Shown: positions 1 through 21,966 of the stretch, one piece after another
Layout of the letters: every line of letters starts with the position of its first letter
Numbering within the stretch: the first letter of the stretch is position 1
DNA from: a virus
Taxonomy: Duplodnaviria; Heunggongvirae; Uroviricota; Caudoviricetes
DNA: 21,966 nt
Strand: one strand, 5' to 3'
IMG/VR virus record: IMGVR_UViG_2609460059_000007
Notes under the pieces: generated by a model
Database searches by the model: none
What the model was told of the DNA's origin: nothing
What the model saw: the letters and a program-made list of their open reading frames with translations, nothing else
Position numbers and translations under genes: made by a program

Positions 1-1275
1 ATGGCCATTAATGTGCTTTCCCCCAAACAGATAGAAAACGCCAAGCCGAAGACCAATGATTACAAACTTACCGATGGAGGGAGTTTGTATCTACTGGTAC
101 GAAAGACTGGTGGAAAATACTGGCGTATGAATTATCGTTTTGATGGAAAACAAGTGACATTGGCATTAGGGGTCTACCCAGATGTCTCACTTGCAACAGC
201 GCGGAAACGGCGTGATGAAGCCAGGCAACTACTAGCCGATGGTCGTGATCCTCGCGAAGCAAAGAAACCCAAAAAGGAAGACCCAATTTCCCCCACGTTC
301 GAGAGTGTTGCCAGAGAGTGGCATAGTGGAACGATGGGGCATCCTGAGTGGAAAGAGATCACCCGTAAAAAAATTCTCCGAGAAATGGAAAACCACCTCT
401 TTCCTGCCATCGGTTCAAAGCCTATCGATACGCTCAAAACCCGTGACTTGATGCCGATGCTGGTTGAGATGACTGAGAAAGGAATTGGTGCCACAACGAG
501 CCGTGTAAAAACCACTATGACGAGCATCTTCCGTTATGCCGTGCAACGTGGAATTGTCGATTACAACCCTGCCCACGATCTAAAAGGTGCAATTACGGCC
601 CCCAAAGTACGACATCGCCCCGCACTACCTCTCGAACGTTTACCTGAACTGTTAGCGAAAACGAGAAGTTACACGGGAAGACCATTGACTCGCCTAGCAG
701 TTCTCTTTTCCCTGCACACTTTTGTGCGATCCAGCGAACTACGACATGCCAGATGGGAGGAGATCGACATTGAAAATGGGCTATGGACGATACCAGGACA
801 ACGTGAAGAGATCGCAGGGGTTAAATTCTCAGATCGGGGTGCAAAGATGGGGGCTGCTCATTATGTCCCGCTATCTAGTCAGGCTATCGGGGTACTGGAG
901 GATATAAGGAAAATCAGTGGTGAATATCTGCTGGTTTTTCCCGGTGACAGCAACCCATATAAACCGATGAGCGAAAACACAGTTAATAAAGCACTGCGAA
1001 CGATGGGTTACGACACTCAAACTGATGTTTGCTTGCATGGGTTCAGGGCGATGGCCTGCTCTGCACTGACCGAATCAGGACTCTGGTCACGCGATGCAGT
1101 TGAACGGCAGATGAGTCACCAAGAAAGAAACGAAGTGCGGGCAGCATATGTGCATCTTGCGCAGCACATGCAGGAACGCCGCAGAATGATGCAATGGTGG
1201 TCTAATTATCTGGAACTAAATAAGGACGAATTCCATGCTCCTTATGACTTATCAGGTATTAACATTATCAATTAA
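1..1275 (+). CDS. int: P4-type tyrosine integrase (site-specific recombinase)
   Basis: 424-aa ORF; N-terminal region (YKLTDGGSLYLLV, KYWRMNYRFDGKQ) typical of P4/CP4-57-type integrase DNA-binding domain; C-terminal part with HGFRAM and conserved His/Arg/Tyr-containing region of tyrosine recombinases. Recognised from memory, no search run. Confidence 0.9.
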   Translation: MAINVLSPKQIENAKPKTNDYKLTDGGSLYLLVRKTGGKYWRMNYRFDGKQVTLALGVYPDVSLATARKRRDEARQLLADGRDPREAKKPKKEDPISPTFESVAREWHSGTMGHPEWKEITRKKILREMENHLFPAIGSKPIDTLKTRDLMPMLVEMTEKGIGATTSRVKTTMTSIFRYAVQRGIVDYNPAHDLKGAITAPKVRHRPALPLERLPELLAKTRSYTGRPLTRLAVLFSLHTFVRSSELRHARWEEIDIENGLWTIPGQREEIAGVKFSDRGAKMGAAHYVPLSSQAIGVLEDIRKISGEYLLVFPGDSNPYKPMSENTVNKALRTMGYDTQTDVCLHGFRAMACSALTESGLWSRDAVERQMSHQERNEVRAAYVHLAQHMQERRRMMQWWSNYLELNKDEFHAPYDLSGINIIN

Positions 1276-1305
1276 ATACTCTTATAATTTAAAACAGAGG
1301 TCATA

Positions 1306-2187
1306 ATGCAGCATTCAACAGAGAATGAAACTATATTCTTAGGAAATCTATGGATTGACAAAAAAATACCACCATTAGAATATTGTTCATTTGAACGCGC
1401 TTCAAGACTATTAGAATGCGAGATTGATGATTTATTACATCTATACGAAATAGGCGCTTTTAATATCGCATTCAAGGCGGATGGACTTGCAGTTAGATTT
1501 AATGTTAATTTCCTCAATAAAAATCAGAAAATGGAAATTGACTTAATTCATCCCGTATTAACTAATCAATCACTAGAGATGGAATTTTCAACAATATGGT
1601 ATGACCTTAAAGATGATTCCTTTGAACATTTTGAAAATGGGCTTCAAATTATAGGATTTGCCTGTGGTATTTGGTACGCCGATGATATGATAAGTGACAT
1701 AAAAAATGGATTAGCTATAGATCCAGATTATGAATTCAGGCTTAAACCGGTAAAAATACGAGATAATGTTTTGATGGCAACGGCCTCATATGAAGGAAAT
1801 AAGGTCATTGAGATTCCATTTGAAGATCTTCTTATCATGCGAAGAGATTTAGAGTTAATATGGAAATCAGTAAAAACTGGAATTCCTATGCCAAGTTTAC
1901 TTACGAAAAGAATTTCATCTGAACCTAAAATCCCCAAGCGATTAAATAACACTGCTGAGCATCATGCAAAAAATAGGGAGGGGTTATTAAATGCAGCCAT
2001 ATATATATTAGCAAAATACCCAAGCGAATGTCGTGGTGAAAGAAAAGAGATAAGTCCTGAAAAGTGGACTAACGCCATAATTAAACATTTAGGAGAGCTA
2101 CCTCCAATATTTATCACTAATGAACAAGAAATCTTAAGAAAATTACGATTAGCGGTTAATCATGCGGGATTAAAACAAAAGGGGTAG
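1306..2187 (+). CDS. Hypothetical protein, AT-rich orphan cargo gene between int and alpA
   Basis: 293-aa ORF starting 31 bp after int stop with GAGG Shine-Dalgarno 7 nt upstream; codon usage visibly more AT-rich than flanking int and alpA; no motif I can assign. Confidence 0.6.
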   Translation: MQHSTENETIFLGNLWIDKKIPPLEYCSFERASRLLECEIDDLLHLYEIGAFNIAFKADGLAVRFNVNFLNKNQKMEIDLIHPVLTNQSLEMEFSTIWYDLKDDSFEHFENGLQIIGFACGIWYADDMISDIKNGLAIDPDYEFRLKPVKIRDNVLMATASYEGNKVIEIPFEDLLIMRRDLELIWKSVKTGIPMPSLLTKRISSEPKIPKRLNNTAEHHAKNREGLLNAAIYILAKYPSECRGERKEISPEKWTNAIIKHLGELPPIFITNEQEILRKLRLAVNHAGLKQKG

Positions 2188-2289
2188 ACTGAAACAATCT
2201 ACAGGTAGAGTTGATTACACTACCTTCACAGCATTTTGATATCCCCATAGTATCTGCCGTGTTCATTACATAATACGGCAGGTAATTTC

Positions 2290-2505
2290 ATGACATTAAA
2301 AACTTATCCTATCACTGGACATGCCCGCCCACGAGCTACTGCTGACTTTTTGCAAATAAGTACGGTTACTCTCTGGCGCTGGGAAAAGAACAATCCTGAA
2401 TTTCCCAAATCTATACGCATTTCAAAACGGGTATCTGTTTACGATGCACAAGAAATTAGGCAGTGGGTTAAAGCTCAATCAGCAGGATTGGAGGAAGTAG
2501 TATAA
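2290..2505 (+). CDS. alpA: AlpA-family phage transcriptional regulator (excisionase-like DNA-binding protein)
   Basis: 71-aa ORF with the AlpA-type helix-turn-helix signature (FLQISTVTLWRWEKNNPEFPKSIRISKRVSVY); typical position after int in P4-like elements. Confidence 0.85.
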   Translation: MTLKTYPITGHARPRATADFLQISTVTLWRWEKNNPEFPKSIRISKRVSVYDAQEIRQWVKAQSAGLEEVV

Positions 2506-2554
2506 TGACAATATTAACAAAGCTGGGGAGAAAAAAGCCTCCCCAACGTATTAA

Positions 2555-2749
2555 TCAATTCTTTGGTTCTAAACCTCGGCTTTGTAACTCTTTGCGTAGA
2601 ATGCGCTTGATCCAAGCCGCTAGCGATTCATCGCCATCCTGCTGTTGTGCTTGTTCCATCAGTTCACGCAGTTCAGGGTCAAGTCGGAACTGGAATGGCG
2701 GATTCCCACGTCTTTCATTTTTGTGTGTTGACACGTCAATTACACCCAT
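2555..2749 (-). CDS. Arc/MetJ-type ribbon-helix-helix DNA-binding protein, putative satellite repressor
   Basis: 64-aa ORF with beta-strand/helix/helix pattern FQFRLDPELRELMEQAQ...ESLAAWIKRILRKEL characteristic of Arc-like RHH proteins; divergently oriented from the downstream operon, with palindromic operators in the shared intergenic region. Confidence 0.6.
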   Translation of the reverse strand: MGVIDVSTHKNERRGNPPFQFRLDPELRELMEQAQQQDGDESLAAWIKRILRKELQSRGLEPKN

Positions 2750-2783
2750 TGTAATGTATTTATGTGTAATGACACATTACACA
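2728..2783. promoter_or_regulatory. Divergent promoter/operator region with perfect palindrome GTGTAATG-ACA-CATTACAC and related half-sites
   Basis: 21-bp perfect palindrome at 2763-2783; additional CATTGTAATG and TTGAC-AC-GTCAA partial palindromes at 2728-2760; TTGACA at 2728-2733 as possible -35; lies between Arc-like gene start (2749) and Icd-like gene start (2866). Confidence 0.5.
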
Positions 2784-2865
2784 CAGAAAAACAAAATAGC
2801 AACGCCCCGGAGTGTTTGCAGCAGCACCGAGGCGTCTGACCAGCACGTTATATGAGGTAACGAAG

Positions 2866-3042
2866 ATGGCTAAACAGAAGTGTACCTGGTTATTTGCGGC
2901 GATCAACCGCAGTCAACGCAATGCCCGTCCTGTGATGTTAAGGATCACCGCAGATAACGAACGATCAGCGCGGCGCAGACTTGCCCCGGACTATGTACTG
3001 AGCTTTGCCGGGCGCATTCCCTGCGGAGGTGAACATGCGTAA
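2866..3042 (+). CDS. Putative Icd-like host cell division inhibitor (P4 kil/icd positional analog)
   Basis: Internal ATG of listed ORF 2812-3042 preceded by GAGG at 2854-2857; product MAKQKCTWLFAAINRSQRNARPVMLRITADNERSARRRLAPDYVLSFAGRIPCGGEHA resembles, from memory, the Icd-like small proteins of P4-like prophages (L.ITA...ARRRLA...FAGR.P motif). Not verified. Confidence 0.45.
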   Translation: MAKQKCTWLFAAINRSQRNARPVMLRITADNERSARRRLAPDYVLSFAGRIPCGGEHA

Positions 3043-3394
3043 TTATCCGCACCCCGGCGAACGCTGGCAGCATGAACGTGGCTGGACGGTCACGATTATC
3101 CGATTAATAGAAGCCTCGCCCTCTGTGGCGCTGGTTAATCCTGAATTCAGCTGTGAAGTGCTGATACGTCATGACAGCGACAACAAGCTTTCTTCCTGCC
3201 CTCTGGCATGGTTTGAACAGCGGTATACGCGCCTGTTTGATGTACCGCTCTTGAAGCCTGCACCAGCTCCTGCTGGCGGTAGTGGTTCCGGCCCGCTGAC
3301 ACTGCATCCGTCTGTGCTATTTATCCGCTGGCGGGAGCGTAGCATACGGCGTTCTGCTGAGCCTGACGACGGTCACTATTCAAAGTTTCTCTGA
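3035..3394 (+). CDS. Hypothetical satellite protein
   Basis: Internal ATG of listed ORF 3005-3394 with GGAGG at 3025-3029; 8-bp overlap with upstream gene; codon usage consistent with neighbours. Confidence 0.5.
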   Translation: MRNYPHPGERWQHERGWTVTIIRLIEASPSVALVNPEFSCEVLIRHDSDNKLSSCPLAWFEQRYTRLFDVPLLKPAPAPAGGSGSGPLTLHPSVLFIRWRERSIRRSAEPDDGHYSKFL

Positions 3395-3425
3395 CAAAAT
3401 ACCGCTGAAAACGGAGTAATCCACG

Positions 3426-3710
3426 ATGAATATTTCAAACGGGCACAACGGTGCTCAGGGCCACACTTTGCCTGAAAAACACAATACCGGTGCTTTTGCC
3501 TATGGGTTGTCAGAGGACAGTTTCGGAAAGCTGACCCGCGCAAGAAATGCCTGCGACATGCTCCAGCTTCTCTTTTCTGAATACCCGTCTCAGGCCGGAG
3601 CACTGGACGCAGGCTGTGCGCCTGGTGTCGCCGCGCTGATGGAGTACCTGCTGGCAGATTTGACGGATATTGCACACAGCTGCGCACTGATTGAAGGAGG
3701 TGCCAGATGA
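3426..3710 (+). CDS. Hypothetical protein, possible positional analog of P4 epsilon (94 aa)
   Basis: 94-aa ORF; stop overlaps next start (ATGA), suggesting translational coupling into the primase operon; size and position similar to P4 epsilon but no sequence-level recognition. Confidence 0.5.
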   Translation: MNISNGHNGAQGHTLPEKHNTGAFAYGLSEDSFGKLTRARNACDMLQLLFSEYPSQAGALDAGCAPGVAALMEYLLADLTDIAHSCALIEGGAR

Positions 3711-4090
3711 ACCAGCCGCAGGTTTCCATTTTCCCGGTAGAAATGACCACCGCGCTTTACCGGCGGGCTATTGCTTCAGCATGGCGGCAGAAAATGCTGA
3801 ACGAAACTGGCAGTGATCAGTATGGTCCGCACAGCCTGACGGTGGAGCGTATTGAAATGGCCATTGCGCTGCATATCGAGTGCGTACTGATTAACGAGTA
3901 CGGCGAAGTGCAGGGCGCCGCTGCCGCGCTGGCACTGCTGACTGACATGCTGGAGCCGTCACTGCTGACCGCGCCGCCGGTACTGACCGCGCGCGGCTGT
4001 GAAGTGATGGCGGAGATGTACCGCACGCTTCCGGCGGCCTTTGATGACTTCTGCAGTACCGGTGTGACGTTGTATGAGGGGGAAGTATGA
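3707..4090 (+). CDS. Hypothetical protein immediately upstream of primase
   Basis: 127-aa ORF; ATGA overlaps on both sides (3707-3710 and 4087-4090) indicate an operon with the primase. Confidence 0.55.
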   Translation: MNQPQVSIFPVEMTTALYRRAIASAWRQKMLNETGSDQYGPHSLTVERIEMAIALHIECVLINEYGEVQGAAAALALLTDMLEPSLLTAPPVLTARGCEVMAEMYRTLPAAFDDFCSTGVTLYEGEV

Positions 4091-6759
4091 CAATACAGAC
4101 GGTTACGCAGGTTTCAGCCGCCGCACGGGGGAAATGGCCCGTTATTCTGCAGATGCTGCGTATTGATGTACCTGAAAACGGCAGGCACGGTCCCTGCCCG
4201 AAATGTGGGGGCAAGGATCGTTTTCGCCTTGATGACCTTGACGGGCGCGGGACGTGGATCTGCAGCCAGTGTGGCAATGGTGACGGTCTGGATCTGGTTA
4301 AGCTCGTAACCGGTTACAGCGTCAGAAAGGCTGCGCAGGAGGTGGCGCAGATGCTTAATGTGCCGGATATGCAGGAACTGCCTGTTAAGCCTGCCAGACA
4401 AAAAGCCCCTAAACGCGACATGGGTCTTACCGTGGCGGCGCTGATGAAAGAGAGCCACACGGGAGAAAGCGCCTATCTGACAGGAAAAGGGTTCGCCGGA
4501 TACCCGGCCTCTCTGACCGGAAGCGTACAGCATATCAGCGGTAAGGATTTTCCTGCCGGTTCCCTGCTGTTACCACTCACGACCAACACCGGAGCCGTGA
4601 CCGGTGCACAGCTTATCGCCCCGACGGGTGAAAAAAGCATACTGCCCGGCAGCACGATGAAAGGCGCGTTTGTGTCGCTCAGCCCGTTACCGTCTGAACC
4701 ACCGATACAGGTGGTGATTACCGAAGGTTACGCTACGGCGCTGACGGTAAGCCAGCTCACTGCCGGATGCGTAGTGGCTGCCATATCTGCGGGCAACCTG
4801 CCCAATGTGGCGCAGTCGCTGCGGGCACGCTGGCCTGAGGTAAAAATTATCATCGCCGGTGATAACGATTTTCAGGACGGGGGTGAGAATCCCGGCAGAG
4901 CCTTTGCTGAACGGGCGGCAAAAGCTGTTGGCGGCTGGATGACGCTGCCACCAGGAGAGATTAAGGCTGACTGGAATGACTTTCATCGGGAGCACGGTAT
5001 TACCCGTGCCCGTGAAGCCTTTCGCAACGGTCTGGTACTCTGCGGGGAAAGCCGCACGCAACTGCCGCACGGGTTCCGTCTTACCCAGGAATATCTCTGG
5101 TATGAAAAGCAGGTACAGCGCAACGGTGAGACGGAGATCCAGAACGTCAAAATATGCAGCCCGCTGCGCGTGACGGCAATCACCTGCGATGCCGATGGCG
5201 GTAACTTCGGACGACTGCTGGAATGGGAAGATACGTGGGGTGAGTGTCGCCGCTGGGCGATGCCGATGGAAATGCTGAGCGGCAGTGGTGAGGAACTGCG
5301 CCGGGTACTGCTGGTTAACGGGCTGTCTTATATCAGCACCACCGGTGAGGCACGCGCACGCCTGATGGAATATATCTCACTGTGTAAACCGGAACGCCGC
5401 GTGACCTGCGTCAGTCGTACTGGCTGGCATGGTCAGGTTTACGTCCTGCAGGATGAGGTCAGCGGTGAAGGTGCAGAGGGTGTCATTCTCCAGACCACTT
5501 CCGTGCAGGGGCGTGATTTCCGCGTGTCGGGCACAACAGAGGAATGGCGGGAGCATGTATCCCGCTACTGTACCGGCAACTCCCGCGTGGCATTTGCTGT
5601 CAGCCTGGCCTTTGCTGCACCACTGTTACGGCTGGTTGGTATGGACGGCGGCGGCTACCACCTCAAAGGGGAATCGACAGACGGTAAGACCACCACCATG
5701 AAAGCAGCAACCTCCGTCTGCGGCGGGCCTGACTACTGGCAGACGTGGCGGGCAACCGGCAACGCGCTGGAGGGATGCGCCAGCCGCCGCAACGATGCCG
5801 CCATGATGCTTGATGAGATCCGGGAAGTTGACGGACGCGAGGCAGGCAATATCGCCTACATGCTGGCAAACGGTCAGGGCAAGGGCCGTGCCGGTACGGA
5901 CGGTGAGCTGCGTACCCGTAAGCAGTGGCGCCTGTTGTTCTTTTCAACTGGCGAATTGTCTCTGACCGAACATGCGGCAAAGGCCGGTGAGCGTACTTTT
6001 GCCGGGATGGAAGTCAGGATGATCCAGATCCCCAGCGATTCCGGGAAGTTTGGCGTTTTTGAGGAGCTGCACGGCTTCGACAGCGGCAAGGCTCTGGCAG
6101 AGCATCTTGAATGGGCCACGTCCTGCTACTACGGTTCGCCGTTCCGGGAGTGGCTGAAAGCACTGACCGCTGATCTTAACGGACTAACGGCACAGGCAAA
6201 ATCGCTGATGAAGGAATATGCTGCCGCCCTGACTCCGAAAGATGCAGGCAATCAGGTGGGCCGGGCTGTGAACCGCTTTGCACTGGTGGCGATGGCAGGT
6301 GAACTGGCAACCCGTCTGGGTATCACCGGCTGGCCTGAGGGTGAAGCACTGCGGGCAACCCGCGTCTGCCTGAACGCATGGCTGAAAGATCGCGGGCACA
6401 CCGCCAATCAGGAAGATATCGCCGCACTGGAGCAGGTTCGCAGTTTCTTTACCGCGAATCAGTACAGCCGCTTTGCAGACTGGTATGACGAGCGCAACCG
6501 CCCCGGCAATATGGTGGGCTGGCGAAGGGTGGAGAAAGGCAGTACCGCGCAGGGCACGGAAGCTGTCACTACGTTCTATGTCATGCCGTCCGGCTGGAAA
6601 GAAATCTGCAGGGGATTTGACCCGCGCAAGGTGGCGCGTCTGTGCGCAGATCGTGGATACCTGCTGCCCTCCACTGATGGCAAACTCCAGACAACCATTC
6701 GCCCGCCAGAGATGAATCCCCGCAGGCTCTATGTCTTCAACAGCGAGGTGCCGGGTTAA
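4087..6759 (+). CDS. P4 alpha-like primase/helicase (zinc-binding primase domain + TOPRIM-like region + P-loop NTPase)
   Basis: 890-aa ORF; N-terminal CPKCGG...CSQCG zinc-binding motif typical of P4-type primases; Walker A-like GESTDGKTT around residue 525; large size and position before iterons match the P4 alpha replication protein. Confidence 0.9.
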   Translation: MTIQTVTQVSAAARGKWPVILQMLRIDVPENGRHGPCPKCGGKDRFRLDDLDGRGTWICSQCGNGDGLDLVKLVTGYSVRKAAQEVAQMLNVPDMQELPVKPARQKAPKRDMGLTVAALMKESHTGESAYLTGKGFAGYPASLTGSVQHISGKDFPAGSLLLPLTTNTGAVTGAQLIAPTGEKSILPGSTMKGAFVSLSPLPSEPPIQVVITEGYATALTVSQLTAGCVVAAISAGNLPNVAQSLRARWPEVKIIIAGDNDFQDGGENPGRAFAERAAKAVGGWMTLPPGEIKADWNDFHREHGITRAREAFRNGLVLCGESRTQLPHGFRLTQEYLWYEKQVQRNGETEIQNVKICSPLRVTAITCDADGGNFGRLLEWEDTWGECRRWAMPMEMLSGSGEELRRVLLVNGLSYISTTGEARARLMEYISLCKPERRVTCVSRTGWHGQVYVLQDEVSGEGAEGVILQTTSVQGRDFRVSGTTEEWREHVSRYCTGNSRVAFAVSLAFAAPLLRLVGMDGGGYHLKGESTDGKTTTMKAATSVCGGPDYWQTWRATGNALEGCASRRNDAAMMLDEIREVDGREAGNIAYMLANGQGKGRAGTDGELRTRKQWRLLFFSTGELSLTEHAAKAGERTFAGMEVRMIQIPSDSGKFGVFEELHGFDSGKALAEHLEWATSCYYGSPFREWLKALTADLNGLTAQAKSLMKEYAAALTPKDAGNQVGRAVNRFALVAMAGELATRLGITGWPEGEALRATRVCLNAWLKDRGHTANQEDIAALEQVRSFFTANQYSRFADWYDERNRPGNMVGWRRVEKGSTAQGTEAVTTFYVMPSGWKEICRGFDPRKVARLCADRGYLLPSTDGKLQTTIRPPEMNPRRLYVFNSEVPG

Positions 6760-6792
6760 GGCTTTGCGTGAGTCTTATTTATTAAGGGTAAC

Positions 6793-6981
6793 AGGTGAAA
6801 CGGGTGGAACAACCGTATTTTACAGGGCTGAACCTGTTCCACCTTCTGAAATAGTGAGGTGGAACAGATGTAACGCCAGCCAATCCGCTGTTCCACCTTG
6901 TTACCCGCGATGTTCCACCGGTGCAGTGTATATAAATGCCTTATAAAACAAAGCTGTAACACATGTTTCACCTGTTCCACC
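6793..6981. repeat. Iteron cluster: six perfect copies of TGTTCCACC/GGTGGAACA plus two variants, in both orientations; putative alpha-binding replication element (P4 ori/crr-like)
   Basis: Perfect 9-mers at 6803-6811, 6835-6843, 6858-6866, 6889-6897, 6911-6919, 6973-6981; variants GGTGAAAC (6794-6801) and TGTTTCACC (6964-6972); AT-rich stretch tatataaatgccttataaaa at 6929-6950. P4 ori and crr carry TGTTCACC octamer iterons bound by alpha. Confidence 0.65.
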
Positions 6982-7069
6982 GCATCAGGGACATAAAGCA
7001 GACTGAAACAGAGGGCATTTTTATCTGGCTGGCTTTCATAGCCACGTCTGAATAACCGCAAGCGCCCGT

Positions 7070-7125
7070 TGTGCCAGCCACCACACACTGAGCACCGATA
7101 GTGTGCTTGTGTCAGCCACGACACA
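7070..7125 (+). promoter_or_regulatory. Candidate Ogr/Delta-dependent late promoter upstream of sid-like gene: two TGT-N12-ACA dyads
   Basis: TGT(7070-7072)-N12-ACA(7085-7087) and TGT(7108-7110)-N12-ACA(7123-7125); P2/P4 late promoters carry a TGT-N12-ACA element centred near -55; the first dyad is about 80 bp upstream of the ATG at 7160. Confidence 0.4.
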
Positions 7126-7159
7126 ATTGACGTAACGAACCAACCCGACAGGAGAAGTC

Positions 7160-7903
7160 ATGAACAATACCGCAGTAAATAACAACCTTTCCACTTTTCC
7201 GGCTGTAACGCAGCGGGCACTGGAAACCATGAACACAGCCAGAAACGCATGGCTTGAAGCACGTCGTCAGCAGAAAGCGGCAGCGGATAATATTGCGACA
7301 ATCCGCCAGCGTCGCGCTGAAATGGAAGCCACGACGAACACACTGAATGAGGAGTGGCGCACGCTGTTTCGTGAAAGTCAGGGCGTGGTCTCAAAGGAAA
7401 TGAAAAAACTGCGCACGGAAATTGCGCTGGGACGAGAAACGCTTGAGGATTTTGATGAGCTGCTGGCGGCTCAGGAAAGCGAAAATGCACTTTTGCCGCA
7501 GAAAGCTGCAGAATTAGCCGGAAAGTATATCCACGCGCATAACATTCTTGTGGATATTCGCGCAAAACAAATCTGGGAGGATTTTATGCAGTCGCATGGA
7601 AAAGCGCTTATTCAGACGCTGAGCCTGCTTAAATCCACAATGGGCCGGGAAGCCAGTGCCGTTGTGGGTGTGGTGAATTCAGTTAATGACCCGGACACAG
7701 TGCTGAAAGACTTTATTCATAAACATATCACCAGACCGGCTCTGGCTAACGATGCGATGCCTGAGCAGGACCCGGTGTTTAAACTGGCGGGAGTTGCCCC
7801 GGATTATGCGGCGCGTCTGGATTTCAGTAATCAACTCTCTCCGGCAGCTATGCATAAAATTAAGGTTCGTCAGGAACTCGCTGAGAAGGAGAAAGCAGTA
7901 TGA
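7160..7903 (+). CDS. sid: Sid-like capsid size-determination protein (Psu/Sid family)
   Basis: 247-aa ORF with AGGAG Shine-Dalgarno; N-terminal region (RALETMNTARNAWLEARRQQ) and internal FMQSHGKALIQ resemble the Psu/Sid family; first gene of the late module as in P4. Sid versus Psu-paralog assignment is not certain. Confidence 0.6.
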   Translation: MNNTAVNNNLSTFPAVTQRALETMNTARNAWLEARRQQKAAADNIATIRQRRAEMEATTNTLNEEWRTLFRESQGVVSKEMKKLRTEIALGRETLEDFDELLAAQESENALLPQKAAELAGKYIHAHNILVDIRAKQIWEDFMQSHGKALIQTLSLLKSTMGREASAVVGVVNSVNDPDTVLKDFIHKHITRPALANDAMPEQDPVFKLAGVAPDYAARLDFSNQLSPAAMHKIKVRQELAEKEKAV

Positions 7904-8451
7904 CGGCCCGAGGCACGCCTGACCAGGCACTTACCAGTTTTCGGAATGCCCGTATTCTGTGGGCCGGACATAGTGAGAGCCGAAAAGCCGTTGAACAACA
8001 GATAACATCTCTCCTCGCTGCCACAGAAAAACCAGCAGATTATGCCCGACAGCTCGAATTACTGCGGGAACGTCTGGATGTGCTGAAATGGCAAATTAAC
8101 TGTGCTGCGCGCGAATGCATTTACGCGCAGCATTTACTGATGGAGGCCTGCACAGAAGCCGCTCTCAGCAATTTTATGCAGGCGAATGGGGCAGCCCTGA
8201 CATCTGCACTGGCTCCGTTCCTGAAGGGGCGCGGAGGGGTTGACGTTGCGTCCCGTATATTACGCAGTGCTCTGGTTCGCCAGCTGGCAATAACACCGCC
8301 TGAAATTGCCGGGGATTATCGTGAGATCCTGGATGAATCCGGTTTGATACCTGACCCCGGGATGATTCGTGATTGCCAGGACTCTTACACCCCGGCACAA
8401 CATCTGCATTTTCAGCAACGCCTGAATGACATTAACGATATACAGGAGTGA
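7900..8451 (+). CDS. psu: Psu-like polarity suppression protein
   Basis: 183-aa ORF; segments VLKWQINCAARECIYAQHLL, FMQANGAALTSALAPFL and YTPAQHLHF align with my recollection of P4 Psu; start overlaps upstream stop (ATGA). Confidence 0.7.
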   Translation: MTARGTPDQALTSFRNARILWAGHSESRKAVEQQITSLLAATEKPADYARQLELLRERLDVLKWQINCAARECIYAQHLLMEACTEAALSNFMQANGAALTSALAPFLKGRGGVDVASRILRSALVRQLAITPPEIAGDYREILDESGLIPDPGMIRDCQDSYTPAQHLHFQQRLNDINDIQE

Positions 8452-8456
8452 TTTTA

Positions 8457-8729
8457 ATGGCACTTAAATGTCCGGAATGCGGTACAGTTGCACACGCCAG
8501 AACAGCAGCCTATGAAGCTCCGTCAGTTAAACGCTCGTGGTATCAGTGCCAGAATCTGGAATGTTCCTGCACATTTACGGCACTGGAGAGTGTGGATAAG
8601 ATAATCATGAAACCCCGGCGCAATGAACAGGAACCAGACAAATCACCCCCCCCGGTAAAACAACAGCAAACGCTCAATCGCTATGGCTCCGCGTCAAAAC
8701 TGTCAAGCCGTCAGCAGATTCCTGTCTGA
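8457..8729 (+). CDS. ogr: Ogr/Delta-family zinc-finger late transcription activator
   Basis: Product MALKCPECGTVAHARTAAYEAPSVKRSWYQCQNLECSCTFTALESVDKIIMKP matches the P2 Ogr pattern CPxC...AHART...YxCQNxxCSxTF...ESVxxxIxKP; I prefer the ATG at 8457 (AGGAG 9 nt upstream) over the GTG at 8448 used in the ORF track. Confidence 0.85.
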   Translation: MALKCPECGTVAHARTAAYEAPSVKRSWYQCQNLECSCTFTALESVDKIIMKPRRNEQEPDKSPPPVKQQQTLNRYGSASKLSSRQQIPV

Positions 8730-8749
8730 TTAGAAAAAACGCCCACGTA

Positions 8750-8775
8750 ATCCCGGTCGAGTACCGGGATTTTTA
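8750..8775 (+). terminator. Rho-independent terminator after the late module
   Basis: Stem ATCCCGGT (8750-8757) / ACCGGGAT (8763-8770) with 5-nt loop, followed by TTTTT. Confidence 0.7.
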
Positions 8776-8924
8776 ACACCTTTTCCCTGGCTGGCCTGAG
8801 AGCGCATGAGTGCATGTCTATAGCGCATGAAAACGCATGAACCTTATGCACCATTTTTGACGAGAAAGCCCTTGTGTGGTGGCTTCTGAGACGATTTATG
8901 AGGTGCATGAAAACCAGTCTGTTA

Positions 8925-8955
8925 AGCGAAGCGGGCAGGCGTGCGGGGCTGTTCG
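8925..8955. other. Candidate cos region (GC-rich patch resembling P2/186-type cohesive end)
   Basis: GGCGTGCGGGGCT at 8938-8950 resembles the P2-family cohesive-end core GGCGAGGCGGGG / GGCGTGGCGGGG as I recall it; it lies after the psu-delta module where P4 has cos. Imperfect match; not verified. Confidence 0.3.
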
Positions 8956-9147
8956 CATCAACATAAAAATAACGGGCTGATATAGTTATAAAATCAAATG
9001 AACTCTTTTAGTACGACATGGGTATGTGCGCCAGTAGCAACGTCAGCCCCCAAGCTTTCTATTGTTCTTTTCTGTTGTACCATCAATACGTACCGATTAG
9101 CTCCTAAGCATCAATATCAGTTTGAACGTATTGCTTTGAACTAATTT

Positions 9148-9186
9148 TTAGATGATTTTTTTCATTAAAAAATTATAATGTTGTAG
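9148..9186 (+). promoter_or_regulatory. Candidate sigma70 promoter for the cargo operon
   Basis: Perfect -10 hexamer TATAAT at 9174-9179, weak -35 (TTAGAT, 9148-9153), in an AT-rich leader 35 bp upstream of the ATG at 9214. Confidence 0.4.
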
Positions 9187-9213
9187 ATAAAAAGAGAATC
9201 TTATAGAGGCGTT

Positions 9214-10062
9214 ATGTCAAATAAAGTTGATGTTTTTTTGAGCCGAGTTAGCCATGTATCACAGTTTGTATTGGTGGCATTTGCTATTTTTGGATATTTT
9301 TATACAGTAAGACCAATTTACCAAAAGGAACTTTTATCAGAAGAAATTGCAAAAAAAGAAGTTGAATTAAATAAATTAAAAACTGCAATGGAAAACTCCC
9401 AAAAATTTATAGAGAATAATAAAATCTTACGAAAAGAATTGGAGGGAAGCATTGCCAAACTTGATTTACAATACAAAGAATCAGAAGAAAAATTAAATTC
9501 AATAAATTCTGAACTAAGAAAAACTTTAAATGAACTAAATAAACAAAAGACCATTGCCAAAAGAGCGGTCAATGCAAACAACAAGAATCTTGAATCTGTT
9601 TTCTGGGAGAATTTTTCGGGGCTAGTTGGAGTAGTTTATATTTCTAAGAGCACAGATTTTGTGAACAATACACTGGGTGACGCCAAAACAGCCTATAATA
9701 CTCCTAGTAATTTATATATATCTCCTTATGATGCAATTAATGAAGCATTAAAAAATGGCAATCATAACTTTATCTCAAGTTCAGAAAATGTCCCTGAAAA
9801 TATCCGCAACAAAATTCTAGCAAAGATCCGTCGCGCTATTGAAAAAAATAAGATTTCATTAACAAAAAAACCTATCGGTTTTGATGAAAAAATTAATAGT
9901 CTGATAAAAACTATAGAGTCAACTAAGTTACGCAAAAATGAAAACGAAATAATGAAAAATAACACTGCAGAAAGAGAACTATCATCTTATATTTTCCTGA
10001 TAAATGGTCAATCAAGAATCCGCGCCATGGATTTCTTAAAAGACATTCAACATTTAGACTAA
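9214..10062 (+). CDS. Hypothetical membrane-anchored coiled-coil protein (cargo gene A of satellite hotspot)
   Basis: 282-aa ORF, strongly AT-rich; AGAGG Shine-Dalgarno; short N-terminal tail, one hydrophobic helix (VSQFVLVAFAIFGYFYTV), then a K/E-rich heptad-like region; no recognisable catalytic motif. Confidence 0.7.
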   Translation: MSNKVDVFLSRVSHVSQFVLVAFAIFGYFYTVRPIYQKELLSEEIAKKEVELNKLKTAMENSQKFIENNKILRKELEGSIAKLDLQYKESEEKLNSINSELRKTLNELNKQKTIAKRAVNANNKNLESVFWENFSGLVGVVYISKSTDFVNNTLGDAKTAYNTPSNLYISPYDAINEALKNGNHNFISSSENVPENIRNKILAKIRRAIEKNKISLTKKPIGFDEKINSLIKTIESTKLRKNENEIMKNNTAERELSSYIFLINGQSRIRAMDFLKDIQHLD

Positions 10063-10078
10063 TATTGGATATCTTATA

Positions 10079-10783
10079 ATGAATACTAATACTAAATTTG
10101 ATTTATGGTTGATTAGAGTAAGTTACATTGCCCAAGTTGGATTGTTTTTTTTGACAACCTTTACAATATTTTACACAGTAATTCCGATATACCAAAATGC
10201 AAATCTGCAGGAATCAATAGCAAAAAAAGAAATCGAATATAAACAATTACAAGACAAAGAAAAAACTCTATATTTAAAGTTAAGAAAGGAATATTCAAGA
10301 AAATATGTTGTTGATGCAATCTCCCAATGTTCTCCAACAGAAATACTTATGCGTCAACCATCTGAAGATGACAGTAAAAAATCACATGATGTAAGAATGA
10401 AGGAATTAAAAACATTTTTAAACAAAGATATAACCAGTTGCTTTGAAAAAACTTTTTATAGCAACCCTTACATTAAGGAATTAAGAGACACTGATCAACA
10501 AAATATTCTTCTTAAAATTAAAAATTTATCCCCCTCTATAACTAAACTACATGAAAAATATAAAGCAGAATTTGATGACGATAGCAAGTTATTGAATACT
10601 GGAAAAGAAAAATCGACAAGATTAAAAGAGGTGGAAGATTATTTAATAGGAATAGGAGGTTACACAGAAAACAGCAAAAAGGATTTTGAAAACTCATACA
10701 TAGAATCTGGAGCATATGACTTGGTTGTAAGGTATGGTTTTGAAGTCAACGATCTATTTTCCAAAACCATCAGAGACAATTAA
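10079..10783 (+). CDS. Hypothetical membrane-anchored protein, N-terminal paralog of cargo gene A (cargo gene B)
   Basis: 234-aa ORF 16 bp after gene A; N-terminus (IRVSYIAQVGLFFLTTFTIFYTVIPIYQNANLQESIAKKEIEYKQL) parallels gene A (SRVSHVSQFVLVAFAIFGYFYTVRPIYQKELLSEEIAKKEVELNKL) at protein and DNA level; C-terminal halves unrelated. Confidence 0.7.
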   Translation: MNTNTKFDLWLIRVSYIAQVGLFFLTTFTIFYTVIPIYQNANLQESIAKKEIEYKQLQDKEKTLYLKLRKEYSRKYVVDAISQCSPTEILMRQPSEDDSKKSHDVRMKELKTFLNKDITSCFEKTFYSNPYIKELRDTDQQNILLKIKNLSPSITKLHEKYKAEFDDDSKLLNTGKEKSTRLKEVEDYLIGIGGYTENSKKDFENSYIESGAYDLVVRYGFEVNDLFSKTIRDN

Positions 10784-10795
10784 TTAGGTGAACAA

Positions 10796-10823
10796 CCTCC
10801 TCTATTTTAATTAATAGAGGAGG
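10796..10823. terminator. 28-bp perfect palindrome (hairpin), probable terminator of the cargo operon
   Basis: CCTCCTCTATT-TTAATT-AATAGAGGAGG starting 13 bp after the gene B stop; no strong T-tract follows, so intrinsic-terminator assignment is tentative. Confidence 0.5.
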
Positions 10824-11392
10824 TGCTTAAATTATAAAAACATTTCAGGTTTGATTTAGATAACACGCAAATAAAAAACAAACTAATGAAATATATAAAT
10901 TAATTCTTAGGTATAAAATGTTACAATTAGAATATATTTAATTTTTAACTTTAAATCATGATAAATCTAAAAGTAAGCCCCCAAAAAACCTTCAAAACAC
11001 AATACGTCGTGTCTCAACCCCATGATATTTAGGGTTAAACCAAGTTATAGCGCTGACTGGTGAGCGGTTTGAAGTCATTCTGGTATACATAAAATGAAAA
11101 AATACATTGGGAGATATACCCCTGACTTACAGAGCTGGTAACGGTTACCAAGTCGCATTGTGTAATGCGTGGGGTGTAAAATTTTTTGGGTATTTTTTAT
11201 CCAGTAGCAGGTTAGCCCGCCCCCCCTGCTCCTAACGTTCTTTCATTCCTCTTTTCATCATTTTTAGAACGATATAAACAGATGGATCTCTATGGTTTTA
11301 ATGAGTCGATTTTATCGTCTGATGGTATCCATGATGGTACCTAAGAGAGAAAATAAAAAATAATACTTAAAAAACATGAAATTATAAATACT

Positions 11393-11415
11393 TTCGATTC
11401 CTGCAGGGGACACCA
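11393..11415 (+). other. attR-like direct repeat: 23-bp 3-prime end of a tRNA (T-loop through CCA), matching tRNA-Arg(CCU)/argW from memory
   Basis: TTCGATTCCTGCAGGGGACACCA contains the T-loop consensus TTCGATT, the 3-prime T-stem strand, acceptor strand and terminal CCA, but the 5-prime two thirds of a tRNA are absent (upstream is AT-rich non-tRNA sequence). Confidence 0.7.
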
Positions 11416-11852
11416 TCTATCATCCCCCTCGCAATAACCCACTTACAATCAGTGAGTTATCTTAAAATCCTTAGTATAGTCAACCAGTACTTCGATATGT
11501 GAACGCAAATCATCATGCATTCGTGAACTTAACTGGAAACCTCCCCCATTCGATGTCAAAATGACTACCCCAATAAGTTGCCAATAATCAGGCTAATCAA
11601 TACGGGTCAGTCTTGCTGGTCAGTGACCATAAAAATGTCACCTCATATTAGACACAGCAAATAATTGTGTCGATTAAACATACTACCTTCAGCATAACCG
11701 TTCCTGAAAAATTATTATATTCAGTAATCTGAATAAATTACTGGCCTGCTATTTTTCTTAGCAACCATATTTAGCAGCAAGCCAGCAAATCTGAATGATT
11801 ACAGATGCTGGCCTGCTGAATCTCCCTTCTGGAAATCGTCAGAATCTAGTGA

Positions 11853-12383
11853 TTACTTACTTTGTTCTGGTTTCTCTTCATTCTTATTGTGCACTTCCAC
11901 TTTGGGTAACTGATTAAAAACCAGATTTTCTTTTTCAACCAGAGCCATGACTTCTTTGGTGATATCAGCTGACTCGTTATGCGCAAGCACAACACCTGAA
12001 GACAATACAGCAATATTTTTAGGATTGTCTTTTCTCCATGTACCTATGGCATTATCTATCGCACGGGATAACACCATTTTTGCGCTATTTTCCTCAATAA
12101 CATATTGTCGCTCCAGTTTTTGTCTGGCATCAAGAAGCAGCGCCTCTTTATTCGCGTTATCTGCGAATGCTTTTTGCGCATCCTCATAGCCTTTTTCAAG
12201 AATACTCTTAACCTCATTCAGATGCTTTCTGACCATGTCTCCGGCGGCAGACTGATTATAAATAGCATCGATATTAACAACTGCAATTTCTTTTGACTTT
12301 TTCATATAAAAAACACCAGTAAGTACAATCAGCAACAGCAGCACTACTGCATTAACAACAGAAAATTTCATTACAGAACTCAT
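11853..12383 (-). CDS. Skp/OmpH-family periplasmic chaperone-like protein
   Basis: 176-aa ORF; hydrophobic N-terminal signal/anchor then IAVVNIDAIYNQ and C-terminal VLSSGVVLAHNESADITKEVMALV, paralleling E. coli Skp (IAIVNMGSLF...[25 protein letters not shown]) from memory. Confidence 0.65.
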   Translation of the reverse strand: MSSVMKFSVVNAVVLLLLIVLTGVFYMKKSKEIAVVNIDAIYNQSAAGDMVRKHLNEVKSILEKGYEDAQKAFADNANKEALLLDARQKLERQYVIEENSAKMVLSRAIDNAIGTWRKDNPKNIAVLSSGVVLAHNESADITKEVMALVEKENLVFNQLPKVEVHNKNEEKPEQSK

Positions 12384-12400
12384 TATGACAACCCTGAGGT

Positions 12401-12421
12401 GGCAGGAGGTCCCCTCCTGCC
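12401..12421. other. GC-rich hairpin between autotransporter and skp-like gene
   Basis: GGCAGGAGG-TCC-CCTCCTGCC perfect 9-bp stem; no T-tract, so more likely an mRNA stability/partial termination element than a full terminator. Confidence 0.4.
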
Positions 12422-12430
12422 ACTGTGTGA

Positions 12431-15400
12431 TTAGAATATATATTTAATACCCAGCATTGCCTGGGCATCACTGTACCCTTTATCGCCAGCCTGAACACCA
12501 ACATTGCCCCAGACATTCAGGTTATCTGACAATTTACCCTGAACACCCGTTTTGACTTCAGCAATATTTGTAGCTCCGTCCTGACTGAGTGCCGTATTAT
12601 CCATTTTGACACCCCAGCTCCGTGTATTATGGATCCAGTTAACTTCCACAAATGGCTCAAACTGATGCGCCTTATTATCATCAGACGCACTCTTACCTTT
12701 CAGGTAAGTTCTGACGCCCAGACGACTCTGGATATTACCGTCTCCGCTGAGCTGAACTTTCGTGCCATTCTTCTCCGTATGCTCACTGGCTCTTACATTC
12801 ATCCACGTGATCTGGGACTGCGGCTGAATATACCAGTCATAGTGACTACCCTGGCTACCGGTAAATTCGCCGGCTTTAAAGGTATAACCCGCTTCCACTG
12901 AACCGGTAAATCCACGGGATTTCCAGGACTCCGCAGCCAGTTTTTCACCATTAACGGTATTATTAAACCATCCGTACTGGATCCAGGTATCGACATAAGC
13001 CCCGTTGTCATTACCGTCATTCTGCTGCCACGTTCCGTATAAACCGGTGCTGTATCCATTGATCGCACCTTTAGATTTATATCCCGAAAGCGAGGATGTC
13101 GTGGAACTCTTCTCATTTCCATAACCGGCCATAATCCCCAGTTGCAGACGGTCCTGACCGTCAGTCCATTGCGCAATGCTGCCACCCAGTTGCACAACAT
13201 AACGGTTACTTTGCGTATTCAGCTGTGAACTGCTGTCCTTCCAGCGATTATGACCGCCGATATGACGCATCCACATACTTGTTGCTTTCTTCTCACCAGT
13301 AAACACATCGGTATAGTAAGTTTCCCCCTCACGATCGTGCATTCTGATGTTGAACAGCGTGTTGGCTGCCGCTATGTTCGCAATATAAGAGCCCGCTTCC
13401 GGACGATAGACCTTCTGTACAGGTTTATCCGGCGTGGGGTGTGGCTGTGGCTGCGGTTGTGGCTGCGGCTGCGGTTGTGGCTGCGGCTGCGGTTGTGGCT
13501 GCGGTTGTGGTTCTGGCGGCAATTCAGAACGCAGATACCAGTTACCGTCAGTACCACCCGCATTACCTTTATGCAGGAAATATTCCCACGCCCCTGCCAC
13601 CGCACGGTTCTGCAGTCTGAAGTTACCGTCAGACTGCCCACCGACATGCACAATCTCAATGCCGTCAGCGGTCTGAGCCCCCTGGCCCCGGACATTATTC
13701 ACCACCACGCCGGTATCACCGGAGGTGTTACCCGTGACAATCAGTTTGTCAGTGGTAGAAGTATCATCCCCCAGCACGGTATTGATAATTAACGTACCGC
13801 CACCGGTGTAATCGCCATTTACGGTCAGGGTATTTCCTGTCTTACCACCGGCCAGACGAATGACGCCGGTATTGGTCAGTGAGCCAACGGTAAAATTGCC
13901 CACCTCTGCCGTTTCATAACCTGAGAGAGCATTCAGTGATGCCAGTGTTCCCTGGTTATTAACCTGACCCGAAACGGTCCCCAGCCCACTCAGTGTGCCG
14001 CCATTAAGAACATGAATGTTTTTGGATCCTGACAACGTCGCGCCAGCGGCACGGGTGACTGAATCATCACCGACAATCAGAACGCCACTCTCAACCGTGG
14101 TATCACCGGTATAAGTCAGCTCATGATTAATGATCAGATTACCCGCCCCCTGTTTCACCAGAGCGCCGGAGCCAGTAATATCATTCTTCAGTAACCAGTT
14201 TCCACTGGCGGTAAGCCAGGTGACACCATCACTGTCAATCAGCCCGGTGCCCAGGTGTTTTTCATCTGAAGCCCGCAGAGCAGCATCTTTCTGCACACGG
14301 AATTCACCGCTGAAATTACTGTTATCCCCGGAAAGCGTCAGATCAGTGGTGTTCAGTATACCCACTGAACCTTCTCCGGAAAGCGATTTACTCAGGTTAC
14401 TGCTGACTCCGCTACCGTCGGCGATATCAATCGCCAGGCGATCATTAAGGCTTTCAAAGCTGATGGAGCCCTGGCTTCCCAGCCCCTGTGCGCCGTTCAT
14501 TTCAACCAGCGCCCCCTGGGTAAGGCTGGCATTACCGGTAAACCCGATATTGGTGCCATGTACCGTCAGATTGCTGCCCGTGACAGCCAGCGTTCCCTCA
14601 CCGGACAGCACGTTGTTTTCAATGATGCCACCATTATCATCCCCCGGCTGACGCTGCGTGCCGCTGACCGTTAGTACACTACCGCTATCAAGCTGAATGT
14701 GCGCTCCCGTTTCTGTCTGCAGTGCACCGACAGTCTGGCTGTATCCGTTTGTTCTGAAGACGGCATTGCTGGCGACGTTCAGATTACCTGTTGCGCCAAG
14801 TACATTATCATTTGCCATCTGTAATGTGCCGCTGCGCACCAGCGTATCCCCGGTGTAGTTATTACCGCCGTTAGACAGTGTGACAACCTGCCCCGCAGCT
14901 TCGATGGCCAGATCCCCTGCCCCCGTTAACTGTGCGCCAAGATCTGTCTGCAGTCCCTGGGCATTCGCTCTCGGTGTCAGCACCAGCGCTTTATCACCGG
15001 TTCCCTGTAAATCCAGCGACTTCAGCCCATAGCCTATGTACAGTCCGTCACCTTTAATACCGTCGGAGCTTCCCAGCAGCTTATAGTCATAATTTCCCTG
15101 AGCTACAACTTCACCGCCCTGAGTGACATCAAACGTCTGACTGTGAGAAATAGCCTGCCCGTTTTCATCCACCAGTTGCAGTTGCCCGCCAGTACCGGTG
15201 ACGGTACCCGCTGCATTCACCAGCGTGACCAGGGTCTGCGCATCATCCTGCTCCAGCAAATTCTTACGGGTATCAACAGCCGGAATATCATTAATCACTT
15301 CATCTGGCATGGTGACCTGAATTGTGCCTTTCCCCCGGATATCCAGCGTACCTGCAGCAGAGGTTTCAATACTGTTGCTGGCAATGGTATCGCCCGGCAT

Positions 15401-18400
15401 AACGGAACCAAAAATCAGCGTTCCGCCATTGAACCCAAGACCGCCAATCTGCTGAACACCGGAGCCAACCGTTGTGATATTCCCGGTTTCAGACATCAGC
15501 ATTGCATGGGTTAACCCGCTCGTATTCAGCCCTTCCAGAGCAAAGCTACTAGTACCCAGCTTCAGAGTTCCGGCAAATTGATCCCCGACGTTATGGCTGA
15601 ATTCAAAAGCAGATGTGTCGGCATCAAGACGGGCAGACAGTGTTCCTTTGCCTGTTAACAGTGGATCAAAGGTAAAGTTGCCTGCAACTGCGGGAATAAT
15701 GGCCAGTTCGCTGCCCGATTCAATATCGACGGAACCCGGACCGTTCCCCCCATCGGTCAGCACAAGAGCTTCCTTCAGAGTGACAAGTGAACTGTTCTTC
15801 AGCCCGACATGTTCGAAATTCTGTAGTTTTACAACAGAATCCAGCGTATGAATGGCGTTATCAAAAATCAGGGAATCAGAATCTCCCTGCCCGCCATCCA
15901 GCAGGTTCCAGGTTGCCCCTTCACCTTTAATGGTGAAGGTGTTCTTCCCGGTACCGGCAGTAACCTGATCAACATGAGTCTTACCATTGAGTGTTACATT
16001 ATTATTGCCATTTCCTGCAGTCACTTCTCCTGTCAGTGTGCTGCCATCATCAAATAAAAATGTATTGTTACCCTCTTTCGCACTGACGGTTCCGGTAATA
16101 CTGCCTTTATTGGTGAATGTGTTATCACCGCCGTTCAGAGCCACAACCCCCTGAATTTCAGCACCGCTGTCATTCAGTACGGTGGTATTCACGGCGTCAT
16201 CAAACGCCATTGCAGTCCCGGTGGTGGACGCAGCTTTAATCTGACCTTTATTGGTAAAGGATTGTGCTTTTGAAGCATCCACTACGGCATGACTCAGAGA
16301 AGCAGAGATGAGATTACCGCTCTGAACCACTTCACTGGCTGCATTGTTAACCACCAGAGCGGAACCGCCATCGGCCTGTATAACATTGACACTTGCACCA
16401 CTCTTCACGACAGCACCATCTTTAGTGTTGGCGAAAATACCCGTGCCGTCCGTACCCTTCAGGTTAATGACCAATCCAGCGGAGTCAGACATATCCAGGT
16501 TATTATCGGTTTCACTTCCGTCAGCTTTCTGGAACGCCAGTGCAATTCCACTGCCGTCTACATTAATAGTGCCGCTGTTGGTCTTGGCCAGGGAGGCAGA
16601 AGTACGTACACCAATGCCATCAGCCACATTAATTTCAGTCGTATTGGTTAACTGAATGCCTTCAATTTCTGCGCGGTTCTCAATCCCGTGACCGACCGCA
16701 CCTGCAGCATTAACATTGATTTTCGCACCATCAATAACCAGCCCCACAGCCCCTGTATCCAGCAGGATGCCATGCGCATTTTTCTGACCTTCGATCGTAC
16801 CCAAGCCACTCCCTGCCAGGTTCAGTGACGCGCCCGCCCCCAGCTTAATGGCAGCCTCACCATCCACAGCGACGATATCCCCTCCTGTGCTGGTAATCTG
16901 AGACTGTGCACCTTCAACAAATAATGCAACGCCATTGACCGCAATACGGCTTCCTGTATTTTCAAAGCGGCCGTTATCAACCCAGACGCCGATATTATCT
17001 GTACCGGTAGTGAAATCAATGTTGCCGTTGTTAATCAACAGTCCCTGATTACGCGTAATAAAGCCCTTGGCATTATTCAGCGGCGAAGAGATATCTGCCT
17101 CATTGGTAATAACCGAGCCAGTATTCGTTTGTGTAATACTGCCATCCAGAGCGTATTCATTTCCGTCAACTTCCGCGACAACAGCGCCATCCCCTACAAG
17201 GTTAACTGATGCCCCCTGTTTCAGCGTCGCTGTCGCACCACCAGTTACATATAATCCCTGAGCCTGAGCGCCCAGGATCTGGAAATCACTGCCAGCATCA
17301 GCCAGGACATTGCTCCCTTTCCCTGTGGCCCAGATACCACGGCTGCCTGTCCCGGAGGTTTTCATCAGCAGAGAGCCGGCCTGTTTTGCCCCATCTTCAA
17401 TACGGAAAAGTACAGAACGTTCCCCACTGGCATCCAGCAGAGTTCCCGGTGCAATATTCGTCTTAATGGTTGCACCATCTCCGATAATACGAAAAGCAAT
17501 CTGATCGGTAATACCAGAGCCGTCAGCAGCAAAGTTCGGTACTGCCGAACCATCAAGGTTAACAGTCCCTTTATTGCTGGCCTCAACGCCAATCGCCCCC
17601 TGTCCCTGCAAAGATATAGTACCCGCGGTCATATTAACCGTTGTTGTTGTACCAGATGCTTTTATACCCGTTGTACGGTTAGCATTATCTCCTCCCTTGA
17701 GAACGAGATTTCCCGAGTTATTAATCGTTGTAACATCTTGTGTGGCATTAGCAATTAGTCCCACACCACCATCCTGAACTGTAATATTTCCGCTGTTGGT
17801 ACCAACAGCCCCCTCCTCAACCCGGACGCCCACTGTATTCTTTCCAGTAAAGATGATATTACCGGTATTATTTAGAGTGGCCCCATTACGGGCGATATAC
17901 CCGGTCACTTTATCCTGGGTGGAACTTAACTGAGCCCCCGCCGTTAATAGTGTGGTCTTGTCCTTCGGATTAATGAGTTTGCCGGAAATATCATAGCCAT
18001 TGCCATCCGCAATACCGGCTATCGCACTGGCATTATCCATATTGATAATGGCATTACTTTCAATTGTGCCCTGCGCTCCCCCTTCAATTAAAGTCGCTGT
18101 AGCCCCCTCACCCGTCAGGTTGATGGTCATTCCTCCAGACGTTACTGTCGAGGCCACACCGCCATCCGATTTCCCCGTGGCAATAAGTGCATAAGAGTTC
18201 TTACCAGACGCCGTAAGTGCAGAAGAAGCATCTGCAGTTCCCTGGAATGTCGCACCACTGGCAATACGGAATAATGTTGAGTTTTCAGTGGACACATCCA
18301 TAACACCGCTTCCGGTATTATGAATGGCAGAGTCCTTTCCATAGACATAAAAGCCTATCTGATCGCTGCTGCCAAATAGCACTGCACCATTGCCTGACAG

Positions 18401-20374
18401 GGTCAGACTGCCGCCATCTTTAGCAAAAACCCCCACAGCCCCCGTACCGGCAAGACTGATTTTTCCGGATACATTAACATTGCTTCCGGCACCTTCCACC
18501 CAGGCACCATAGTTACGGAAACCACTACTGATACCCTTGCCGCCAACATTTATCGTACCGTCAGAATTCAACTGTCCTGCATTGATTACCTGTAGCCCGG
18601 TGCTGTTCAGACCATTAACATTGATAATCCCGGAGTTTTTCATCCCGGAGCTATTATTTGCCAGCATGCCAACATTCAGTGCAGGTGCATCACTGTCATG
18701 ACCGTCAATAGTGATAGTCCCTTTATTTACCACATCAACAGTCCCGGCATCCTTTGCCAGGATTCCGTAGTTCCCCTGAGCCCCCCTGCCCAAAAAAATA
18801 GTACCTTCATTAACGACTTTGTTTGCACCATTTTGTACTTCAATCGCAACAGAACCCACAGCCGAATGAGTCGCAGTTTTATCCTCCGCAATACCTACAT
18901 TGATGCTCCCGAAGGCCGAGTTAATAAAAGAGCCTCCAGCTCCAACATTTACACCTCGTGTTTTGCCATTATTATCATTAGTTGATGCATCGGCAGTAAT
19001 ATTTATTGTGCCTTTATTTGTTGCCATGCCCCCATTACTAACAACAATTGCGGTGTTAATCCCCTCTGGAGCGAAAGCATTTTTAAATGGGCGAATATTA
19101 ATAACACCATTATTAATGGCTGAAGAACCATTACTACCGGCAACCATCCCCTCTGCCTGGAGAGCATATTTATCATTATTATCCCAAACAAAAAGTGTAC
19201 CATCGTTAACAATGGTACTGTCTTGATAGGCAATCATTTCAGTACCAATGGCATCAATGACCCCTTCATTAACACCGGTCCCACCATTAGTTGCAACGAT
19301 CCCTCCTCCATTCCCATAGGCAGGAAGAACTCCAGTTAATTTACCCGTTTTACCTAATATTGCTCGTGCGTTATTGGTTGCATGGAGAACAGCAAGCAGC
19401 CCTACATTTTCTTTGTAAGGAGTTGAGTCTATACGTCCCCCAGCGGTCATATCCACATTGTAATTATGCTTGGTGACAATAAGGGCCTTATTAAATTCAG
19501 CATCATACTGCTTATAAGAAAGCGTTTTGTCCTCTAGTGACTTTATCAAATATTGATTATATTGCTTTAAATCATCAAGAGAGTTAATATGGTGTACTTT
19601 TCCCGCCCAATCAGTAATTGTTCCAGCATATTTCATTGAGTCAATGATTTTTTGAGTAACGCCGCCCCCCTGCATGGTTGCACCAGGCTGAAAATAAAAA
19701 TCATTGACCGAGTTCCATACAACAGAGGAACCTTCTCCATCAGCTACAGCAAGCTGTGTATTTTTAAAAAAATTACCGATTGCTGGTGAACCCACATCCA
19801 AAATAGCTGTACCGCCATTATTGGCTGTTACAAAACGTGTCGCATTGAAAAAATCCGCAGTGCCACTAAAACCAGGAATGGTTTCATTTCCCCCAGTCCC
19901 CGCATCGCGTTGTGAGAAAGAGTCAGTATCAAACACTTGAAGTGTTTGAGAAGCGCCAGTAACCTCATCCTTCACTGTAATGGTTTTTGTTTTTTCTCCG
20001 GTATTGACGTAAATCAATCCGGATAAATTATCTCCAGTGGTGTAGCCATTTAAAATTGCCTGTTCTACAGTCATCCAGATAAGACCTGACCCACCAGACT
20101 GGACGACATTTGGACCAGTGATGTATTCGGTTTTACCACTTACTGTTGCAGCCCCAACACCCGAGTTATTCGTACCCGGACGCCAGTCTGGTGACAATAT
20201 GACATCTGCCATTGCGTTATTGCAATTAATTGCAATAGCGCCCCCCAGAACCATTGCTGATAAAGCAATTCCTAAGCGAGTTGATTTACATTTTTTTCTA
20301 CAACTCGTCAATTCTGAAACAACATCCCATTTTTGGGTTGTATGGTTCCAAATGACTTTATATACTTTATTCAT
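12431..20374 (-). CDS. Giant type Va autotransporter adhesin (2647 aa) with extended signal peptide region, repetitive beta-helical passenger, (PQ)11 linker and C-terminal beta-barrel
   Basis: N-terminus MNKVYKVIWNHTTQKWDVVSEL is an ESPR-type extended signal; passenger is G/T/N/S-rich with recurring autotransporter beta-strand repeats (NNYTGDTLVRSGTLQ, LTYTGDTTVESGVLIVG); C-terminus ends ...LGIKYIF with aromatic terminal residue typical of autotransporter barrels. Resembles the UpaE/HyxA-type locus of ExPEC by architecture only. Confidence 0.9.
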   Translation of the reverse strand: MNKVYKVIWNHTTQKWDVVSELTSCRKKCKSTRLGIALSAMVLGGAIAINCNNAMADVILSPDWRPGTNNSGVGAATVSGKTEYITGPNVVQSGGSGLIWMTVEQAILNGYTTGDNLSGLIYVNTGEKTKTITVKDEVTGASQTLQVFDTDSFSQRDAGTGGNETIPGFSGTADFFNATRFVTANNGGTAILDVGSPAIGNFFKNTQLAVADGEGSSVVWNSVNDFYFQPGATMQGGGVTQKIIDSMKYAGTITDWAGKVHHINSLDDLKQYNQYLIKSLEDKTLSYKQYDAEFNKALIVTKHNYNVDMTAGGRIDSTPYKENVGLLAVLHATNNARAILGKTGKLTGVLPAYGNGGGIVATNGGTGVNEGVIDAIGTEMIAYQDSTIVNDGTLFVWDNNDKYALQAEGMVAGSNGSSAINNGVINIRPFKNAFAPEGINTAIVVSNGGMATNKGTINITADASTNDNNGKTRGVNVGAGGSFINSAFGSINVGIAEDKTATHSAVGSVAIEVQNGANKVVNEGTIFLGRGAQGNYGILAKDAGTVDVVNKGTITIDGHDSDAPALNVGMLANNSSGMKNSGIINVNGLNSTGLQVINAGQLNSDGTINVGGKGISSGFRNYGAWVEGAGSNVNVSGKISLAGTGAVGVFAKDGGSLTLSGNGAVLFGSSDQIGFYVYGKDSAIHNTGSGVMDVSTENSTLFRIASGATFQGTADASSALTASGKNSYALIATGKSDGGVASTVTSGGMTINLTGEGATATLIEGGAQGTIESNAIINMDNASAIAGIADGNGYDISGKLINPKDKTTLLTAGAQLSSTQDKVTGYIARNGATLNNTGNIIFTGKNTVGVRVEEGAVGTNSGNITVQDGGVGLIANATQDVTTINNSGNLVLKGGDNANRTTGIKASGTTTTVNMTAGTISLQGQGAIGVEASNKGTVNLDGSAVPNFAADGSGITDQIAFRIIGDGATIKTNIAPGTLLDASGERSVLFRIEDGAKQAGSLLMKTSGTGSRGIWATGKGSNVLADAGSDFQILGAQAQGLYVTGGATATLKQGASVNLVGDGAVVAEVDGNEYALDGSITQTNTGSVITNEADISSPLNNAKGFITRNQGLLINNGNIDFTTGTDNIGVWVDNGRFENTGSRIAVNGVALFVEGAQSQITSTGGDIVAVDGEAAIKLGAGASLNLAGSGLGTIEGQKNAHGILLDTGAVGLVIDGAKINVNAAGAVGHGIENRAEIEGIQLTNTTEINVADGIGVRTSASLAKTNSGTINVDGSGIALAFQKADGSETDNNLDMSDSAGLVINLKGTDGTGIFANTKDGAVVKSGASVNVIQADGGSALVVNNAASEVVQSGNLISASLSHAVVDASKAQSFTNKGQIKAASTTGTAMAFDDAVNTTVLNDSGAEIQGVVALNGGDNTFTNKGSITGTVSAKEGNNTFLFDDGSTLTGEVTAGNGNNNVTLNGKTHVDQVTAGTGKNTFTIKGEGATWNLLDGGQGDSDSLIFDNAIHTLDSVVKLQNFEHVGLKNSSLVTLKEALVLTDGGNGPGSVDIESGSELAIIPAVAGNFTFDPLLTGKGTLSARLDADTSAFEFSHNVGDQFAGTLKLGTSSFALEGLNTSGLTHAMLMSETGNITTVGSGVQQIGGLGFNGGTLIFGSVMPGDTIASNSIETSAAGTLDIRGKGTIQVTMPDEVINDIPAVDTRKNLLEQDDAQTLVTLVNAAGTVTGTGGQLQLVDENGQAISHSQTFDVTQGGEVVAQGNYDYKLLGSSDGIKGDGLYIGYGLKSLDLQGTGDKALVLTPRANAQGLQTDLGAQLTGAGDLAIEAAGQVVTLSNGGNNYTGDTLVRSGTLQMANDNVLGATGNLNVASNAVFRTNGYSQTVGALQTETGAHIQLDSGSVLTVSGTQRQPGDDNGGIIENNVLSGEGTLAVTGSNLTVHGTNIGFTGNASLTQGALVEMNGAQGLGSQGSISFESLNDRLAIDIADGSGVSSNLSKSLSGEGSVGILNTTDLTLSGDNSNFSGEFRVQKDAALRASDEKHLGTGLIDSDGVTWLTASGNWLLKNDITGSGALVKQGAGNLIINHELTYTGDTTVESGVLIVGDDSVTRAAGATLSGSKNIHVLNGGTLSGLGTVSGQVNNQGTLASLNALSGYETAEVGNFTVGSLTNTGVIRLAGGKTGNTLTVNGDYTGGGTLIINTVLGDDTSTTDKLIVTGNTSGDTGVVVNNVRGQGAQTADGIEIVHVGGQSDGNFRLQNRAVAGAWEYFLHKGNAGGTDGNWYLRSELPPEPQPQPQPQPQPQPQPQPQPQPQPHPTPDKPVQKVYRPEAGSYIANIAAANTLFNIRMHDREGETYYTDVFTGEKKATSMWMRHIGGHNRWKDSSSQLNTQSNRYVVQLGGSIAQWTDGQDRLQLGIMAGYGNEKSSTTSSLSGYKSKGAINGYSTGLYGTWQQNDGNDNGAYVDTWIQYGWFNNTVNGEKLAAESWKSRGFTGSVEAGYTFKAGEFTGSQGSHYDWYIQPQSQITWMNVRASEHTEKNGTKVQLSGDGNIQSRLGVRTYLKGKSASDDNKAHQFEPFVEVNWIHNTRSWGVKMDNTALSQDGATNIAEVKTGVQGKLSDNLNVWGNVGVQAGDKGYSDAQAMLGIKYIF
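13445..13510 (-). repeat. Eleven tandem hexanucleotide units (CTGCGG/TTGTGG/CTGTGG on plus strand) encoding (PQ)11 in the autotransporter linker
   Basis: Read directly: 11 consecutive 6-bp units at 13445-13510; in-frame, so copy-number change would alter linker length without frameshift. Confidence 0.9.
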
Positions 20375-20398
20375 AACACTAATACTCTTGAACGCACA

Positions 20399-21019
20399 TT
20401 ATAATTGAATATTTTCACTAATAAGGGAACACGGAATATTTATAAATTGATGTAAACGTTTTACCCCGAGTTTATCCATAGCTCTACGACGATGCGTCCA
20501 CACAGTCTTACTGGATATACCCAAGGTGTTCGAGATCCATGCAATATCTTTTCCTTCCTTGGTATATATAAAGATACTTTTCTCCCTCGGGGATAATTGT
20601 CGTTCTAAAAAAGAAACTTTATGATTCGCGCGAATATTTTTTTTGCACCTCCAGCCATTGATAAATTTATCTATATAGAAACAAAATTGCTCTGCTGTTA
20701 ATTTCCACGGTATGAAAGGTATGCCTTTATTACTAACTACACCATTATCCCCCCATGCCAGGCACGGAATATTGACAGGCTGGCTTTTTAGCCATTGGTG
20801 AATGAAATACAGTGAGCGTATACAGGTAGTAGAATCATTATCAGGGAATACAGGTAACAACAACGATTGCTCATCCCGAAAGCAAGATGTGCCAAAATCA
20901 CGAATCAGAGAAGAATAGTCGTCCACAGCGATGACTTTCACGTACGAAAAACCCCGCCAACGCATACTCTTAATTGCTTGAATTATAAAAGTATTTTTTG
21001 TAGTCGTAATCAAAACCAT
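20399..21019 (-). CDS. LuxR/GerE-family helix-turn-helix transcriptional regulator
   Basis: 206-aa ORF; C-terminal LSPREKSIFIYTKEGKDIAWISNTLGISSKTVWTHRRRAMDKLGV is a LuxR-type HTH; sits 24 bp upstream of the autotransporter start, so likely co-transcribed. Position and type resemble ipuR/hyxR (from memory). Confidence 0.8.
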   Translation of the reverse strand: MVLITTTKNTFIIQAIKSMRWRGFSYVKVIAVDDYSSLIRDFGTSCFRDEQSLLLPVFPDNDSTTCIRSLYFIHQWLKSQPVNIPCLAWGDNGVVSNKGIPFIPWKLTAEQFCFYIDKFINGWRCKKNIRANHKVSFLERQLSPREKSIFIYTKEGKDIAWISNTLGISSKTVWTHRRRAMDKLGVKRLHQFINIPCSLISENIQL

Positions 21020-21112
21020 GCAATCAATTTCCTGTTATCCCCTTTCCCAATTTCCTTTTGCTTTGCACACCGGGGGGAGACAAACCTTGAGGCACAGGTT
21101 TACAAAATGACC

Positions 21113-21387
21113 CATTTTGACAACATCAATTTAATTAACTACAAATAGCACAAAACGCAGGTAAAAAACCTGCGTATTTATTTTAATTCAGAATATAATT
21201 TTGATTGTTATTTACATTTTGGCTTTATACGCCAGAGATTAAAAAGAAGACAAACCTACCTCTTTATGTGTAGATTGACGCCGCACATTGATCTAAATCA
21301 GTAAATTTAATGTTTTTTATAGAAAAAAATGTTTTTCTATACGAGAATTTCTAAACAAAGATTGGGTTTACATTTTGGGTCAAAATG
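21113..21387. promoter_or_regulatory. Candidate invertible phase-variation switch flanked by 9-bp inverted repeats CATTTTGAC / GTCAAAATG
   Basis: CATTTTGAC at 21113-21121 and its reverse complement GTCAAAATG at 21379-21387, 257 bp apart; both embedded in local palindromes (CAAAATG-ACC-CATTTTG and CATTTTG-GGT-CAAAATG) each preceded by GGTTTAC; right repeat lies inside the last 14 codons of the recombinase gene. Confidence 0.45.
21155..21182. terminator. Hairpin with flanking T/A runs inside the putative switch (possible bidirectional terminator)
   Basis: Stem ACGCAGGT (21155-21162) / ACCTGCGT (21167-21174), 4-nt A loop, followed by ATTTATTTT on the plus strand and preceded by an A-rich run (T-rich on the minus strand). 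Confidence 0.5.
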
Positions 21388-21966
21388 TTGCTTTTTTGCG
21401 TCACCTATCCCCCACATTTTTTCAAATCTCATTGAATTAGAAGCAGTATAAATTACCGTATGCCTGATATTACGATGCCCGAGATAGTCCTGAATAAGAC
21501 GGGTATCCACACCATTATCTGCTAGTGAATAACCACATGCATGGCGTAACATATGTGGATGAACTTTAATATTTAAACCTGCATTTTTACCCGCAGCAGA
21601 AACTATGTTATAAAATCGTTGTCTCGATAATGGTTTTCCTGTTCGGGAAACAAATAACCACGGGTTATCATTGAAATGTTTAACATTTAATGAATTCCTT
21701 TCATTCAGCCAGTTTGTTATTGCAATCACCTCTTCCTTTTGAAGTGGATGGACTGTACTGAATCCATTTTTTATCCGTTGAATATATATTTTTTCTGTAG
21801 TTAGTTCTAAATCCGACAACTGCAGAGATAAGAGCTCACTAACACGCAGACCATGAAAATAAGCCAATAAAATCATGCAAACATCGCGTGAAGAGCAACT
21901 CTTTTGTTTTACAGATTGAAGTAGTAAATTAATTTCATGATGCGTTAAAAATTTTCTGTTTTGCAT
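21337..21966 (-). CDS. FimB/FimE-family tyrosine recombinase (DNA invertase)
   Basis: 209-aa ORF; FLTHHEINLLL...HGLRVSEL...HPHMLRHACGYSLADNGVDTRLIQDYLGHRNIRHTVIYT closely parallels FimB as I recall it; start codon is the last three bases of the window (reverse complement). Resembles orphan fim-like recombinases IpuA/FimX. Confidence 0.85.
   Translation of the reverse strand: MQNRKFLTHHEINLLLQSVKQKSCSSRDVCMILLAYFHGLRVSELLSLQLSDLELTTEKIYIQRIKNGFSTVHPLQKEEVIAITNWLNERNSLNVKHFNDNPWLFVSRTGKPLSRQRFYNIVSAAGKNAGLNIKVHPHMLRHACGYSLADNGVDTRLIQDYLGHRNIRHTVIYTASNSMRFEKMWGIGDAKKQHFDPKCKPNLCLEILV

Follow-up and report, generated by a model that had tools for sequence, protein, structure and literature searches.

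Genes and sites at the locus

From its first position to position 11,413, the window (the whole stretch of 21,966 nt of DNA that was analysed) carries the following genes and sites:

1-1275, plus strand: P4-type tyrosine integrase, 424 aa, with an N-terminal arm-DNA-binding domain (Pfam, blastp)
1306-2187, plus strand: orf293, a low-GC (~36%) accessory gene between int and alpA (GC profile)
2290-2505, plus strand: AlpA/Vis-type helix-turn-helix protein, candidate excisionase and regulator (Pfam, PHROG)
2555-2749, minus strand: YlcI/YnfO-like small protein, 64 aa, divergent, candidate repressor (RefSeq annotation of carrier genomes)
2764-2782, unstranded: perfect 8-3-8 palindrome GTGTAATG-ACA-CATTACAC, candidate operator (read from the sequence)
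2866-3042, plus strand: Icd-like host cell-division inhibitor ORF, 58 aa (NCBIfam phage_ICD_like, 5.5e-24)
3035-3710, plus strand: two conserved small ORFs of 119 aa (3035-3394) and 94 aa (3426-3710) (PHROG)
3707-4090, plus strand: DUF5375 protein, homologue of P4 orf106 (Pfam DUF5375, 3e-13)
4087-6759, plus strand: alpha-like primase-helicase, 890 aa, with zinc ribbon, Toprim and DUF927 helicase domain (Pfam)
6803-6981, unstranded: iteron cluster, putative origin and equivalent of P4 ori/crr (repeat search)
7070-7125, plus strand: two TGT-N12-ACA boxes, putative Ogr/Delta-activated late promoter for sid (motif search)
7160-7903, plus strand: Sid-like capsid size-determination protein, 247 aa (phrog_6165, 8.7e-93)
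7900-8451, plus strand: Psu, polarity suppression and capsid decoration protein, 183 aa (Pfam Psu, 3.2e-44)
8457-8729, plus strand: Delta, single-copy Ogr/Delta zinc-finger late-gene activator, 90 aa (Pfam Ogr_Delta, 6.9e-16)
8809-8956, plus strand: cos region, with block A (8809-8840, GCATGA repeats) and block B (8903-8956) (alignment)
9214-10783, plus strand: cargo pair, GC ~30%, of 282 aa (9214-10062) and 234 aa (10079-10783), in the cos-adjacent hotspot
11318-11338, plus strand: two arm-type integrase sites, TGATGGTAY, in the arm adjoining attR
11393-11413, plus strand: attR core, 21 bp identical to the 3' part of argW

The integrase (Pfam Arm-DNA-bind_3 4.6e-27, Phage_int_M 9e-24 and Phage_integrase 2.3e-18) matches P4 Int along 409 aa (52% identity, E 1e-155) and is followed by orf293, which had no match in Pfam, PHROG, NCBIfam or PADLOC, whose homologues form only 14 clusters (all of them Enterobacterales hypotheticals) and whose place is taken by a different gene in related satellites. 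The AlpA-like protein (Pfam Phage_AlpA 1.6e-7, with 31.6 bits above the gathering score of 21) matches excisionase as well as transcriptional-regulator families in PHROG, and the divergent YlcI-like protein gives a weak NCBIfam YlcI_YnfO_N match (3e-4, under its cut-off), with a terminator-like hairpin (2547-2522) directly past the stop of its gene. Around the palindrome, promoter-like sites stand face to face (2769-2797 on the plus strand and 2775-2748 on the minus strand). The Icd-like ORF shows 54% identity to the C-terminal portion of the former P4 'cI ORF'; outside it the P4 cI region gave no alignment. Rfam searches, with gathering as well as with relaxed thresholds, detected no CI/C4/IsrK-type RNA, and the leader showed no exceptional degree of folding (z -1.05). 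Position and weak similarity are the only grounds on which a repressor and an operator are named here; lysogeny is probably controlled by the YlcI-like protein acting at the palindrome rather than by a P4-type CI RNA.

The 119-aa and 94-aa ORFs (phrog_30862 and phrog_14861, both without an assigned function) occupy the position of P4 epsilon and orf151 and are kept in all 22 co-linear relatives examined. As none of the ORFs between alpA and alpha gave a match to Pfam Phage_ASH or a blastp match to P4 epsilon, derepression of a helper prophage may be missing in this element or be performed by an unrecognised protein. The DUF5375 protein (40% identity to P4 orf106) is succeeded by the alpha-like protein (Pfam DUF927 2e-90, Zn_Ribbon_Prim 1e-16 and Toprim_3 9e-14), in which likeness to P4 alpha is limited to residues 5-322 (i.e. 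the zinc ribbon and Toprim primase part: 38% identity, E 8e-48), the helicase half being a DUF927 domain instead of the D5_N/Pox_D5 of P4-type alpha. The iteron cluster downstream comprises six exact copies of TGTTCCACC and one near copy, in both orientations, and all exact copies in the window are confined to it.

The two boxes in front of sid (7070-7087 and 7108-7125) are alike at 17 of 19 positions, and TGTGTCAGGGCTGGCACA is found at the corresponding position in the P4 Psid; because the TGT-N12-ACA motif by itself occurs in the window at chance frequency (7 found against 6.4 expected), the case for a late promoter rests on the position and pairing of the boxes. Sid aligns with its P4 namesake along 226 aa at 24% identity (blastp E 1.4e-11), and its 92%-identical DNA counterpart in Sp2 of O157 Sakai is annotated as a capsid size determining protein; Psu can be aligned from end to end with P4 Psu at 29% identity (blastp 1.8e-14), and for Delta the counterpart is the first half of P4 Delta (45% identity, blastp 8e-10). 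Both cos blocks are common to a genuine P2-like prophage (in which they lie between gpA/hotspot and portal, the expected place), phage 500465-1 and Sakai Sp2, and the patch is conserved at 90% or more in about 850 of 5,426 E. coli genomes, with homology ending at 8949-8957. The literal P2/P4 cos 19-mer is absent, even when 3 mismatches are allowed, and the cohesive-end sequence therefore differs; by alignment with the P4 end, the putative 19-mer would be GGCGTGCGGGGCTGTTCGC at 8938-8956.

In P4-like satellites an accessory hotspot adjoins cos (PMC9122126). Here it holds two genes whose products have no Pfam or NCBIfam family and no PADLOC match, and which were modelled (AlphaFold2, pLDDT ~88 for both) as a single N-terminal hydrophobic helix followed by an all-helical domain, without an informative match to known folds. 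The N-termini of the two proteins are 49% identical and have a common motif, (R/I)PIYQ...IAKKE; two cysteines are invariant in the second protein and may indicate a periplasmic domain. Both families are small and restricted to Enterobacterales, and the pairing of the two genes downstream of delta/cos is kept in Escherichia, Salmonella, Enterobacter and Cronobacter (in the latter two genera, downstream of Ogr_Delta). A sister satellite carries retron St85 in the same slot, and the cos-adjacent slot of P4-like satellites is the usual home of anti-phage systems. Furthermore, unassigned hotspot genes are frequently protective (PMC13586616). Our speculation is that the most likely role of the cargo genes is defence against competing phages at the inner membrane; that they constitute an undescribed two-component, inner-membrane-anchored anti-phage or superinfection-exclusion system, confined to the cos-adjacent hotspot of P4-like satellites, is a tentative proposal to which we give somewhat less than even chances.

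Attachment sites and element boundaries

The earlier note had recognised a 23-bp tRNA-Arg-like fragment at 11393-11415 and taken it for the end of the element; the 23-mer (TTCGATTCCTGCAGGGGACACCA) is there exactly as described and matches the 3' end of E. coli argW (tRNA-Arg CCU) base for base. ARAGORN found no tRNA inside the window, and the tRNA that the note had proposed to look for upstream of the integrase was located in the nearest genome, CH4811 (99.93% identity across all 21,966 nt), where an intact tRNA-Arg(CCT) argW ends 187 nt upstream of the integrase ATG (window position 1). The direct repeat common to the CH4811 argW and the window fragment measures 21 nt (11393-11413), occurs once in the window (0 expected by chance) and is perfect in both the attR core of the window and the proxy attL core of CH4811, the CA at 11414-11415 being chromosomal and completing the native tRNA end. 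In one sister element the attR core has lost 1 nt.

On the right, the boundary (11413/11415) coincides with the point at which six other carrier genomes cease to match, and the genes beyond it (OmpH-like, UpaE autotransporter and ipuA) adjoin argW in element-free strains, which bears out the fragment as the end of the element. On the left, the same note had let the element begin with the integrase, a limit that proved to be an artefact of where the window starts: with CH4811 as proxy, the true left end lies 186 bp upstream of the integrase start, outside the window, so that 186 + 11,413 = 11,599 bp separate the att cores. When the empty site was rebuilt in silico (yfdC-argW joined to the window from 11414 onward), it was found with 100% identity over 800 nt in CFT073, Nissle 1917, ABU 83972, ATCC 25922 and others (186 genomes cover at least 80% of it), and the insertion was therefore precise. 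Moreover, the arm-type sites occur in six copies in the CH4811 locus (0.49 expected), three of them between the attL core and int, within the 186-bp left stretch, and two in the arm adjoining attR; they are kept in a diverged sister element.

Relatives, mobility and alternative readings

The same element was found at 99.6-99.9% identity in 7 complete genomes, in at least one of which both flanks differ (with a lambdoid prophage as left neighbour and the csc genes as right neighbour), and such near-identical copies in more than one setting point to recent mobility. Among the IMG/VR loci with this Sid, 22 of 29 have a co-linear layout, psu being missing from some co-linear sisters. The closest comparison is offered by the AR435 sister (E. 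coli, leuX, retron St85), which has an identical layout with the cargo slot in the same place and 98.7% identity from icd to cos (window 2826-8951), and which differs in the int-accessory-alpA-YlcI module, the tRNA target and the cargo (a known defence system, the retron); the occurrence of this backbone at leuX with a retron in its cargo slot argues for modularity. Degraded relatives are present in Cronobacter (int, delta and cargo only) and in Enterobacter (a stub of delta and cargo beside another satellite).

We consider that positions 1-11413, together with the 186 bp upstream, very probably represent a P4-family satellite of 11.6 kb that is integrated in E. coli argW and seems to be intact. 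From the mimicry of cos, the size, the intact genes and the identical copies in different contexts we infer, on good grounds, that it is mobilised by a P2-like helper. By analogy with P4 and P2, Int and the AlpA/Vis-like protein would excise the element through recombination of core with core, and the primase-helicase would replicate the circle from the TGTTCCACC iterons; the Ogr of the helper or the Delta of the satellite would then activate the promoter with the TGT-N12-ACA boxes. Sid would drive the capsid protein of the helper into small shells (with a capacity of ~11-12 kb), Psu would decorate the shell and block Rho, Delta would switch on the late genes of the helper, and the helper terminase would cut and package the satellite at the look-alike cos.

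The element could instead be a cryptic P4-like remnant that looks complete, is no longer inducible or packageable, and persists as a cargo-bearing chromosomal island. Such decay would be in keeping with the failure to detect epsilon/Ash or a P4-type immunity RNA, with the degraded relatives in Cronobacter and Enterobacter and with the attR deletion of the one sister, yet all recognised genes are full length (and of the same lengths as their homologues in other carriers), the att cores are perfect, arm sites are kept on both sides, cos is highly conserved, the size is held at 11.6 kb and near-identical copies occupy different chromosomal contexts. Furthermore, variants without epsilon are a recognised and possibly functional class (PMC8628076, PMC10085698), and we regard an immobile remnant as improbable. 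The left half of the element (int, accessory gene, alpA and primase-helicase, all co-directional) follows the layout of Gram-negative PICIs and not that of P4 (PMC10085698), which raises the question of a PICI-type island that acquired P4 genes and is mobilised by a non-P2 helper via another packaging route. We hold this to be extremely unlikely: no small terminase, Ppi/Rpp-type redirection or PICI-type capsid morphogenesis gene was seen by Pfam or PHROG among the ORFs of the element, whereas sid, psu, delta, the Ogr/Delta boxes and the P2-type cos (all specific to the exploitation of P2) are present, and the integrase, DUF5375 and icd genes are homologues of those of P4.

Comparison with P4 and other satellites

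The element is of an ordinary, well-catalogued kind and constitutes a fresh member of the P4 family, for which seven core markers and layout statistics are in use (de Sousa and Rocha / SatelliteFinder; PMC8628076, PMC10085698). Five of the seven markers were found (integrase, Psu, Delta, Sid and AlpA), the Epsilon/Ash marker gave no match (Pfam Phage_ASH, blastp to P4 epsilon), and a single missing marker corresponds to the accepted 'Type B' class (PMC8628076, PMC10085698). For the seventh marker, alpha, the primase part proved homologous to that of P4 and the helicase part of another type (DUF927). Two functional hallmarks are likewise present, namely a cos common to P2-like helpers beside an accessory hotspot, and a genome within the ~10-12 kb range that fits the small capsid. 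The regulatory design of P4 sensu stricto was also considered and does not apply, as no CI RNA with seqA/seqC targets was detected and the operons are co-directional rather than divergent (PLE/Psid). The view that all modules of a P4-type satellite are present and uninterrupted holds for the integrase, AlpA, the primase-helicase with its iterons, sid-psu-delta, cos and cargo, and was overstated with respect to epsilon/Ash, a detectable P4-type CI RNA and the helicase half of alpha (DUF927).

The usual occupants of argW (KplE1/CPS-53-type prophages) are unrelated, and their junction shares only 13 nt (CTGCAGGGGACAC) with the 21-nt core. Sp2, a 'P4-like phage' of O157:H7 Sakai, has a sid-psu-delta-cos block with 92% DNA identity and a variable cargo after cos, but is laid out like canonical P4: its P4-type alpha, of 777 aa, is encoded on the opposite strand, and its integrase lies past the hotspot; as the block is shared and the layout is not, the helper-exploitation module is common to both and the replication and regulation module is not.

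P4 itself (NC_001609) is of nearly the same size (11,624 bp against 11,599 bp) and, like the element, has a P4-type integrase, a tRNA 3' end as target, arm repeats around the core, TGT-N12-ACA boxes ahead of sid and, past the sid operon, a P2-type cos with a hotspot adjoining it. Homologues exist for Int (52%), the alpha primase domain (38%), orf106/DUF5375 (40%), the icd-like ORF (54%), Sid (24%), Psu (29%) and Delta (45%), DNA-level similarity being restricted to short stretches of int, alpha and psu, and the iteron logic is near-identical (TGTTCCACC against the type-1 iterons of P4, TGTTCACC). The two differ in tRNA target (argW against leuX) and in orientation, given that all modules of the element (int, alpA to alpha, sid-psu-delta, cos, cargo and att) are co-directional, whereas in P4 the alpha and sid operons are divergent and int lies beside the hotspot. 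Moreover, the order is sid-psu-delta instead of sid-delta-psu, Delta is a single-copy protein of 90 aa instead of 166 aa, the iterons form one cluster where P4 has two (ori and crr), alpha has DUF927 as its helicase domain instead of D5_N/Pox_D5, neither epsilon nor a CI RNA is detectable, and a divergent YlcI-like gene lies where a protein repressor would sit. With Gram-negative PICIs (PMC10085698) the element shares dependence on a helper phage and the co-directional int, accessory gene, alpA and primase at its left end, and unlike them it has sid, psu, delta and a P2-type cos.

Integration site and limits of the element

The window is E. coli chromosomal DNA and across all 21,966 nt shares 99.93% identity with the nearest genome, CH4811 (locus L001, used as a proxy for the DNA upstream of window position 1); the few differences are chiefly homopolymer indels in the CH4811 assembly. 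An earlier note had read positions 1-11415 as an apparently complete P4-like satellite running from the integrase start to a 23-bp tRNA-Arg fragment. The 23-mer (TTCGATTCCTGCAGGGGACACCA) was indeed located at 11393-11415; no tRNA gene was found within the window, and in CH4811 the integrase ATG lies 187 nt beyond the end of an intact tRNA-Arg(CCT) gene (argW). The direct repeat common to the 3' part of this tRNA gene and the window fragment is 21 nt long (11393-11413), past which the attL copy in CH4811 continues with TTTAAAG and the window with CA. The CA at 11414-11415 was therefore ruled out as part of the repeat (attL sequence: ...GACACTTT). The right end proposed in that note stands (at the tRNA fragment), while its left end at the integrase start codon does not, as the first 186 bp of the element fall outside the window and its length is 186 + 11,413 = 11,599 bp.

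To reconstruct the empty site, the yfdC-argW flank was fused to window 11414 onward and the product compared with every complete E. coli genome. CFT073, Nissle 1917, ABU 83972, ATCC 25922 and others contain this junction with 100% identity across 800 nt, and in 186 genomes at least 80% of it is covered. Its intact presence in other strains implies that the element is a precise insertion and that the DNA to its right is the normal neighbour of argW there; since the empty site fuses argW straight to the upaE flank, a single island spanning argW to upaE was discarded. The match to six other carrier genomes ends at 11415-11417. Furthermore, the CH4811 locus contains six copies of the motif TGATGGTAY (0.49 expected); three of them fall in the interval from the attL core to int, and two immediately to the left of the attR core. 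This is how arm-type sites should be arranged for an integrase that carries an arm-binding domain.

Features to the right of the element
11853-12383, minus strand, OmpH-like gene
12431-20374, minus strand, UpaE, 2,647-aa autotransporter
20399-21019, minus strand, HTH regulator
21337-21966, minus strand, invertase ipuA

UpaE is annotated in RefSeq as phase-variable, the next genes being the invertases ipuA and ipuB, and the argW-dsd interval has been described as highly variable (PMC3032704). We also observed that the satellite core ends 2 nt before the tRNA end, so that the attL argW (L001 11742-11820) reads ...GGGGACAC and then TTTAAAG. The terminal CCA is no longer encoded in this rebuilt gene (native gene end ACACCA; L001 11742-11820 compared with L011 4741-4813), and lysogens would then need CCA addition for the argW tRNA.

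Integration, regulation and replication genes

The genes within window 1-11415 are co-directional (plus strand). The integrase has P4-type domains (52% identity to P4 Int) and AlpA matches Pfam Phage_AlpA over the gathering score. Between them lies orf293 (1306-2187), a low-GC orphan adjoining int and belonging to no known family (no usable match in PADLOC, Pfam, NCBIfam or PHROGs); sister satellites carry different genes at this position, pointing to another variable slot, a smaller one, beside the integrase. Ahead of alpha we found an Icd-like ORF, a DUF5375/orf106 homologue and two conserved small ORFs without assigned function.

No epsilon/Ash homologue was found in the element. Rfam scans of the whole window (at gathering score) and of 2200-3500 (at E up to 10) returned chance-level matches only (traJ_5, RybB, algC) and no C4/IsrK/CI-type RNA, and neither an alignment of the leader with the P4 cI region nor its folding gave anything convincing. 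A perfect palindrome (2764-2782) with promoter-like sites on both flanks separates the icd operon from a divergent YlcI-like gene that has a terminator of its own; we infer that the gene and the palindrome likely form a protein repressor switch. The segment 2583-2871 (YlcI-like gene, palindrome and icd leader) also has counterparts of 78-85% identity in unrelated locations: on a 97.8-kb E. coli plasmid, at other chromosomal positions and in a 106-kb Klebsiella phage record. It seems to be a small regulatory cassette common to different mobile elements.

Alpha is an 890-aa primase-helicase, in which the zinc-ribbon/Toprim part has 38% identity to P4 alpha and the helicase part is DUF927. Directly after it, six exact copies of the iteron TGTTCCACC (P4 iteron: TGTTCACC) occur in 6803-6981, with none elsewhere in the window. 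Two similar TGT-N12-ACA boxes (7070-7125) lie immediately upstream of sid, comparable to the box of P4 Psid; as the bare motif occurs at chance frequency, the putative late-promoter call rests on position. The boxes are followed by Sid (phrog_6165, 8.7e-93; 24% identity to P4 Sid), Psu (Pfam, 3.2e-44) and a single-copy Delta of 90 aa (Pfam, 6.9e-16).

The cos region and the cargo pair

The literal P2/P4 cohesive-end 19-mer had no match (at up to 3 mismatches), and cos was subsequently identified via homology. Two blocks proved common to satellites and helpers, namely GCATGA repeats at 8809-8840 and a segment at 8903-8956, whose alignment with the P4 end (...AAGCGGGCG|GGCGAGGCGGGG) places the predicted cohesive end at 8938-8956. 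The cos patch is at least 90% conserved in approximately 850 of 5,426 E. coli genomes. Similarity to other satellites stops at 8949-8957, the exact start of the cargo, which fits the published description of a cos-adjacent hotspot (PMC9122126).

Cargo genes
9214-10062, plus strand, cargo gene 1 (282 aa), ~30% GC
10079-10783, plus strand, cargo gene 2 (234 aa), ~30% GC

GC content drops to ~30% at 9000-11000, where a promoter-like site directly after cos and a hairpin after the second gene frame the pair. Both proteins have a single N-terminal hydrophobic helix and a shared motif, are otherwise all-helical, and in the second two cysteines are invariant. AlphaFold2 gave confident models (pLDDT ~88), which matched generic helical bundles only, and PADLOC, Pfam, NCBIfam and PHROGs offered no usable family; a weak SMC match met in the cargo and orf293 searches was dismissed as reflecting coiled-coil composition. 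No mention of the RefSeq accessions of the cargo proteins or orf293 was found in the literature and supplements. The homologues fall into small families found in Enterobacterales only, and in Enterobacter and Cronobacter the two genes remain paired downstream of an Ogr/Delta gene. Given that six of eight randomly chosen unknown loci of the P4 hotspot were phage-protective when tested (PMC13586616), an anti-phage function of the pair is plausible, if unproven.

Two homopolymers differ from CH4811: an A7 run at ~9350 is A6 there, splitting cargo gene 1, and the attR core (11406-11409) has G4 in the window and G3 in CH4811, as well as in a sister element of strain 025542-1. These may represent assembly errors or, for attR, real decay.

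Co-linear and canonical P4-like satellites

Taken together, these observations identify the element as a P4-like satellite, a well-known kind, and bear out the earlier reading with minor corrections; taken alone, this would be routine annotation of one more such element among the thousands catalogued in Enterobacterales. With the att core, the arm sites, cos and the empty site known exactly, excision and transduction become directly testable; of all its parts, only the uncharacterised membrane-protein pair could reward experimental work.

Within this kind, the element belongs to a co-linear, DUF927-alpha, epsilon-less lineage, which it documents as common and as typified by a helicase of the DUF927 type, the lack of any detectable epsilon or CI RNA, and control that likely relies on a protein repressor. 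Among 29 IMG/VR loci with the same Sid (L013-L041), 22 were co-linear and the remaining seven combined the canonical layout with a P4-type alpha, by which census the co-linear layout is common rather than rare; these loci are mainly prophage predictions from isolate genomes, hence say nothing on packaged ends, and were used for layout only. About half of the co-linear relatives have delta directly after sid and no detectable psu (a psu-less sub-lineage). Across the co-linear relatives the icd-orf119-orf94-alpha block keeps at least 86% identity and integrase identity ranges from 37% to 100%, which suggests that the integration module is swapped near window 2826-2846. The icd-to-cos block recurs elsewhere (~98.7% identity), combined with different integrase modules and at different targets (e.g. 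a satellite at leuX with retron St85 as cargo).

At the DNA level, only short segments of int, alpha and psu resemble P4, and blastn of the backbone against a phage collection yielded only a 68-nt match near 2793-2861. The two are similar in size (11,624 bp in P4, 11,599 bp here) and differ in layout: all modules of our element are co-directional (int, alpA...alpha, sid-psu-delta, cos, cargo, att), whereas in P4 the operons diverge and int adjoins the hotspot. In published surveys, 77% of complete elements have the P4 order, and in 20% psu and delta are swapped (PMC8628076). The published hotspot-extraction rule (integrase within ten genes downstream of psu; PMC9122126) would miss the cargo of co-linear satellites, because their integrase lies at the opposite end; in the window it could instead select the ipuA invertase. 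Prophage Sp2 of O157 Sakai (annotated as P4-like) carries the sid-psu-delta-cos block at 92% identity but in a canonical layout, and we therefore conclude that this helper-exploitation module, which the co-linear lineage has in common with canonical P4-like prophages, is exchanged between the two backbones.

Follow-up and report, generated by a model that had tools for sequence, protein, structure and literature searches.

Between the integrase gene and alpA of a P4-like satellite of E. coli lies a gene, here called X, whose protein is a member of an extensive, unnamed family with a strictly conserved position. X is under purifying selection, its product has three domains, its alleles are shuffled between satellites, and a pair of dyads in front of alpA co-occurs with one type of its C-terminal domain. 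We propose that the family belongs to an integration and regulation module, with the order int, X, alpA, of P4-like and PICI-like satellites in Enterobacterales. Judging from these sequence features, X may serve this module as a switch of the satellite life cycle or as a determinant of its specificity, a reading that we favor tentatively and at somewhat less than even chance. Coordinates refer to the window, the whole stretch of 21,966 nucleotides that was analyzed (Table 1).

Table 1. Features of the int-alpA region and of the right end of the satellite
Feature	Position	Strand	Remarks
P4-type tyrosine integrase, 424 aa	1..1275	+	Pfam Arm-DNA-bind_3, Phage_int_M, Phage_integrase
Sigma-70 promoter-like site TTAACA-18-TATAAT	1259..1288	+	11/12 consensus; top match within 1000-3000
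Shine-Dalgarno GAGG of X	1297..1300	+	five nt 5' of the ATG; sequence reading
Gene X, 293-aa ORF, unnamed integrase-contiguous family	1306..2187	+	ATG to TAG
N-terminal family-signature domain of X, aa 20-56	1363..1473	+	beta-alpha-alpha, MerR/Xis/AlpA-like, net acidic
Central domain of X, aa 57-214	1474..1947	+	hypervariable, acidic, beta-rich; from allele identity and charge
C-terminal domain of X, aa 215-288	1948..2169	+	conserved, helical, subtype 1; from invariant columns of alignment A1
Dyad 1, GGTAGACT-N5-AATCTACA	2183..2203		first half-site includes the TAG stop codon of X
Dyad 2, GGTAGAGT-N5-ACACTACC	2204..2224		abuts the predicted alpA -35; exact pattern match
Weak promoter-like site TTCACA-17-TAGTAT upstream of alpA	2225..2253	+	9/12 matches, alone not above shuffle expectation
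alpA-leader hairpin, 13-bp stem	2251..2284	+	3' arm covers the alpA Shine-Dalgarno
alpA, 71 aa, AlpA-family regulator/excisionase	2290..2505	+	Pfam Phage_AlpA, E = 1.6e-07
attR core, satellite right end	11393..11413		att repeat; repeats the tRNA-Arg 3' end

X is a real gene of a P4-like satellite

The window carries a P4-like satellite of E. coli, ~11.6 kb long and inserted at tRNA-Arg. For an identical region RefSeq lists int, alpA, an icd-like gene, a DUF927 primase, two psu-like genes and delta, and in the annotation of strain CH4811 the integrase adjoins tRNA-Arg. The att sites share an exact repeat of 16 nt, spaced by 11,597 bp in locus L001, which extends to 21 nt on direct reading. The first-pass annotation had recognized a P4-like element, and this gene content, a length within the ~10-12 kb of such satellites and att repeats at a tRNA gene bear it out, while the order int-alpA-primase-psu-delta differs from that of canonical P4 (PMC8628076). 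GATGGTA repeats, which resemble Int arm sites, are found at the ends of the element and away from X, and a search of the whole window against Rfam returned no family.

The gap between the end of int (1275) and X is 30 bp, one less than first reported. X is otherwise as it was first described: a 293-aa frame with its own Shine-Dalgarno and an AT-rich composition unlike that of its neighbors. Its GC content is 34%, against 48% for int, and in sliding windows GC is 0.305-0.347 over X, ~0.50 in int and 0.55-0.60 from position 2800 on. X is no chance reading frame but a gene under purifying selection, since its dN/dS within allele lineages is 0.07-0.18, an identical protein is on record in 955 contigs, and RefSeq annotates it (WP_001164861.1, hypothetical protein). 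The start codon at 1306 is supported by an N-terminal motif (N[LVI]W...) that is kept in the alleles of three other satellites, whose Int proteins are 76-81% identical to that of the window. X is occasionally disrupted: a few E. coli genomes carry a copy broken by IS1, by a frameshift or by truncation. The predicted sigma-70 site at the end of int could drive X independently of int. Two exact 15-nt matches connect X with the hotspot ORF at 9214-10062; because the two proteins are unrelated, we attribute these matches to chance in AT-rich DNA and rejected the link.

X belongs to a large family new to curated libraries

X gave no significant match in Pfam, NCBIfam, PHROGs or PADLOC, and curated libraries likewise returned nothing of note for 129 family members or for N- and C-terminal fragments searched on their own. 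Solved structures, searched by sequence, by single profile and by deep profile, contained no match to X, in which no enzymatic or effector domain is recognizable. An exhaustive profile search nevertheless recovered 566 clusters of relatives (clustered at 50% identity), 176 of which score at E <= 1e-10. The E values of independent relatives run from 1e-185 to 1e-23. The family was defined from two alignments (A1 and A2) by an N-terminal signature and the C-terminal motif ER.A.NRE...P.EC...W. X matches the family profile over its full length (257 bits and E = 5.6e-78 against A2, an alignment that includes X itself) and carries the signatures of both ends.

X is thus a member of a large unnamed protein family, of which a literature search found no description. 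The 566 clusters contradict the first-pass annotation's label of orphan. Its statement that X can be matched to no family applies to the curated libraries (Pfam, NCBIfam, PADLOC and PHROGs) and fails in uncurated sequence space; that the gene is uncharacterized agrees with the RefSeq entry and with those libraries.

The family occupies the interval between int and alpA

We compared gene order in 15 loci from genomes and metagenomes. Every readable locus has the family member flanked by a P4-type int and alpA, all three in one orientation. The P4-type int is directly 5' of it in all 13 loci where the contig reaches that far, at a distance of 3-96 bp across loci, and a small gene of AlpA/HTH_17 type follows on the same strand 85-156 bp 3' in the 15 loci. 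A family member is present in 14 of 14 IMG/VR loci in which Int reaches 74% identity and the sequence runs far enough downstream, and the family spans integrases as little as 22-26% identical. A profile search of genome contigs yielded three loci, and a plasmid collection yielded 12 matches, some in records of ~20 kb and one in a record annotated with an integrase; 50,697 phage genome records yielded no match to the family.

The interval itself is variable, as initially suggested. Another satellite at the same tRNA-Arg site carries a 25%-identical allele in place of X. About 300 E. coli genomes harbor a satellite whose replication module is 98.6% identical but whose int/alpA front end differs, and in the one genome sampled among them (M217) the slot is taken by an unrelated 212-aa protein. 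This occupant of the tRNA-Leu sister satellite was considered as a frameshifted family member and rejected, as no frame fits the profile. In other loci the gap is empty and measures 175-300 bp. Characterized elements also work without X: in EcCICFT073 alpA is ORF2 (PMC6092414), and in the functional element EcCIMP1 the slot holds only a small unrelated gene. We rejected EcCIMP1_002 as a homologue of X, the paper giving it ~10% of the size of UvrB. X is not universal in satellites.

The 14 types of slot occupant (X and 13 others) matched no defense family in PADLOC-DB v2.0.0; a weak ZorE match among them (E = 0.039, 11 bits) is noise. Comparison of X with the other occupants at the N-terminal motif gave hhalign E values of 0.021 (single-sequence) and 0.0066 (profile-profile) with probabilities of 2-6%, which makes a superfamily joining them only suggestive. 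A literature search found no report of a defense hotspot between int and alpA. The description of the interval as a cargo slot is accordingly doubtful, with a family found in this one context and not in phage genomes, and occupants that match no defense model. The first-pass annotation had named a conserved position together with an assigned core function as evidence against cargo. The position is indeed conserved, in a large subset of satellites; a core function is not assigned.

X has three domains and its alleles are shuffled

The protein divides into an N-terminal domain with a predicted winged-helix-like fold, a hypervariable center and a conserved C-terminal domain (Table 1). The net charge of the N-terminal domain is -4 in X, with a family median of -2; the central domain has a median of -10, and the C-terminal domain is at +2. 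Because the N-terminal domain is acidic and bears a nearly invariant Asp in its would-be recognition helix, classical DNA binding by this domain is unlikely. Neither the N-terminal fragment nor whole X matched Phage_AlpA, HTH_17 or MerR in Pfam and NCBIfam at E <= 10. For the C-terminal domain, Foldseek against PDB and BFVD and Pfam searches with fragments recognized no DNA-binding fold. The C-terminal domain of X is of a type that we call subtype 1, with the signature AEHHAxNRE...YPxECRGERKEISPEKW...PP..ITNE..ILRxLRxAVN.

The shuffling of X alleles follows neither Int nor AlpA. Satellites that share an att site and have Int proteins 76-95% identical carry X alleles 11-25% identical, and where the Int proteins are 73-95% identical the central domains of the alleles share 11-25%. 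The pair L021 and L034 has 95% identity in Int, 13% in the center of X and 11% in its C terminus. The C terminus is 55-64% identical between elements whose Int proteins are 22-26% identical, and between the window and L030 dS is 0.17 for X and 1.19 for int. Identity in the three X domains correlates weakly with identity in Int (Spearman rho of 0.11-0.28). Selection has acted on both the center (dN/dS of 0.08-0.29) and the C-terminal domain (0.03-0.05, at dS of 0.22-1.37). GC content is 31-40% in X alleles and 33-54% in int, with X below int in every locus. The pattern of variation in X looks like that of an immunity or specificity region.

Dyads in front of alpA follow the C-terminal type of X

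Two adjoining dyads with the half-site consensus GTA(C/G)A(G/C)T run from the stop codon of X to the predicted alpA promoter, and the dyad pattern has four matches against 0.54 expected by chance. Dyads are clear in nine of the 11 subtype-1 loci and degenerate in the other two, and they are absent in all eight loci with other C-terminal types. These GTAsAGT-N5-6-ACTsTAC dyads track the C-terminal type of X and not the type of AlpA: L021 has an AlpA 88% identical to that of the window, yet lacks them, and they are kept in L002, L011 and L014, where AlpA is 24-30% identical. The 4FM/UTME-8 satellite shares the att site of the satellite in the window and has an AlpA 88% identical to that encoded there, and the strain 4FM allele is of another C-terminal type. 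Other C-terminal types have conserved dyads of their own, such as GAGTT-N7-AACTC in L033 and L034, a pair in which dS is saturated. The co-occurrence could reflect simple physical linkage, because the dyads and the C terminus are adjacent.

The dyads fold as hairpins that are followed in several loci by U-rich sequence, and dyad 2 could be an operator-like element or a weak terminator hairpin. The predicted RNA fold of 2185-2300, which includes the alpA-leader hairpin, has an energy of -28.3 kcal/mol (z = -4.0). Inverted repeats at the alpA-leader position of other loci follow the AlpA type.

Comparison with known satellite systems

The closest likeness, by position and diversity, appears to be with the PICMI satellites of Vibrio, in which the gene that separates int from alpA (iolg/icg) comprises 13 seemingly unrelated families among 35 subfamilies (Barcia-Cruz et al. 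2024, PMC10803314). In both systems the gene is on the same strand as its neighbors, its function is uncharacterized, and its diversity is extreme against conserved int, alpA and primase genes; in PICMI a few elements lack it. The 30-bp gap and shared strand give X what is termed the contiguous (icg) configuration, whereas iolg mostly overlaps int, by 1-13 nt, and X is further set apart by its own promoter-like site and by its hosts, Enterobacterales instead of Vibrionaceae. Excision and transfer of PICMI115 upon helper induction were reported to require its iolg; the complementing construct carried int/iolg, which does not fully isolate a direct role of iolg (PMC10803314). X may be analogous to iolg.

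In SaPIs, which are PICIs of Gram-positive bacteria, the master repressor Stl/Rpr is encoded beside int, is highly divergent between islands and is modular, with a variable part that recognizes a specific helper-phage protein and so couples induction to the helper (PMC6092414). The allele diversity of X is likewise uncoupled from the integrase, and operator-like dyads lie next to X at the predicted promoter of alpA, the master activator. There are differences: Stl is divergent from the genes it represses, whereas the + strand carries X along with int and alpA; Stl binds DNA through a standard HTH, whereas the winged-helix-like domain of X is acidic and X only presumably binds DNA; and the two share no sequence similarity.

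X also differs from the excisionases AlpA, Vis, Xis and TorI (MerR-like winged helix; Phage_AlpA, HTH_17), which are small, basic and composed of a single winged helix: it has 293 aa, a net acidic N-terminal domain and two further domains. In E. coli K-12, the uncharacterized YfjH of the cryptic prophage CP4-57, similar in size to X at 318 aa, also lies in the intA-alpA interval of a P4-int/AlpA element. Encoded on the opposite strand and with an hhalign probability of 0.6%, it was rejected as a homologue and is a positional analogue only.

Discussion

From the position, domains and dyads of X we infer DNA binding, control of alpA or excision, and the nature of a variable partner. In the quiescent satellite, X would be expressed from its own promoter and anchored to the int/alpA machinery by its conserved end domains. 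Of these, the C-terminal domain, slightly basic and typed by allele, would most plausibly bind the tandem dyads abutting the alpA promoter, while the N-terminal domain, acidic and MerR/Xis-like, would interact with a conserved partner protein, be it AlpA, Int or RNA polymerase. The hypervariable center would recognize a variable partner, most likely a protein of the helper phage or a rival satellite, and X would thereby set the timing of alpA and hence of excision. A more specific reading, which we consider unlikely, casts X as an allele-specific regulator, the helper sensor still missing from Gram-negative satellites and the functional counterpart of SaPI Stl, bound to the alpA-promoter dyads and released or activated by the helper. 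The C-terminal domain on the dyads would then keep alpA, excision and replication off or poised, and binding of a helper-phage protein to the central domain would release or activate X.

Defense genes typically move between hotspots, whereas the X family is found in the int-alpA context alone and not in phages. This argues against X being a stand-alone anti-phage, anti-MGE or helper-interference protein, an arms-race cargo housed beside int, as do the failure of all 14 types of slot occupant to match PADLOC models and the lack of a recognizable enzymatic or effector domain. Such a role nonetheless agrees with the low GC of all alleles, below that of int at each locus, with their hyper-diversity and shuffling between backbones, with the presence, absence or replacement of X among sister satellites, with its occasional inactivation by IS1 or frameshift and with a promoter that may be its own. 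Satellites are known reservoirs of defense genes, but the defense hotspots in a survey of P4-like elements lie elsewhere, at int-psu and primase-att (PMC13586616). We hold a defense role to be possible, if rather doubtful.

The location of X directly 3' of int, its predicted resemblance to Xis/AlpA and the reported need for iolg in PICMI excision would all suit a classical recombination directionality factor, or an architectural partner of the cognate integrase and att site. We find this improbable: X does not co-vary with Int, even among satellites that share an att site, it is about four times the size of known factors of this kind, its winged-helix-like domain is acidic and without a Phage_AlpA/HTH_17 match in Pfam, the neighboring gene already supplies an AlpA-type excisionase, and the arm-like repeats lie at the element ends instead of near X. 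The acidity of the protein could also be that of a protein or DNA mimic directed at the host or a competitor, for example an anti-restriction or anti-defense factor that aids establishment after transfer. Anti-defense genes usually occupy leading or early-expressed positions and are found in several slots, whereas X is restricted to one; no search detected similarity to known anti-defense proteins, and a mimic would not explain why X is so strictly coupled to alpA or why the dyads co-occur with it. This makes it the most far-fetched of the readings, and we tentatively retain that of X as a switch, or a determinant of specificity, within the int-alpA module.

In Gram-negative PICIs and P4-like satellites alpA serves as master activator and excisionase, and the literature describes its activation by helper phages as an open question (PMC6092414; PMC10803314). 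A widespread, slot-confined family with immunity-like shuffling of alleles and with type-specific dyads makes this question testable, with a defined gene and a defined 42-bp site. Should X prove to be a defense protein, it would represent a new single-gene system in an unusual fixed location. More generally, the family cautions that AT-rich unknown genes of satellites are not all defense cargo. If X sets helper range or immunity, this would explain why related satellites differ in their mobilizing phages, and X alleles could then be used as a typing marker. If X is a helper sensor, its allele diversity would define helper range and cross-immunity between satellites.

The gene X belongs to a family held between int and alpA in P4-like satellites

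The first-pass annotation described the 293-aa ORF between int and alpA (X, plus strand) as an AT-rich orphan gene. The ORF, its Shine-Dalgarno sequence and its deviating composition were borne out, the GC content going from ~0.50 in int to 0.31-0.35 over X and 0.55-0.60 from ~2800, while the gap to int is 30 bp rather than 31 bp. The strongest promoter-like match of the region (TTAACA-18-TATAAT, 11/12) lies just 5' of X.

Coordinates of the features in and around X (window positions unless stated)
Feature	Position	Details
P4-type tyrosine integrase (int)	1-1275	424 aa; Pfam Arm-DNA-bind_3, Phage_int_M, Phage_integrase
Promoter-like match	1259-1288	
GAGG	1297-1300	precedes X ATG
X	1306-2187	293 aa; ATG at 1306
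X N-terminal unit	aa 20-56	beta-alpha-alpha; family signature ..EYCS.ERAA.LL.CE..DL.H.A.IG.
X central region	aa 57-214	beta-rich; alleles scarcely alignable in sequence
X C-terminal domain	aa 215-288	helical
Dyad 1	2183-2203	half-site GTA(C/G)A(G/C)T; first half-site contains X TAG stop
Dyad 2	2204-2224	adjoins dyad 1; half-site GTA(C/G)A(G/C)T
Weak alpA -35/-10 match	2225-2253	
alpA-leader hairpin	2251-2284	13-bp stem
26-nt stretch	2279-2304; copy at L001 18902-18927	over alpA start
alpA	2290-2505	AlpA family, 71 aa; downstream of X
YlcI/YnfO-family gene	2555-2749	minus strand
Icd-like cell-division inhibitor gene	2866-3042	
Hotspot ORFs	9214-10062, 10079-10783	282 and 234 aa
att core / GATGGTA regions	11319-11343, 11393-11413; L001 18794-18814, 18931-18955	second att core copy at 11393-11413
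OmpH, UpaE and ipuA genes, outside the satellite	11853-21966	

The first 4.2 kb of the window match E. coli chromosomes at 100% identity. The element of strain CH4811 begins at tRNA-Arg, beside yfdC, and is annotated in the order int, WP_001164861.1 (X, a hypothetical protein), an HTH regulator (alpA), ylcI (minus strand), an icd-like gene, DUF5375, a TOPRIM/DUF927 primase, two psu-like genes and Ogr/Delta, then two to three AT-rich genes without known role. The att core is the 21-nt 3' end of tRNA-Arg (TTCGATTCCTGCAGGGGACAC). This gene content and the repeat of the tRNA 3' end 11.6 kb apart identify the 11.6-kb element as a P4-like satellite, with an int-alpA-primase-psu-delta order that differs from the canonical one of P4 (PMC8628076). 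GATGGTA direct repeats resembling integrase arm sites occur at both ends, and outside lie OmpH, a 2647-aa UpaE autotransporter (adhesin region beyond 11.4 kb) and ipuA. YlcI/YnfO and Icd-like genes separate alpA from the replication module, in the place taken in P4 by the immunity region; no CI/C4-type RNA was found in the window (Rfam, gathering threshold). The canonical P4 defense hotspot, after delta and before attR, holds two AT-rich ORFs (GC 27-31%) that matched neither Pfam nor PADLOC and are candidates for an undescribed defense system; the CH4811 RefSeq record annotates the first as two short CDS, with a 2-nt coordinate offset relative to the window.

X itself had no match in Pfam, NCBIfam or PADLOC, a single one in PHROGs (E = 0.11) and none by sequence search against PDB chains. 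The earlier statement that it matches no family thus holds for curated libraries but not for uncurated sequence space: a word-indexed search gave 14 relatives, and an exhaustive HMMER search of 1.84 billion cluster representatives retrieved 566 related clusters at E ≤ 1e-3 (176 at ≤ 1e-10, 19 at ≤ 1e-30), almost always 260-380 aa long, so that X is no orphan. None of the 129 members scanned carries a Pfam domain, every source annotates them as hypothetical, and we found no published description of the family. All named members are from Enterobacterales (Escherichia, Salmonella, Klebsiella, Yersinia, Serratia, Pantoea, Pectobacterium, Brenneria, Pluralibacter). The exact protein is on record in 955 contigs, and 63-68 of 5,426 complete E. 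coli genomes carry this allele.

We recovered genomic contexts over the full similarity range of the family (E = 1e-185 to 1e-12). At 15 loci the relative lies on the same strand directly 3' of a P4-type integrase (gap 3-96 bp) and is followed 85-156 bp downstream by a small AlpA/HTH_17-type gene, and int was found in 13/13 X loci with a sufficiently long contig. Further downstream the genes vary by satellite (Phage_ASH, AntA, Bro-N or pRha), as do the primases (D5_N/DUF5906 or DUF927 type) and integration sites (yicC, asd, dfp, tRNA-Arg). When IMG/VR was sampled by similarity to the window integrase, each of the 14 loci with an Int identity of 74% or more and enough downstream sequence carried a family member, and none of the 65 with Int 39-55% identical did. 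Tblastn of X had no hit among 50,697 phage records and hit a plasmid collection at 12 places, including ~20-kb records, one of them annotated with an integrase, that could be excised satellites.

Within allele lineages X has a dN/dS of 0.07-0.18 (C-terminal domain 0.03-0.05, at dS 0.22-1.37; center 0.08-0.29), and its conservation therefore acts at the protein level, beyond mere DNA identity. X is sometimes inactivated in other genomes (hits H40, H5, H25, H68 and H69; locus L025): it is split by IS1 in strain CE0021a, E41 has IS1 inside the region matching X, two ETEC strains retain only the first 525 nt, and one IMG/VR copy is frameshifted.

The interval is occupied by different genes and its X alleles are exchanged

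Of the 65 loci with more distant Int, 19 carry alpA no more than 3.5 kb 3' of int. The interval is empty in five of these (175-300 bp) and in one spans 581 bp, its sole same-strand ORF being 62 aa long. In the remaining 13 it is filled by same-strand ORFs of 228-414 aa (interval GC 0.33-0.42), none of which matched the X profile. A satellite replication module (icd-primase) 98.6% identical to that of the window from 2826 onward is present in about 300 complete E. coli genomes, but with a different int and alpA. A sharp recombination boundary lies at ~2826, where ylcI gives way to the icd-like gene. In M217, the one genome of these ~300 examined, the element at tRNA-Leu has a different front end (int, slot gene, alpA, ylcI), with a 212-aa protein unrelated to X in the slot, and in CP4-57 the slot carries the unrelated yfjH on the opposite strand. 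Certain non-family occupants start with an X-like motif (e.g., VDLNEAASRLS...LDLLELALDGELVLSV in L099), and profile-profile comparison with X gave a weak match (E = 0.0066, probability 6%), which makes a common superfamily no more than suggestive.

An AlphaFold2 model built from a 129-sequence alignment (mean pLDDT 85.8; 182 residues ≥ 90) divides X into three parts. In the C-terminal domain of the window allele type about every third residue is invariant (AEHHAxNRE..L..AIYIL..YP.ECRGE.KEISPEKW...PP..I.N...L..LR.A.N). Neither PDB nor BFVD gave a significant Foldseek match, and structure comparison of the model adds little apart from a fold class for one part. The family is acidic (median pI 5.5), with net charges of -2, -10 and +2 for the N-terminal, central and C-terminal parts, the last alone being (slightly) basic, a pattern unusual for DNA-binding proteins. 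Given this charge and a nearly invariant Asp in the would-be recognition helix, DNA binding by the N-terminal domain is not assumed.

Sixteen loci were used for allele comparison. Satellites sharing the tRNA-Arg site (Int identity 73-95%, AlpA identity up to 88%) fall into at least four X types, with only 11-25% identity in center and C-terminus and 38-65% in the N-terminal domain; the extreme is L021 versus L034 (Int 95%, center 13%, C-terminus 11%). Conversely, the C-terminal type of the window recurs (55-64% identity) beside Int and AlpA of only 22-26% and 23-31% identity, and X-domain and Int identities have a rank correlation of 0.11-0.28. Between the window and locus L030, dS is 0.17 in X and 1.19 in int, which suggests that the X allele was recently transferred from one int background to another. 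All alleles have 31-40% GC whatever the host, below int (33-54%) in every locus. This is closer to what is seen in phage immunity regions or SaPI stl than to an integrase-specific cofactor.

Inverted repeats precede alpA

Two tandem dyads between X and alpA abut the weak alpA promoter match. Dyad 2 (consensus GGTACAGT-N5-6-ACTGTACC, then CTTAT) is clear in 9 and degenerate in 2 of the 11 loci sharing the C-terminal type of the window, some of which have saturated synonymous sites and AlpA only 24-30% identical. None of the eight loci of other C-terminal types has it, L021 included, whose AlpA is 88% identical to that of the window; other types carry different dyads at this place, such as GAGTT-N7-AACTC in L033 and L034. 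The dyads might be type-specific operators, the reading that the conserved half-sites and tandem arrangement favor. Alternatively, they may form a weak terminator: they fold as hairpins and are followed by a U-rich stretch in several loci. Their co-occurrence with the C-terminal type might also be due to linkage alone.

Directly 5' of alpA, a further hairpin buries the alpA Shine-Dalgarno sequence (fold of 2185-2300, z = -4.0). Equivalent repeats of differing sequence are found in L002, L006, L009, L010, L011, L012, L016 and L021, and track the AlpA type, not the X type: the arms are CTGCCGT...ACGGCAG with window-type AlpA and CCCGTAAC...GTTACGGG with the other, and L010 has a compensatory pair (CATAAC/GTTATG). 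With the Shine-Dalgarno hidden and the predicted -10 overlapping the 5' arm, read-through transcripts from int-X would be translationally silent for alpA, and transcripts begun at its own promoter would escape this silencing. Another possibility is that AlpA regulates its own gene through the repeat. The 26-nt stretch over the alpA start (CAGGTAATTTCATGACATTAAAAACT) recurs at 88% identity ~75 nt 5' of the int start codon, just beyond the window edge, and a third, weaker copy lies another 69 nt upstream. The stretch may serve both the int and the alpA promoter as a regulatory element.

Possible role of X

All functional statements on X are inferred. Its interval had been called a variable cargo slot, and variable it is, being empty or holding the 212-aa protein or yfjH in other elements. 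That X is ordinary cargo is argued against by the strict synteny across very divergent integrases, the absence elsewhere and the lack of a recognizable defense gene, PADLOC models matching none of 14 occupant types (family and non-family). A defense or interference protein kept at a fixed location is a serious rival, if an unlikely one; surveys of P4-like satellites place defense hotspots at int-psu and primase-att, none at int-alpA (PMC8628076, PMC13586616). The decoupling of X from Int, together with its size and charge, argues against a classical recombination directionality factor.

The closest precedent, likened by position and published description, is iolg/icg of the Vibrio PICMI satellites. 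These genes between int and alpA form 13 families without known function and are missing from three subfamilies, and PICMI115 reportedly requires its iolg for excision and transfer (PMC10803314). How a helper induces alpA is unclear (PMC6092414; PMC11773190), stated as such in both papers. X may tentatively be regarded as a specificity-determining switch component of the integration/regulation module of these satellites, an Stl-like "helper sensor" being an improbable form of this reading. Such a component would be expected to look like X: its end domains are conserved and its center is hypervariable, its alleles are exchanged in an immunity-like manner, dyads linked to its type lie at the alpA promoter, and iolg offers a precedent.

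Follow-up and report, generated by a model that had tools for sequence, protein, structure and literature searches.

Two tandem paralogous membrane-anchored coiled-coil proteins in the cargo slot of a P4-like satellite: candidates for phage exclusion at the envelope

Two adjacent genes, here called A and B, were found in the variable cargo slot of a P4-like satellite of E. coli. They encode paralogous proteins that share an N-terminal membrane module and carry unrelated C-terminal parts. Our preferred, still tentative reading is that this cassette is accessory hotspot cargo acting in phage exclusion at the level of the envelope, a function that we infer from its position and its neighbours only. 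While elements of this kind are familiar, the family to which the proteins belong is new.

The satellite and its cargo slot

The window, that is the whole analysed stretch of 21,966 nucleotides, contains the backbone of a P4-like satellite with int (1-1275), a DUF927/Toprim primase (4087-6759) and a late module consisting of a sid-like gene (7160-7903), psu (7900-8451) and ogr/delta (8448-8729). The A-B pair is located 3' of ogr/delta and 5' of attR. The host of the satellite is E. coli and its integration site is tRNA-Arg. The features of the region are listed below together with the evidence used for their assignment.

8749-8776, + strand: hairpin and U-run after ogr/delta, likely an intrinsic terminator (RNA fold)
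8956-9213, + strand: 5' leader, with which the variable region begins (end of megablast homology, promoter scan, sequence read directly)
9214-10062, + strand: gene A, 282 aa (open reading frame)
10079-10783, + strand: gene B, 234 aa (open reading frame)
10784-10830, + strand: strong hairpin directly 3' of the stop codon of B (fold, shuffles)
10831-11395, no strand assigned: non-coding stretch to attR, AT-rich to about 10975 (sequence read directly)
11396-11416, + strand: attR core, direct repeat of the tRNA-Arg 3' end and right end of the satellite (identity to E. coli LR9-2)

A first-pass annotation of the sequence had described two tandem, AT-rich genes foreign to the backbone, located in a variable cargo slot that ends at an attR-like tRNA fragment. 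These points were borne out. Both open reading frames exist on the + strand, separated by 16 nt, and the GC content of 0.27–0.31 over 9001-11000 (about 0.29) is far from the 0.48–0.61 of the satellite backbone. The attR core TTCGATTCCTGCAGGGGACAC matches the 3' end of tRNA-Arg and is identical to positions 3093-3113 of the E. coli LR9-2 locus (L001), which lie within an annotated tRNA-Arg. There, the tRNA-Arg 3' end forms the left junction of the same element, and the two sequences diverge directly past the core. GATGGTA repeats resembling attP arms occur at 11322-11342, and the same motifs adjoin attL in LR9-2. Flanking the AT-rich block is a 15-nt imperfect direct repeat, whose short length precludes any interpretation.

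Satellites differ in what they carry in the slot. By megablast, about 840 sister satellites are homologous up to query position 256, which corresponds to position 8955 of the window, and two sister satellites with the same backbone hold DprA and PRTase where A and B are found here. DprA-PRTase is a validated defence system of the P4-like hotspot (Rousset et al. 2022, PMC9122126). About 847 E. coli records share the backbone and the delta side, seven of which carry the A-B cargo. The cassette, which comprises about 2 kb in E. coli and appears self-contained, occurs in 7 of 5426 complete E. coli genomes, every copy with at least 99.9% identity; NCTC11023 is a carrier strain. With so few carriers, a reading of the pair as core or housekeeping genes conserved outside mobile elements was discarded.

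The proposals made earlier for the flanking signals fared less uniformly. A terminator and a palindrome had been suggested to bracket the cassette, and by folding both hairpins are present, although a strict scan for consensus terminators called neither of them. The upstream hairpin (8749-8771) has a 9-bp stem and a folding energy of −13.2 kcal/mol (z=−2.2) and is followed by UUUUU; it is likely to act as a terminator insulating the cassette from the late operon. For the downstream hairpin −21.4 kcal/mol was obtained (z=−5.75), with none of 200 shuffles folding equally well. It contains a palindrome with perfect 12-bp arms (10795-10806 and 10813-10824) and is a probable transcript end or stabiliser. 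Regarding the suggested TATAAT promoter, the −10 hexamer exists at 9174-9179, but an acceptable −35 element is missing and the promoter scan gave no call at this position, making it a weak candidate for a promoter of the cassette's own. A better promoter-like site was returned by the scan at 8958-8986, and a Shine-Dalgarno-like AGAGG is located at 9202-9206, 5' of gene A. The candidate cos was not confirmed, as no match within three mismatches to the P2/P4 cos 19-mer was obtained.

Proteins A and B and the family of their N-module

With dN/dS values of 0.13–0.14 for A and 0.08–0.12 for B, both are real genes under purifying selection. All 62 homologues of A are named hypothetical. Across loci the two proteins diverge together, with identities (A/B) of 82/79, 74/73, 50/51, 46/37, 42/40 and 36/36%. 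AF2 models were obtained with a pLDDT of 86.7 for A and 87.7 for B. Protein A consists of a short N-tail, one TM helix (approximately residues 15–33) with FGYFYTVRPIYQ at its end, a continuous helix through residue 153 and a C-terminal helical bundle; it contains no cysteine. In B, the N-module is present in the deviant form FTIFYTVIPIYQN and leads into a helix shorter than that of A, reaching residue 84, after which comes a globular domain of helices. The helix past the membrane segment measures about 85–120 residues in A and about 50 in B. Exactly two cysteines, C84 and C121, are found in B and both are invariant in the alignment of homologues; a disulfide between them probably stabilises the head of this protein.

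Homology between A and B is confined to their N-termini. BLASTP aligns them with 26 of 53 residues identical (E=1e-12), and the profile-profile comparison with hhalign covers 71 columns (E=1.2e-20) and nothing past them, so the C-terminal parts are unrelated at the profile level. A remote homology of the C-terminal domains was rejected on the same alignment. The earlier description of paralogous N-termini joined to unrelated C-terminal halves is thereby upheld, with a shared module of about 60–70 residues.

The net charge amounts to +3.6 in the N-tail compared to −1.0 in the 20 residues past the TM helix, and an N-in orientation fits 95% of 135 family members. Of these 135 proteins, 97 have an even number of cysteines past the TM helix and 8 an odd number, while 30 have none. 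Taken together, the charge of the tail and the parity of the cysteines point towards an N-in, C-out topology with variable parts that are probably periplasmic. Periplasmic variable domains would in turn favour exclusion or sensing at the envelope over cytoplasmic sensing.

The consensus of the N-module reads SQ..L...A.FGYFYTV.P.YQK.LL.E.IA.K. A profile built from the alignment of the A family retrieved at least 719 clusters (50% identity) at E≤1e-3 and 424 at E≤1e-10; among the 150 hits listed, most matches span the N-terminal module only. Judged by these profile matches, the module defines a large, uncurated family across several phyla and is not private to the A-B pair. Its motif is kept across Proteobacteria, Ignavibacteria, Zixibacteria and Bacteroidota. 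In the Pectobacterium protein P0051, an A-type N-module (77% identical) is joined to a C-terminal part resembling that of B. A further protein search with a profile of the N-module retrieved short fragments only. Proteins similar to A or B were also found singly at three loci, and the pair thus need not be an obligate two-component system.

That neither protein carries a recognisable motif or belongs to a known defence family had been proposed from the sequence, and profile searches and structure prediction of both are in accordance with this. No match to A or B was obtained in Pfam, NCBIfam, PADLOC or PHROGs. In PADLOC-DB 2.0.0 the best result for A was LeoB with E=0.34, and B gave none; ten distant family members gave coiled-coil noise against JetC, PbeC and LmuB. 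Profile searches with A, B and distant members returned nothing beyond such noise against SMC, Rad50, JetC and EzrA. With E≥0.003, the PHROGs results were also coiled-coil noise, and no described superinfection-exclusion (Sie) protein was matched. The same kind of noise was the sole outcome of PDB profile searches with both proteins, and the comparison of their predicted structures with PDB folds gave no match. For the B model, Foldseek against BFVD yielded E≥0.14 and hence no significant fold match. By tblastn, no relative of A or B was found in 50,697 INPHARED phage records, and a plasmid search with A gave only two Burkholderia hits, both within the N-module. Homology to housekeeping or structural phage proteins, which would have spoken for a different role, was accordingly seen neither in PHROGs, INPHARED and PDB nor, for B, in BFVD. 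A real Pfam domain was found in none of 132 family members. Literature searches by accession and by motif gave nothing relevant on A, B or the N-module. The accessions of A and B are absent from the available parts of the supplementary tables of Rousset et al. 2022 (PMC9122126), and TM proteins in hotspots are not mentioned in the Domainator paper.

Phage exclusion and alternative functions

The surroundings of other family members carry much of the argument for a function in exclusion. The same A-B pair occurs 3' of Ogr/Delta in Cronobacter and in an IMG/VR contig, and the families most often found next to members in 41 metagenome loci are Ogr_Delta and Phage_integrase. In three P2-like prophages a family gene overlaps the 3' end of int. 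Several members adjoin defence genes: a CBASS operon and an integrase (L011), HamA2/HamB2 of Hachiman, directly 3' of which the family gene is located (L018), PDC-S60/caspase and PDC-S31 on the two sides of the gene (L021), a NACHT/nSTAND NTPase (L024-26), HEC-03A/B in Pantoea (L022), and RES and AbiGi elsewhere. This association with defence islands was observed in a handful of loci. Two members are chromosomal with neither mobile nor defence neighbours, one adjoining nif genes (L005) and one 20 nt past an RND pump gene (L010). Such settings speak against the exclusion reading, and so does the spread of the motif over phyla, which is hard to square with the binding of a single phage-entry factor and may indicate a housekeeping role in the membrane.

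In the mechanism that we propose, A and B would be paralogous single-pass proteins of the inner membrane, each with its short N-tail in the cytoplasm and its body in the periplasm. They would be anchored by the near-invariant TM and juxtamembrane module, which probably also drives homo- or hetero-oligomerisation in the membrane, while coiled-coil stalks of unequal length would carry two unrelated helical heads in the periplasm. The heads might meet components of the incoming phage or host factors used for phage entry. Following this contact, they could prevent the genome from being delivered, in the manner of superinfection exclusion, or else set off the conserved membrane module. Position and neighbours are the sole basis on which both the blocking step and exclusion as such are put forward.

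A first alternative, which we regard as unlikely, is an abortive-infection (Abi) effector, in which the periplasmic heads sense infection and the TM module forms a pore or depolarises the inner membrane, so that the cell dies before phage release. Conservation within the family peaks in the membrane segment itself, as expected of an effector, the variable C-terminal parts look like swappable sensors given the combination found in Pectobacterium, and the neighbouring CBASS, Hachiman, RES and AbiGi are systems of the Abi type. TM proteins of hotspot systems are moreover generally taken as suicide effectors (Rousset et al. 2022, PMC9122126). A lone TM helix with neither an amphipathic nor a multi-TM partner would, however, be a weak pore former, and the sensing domains are predicted to lie in the periplasm, where few cues of infection besides entry exist. 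Nothing points to toxicity or to an antitoxin-like partner, and the TM effectors in PADLOC remained unmatched.

An envelope function unrelated to phages, carried as lysogenic-conversion cargo, is held to be similarly unlikely. It could consist in protection from bacteriocins that act in the periplasm or from CDI or T6SS toxins, or the pair might modulate envelope stress, division or structures of the cell surface. One pair is located in a toxin-immunity island together with colicin and cloacin immunity, CdiI and PAAR-pyocin S, and the Pantoea copy adjoins a CdiA-like TPS/Fil_haemagg gene with small downstream open reading frames, though a neighbouring toxin gene is missing from the window and from most other loci. 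The combination of a single TM helix and a periplasmic coiled coil resembles FtsB/DivIC. Neither A nor B has a Pfam hit to this family (PF04977), and the weak matches of 2 of the 132 members (best E=2e-5) are noise at the coiled-coil level, far under the Pfam cut-offs. Solo members in plain chromosomal settings fit a general envelope function. Against this stand the recurrent sites of the family, namely the P4 hotspot, P2-like prophages at their int-proximal end, and the vicinity of Hachiman, CBASS or PDC genes.

A role in the satellite life cycle, be it the manipulation of helper entry, lysis timing or release in the manner of a spanin or holin modulator or the exclusion of rival satellites, is very improbable: the pair directly follows the sid-psu-delta module for helper exploitation, A has a marginal PHROGs match to phrog_89 (E=0.008), a family of Rz-like spanins, and i-spanins share the architecture of TM helix and periplasmic coiled coil, but such an E-value amounts to noise for a coiled-coil protein, no lipoprotein (o-spanin) frame is embedded or adjacent, members of the family are found far from satellites as well, in Desulfovibrio-like genomes and, next to Hachiman, in Roseateles, and the presence of the pair in so few records with this backbone implies that it is dispensable for that life cycle.

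Comparison with known systems

Envelope-level exclusion by satellite cargo, the reading preferred here, can be set beside several described systems. The cassette shares with the hotspot cargo of Rousset et al. (PMC9122126) the slot on the circular map, from the psu/delta-cos side to int/att, and the AT-rich variable content. It differs in that A and B have no homology to any validated hotspot system and in that attP lies between cargo and int in this satellite subtype. The integrated cargo is consequently found at the end opposite int, and an extraction from psu to int would miss it.

Similar to Rz and FtsB/FtsL/DivIC, A and B would be type II bitopic proteins of the inner membrane with a periplasmic coiled coil. 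FtsB and FtsL are bitopic, paralog-like coiled-coil proteins that pair as a heteromer, and the i-spanin Rz carries periplasmic cysteines. In contrast to Rz, A and B have neither an o-spanin partner nor the context of a lysis cassette. Since the matches to Rz and DivIC are at noise level only, the resemblance is architectural and does not reflect homology. As a separate candidate, a two-component spanin was rejected: neither strand of 9100-10900 contains an open reading frame with signal peptide and lipobox, and a holin or endolysin is missing from the surroundings.

With the TM effectors of Abi systems (CBASS, Pycsar, RexB, retron 2TM, Rst_Hydrolase-3TM, Rst_2TM_1TM_TIR) the two proteins have in common that they are non-enzymatic membrane proteins encoded in defence islands or hotspots. 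These effectors act together with a cytoplasmic partner that senses or generates a signal. A and B have no such partner, the bulk of both proteins is predicted to be periplasmic, and no PADLOC match was obtained.

Inner-membrane superinfection-exclusion proteins of prophages, such as HK97 gp15, T4 Sp and Imm, P22 SieA and lactococcal Sie2009, are the remaining group for comparison. Like A and B, they are small and non-enzymatic, are encoded in temperate elements by AT-rich genes of the moron type, and are probably expressed in the lysogen. They possess a single N-terminal TM helix and an extracytoplasmic body, a topology that is predicted for A and B as well. The genomic position is also of the moron or lysogeny type, with the A-B pair as hairpin-bracketed satellite cargo and a family member of P2-like prophages at the 3' end of int, which it overlaps. 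Differences lie in the much greater length of A and B and in their long coiled-coil stalks; no sequence match was found in PHROGs and, for B, no significant fold match in BFVD. To our knowledge, Sie proteins form small, narrow families, each limited to one phage group, whereas the family of A and B spans several phyla with an invariant membrane motif.

As far as we know, sensing and action take place in the cytoplasm in nearly all characterised bacterial defence systems, and very few operate on the periplasmic side. Should the family of A and B prove protective, it would represent a further, widespread class of immunity at the envelope, give a handle on periplasmic events during genome delivery and explain many loci listed as pairs of hypothetical proteins in hotspot catalogues. 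If the family is not protective, the invariant motif still indicates a conserved membrane interaction that is worth identifying. A wider and more doubtful proposal is that A and B are founding members of a multi-phylum, periplasm-facing immunity family, in which the invariant module serves as anchor or effector and interchangeable helical heads, borne on coiled-coil stalks of unequal length, intercept the delivery of phage genomes across the envelope. If true, this would constitute a new class of envelope-level defence, set apart from cytoplasmic sensor-effector systems as well as from the narrow, phage-specific Sie proteins.

Satellite backbone, borders and cargo slot

The element carrying genes A and B is a P4-like satellite, as the Pfam assignments of integrase, primase, Sid-like protein, Psu and Ogr/Delta establish. 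The Sid-position gene immediately precedes the true psu, and since the gene order sid-psu-delta differs from the sid-delta-psu of P4, the element represents a distinct P4-like subtype.

Features of the window
1-1275: integrase (Pfam)
4087-6759: Zn-ribbon/Toprim/DUF927 primase (Pfam)
7160-7903 (+): Sid-like protein (weak Pfam Psu match, E=1.8e-9)
7900-8451: Psu (Pfam)
8448-8729: Ogr/Delta (Pfam)
8956-9213: start of the variable region before gene A, with promoter-like site and 48-aa ORF
9214-10062 (+): gene A, ORF of 282 aa
10079-10783 (+): gene B, ORF of 234 aa
11396-11416: attR, copy of the 3' 21 nt of tRNA-Arg, divergence right after
11853-12383 (-): OmpH/Skp-like protein, E. coli island right of attR
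12431-20374 (-): UpaE, phase-variable autotransporter adhesin, 2647 aa, same island
20399-21019 (-): LuxR/GerE regulator, same island
21337-21966 (-): tyrosine recombinase, same island

An identical element in E. coli LR9-2 is flanked by tRNA-Arg and dsdC. The last 21 nt of this tRNA-Arg, TTCGATTCCTGCAGGGGACAC, recur at 11396-11416, and divergence from the LR9-2 genome begins directly past 11416, so that the tRNA fragment described as attR-like in the first-pass annotation could be confirmed as attR. Because attP sits between cargo and int in this satellite subtype, the integrated cargo lies at the end opposite int. Beyond attR follows the UpaE autotransporter island, a flank (11853-21966) that some 250 of the 5426 E. 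coli genomes share. A 293-aa ORF directly after int (1306-2187, +; GC 0.33-0.41; hypothetical in RefSeq) had no match in Pfam, PADLOC, PHROGs or NCBIfam; it may mark a second cargo position of the satellite, at the int-proximal end.

The ogr/delta side was matched in 846 of 5426 complete E. coli genomes, the cassette itself in only seven, all at identities of at least 99.9%. In place of A and B, two sister satellites that share this backbone hold DprA and a phosphoribosyltransferase, a combination validated as anti-phage by Rousset et al. 2022 (PMC9122126), in agreement with the proposed slot for variable cargo. The RefSeq accessions of A and B are absent from the accessible part of the supplementary tables of that paper and were not found in the other literature searched.

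RNA folding revealed a hairpin of -13.2 kcal/mol followed by U5 past ogr/delta and a stronger one past B (-21.4 kcal/mol, z=-5.75), matching the terminator and the palindrome suggested to bracket the cassette. Of the promoter ascribed to it, the TATAAT hexamer at 9174-9179 is present, but nothing beyond this -10 element. A promoter scan found a stronger promoter-like site at 8958-8986 (TCAACA-17-TATAGT with TG). Homology to the sister satellites, about 840 in number, ends at 8955, adjoining this site, and the variable region therefore begins about 260 nt ahead of gene A; the 48-aa ORF at 8998-9144 has a backbone-like GC content. The suggested cos could not be confirmed, as a search for the 19-mer of the P2/P4 cos gave no match at up to three mismatches. 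An imperfect 15-nt direct repeat flanks the AT-rich block (9039-9053, AACGTCAGCCCCCAA; 10970-10984, AAAGTAAGCCCCCAA) and may be either a scar left by recombination during cargo exchange or fortuitous. The 88% complementarity over 16 nt between 10205-10220 in gene B (CTGCAGGAATCAATAG) and the attR-core stretch 11391-11406 (CTTTCGATTCCTGCAG) is probably accidental.

Genes A and B and their predicted topology

Both genes run in the same direction, 16 nt apart, in a region (9001-11000) with a GC content of 0.27-0.31 compared to 0.48-0.61 for the element left of it, as expected from the AT-richness reported before. BLASTP aligned residues 4-56 of A with 6-58 of B (49% identity, E=1e-12) and returned no other alignment; hhalign of the family profiles matched the first 71 columns only (E=1.2e-20, probability 99.3%). 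The description of A and B as proteins with homologous N-termini and unrelated C-terminal parts is therefore correct. Both are under purifying selection: comparison with the pairs of loci L053 and L049 gave dN/dS values of 0.13-0.14 (A) and 0.08-0.12 (B), and constraint is tighter in the N-module, the shared N-terminal part (0.03-0.10). AlphaFold2 models are confident and all-helical: A (pLDDT 86.7) shows a single helix 3-153 followed by a helical bundle, B (pLDDT 87.7) a helix 6-84 followed by a globular helical domain.

Among 135 family representatives net charge averages +3.6 in the tail ahead of the hydrophobic segment (many of these tails are K/R runs) and -1.0 in the 20 residues past the segment; 95% of members follow the positive-inside rule for an N-in, C-out orientation. 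Past the segment, 97 members have an even number of cysteines and 8 an odd number; 30 have none. Such parity is a signature of disulfide-bonded extracytoplasmic domains. B contains only C84 and C121, both invariant across its family; A has no cysteine. From charge bias and cysteine parity, coiled coils and variable heads are predicted to be periplasmic, and with straight helices assumed the heads would stand roughly 12-17 nm (A) and ~7 nm (B) from the membrane.

The cassette belongs to none of the described families, all homology-based membership tests being negative. Neither protein matched Pfam, PADLOC or PHROGs, which upholds the initial impression that no known motif or system is recognisable. 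NCBIfam gave nothing for B and for A only an SMC match at coiled-coil level, far under cut-off. Profiles of both against PDB sequences returned coiled-coil noise, the B model reached only E>=0.14 against BFVD (Foldseek), and INPHARED phage genomes held no relatives.

The N-module family and its neighbourhoods

Homologues number 62 for A and 17 for B; every one is named hypothetical, and most stem from Enterobacterales. Some match over the first 20% of the protein only, at 55-79% identity. An exhaustive search with an HMM of the A family yielded 719 representative clusters (50% identity) at E<=1e-3 and 424 at E<=1e-10, and in most of the 150 matches listed the match is confined to the N-module. 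The motif reads roughly D..L.R.S..SQ..L..LA.FGYFYTV.P.YQK.LL.E.IA.K..EL. Among 132 members P34 is invariant, conservation reaches 90% or more at Q17, G27, Y28, Y30, T31, V32, L41 and E43, identity outside the motif is ~20%, and none has a genuine Pfam domain. Sources comprise Gamma- and Betaproteobacteria, Desulfovibrio-like genomes, Zixibacteria, Ignavibacteria and Bacteroidota. Distant members, searched as a sample, gave nothing in PADLOC and NCBIfam; the family appears to be uncurated. Remnants of the module, 50 aa long, are widespread (L044 2515-2667; L062 6188-6340; protein P0226, present on 49 contigs, complete E. coli genomes among them), suggesting that family genes are often decayed or replaced.

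The pair is kept together in at least eight distinct loci, and A and B diverge in parallel across the six pairs measured (A/B identities 82/79, 74/73, 50/51, 46/37, 42/40 and 36/36%). Solo A-like proteins occur in Pantoea (L012/L022) and Marinicella (L013), solo B-like ones in Pectobacterium (L009) and Klebsiella indica (L015). The latter two carry the canonical FGYFYTVRP.YQ, up to 77% identical to the module of A, whereas paired B deviates with FT[IL][FY][YF]TVIP[IL]YQN (window B, 10079-10250: FTIFYTVIPIYQN). This deviation could reflect specialisation for coexistence with A, and the two module types hint at module swapping with pair-specific divergence.

Family genes lie 3' of Ogr/Delta in a degraded Cronobacter satellite (L027) and an IMG/VR contig (L030), and share one ssrA island with an Ogr/Delta gene in Pantoea (L022/23). 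Others adjoin a NACHT/nSTAND NTPase (Klebsiella pneumoniae), HEC-03A/B (Pantoea), a CBASS operon with integrase or a RES toxin gene, follow HamA2/HamB2 Hachiman directly (Roseateles), are flanked by PDC-S60/caspase and PDC-S31 (Rhodoferax) or lie within a toxin-immunity island. At the edge of P2-like prophages holding gpA replication protein, Dam methylase and integrase, the family gene overlaps the int 3' end (L031 7968-8774; L032 7992-8774; L033 7998-8174), which suggests co-transcription with the lysogeny operon. Across 41 metagenome loci, Ogr_Delta, Phage_integrase, transposases and RES were the top neighbour families. Counter-examples are a solo family gene adjoining nif genes and another just 3' of an RND pump gene.

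Possible function and comparison with known systems

The best-supported reading, which we put slightly short of an even chance, is that of a candidate envelope-level phage-exclusion cassette. A and B would be type II bitopic inner-membrane proteins, anchored and probably oligomerised by the conserved membrane module, and their distinct periplasmic heads might intercept phage components on arrival or host factors for entry. Abortive infection with the invariant membrane module as effector seems unlikely, and we consider an envelope role outside phage biology, for example protection against periplasm-acting toxins, equally doubtful. A role in the satellite life cycle is highly improbable, and a spanin reading was rejected because no o-spanin ORF exists.

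The envelope-level exclusion cassette proposed here resembles hotspot cargo and Sie-type morons in position and presumed action, and non-enzymatic membrane proteins are already familiar from defence hotspots of temperate elements. It stands out from the many hotspot loci composed of two hypothetical genes by the size of its family, by a membrane motif kept invariant in different phyla and by its predicted periplasmic orientation.

What the first reader, a model, noticed from the sequence alone, without database searches (positions are those of the whole stretch)
11853..12421. Dedicated Skp-like chaperone encoded immediately after the giant autotransporter, separated by a GC-rich hairpin
Autotransporters normally rely on the housekeeping Skp/SurA/DegP network. 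A second, island-encoded Skp/OmpH homolog co-oriented 47 bp downstream of a 2647-aa autotransporter suggests a private chaperone for an unusually large passenger. Its N-terminus looks like an uncleaved anchor rather than a standard signal peptide, and the intervening 9-bp-stem hairpin could set the stoichiometry between the two products.
Basis: partly seen in the sequence, partly recalled or inferred. Interest (0 to 1): 0.45.

Follow-up and report, generated by a model that had tools for sequence, protein, structure and literature searches.

The report
Skp-like chaperone gene behind autotransporter UpaE
Right after the giant, phase-variable adhesin gene upaE of uropathogenic E. coli sits a real gene for a divergent Skp-type periplasmic chaperone. 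The two genes and a conserved RNA hairpin between them travel together as a unit across islands, plasmids and phage-plasmids, although published work shows UpaE can reach the cell surface without this gene.

Summary
On the minus strand, a 176-aa ORF (11853-12383) starts 47 nt after the stop of the 2647-aa autotransporter. The spacer holds a perfect 11-bp GC-rich hairpin (12399-12423).

The window is the known ipuA-ipuS-ipuR-upaE locus of UPEC. Databases already name the ORF "OmpH family / Skp chaperone", but the two ipuS/UpaE papers I read never mention it.

- **Differences from Skp:** it is acidic and lacks a clear signal-peptidase site. About half of its relatives have a lipobox-like motif. 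It carries a conserved C-terminal FxxLPxV motif.
- **Linkage:** upaE and the ORF give identical counts (253 of 5426 E. coli genomes). The autotransporter/Skp-like pair recurs in Salmonella diarizonae, P1-like phage-plasmids, Yersinia ruckeri plasmids and metagenomic contigs, under different regulators.
- **Selection:** dN/dS is 0.14-0.38.
- **Hairpin:** it keeps its position and 11 pairs through 3 and 6 compensatory double changes. It has no U-tract.

Best reading: a cassette-encoded, membrane-tethered accessory holdase for large autotransporters. It helps but is not essential, because upaE alone is displayed in K-12. Function remains inferred.

The parts
11853..12383 (-). Skp/OmpH-fold gene (176 aa). 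It has an N-terminal hydrophobic segment (residues 7-27), a beta-strand plus long alpha-hairpin Skp body (31-150), a conserved F156-x-x-L-P160-x-V162 motif and a charged tail.
12399..12423 (-). Intercistronic hairpin: 11-bp perfect GC-rich stem (GUGGCAGGAGG / CCUCCUGCCAC), 3-nt loop, no U-tract. It starts 7 nt after the upaE stop and ends 15 nt before the Skp-like start codon.
   Evidence: Fold energy -24.3 kcal/mol, z = -3.0. Not called as a terminator. Stem invariant, loop variable and 47-nt spacing fixed across Salmonella, Escherichia sp. and phage-plasmids despite dS of 1.4-1.6. Three and six compensatory double changes in L015 and L008. Unique to this locus in E. coli. No Rfam family.
12384..12430 (-). 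47-nt upaE to Skp-like spacer, including an AGGG Shine-Dalgarno-like motif 8 nt before the ATG.
   Evidence: Sequence. Identical 47-nt spacing in L002, L005, L007 and L024-L027.
12431..20374 (-). upaE, a phase-variable AIDA-type type Va autotransporter adhesin (2647 aa). It has an ESPR signal, a beta-helical passenger, PATR, AC_1, a (PQ)11 linker and a beta-barrel. It is the presumed client.
   Evidence: Pfam and NCBIfam. RefSeq name. Battaglioli 2018, PMC6083910.
20399..21019 (-). ipuR, a LuxR/GerE-type regulator and the first cistron of the unit.
   Evidence: Pfam GerE. Paper.
21108..21382 (.). ipuS invertible promoter element, bounded by 7-bp inverted repeats TGACCCA/TGGGTCA. It carries a PacI site at 21131-21138. 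It is here in the OFF orientation, because ipuA is full length.
   Evidence: Inverted repeats. Definition of OFF and the PacI assay.
21337..21966 (-). ipuA, a tyrosine-type DNA invertase (209 aa). The window ends at its start codon.
   Evidence: NCBIfam tyrosine-type DNA invertase, 249 bits, above cut-off. RefSeq IpuA.
11393..11415 (+). The last 23 nt of tRNA-Arg (attR of the neighbouring P4-like satellite). It marks the outer edge of the ipu island, 437 nt beyond the Skp-like stop codon.
   Evidence: blastn against strain 1105.

Best explanation
ORF 11853-12383 (-) is a functional gene for a divergent member of the Skp/OmpH chaperone superfamily. It belongs to a subfamily that is held at a membrane facing the periplasm, by a lipid anchor in many relatives and here probably by an uncleaved or poorly cleaved Sec signal.

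It forms a conserved mobile two-gene cassette with a large type Va autotransporter, in the order autotransporter, hairpin, Skp-like gene. In this window the cassette is the distal part of the phase-variable ipuS-ipuR-upaE unit.

Inferred mechanism:
1. When ipuS is ON, read-through from upaE, modulated by the hairpin, supplies extra holdase. That holdase is probably tethered at the inner membrane.
2. It captures the 271-kDa, ESPR-bearing UpaE polypeptide as it leaves SecYEG.
3. It keeps UpaE unfolded and protease-protected until BAM/TAM take over.
4. This raises the yield of displayed adhesin and/or spares the housekeeping Skp/SurA/DegP pool.

It is an auxiliary factor, not an obligatory one.

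The 11-bp hairpin acts at the RNA level. Most likely it is a decay barrier that uncouples the stability, and so the ratio, of the upaE and skp-like mRNA segments. It is not a classical terminator.

Shown here: gene reality, Skp fold, cassette conservation, hairpin covariation. Inferred: periplasmic tethering, client specificity, co-transcription, hairpin role.
For: **Fold**
- AF2 models have pLDDT 76 and 87.
- The Foldseek top 9 are all Skp/OmpH.
- hhalign against Skp gives E 4e-5. Profile search of PDB has OmpH entries on top.

**Real gene**
- dN/dS is 0.14-0.38 over pairs with dS up to 2.2.
- It is full length in 251 of 253 E. coli genomes.

**Linkage to autotransporters**
- The ORF and the upaE 3' end each occur in 253 genomes and 259 places.
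- The same order and 47-nt spacing occur in Salmonella diarizonae behind an invertase and a GerE regulator.
- They also occur in Escherichia sp. and on IncY P1-like phage-plasmids behind PapI/PapB regulators.
- Relatives at 44-48% identity follow AIDA-type autotransporters in L008 and L015.
- Relatives at 29-31% identity follow autotransporters on two Y. ruckeri plasmids. One is SPATE-like.
- A 30% relative lies one gene after a 1530-aa autotransporter.
- Overall, 6 of 8 informative independent lineages are autotransporter-linked.
- Identity of the Skp-like protein falls in step with that of the partner's C-terminus.

**Periplasmic tether**
- Of 140 distant representatives, about 72 have a lipobox-like motif and about 51 a signal-peptidase-I-type signal.

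**Hairpin**
-.

**Established knowledge (not tested here)**
- Skp contacts autotransporter passengers early in the periplasm.
- Skp binds large clients multivalently.
- ESPR signals delay release from the inner membrane.
Against: - UpaE expressed alone from a plasmid in K-12 MS427 is made, surface-located and functional. The gene is therefore dispensable, at least under overexpression with housekeeping Skp present.
- Pfam OmpH is below the gathering score.
- The soluble domain is acidic (pI 5.5-6.4) whereas Skp is basic (9.5), and the UpaE passenger is also acidic (4.5). Skp-style electrostatic capture is therefore doubtful.
- KKSK directly after the hydrophobic segment runs against the positive-inside rule for an N-in/C-out anchor. 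Topology was not predicted with a dedicated tool.
- No transcript data exist for this gene. RT-qPCR shows strong polarity along the unit, with ipuR up about 1600-fold but upaE only about 33-fold. The distal gene may be poorly expressed from the ipuS promoter.
- Two distant relatives (L012/13, L018-20) have no autotransporter nearby.
- In strain 1105 upaE is a pseudogene while the Skp-like gene is intact.
- Trimerisation was not modelled.
Confidence: 0.55

Rival explanations
1. It is a generic envelope-stress buffer with no specific client. The cassette carries an extra Skp-type holdase simply to raise total periplasmic chaperone capacity whenever any very large beta-helical protein floods the Sec/BAM route. 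There is no specific recognition of UpaE.
For: UpaE is displayed without it in K-12. Partners are heterogeneous: AIDA-type autotransporters of 1530 to 2647 aa and a SPATE-like protease. Some relatives stand alone.
Against: The Skp-like protein co-diverges with its partner's C-terminal domain, and the pair stays together under three different regulatory contexts. It has a conserved C-terminal FxxLPxV motif absent from Skp, which suggests a specific docking contact. Its acidic surface is unlike that of generalist Skp.
Confidence: 0.2
2. It is a structural adaptor rather than a holdase. As with SkpA of the type 9 secretion translocon, the Skp scaffold would be repurposed to bind and order one defined segment, or to dock the autotransporter at BAM/TAM or at the inner membrane. 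Candidate segments are the ESPR region, the PQ linker or the barrel N-terminus.
Against: No partner has been identified. Display of UpaE without it argues against an essential structural role. Type Va secretion has no known dedicated translocon component.
Confidence: 0.12
3. The palindrome works as DNA rather than RNA. The 25-bp perfect inverted repeat would be an operator for a dimeric HTH regulator, such as the LuxR/GerE protein that always accompanies the cassette. It would control an internal promoter for the Skp-like gene or act as a roadblock to transcription.
For: A GerE-type regulator lies next to the cassette, upstream in E. coli and Salmonella and downstream in the phage-plasmids and L021. 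Symmetric operators also show paired changes in both half-sites.
Against: Three quite different stem sequences appear in closely related cassettes, each perfectly complementary over exactly 11 bp, GC-rich, with a free 3-4-nt loop. That is the signature of an RNA stem. No promoter-like site is adjacent beyond chance expectation: 6 sites found against 4.6 expected. In the Y. ruckeri L023 locus the equivalent position holds a canonical hairpin plus T-run terminator.
Confidence: 0.1
4. It is a hitch-hiking or decaying ORF with no current function in E. coli.
For: It is dispensable for UpaE display. Truncated variants exist in databases. Published work has ignored it.
Against: dN/dS is 0.14-0.38. 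It is intact in 251 of 253 genomes. Synteny is conserved over deep divergence. The AF2 model is confident.
Confidence: 0.03

Closest known systems
E. coli Skp (HlpA/OmpH, PDB 1SG2/1U2M), the housekeeping periplasmic holdase
   Different: - About 16-22% identity, and Pfam OmpH is below threshold.
- The arms match about 22 fewer profile positions.
- pI is 5.5-6.4 against 9.5 for Skp.
- There is no AxA cleavage site.
- It has an extra C-terminal FxxLPxV motif and a charged tail.
- It is encoded on a mobile cassette behind an autotransporter rather than in the bamA-skp-lpxD cluster.
SkpA of the Bacteroidota type 9 secretion Extended Translocon (PDB 8GL8; Lauber et al. 2024, PMC10994853)
   Different: It belongs to a different phylum and secretion system. 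SkpA is a structural part of a translocon, and its gene is not adjacent to its substrates. Here the link is gene adjacency to a type Va autotransporter, and no complex is known.
Caulobacter CC_1914 OmpH-like protein (PDB 4KQT)
   Different: Identity is 14%. It is a structural-genomics protein of unknown client with no known autotransporter linkage.
Accessory periplasmic or lipoprotein factors of trimeric autotransporters (SadB for SadA in Salmonella; TpgA for AtaA in Acinetobacter). Recalled from memory, not tested here.
   Same: The concept is the same: a small envelope protein encoded in the same operon as a type V adhesin improves its surface display without being absolutely required.
   Different: Those proteins are not Skp-fold and serve type Vc adhesins. 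No Skp-family factor dedicated to a type Va autotransporter appeared in the literature I could search.
Intercistronic mRNA stem-loops that set differential expression within operons (malE-malF REP, pap papB-papA, Rhodobacter puf). From memory.
   Same: It is a stable GC-rich hairpin without a U-tract between two cistrons of one unit, and it is conserved by compensatory change.
   Different: It is not a REP or dispersed element, since it is unique to this locus. Its effect on mRNA decay has not been tested.

Membership tests
Skp/OmpH family (Pfam PF03938) | Sequence match to the family HMM at or above the gathering score | tested here: not met
   The match is 26.6 bits, E 8e-6, against a cut-off of 32.4. 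NCBIfam Skp equivalog gives 17 bits against 237. Relatives P0036 and P0037 pass at 33.3-33.4 bits. hhalign against E. coli Skp gives E 4e-5, probability 70%.
Skp/OmpH family (Pfam PF03938) | Fold: a small beta-sheet body formed by N- and C-terminal strands, plus a long alpha-helical hairpin arm | tested here: met
Skp/OmpH family (Pfam PF03938) | Export to the periplasm through an N-terminal Sec signal | tested here: inconclusive
   There is a 21-residue hydrophobic N-terminal helix with no lipobox and no AxA, and only a weak L-T-G23 site. KKSK follows it. Relatives carry lipobox-like or signal-peptidase-I-type signals. No dedicated predictor was available.
Skp/OmpH family (Pfam PF03938) | Homotrimer with a central client cavity | not testable with these tools
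   Only monomer prediction was available.
Skp/OmpH family (Pfam PF03938) | Strongly basic protein (Skp pI about 9.5-10) | tested here: not met
   pI is 5.5-6.4 for the soluble domain against 9.5 for mature Skp.
Skp/OmpH family (Pfam PF03938) | Holdase activity on unfolded outer-membrane proteins | not testable with these tools
   This needs biochemistry.
Housekeeping skp locus | Position in the conserved bamA-skp-lpxD cluster | tested here: not met
   The gene lies in the argW-associated ipu island between upaE and tRNA-Arg.
ipuS-controlled phase-variable operon (ipuR-upaE) | Co-transcription from the invertible ipuS promoter | not tested
   The gene is co-oriented across a 47-nt gap, with no canonical terminator and no promoter signal above chance between the genes. 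Both papers measured only ipuR and upaE.
Type Va (classical) autotransporter, the neighbouring gene upaE | ESPR or Sec signal, passenger, autochaperone domain and C-terminal 12-strand beta-barrel domain | tested here: met
   ESPR 47.5 bits, PATR 29.5, AC_1 92.0 and Autotransporter 134.7, all above their cut-offs.
Intrinsic (Rho-independent) terminator | GC-rich hairpin immediately followed by a U-tract | tested here: not met
   The hairpin is present, but the next bases are CUCAGGGUUGUC. The scan did not call it. The L023 homologous position does have a T-run.
REP/BIME-type dispersed palindromes | Many copies dispersed in the genome | tested here: not met
   The 35-mer is found only in the 253 genomes that carry the locus, about once each, and once in the window.
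Conserved structured RNA element | Base pairs maintained through compensatory substitutions | tested here: met
   L015 has 3 double changes and L008 has 6, each with 11 of 11 Watson-Crick pairs at the same position. L002 has one single-sided mismatch. Only three stem types were seen, with no G-U evidence for strand, and L008 was aligned by structure.

The most novel reading that the evidence does not exclude
Enterobacterial mobile elements carry a previously undescribed two-gene type Va secretion module. It pairs a large autotransporter with its own inner-membrane-tethered, acidic Skp-fold chaperone. That chaperone would recognise the client, or BAM/TAM, through the conserved C-terminal FxxLPxV motif. 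Relative dosage would be set by a covarying intercistronic RNA hairpin. If so, classical 'auto'-transporters of this class would have a dedicated, co-inherited periplasmic partner, much as two-partner or chaperone-usher systems do.
Probability: 0.3. Interest if true: 0.7.

Novelty: new variant of a known kind. Interest (0 to 1): 0.5.

Why it matters
Type Va autotransporters are textbook examples of secretion that needs only general factors: Sec, Skp/SurA/DegP and BAM/TAM. A Skp paralogue co-inherited with the autotransporter would be the first candidate client-linked periplasmic chaperone for this class.

UpaE is a phase-variable adhesin that affects kidney colonisation by UPEC. The locus is also present in Nissle 1917, ATCC 25922, CFT073 and ABU 83972. 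An overlooked third gene could therefore change how the published 'two-gene operon' and its phenotypes are read.

The subfamily is membrane-tethered, acidic and has its own C-terminal motif, which broadens what Skp-fold proteins may do. This echoes the recent finding that T9SS SkpA is a structural translocon component.

Practically, co-expressing this gene could improve autotransporter-based surface display of very large passengers.

Tried and rejected
- **Sequence-only search of PDB with the single protein:** no Skp hit. A profile was needed.
- **The search for related loci on species-representative genomes:** the broad alignment A3 had no usable conserved stretch. Alignment A4 gave 41 pattern matches but no confirmed relative. 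I switched to exact-protein context look-ups and to plasmid and viral collections.
- **MAFFT on the hairpins:** it put L008 out of register. Pairs were counted by script instead.
- **Rfam:** nothing in the window.
- **PADLOC:** no defence-family hit for the Skp-like protein or for the P4 cargo ORFs.
- **Canonical terminator reading of the hairpin:** rejected, because there is no U-tract.
- **REP-like dispersed repeat reading:** rejected.
- **hyxRAB / PAI-X locus (my first guess):** wrong. The window is the ipu locus, and in PAI-X hyxB is the autotransporter UpaB.
- **AFDB fold library:** unavailable.
- **Literature:** I found no paper on an autotransporter-dedicated Skp paralogue. The library misses most subscription journals, so absence is not proof.
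- **One script timed out** and was rerun with fewer shuffles.
Full report
**1. What the window is**

Megablast of 11700-12500 finds 100% matches in UPEC and related strains, including ABU 83972. RefSeq annotates the two genes there as 'phase-variable autotransporter adhesin UpaE' and 'OmpH family outer membrane protein' or 'hypothetical protein'. Later searches find the locus in CFT073, ATCC 25922 and Nissle 1917.

In strain 1105 the order is yfdC, tRNA-Arg, OmpH-like gene, upaE, a LuxR-type regulator, ipuA, ipuB, dsdC. This is the ipuA-ipuS-ipuR-upaE locus described by Battaglioli et al. 2018 (PMC6083910).

In the window every gene of the locus is on the minus strand:
- ipuA: 21337-21966
- ipuR: 20399-21019
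- upaE: 12431-20374
- the ORF in question: 11853-12383

**2. The observation**

The ORF is 176 aa. The gap to the upaE stop codon is exactly 47 nt. The gap holds a perfect 11-bp stem (12399-12409 / 12413-12423) with a 3-nt loop. Its predicted energy is -24.3 kcal/mol, z = -3.0 against shuffles. Only 17 of 20000 shuffles of the spacer contain a perfect stem of 9 bp or more.

The first ATG is the true start. MSSV(M/I)KF is conserved even where the second Met is replaced. AGGG lies 8 nt upstream.

**3. Is it Skp-like?**

Sequence evidence is coherent but weak:
- Pfam OmpH gives 26.6 bits, E 8e-6, below the 32.4-bit gathering score.
- The NCBIfam Skp equivalog is far below its cut-off.
- phmmer against PDB finds nothing relevant.
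- A profile of 18 family members puts three 'Outer membrane protein H' entries on top at E of about 0.02.
- hhalign against E. coli Skp gives E 4e-5, 70% probability, over the whole domain. The two body-strand motifs align (IAVVN.. and ..DIT.E..).

Structure evidence is clear:
- AlphaFold2 with 7 sequences gives pLDDT 76, and with 18 sequences pLDDT 87 and pTM 0.71.
- The topology is an N-terminal helix, a strand, a long alpha-hairpin (46-72 / 79-119), a strand and a short helix.
- The nine best Foldseek hits are all Skp, T9SS SkpA or Caulobacter OmpH-like.

Public databases already name this exact protein 'OmpH family outer membrane protein', 'Skp family chaperone' or 'Chaperone protein Skp'. 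The homology itself is therefore not new.

**4. How it differs from Skp**

- **No clear cleavage site.** The N-terminus is a 21-residue hydrophobic helix without a lipobox or AxA site. L-T-G23 is at best a weak signal-peptidase site. Close homologues have F at position -3, while P0028 has a good A-G-A site.
- **Relatives are exported or lipid-anchored.** A crude motif classifier was run on 140 distant representatives from an exhaustive profile search (215 hits at E < 1e-3). About 72 have a lipobox-like motif and about 51 a signal-peptidase-I-type signal. The subfamily is therefore periplasmic and usually membrane-tethered. The E. coli protein is most simply read as a signal-anchored or poorly cleaved version.
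- **A charge caveat.** KKSK directly follows the hydrophobic segment. This is unusual for an exported domain.
- **Acidic, not basic.** The soluble domain has pI 5.5-6.4 against 9.5 for Skp. The UpaE passenger has pI 4.5.
- **A C-terminal motif.** F156-x-x-L-P160-x-V162, followed by a charged tail, is conserved down to 27% identity and is absent from Skp. The deeper model places residues 151-160 at high confidence (mean pLDDT 94), falling to 75 for 161-170.

**5. Is the gene functional, and is it tied to the autotransporter?**

Pairwise dN/dS is 0.14-0.38 at dS up to about 2.

In E. coli three queries give the same figures:
- The ORF alone occurs in 253 of 5426 complete genomes, at 259 places. 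It is full length in 251.
- The last 2 kb of upaE give 253 genomes and 259 places.
- The hairpin 35-mer is found in 253 genomes, at 262 places.

Context look-ups gave the following.

| Locus | Source | Identity to the window protein | What precedes the Skp-like gene |
|---|---|---|---|
| L002 | Salmonella diarizonae | 63% | invertase, GerE regulator, 2632-aa autotransporter, 47 nt |
| L004/L005, L022, L024-L027 | Escherichia sp., an APEC IncY plasmid, four IMG/VR contigs of 30-103 kb; neighbours include C1 repressor, terminase and Phd/Doc | 78-83% | PapI/PapB-type regulators, a roughly 2641-aa autotransporter, the same hairpin, 47 nt; a GerE regulator follows |
| L007 | metagenome | 65% | same arrangement, 47 nt |
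| L008 | metagenome | 45% | AIDA-type autotransporter |
| L015 | metagenome | 48% | AIDA-type autotransporter |
| L017 | Yersinia ruckeri plasmid | 31% | 1675-aa PATR/AC_1 protein, 24 nt |
| L023 | Yersinia ruckeri plasmid | 29% | S6-peptidase (SPATE-type) autotransporter fragments and barrel remnants |
| L009 | metagenome | 30% | 1530-aa autotransporter, then one gene in between |
| L012/13, L018-20 | distant lineages | about 30% | no autotransporter |
| L014, L021 | short contigs | 44% and 30% | uninformative |

Six of eight informative independent lineages are autotransporter-linked. That is far more than expected for a random neighbour.

Identity of the Skp-like protein falls in step with that of the partner's C-terminus. 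The autotransporter / Skp-like percentages are 91/80, 92/65, 88/63, 75/48, 72/45 and 28/31.

The pair therefore behaves as a cassette. It is kept together while the regulatory front end is swapped between an invertase switch and a Pap-type switch. The replicon also changes, among chromosomal island, phage-plasmid and plasmid.

**6. The hairpin**

Across Escherichia, Salmonella and the phage-plasmids the stem is invariant, apart from one A-to-C change in Salmonella. The three loop bases differ in each lineage, and neighbouring synonymous sites are saturated (dS 1.4-1.6).

In the more distant cassettes the stem sequence is different but still a perfect 11-bp helix at the same place, 6-7 nt after the stop codon:
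- L015: GTTGCCGGAGA / TCTCCGGCAAC, with 3 compensatory double changes.
- L008: GTGTGGTAGGG / CCCTACCACAC, with 6 compensatory double changes.

There are no single-sided changes in either.

This argues for a selected structure, most simply an RNA one. It is not an intrinsic terminator, because no U-tract follows. It is not a dispersed repeat. It is not an Rfam family.

In the Y. ruckeri L023 locus the equivalent site is a canonical hairpin plus T-run. In L017 there is none.

By analogy with the intercistronic stem-loops of the mal, pap and puf operons (from memory), I favour a decay barrier. It would stabilise the upaE segment at its 3' end, or the skp-like segment at its 5' end after processing, and so set their ratio. 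A palindromic operator for the accompanying GerE regulator is a weaker alternative.

**7. Evidence bearing on function from the literature**

Battaglioli et al. amplified upaE alone. Their reverse primer ends at the stop codon. They expressed it in K-12 MS427 and obtained a 271-kDa, surface-located, biofilm- and ECM-binding adhesin. The Skp-like gene is therefore not required for display under those conditions.

Both that paper and Russell et al. 2019 (PMC6458436) call ipuR-upaE a two-gene operon. Neither mentions nor measures the downstream gene. The RT-qPCR there shows strong polarity, with ipuR up about 1600-fold and upaE about 33-fold.

A 2022 review of SurA- and Skp-like proteins and keyword searches revealed no autotransporter-dedicated Skp paralogue. 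The nearest precedent for a pathway-dedicated Skp is T9SS SkpA.

**8. Interpretation**

My best explanation (about 0.55) is a cassette-encoded, membrane-tethered accessory holdase. It would improve or buffer secretion of large autotransporters and is probably co-transcribed with upaE through a structured intercistronic RNA.

This draws on established knowledge that I did not test:
- Skp contacts autotransporter passengers early.
- Skp binds large clients multivalently.
- ESPR signals delay release from the inner membrane.

A holdase tethered at the inner membrane would fit this early step.

The rivals are a non-specific stress buffer (0.2), a structural adaptor in the manner of SkpA (0.12), a DNA-operator reading of the palindrome (0.1) and a non-functional hitch-hiker (0.03).

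**9. Novelty and score**

The gene and its family name are already in the databases, and UpaE and ipuS are published. Three points appear to be new within the literature I could search:
- The autotransporter/Skp-like cassette is conserved and mobile.
- The subfamily has distinctive features: tethering, an acidic surface and a C-terminal motif.
- The intercistronic hairpin covaries.

I rate it a new variant of a known kind, with interest 0.5. It offers a concrete, testable candidate for a client-linked chaperone in type Va secretion. That is tempered by the published evidence that the client does not strictly need it.

Noticed in passing
window 1-11415: A P4-like satellite prophage is inserted at tRNA-Arg, next to the ipu island. 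It carries an integrase (1-1275), AlpA (2290-2505), a primase/DUF927 (4087-6759), two Psu-like genes (7160-7903, 7900-8451) and Ogr/Delta (8448-8729). Its attR is the last 23 nt of tRNA-Arg at 11393-11415. Only one complete E. coli genome (CH4811) has this exact junction.
   Followed up: partly
window 9214-10062 and 10079-10783 (+): Two adjacent cargo ORFs of the P4-like element (282 and 234 aa) each have an N-terminal hydrophobic segment followed by a long, charged, K/E-rich region (by eye from the translations). Neither has a Pfam or PADLOC hit. From memory, P4-like satellites carry anti-phage hotspots, so these may be an undescribed defence pair.
   Followed up: partly
window 21108-21382: The ipuS invertible element is recognisable by its 7-bp inverted repeats TGACCCA/TGGGTCA, the distal one inside the ipuA 3' end, and a PacI site at 21131-21138. 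ipuA is full length (209 aa), so by the published definition the switch is OFF in this sequence.
   Followed up: partly
L005 1-11200; L022 1-12200; L024-L027: A UpaE-like autotransporter, the same hairpin and the Skp-like gene also ride on P1-like (IncY) phage-plasmids. There they are preceded by PapI/FaeA and PapB regulators, not an invertase switch, and followed by a small GerE regulator. The same cassette thus sits under a different phase-variation system.
   Followed up: partly
L017 6332-7827; L023 2706-10039: On two Yersinia ruckeri plasmids a distant Skp-like gene follows an autotransporter and is itself followed by a SapC-family gene. On p17Y0159.1 the upstream partner is a fragmented S6-peptidase (SPATE-type) autotransporter, and a canonical terminator separates the two genes.
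   Followed up: partly
window 13445-13510 (-): UpaE has a (PQ)11 repeat linker between the autochaperone domain and the beta-barrel. BLAST hit lengths for this region vary between strains (1940-1994 nt for a 1970-nt query), which suggests repeat-length polymorphism.
   Followed up: no
window 11853-11925 (residues about 153-176 of the Skp-like protein): The motif F-x-x-L-P-x-V, with P160 and V162 invariant in 18 sequences down to 27% identity, is followed by a low-complexity charged tail. E. coli Skp has no counterpart, and its role is unknown.
   Followed up: no
L001 12732-20663: In canine strain 1105 upaE is annotated as a pseudogene (internal stop), while the downstream Skp-like gene is intact and identical to the window copy.
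   Followed up: no
L015 2772-2830: The Skp-like gene of this metagenomic contig has its N-terminal hydrophobic segment in a different frame from the rest, across a T7 run. This is either a sequencing error or a slippage-prone tract.
   Followed up: no
window 11700-11852 (-): The region downstream of the Skp-like stop codon folds into several stem-loops, including CAGCAGGCCAGC...GCUGGCUUGCUG, but has no clear hairpin plus U-tract terminator. The 3' end of the transcription unit is undefined.
   Followed up: no

Follow-up and report, generated by a model that had tools for sequence, protein, structure and literature searches.

The ipuS promoter switch of Escherichia coli and its 7-bp core sites, present in the OFF orientation

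The invertible element between the recombinase gene ipuA and the regulator gene ipuR is almost certainly ipuS, the third Fim-type promoter-inversion switch of extraintestinal pathogenic E. coli, lying here in the OFF orientation. The window, meaning the whole stretch of DNA that was analyzed, is 21,966 nt long, and its ipuR-ipuS-ipuA region (20399-21966) was used for comparison with other genomes. From ipuR to the ipuA start codon, 0 of 1,567 positions were mismatched relative to E. coli CFT073 (NC_004431.1), and by this sequence identity with the CFT073 ipuR-ipuS-ipuA region, the locus is the already published ipuS switch. The first-pass annotation, made from the letters alone, had guessed at an ipuA-ipuR switch, and the guess was correct. 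Nothing in the switch itself is new, and its functional reading is already in the literature.

Identity of the locus and the published switch

The recombinase gene and the two genes of the switched operon are as follows.

21337-21966, minus strand: ipuA, tyrosine-type DNA invertase (RefSeq and Pfam), 209 residues at full length, which is the OFF-state form
20399-21019, minus strand: ipuR, LuxR-type regulator, 206 residues, gene 1 of the switched operon (Pfam GerE, 4.8e-12)
12431-20374, minus strand: upaE, phase-variable autotransporter adhesin, 2,647 residues, gene 2 of the switched operon

A megablast search with the comparison region found the locus in 237 complete E. coli genomes out of 5,426, each time as a single chromosomal copy, with matches at least 99% identical in 232 of the 237 and a 100% match to 20399-21966 in Nissle 1917. 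The RefSeq annotation at the locus reads 'ipuA: tyrosine-type DNA invertase IpuA' beside a helix-turn-helix/LuxR regulator, and the next gene carries the product name 'phase-variable autotransporter adhesin UpaE'. In IpuA, the Pfam Phage_integrase domain (7.8e-50) covers residues 5-178, and the catalytic residues assigned by motif are R41, H138, R141, and Y173, the R-H-R-Y set of the FimB/FimE family. The tail that is swapped on inversion begins at residue 198, beyond the Pfam domain and 25 residues past Y173. UpaE contains the Pfam domains ESPR, PATR, AC_1, and Autotransporter beta-domain, and its 2,647-residue reading frame is intact in the window, whereas in CFT073 it is frameshifted according to RefSeq. 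An Rfam search across the whole window found no RNA family.

The ipuS switch was described in CFT073 by Battaglioli et al. (2018, mBio; PMC6083910), who Sanger sequenced both orientations of an element of ~260 bp within the 317-bp ipuA-ipuR spacer, bounded by 7-bp inverted repeats, of which the distal one in that description lies inside ipuA. The OFF orientation yields full-length IpuA, while in the ON orientation 11 C-terminal residues are lost and the new terminal residue is changed, and the truncated enzyme remains active (PMC6083910). A 5′ RACE product was obtained from the locked-ON strain only, with its start within the ipuA-coding part of ipuS, and the putative sigma-70 promoter of the element has 4/6 matches per hexamer (PMC6083910). 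Inversion by IpuA, in both full-length and truncated forms, and by IpuB, FimE, and FimX was reported in the same paper, as were increased adherence and kidney colonisation and decreased motility with ipuS ON (PMC6083910). According to PMC6458436, FimB also inverts ipuS, weakly, and overexpression of IpuB induces ipuR ~1,600-fold and upaE 33-fold; the same paper reports re-sequencing of the ipuS breakpoints by a second laboratory, which confirmed the 7-nt repeats.

The element in the window and ipuS of CFT073 are the same, with the 317-bp spacer (exactly the published length), the 7-bp repeats, the placement of one of them inside ipuA, the 11-residue truncation, and the geometry of the PacI site all reproduced. 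The length between the cores was counted here as 261 bp, compared to the '260 bp' of PMC6083910, and is 260 in one metagenome allele. For the changed terminal residue, the main text of PMC6083910 gives K-to-L and the legend of its Fig. 1C gives K-to-F; translation of the inversion at the 7-bp cores gives K-to-F, not K-to-L. The first-pass annotation had proposed that the segment between the FimB/FimE-family recombinase and the LuxR regulator inverts and thereby gates the regulator and the co-transcribed autotransporter. Both proposals agree with the literature, as inversion is published for the identical sequence (PMC6083910) and the promoter drives ipuR-upaE in one orientation (PMC6083910 and PMC6458436). 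Its view that inversion alters the C-terminus of the recombinase likewise stands, a change in the IpuA tail having been published (PMC6083910).

Recombination sites and the crossover pairing

The following features define the element, its boundaries, and the repeats considered.

21108-21382: ipuS invertible element with both cores, 275 bp, 261 bp between cores, OFF in the window
21108-21114, plus strand: distal (ipuR-side) core TGACCCA, the likely strand-exchange region, exact in E. whittamii
21376-21382, plus strand: proximal core TGGGTCA, inside ipuA at codons D196-P197, predicting an inverted IpuA of 198 residues ending ...DPF*
21097-21126: left recombination site, consisting of outer arm GGTTTACAAAA, core, and inner arm TTTTGACAACA
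21365-21391: right recombination site, consisting of inner arm GGTTTACATTT, core, and outer arm AAATGTTGC
21131-21138: PacI site TTAATTAA, the off-centre marker of the published orientation assay
21113-21121, plus strand: 9-mer CATTTTGAC, spanning the final 2 nt of the left core followed by the left inner arm
21379-21387, plus strand: 9-mer GTCAAAATG, spanning the final 4 nt of the right core followed by the right outer arm

Read from its sequence, each boundary consists of a 7-bp asymmetric core with a short inverted arm on either side, which is a tyrosine-recombinase site. The core sites of tyrosine recombinases generally have this layout, with overlap regions of 6-8 bp. The arms of the left site are complementary at 6/8 positions. 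Searching the window for the composite layout, defined after the sites had been seen as 6-nt arms at least 5/6 complementary around reverse-complementary 7-nt cores lying 150-520 nt apart, returned one instance, exactly at ipuS, whereas shuffled windows averaged 0.01 instances and 701-nt AT-rich simulations averaged 0.0008. Neither site varies among six divergent E. coli alleles or among 21 metagenome contigs, and the SNPs are concentrated inside the element, at 21142, 21185, 21189, 21207, 21235, 21281, and 21283.

The exact 9-bp inverted pair to which the first-pass annotation had drawn attention, CATTTTGAC and GTCAAAATG with 257 nt between them, is present, and its right copy does lie inside the recombinase gene on the minus strand. 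As the crossover repeat, it did not hold up: the true cores are 7 bp long, are offset by 5 bp from the 9-mers, and share just 2 nt (left) and 4 nt (right) with them. The 9-bp pair is also not beyond chance expectation. In first-order shuffles of 20900-21600, scored for exact inverted pairs 100-600 nt apart, 72% held at least one such pair (mean 1.9), and the whole window contains 90 exact 9-mer inverted-pair matches. The longest inverted repeat at this locus is not the functional one, a caution for switch finders that are based on repeats.

Each boundary is locally palindromic, reading CAAAATG-ACC-CATTTTG on the left and CATTTTG-GGT-CAAAATG on the right, and for this reason three inverted pairings are possible.

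21113-21121 with 21379-21387: the 9-mers of the first-pass annotation, predicting an inverted IpuA of 204 residues ending ...HFDNINLINYK
21103-21109 with 21371-21377: CAAAATG with CATTTTG, predicting an inverted IpuA of 198 residues ending ...DPK
21108-21114 with 21376-21382: TGACCCA with TGGGTCA, predicting an inverted IpuA of 198 residues ending ...DPF

Four independent lines of evidence (the published truncation, the PacI shift, protein look-ups, and the E. whittamii homologue) select the third of these, the pairing of the 7-bp cores, as the crossover. Within E. coli, all three pairings fall in the same invariant blocks, so conservation there does not distinguish them; only the PacI arithmetic, the look-ups of proteins, and E. 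whittamii do. The predicted ON junctions differ, being TTTACAAAATGACCCAAAATGTAAACCC for the cores, ACCCATTTTGACCCAAAATGT for the 9-mers, and TTTACAAAATGTAAACCC for CAAAATG/CATTTTG. Specifically, the cores predict GGTTTACAAAATGACCCAAAATGTAAACCC at the ipuR side and GTTGTCAAAATGGGTCAAAATGTTGC at the ipuA side, the 9-mers predict GACCCATTTTGACCCAAAATGT at the ipuR side, and CAAAATG/CATTTTG predicts GACCCAAAATGA then CCCATTTTGAC on the ipuA sense strand. A metagenome scan for the ON left junctions of all three pairings, combined in one gapped pattern, gave 0 matches and was non-discriminating.

When each inversion was simulated, only the core pairing produced an 11-residue truncation with a changed last residue (209 to 198 residues, K198F). 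The proximal core occupies ipuA codons 196-197, and inversion therefore replaces K198-V209 with F and a stop. This differs from the claim of the first-pass annotation that the last 14 codons are rewritten, as a single F and a stop would follow instead (...HFDPF, 198 residues). Recombination at the 9-mers, which would invert 21122-21378, is predicted to give IpuA a new 8-residue tail and a net shortening of 5 residues (204 residues in total), at odds with the 11-residue truncation that was published (PMC6083910). The CAAAATG/CATTTTG pairing, which would invert 21110-21370, is likewise an exact 7-bp inverted repeat with 261 nt between its copies and likewise removes 11 residues, but it leaves the terminal residue unchanged, whereas a change is reported in PMC6083910.

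The published PacI assay separates the two orientations by the primer-proximal fragment, 186 bp in the OFF and 407 bp in the ON state, a shift of 221 bp (PMC6083910). Digestion in silico after inversion at the cores moved this fragment from 188 to 409 bp, a shift equal to the published one, and the constant 2-nt offset from the published sizes corresponds to the staggered PacI cut. The ON fragment was 419 bp (shift 231 bp) for the 9-mers and 399 bp (shift 211 bp) for CAAAATG/CATTTTG, so both of these pairings are contradicted by the digest sizes. Only the PacI-proximal fragment was used in this comparison, as the published amplicon of 1,289 bp compares to 2,928 bp on the wild-type locus, a size gap attributed to the published measurement having been made in recombinase-deletion strains.

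Exact sequences of the predicted proteins were then looked up among ~15 billion proteins, for the window allele and for a second common allele (WGRGD). Full-length IpuA of the window allele was found on at least 1,000 contigs. The complete form ending ...DPF was found on three contigs for the window allele (HBI7608244.1; longest contig 160,885 bp) and on three for the WGRGD allele (HDW7376719.1; longest contig 37,020 bp). The tail predicted by the 9-mers was absent from the ~15 billion proteins for both alleles. Proteins ending ...DPK are present in the collection, which would favor CAAAATG/CATTTTG, but all such entries, in both alleles, are labelled 'partial' by their source, and none of those from the window allele is on a contig longer than 939 bp; these entries fit assemblies that broke at the switch better than a genuine stop codon. 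Given these partial entries, the unchanged last residue, and the 10-bp discrepancy in the digest, crossover at CAAAATG/CATTTTG appears highly improbable. IpuA can end ...DPF* only where the distal inner arm has become attached to the proximal core, which indirectly indicates that both orientations occur. The ON junction is thus supported here at the protein level, and its direct proof is in the literature (PMC6083910 and PMC6458436).

The closest relative outside E. coli is the recombinase of Escherichia whittamii Sa2BVA5, with 64% identity. Its locus carries an exact TGACCCA/TGGGTCA pair at a spacing of 262 nt, with one core in the 3′ end of the recombinase gene, while the equivalent of the 9-mer is mismatched (CTTTTTGAC compared to CATTTTGAC). 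Aligned on the core, the E. coli half-sites read aacattt-TGACCCA-aaatgtaaac (proximal) and tttacaaaa-TGACCCA-ttttgacaac (distal), and those of E. whittamii read aactttt-TGACCCA-aactgtaaac and tgtcaaaa-TGACCCA-ttttgacaac. The expectation of the first-pass annotation that its repeats would be conserved in homologous loci is therefore borne out for the sites within E. coli and for the 7-bp core and its spacing, which are kept in E. whittamii, and not for the 9-mer, which is inexact in E. whittamii. No exact inverted repeat on either side of the spacer is longer than the 9-mers, which are also unchanged across E. coli alleles. Set against this are their chance frequency in this DNA, the 7-bp rather than 9-bp repeats reported in PMC6083910 and in PMC6458436, and the mismatch just described, together with the look-ups, in which the product of the core pairing is present and the 204-residue product is not; we consider crossover at the 9-mers very unlikely.

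Orientation, terminator, and promoter

The sizes of the PacI fragments in the window match the published OFF state, which is therefore the state of the window. A synthetic ON query aligned in pieces to all 237 carrier genomes, with exactly the 275-nt element on the opposite strand, and the ON orientation was found in one piece in none of the 5,426 complete E. coli genomes (237/237 carriers OFF). Among 21 metagenome contigs detected with an orientation-neutral pattern, none was ON (21/21 OFF), bringing the total at the DNA level to 258/258 assembled copies in the OFF orientation. At the protein level, ON-state IpuA products occur on 6 contigs, compared to at least 2,000 contigs with full-length forms. 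The switch is overwhelmingly OFF in assembled consensus sequences.

This uniformity could also be read as the absence of an active switch in this strain, with the repeats being chance or relic sequences and the spacer a static intergenic region with a terminator. In keeping with such a reading, short inverted repeats are statistically unexceptional here, a single orientation was seen in all 258 copies, and no consensus promoter was found. However, the sequence is identical to that of a strain in which two laboratories have shown inversion (PMC6083910 and PMC6458436), ON-state IpuA products occur naturally for two alleles, and the composite layout of the sites is rare by chance and is kept in the homologue with 64% identity. 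A switch that is mostly OFF in culture is also expected to show one consensus orientation throughout. We therefore give the static reading practically no chance of being correct and treat the element as the active ipuS switch, the interior of which contains the following features.

21155-21175: two-way intrinsic terminator hairpin, its 8-bp stem containing 5 G-C pairs and each strand carrying a T-run
21316-21348, plus strand: candidate sigma-70 promoter region, which in the OFF orientation would face away from ipuR and read antisense to ipuA
21316-21321 and 21338-21343, plus strand: first promoter option, TTTATA, 16-nt spacer, TATACG, 4/6 per hexamer
21320-21325 and 21343-21348, plus strand: second promoter option, TAGAAA, 17-nt spacer, GAGAAT, 4/6 per hexamer

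A hairpin terminator within the segment had been noted in the first-pass annotation and was confirmed as the two-way hairpin at 21155-21175. The terminator scan found 2 sites compared to 0.2 expected, and the folding of the hairpin gave z = -4.5 and -4.1. An AT hairpin at 21318-21341 was rejected as a terminator, being weak (-6.7 to -8.8 kcal/mol) and having no T-run on the ipuA sense strand. A scan of 20950-21500 for the sigma-70 consensus at default stringency returned no site. The two options listed are the sole plus-strand candidates that match 4/6 positions of each hexamer and would start within the part of the element that codes for IpuA, and their predicted start, at ~21350-21355, falls where the published 5′ RACE requires it (PMC6083910). 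Placement of the promoter rests on that published result (PMC6083910), as the sequence candidates are weak.

In the mechanism that these features suggest, the opposed sites undergo strand exchange by IpuA, IpuB, FimE, FimX, and, weakly, FimB, as published work shows, and the 261 bp separating the cores are inverted. By analogy with tyrosine recombinases generally, exchange would take place within the 7-bp core, with the recombinase contacts on the arms. In the OFF orientation, the weak sigma-70-type promoter at the ipuA end would face away from ipuR, and the hairpin between ipuA and ipuR would stop read-through from ipuA. In the ON orientation, the geometry predicts a promoter start ~115-120 nt upstream of the ipuR ATG at 21019, from which ipuR-upaE would be driven, and a hairpin shifted to 21315-21335, just downstream of the shortened ipuA. 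The hairpin should in this way insulate ipuR from ipuA read-through in both orientations.

The tail swap in IpuA is probably incidental to function, since the tails are unrelated between species and lie outside the Pfam domain, and since the truncated enzyme works (PMC6083910). The F-stop outcome is the same in E. whittamii as in E. coli, since the conserved arm TTTTGA encodes it. A further reading, which we put forward tentatively and think unlikely on balance, is that in the OFF orientation the ipuS promoter, by its geometry, would fire on the plus strand into ipuA, antisense to the gene, such that the switch might feed back on the expression of its own recombinase; with the ...DPF* tail swap of both species, this would amount to an orientational control comparable to that of fimE/fimS. 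The word antisense is absent from PMC6083910, and the passages of PMC6458436 that were consulted make no mention of such transcription. If true, OFF-state antisense transcription would be the sole reading beyond the literature that the data allow.

Comparison with other invertible switches

The fimS element of E. coli type 1 fimbriae, inverted by FimB and FimE, belongs with the same recombinase family as ipuS and shares enzymes with it, according to PMC6458436. As in ipuS, its promoter lies inside an element of ~300 bp between short inverted repeats. The flanks are also alike, with GTCAAAA-TGGCCCCA-AATGTT on the fimA side of fimS compared to GTCAAAA-TGGGTCA-AAATGTT at the predicted right junction of ipuS in the ON orientation, and this likeness in sequence fits the published sharing of recombinases. 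The two differ in that fimS has 9-bp repeats (TTGGGGCCA) and is 314 bp long with both repeats, whereas ipuS has 7-bp cores and is 275 bp long; in that no fimS repeat falls within a recombinase coding sequence, whereas one of the ipuS repeats is inside ipuA; and in that fimS drives fimbrial genes, whereas ipuS drives a regulator and an autotransporter. The hyxS element, compared here by its published description, resembles ipuS as a pathogenicity-island switch in which a Fim-type recombinase lies beside an invertible promoter controlling the LuxR-type gene hyxR (as cited in PMC6083910). Unlike ipuS, it has 16-bp repeats and is inverted by FimX only, as given in PMC6083910 and PMC6458436.

The E. 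whittamii locus resembles that of E. coli in its gene content as well as its cores, with a second recombinase upstream and a GerE/LuxR gene downstream, and translation of its predicted inverted form would also end ...DPF*. It differs in having an extra CaiF/GrlA-like gene before the LuxR gene and an AraC-type gene between the recombinases, in a distal site that is a 41-bp near-perfect palindrome, and in a swapped tail of 21 residues that is unrelated to the E. coli tail (KCKPNLCLEILV compared to NCKLPVLRLQMLKNTGYANNN). As already published, fimS, hyxS, and ipuS form three linked phase switches with five shared recombinases, which jointly control how uropathogenic E. coli expresses adhesins, moves, and colonises the kidney. 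To this picture, the present analysis adds the exact coordinates of the cores and arms, the OFF orientation of 258/258 assembled copies, and the recurrence of the core, its spacing, and the predicted ...DPF* ending in E. whittamii.

Short repeats within and beside ipuS

Two short repeats were found in and next to ipuS, the invertible promoter switch between the recombinase gene ipuA and the LuxR-type gene ipuR, at the following window positions.

21097-21104, direct repeat GGTTTACA, outer flank of the left recombination site
21365-21372, direct repeat GGTTTACA, inner flank of the right recombination site
21318-21341, AT-only inverted repeat TATAGAAAAA/TTTTTCTATA, perfect over 10 bp, around a 4-nt loop

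The direct repeat contains TTTACA, which matches the -35 consensus at five of six positions, and, judging from the arrangement of its two copies, the left core would after inversion be flanked by them as a perfect palindrome of 8 nt. The AT-only inverted repeat overlaps the ipuA stop codon as well as both promoter candidates. Its hairpin is weak (-6.7 to -8.8 kcal/mol), and no T-run accompanies it on the ipuA sense strand.

Variant C-termini of IpuA

A 195-aa IpuA variant (P0006, WP_137485159.1) ends in ...KKQHF* and is a non-partial protein found on four contigs, the longest of 263 kb.

About 21379-21387, 3′ end of ipuA, position of the variant end of P0006

This end is accounted for by none of the three inversion models, which correspond to the three possible repeat pairings. 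If the T-run of CATTTTGAC were one T longer, the reading frame would become CAT TTT TGA and give the P0006 end; the change would then be a frameshift inside the recombinase-binding arm itself. For the truncated IpuA, the paper describing ipuS in CFT073 is internally inconsistent on the terminal substitution, given as K-to-L in the main text and as K-to-F in the legend of Fig. 1C (PMC6083910). The terminal residue is F, both in the translated inverted sequence and in the natural proteins P0002 and P0017, one from each of two alleles.

Integrity of upaE and the divergent SCU-124 locus

In the window, upaE is an intact open-reading frame of 2,647 aa, whereas RefSeq labels the gene as "frameshifted" in CFT073 (locus tag C_RS30530) and SCU-124.

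12431-20374, upaE, intact
Around 12931-13504, clustered copies of the 9-mer CCGCAGCCA and its reverse complement

The reading frame also holds a (PQ) repeat run, PQPQ...PQPH, and this run together with the clustered 9-mer copies suggests that upaE may vary in length by slippage. The most divergent hit, at 97.3%, was E. coli SCU-124 (L002, NZ_CP051706.1), which carries many 1-3-nt indels, several of them at homopolymer runs, with ipuA and upaE frameshifted and ipuR shortened; these differences have the appearance of assembly artefacts, not of real variation.

An interrupted ipuS and the homologous locus of E. whittamii

In E. coli TUM1586 (L003, NZ_CP135712.1), ipuS is interrupted by a 711-nt IS200C element with an annotated tnpA.

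Window 21174, IS200C insertion in TUM1586, within the terminator hairpin (21155-21175)
L029 3104-3144, distal-site palindrome of the homologous locus in Escherichia whittamii Sa2BVA5

Despite the insertion, both recombination sites are intact in TUM1586, where the invertible segment would become larger and the terminator hairpin is probably disrupted. At the E. whittamii locus, the LuxR gene is preceded by a CaiF/GrlA-like gene, and the two recombinases have an AraC-type gene between them. The distal site of this putative switch is a 41-bp palindrome, ATCTGTTGTTGTCAAAATG-GGT-CATTTTGACAACAACAGAT, with perfect 19-nt arms, and is far longer than that of E. coli ipuS.
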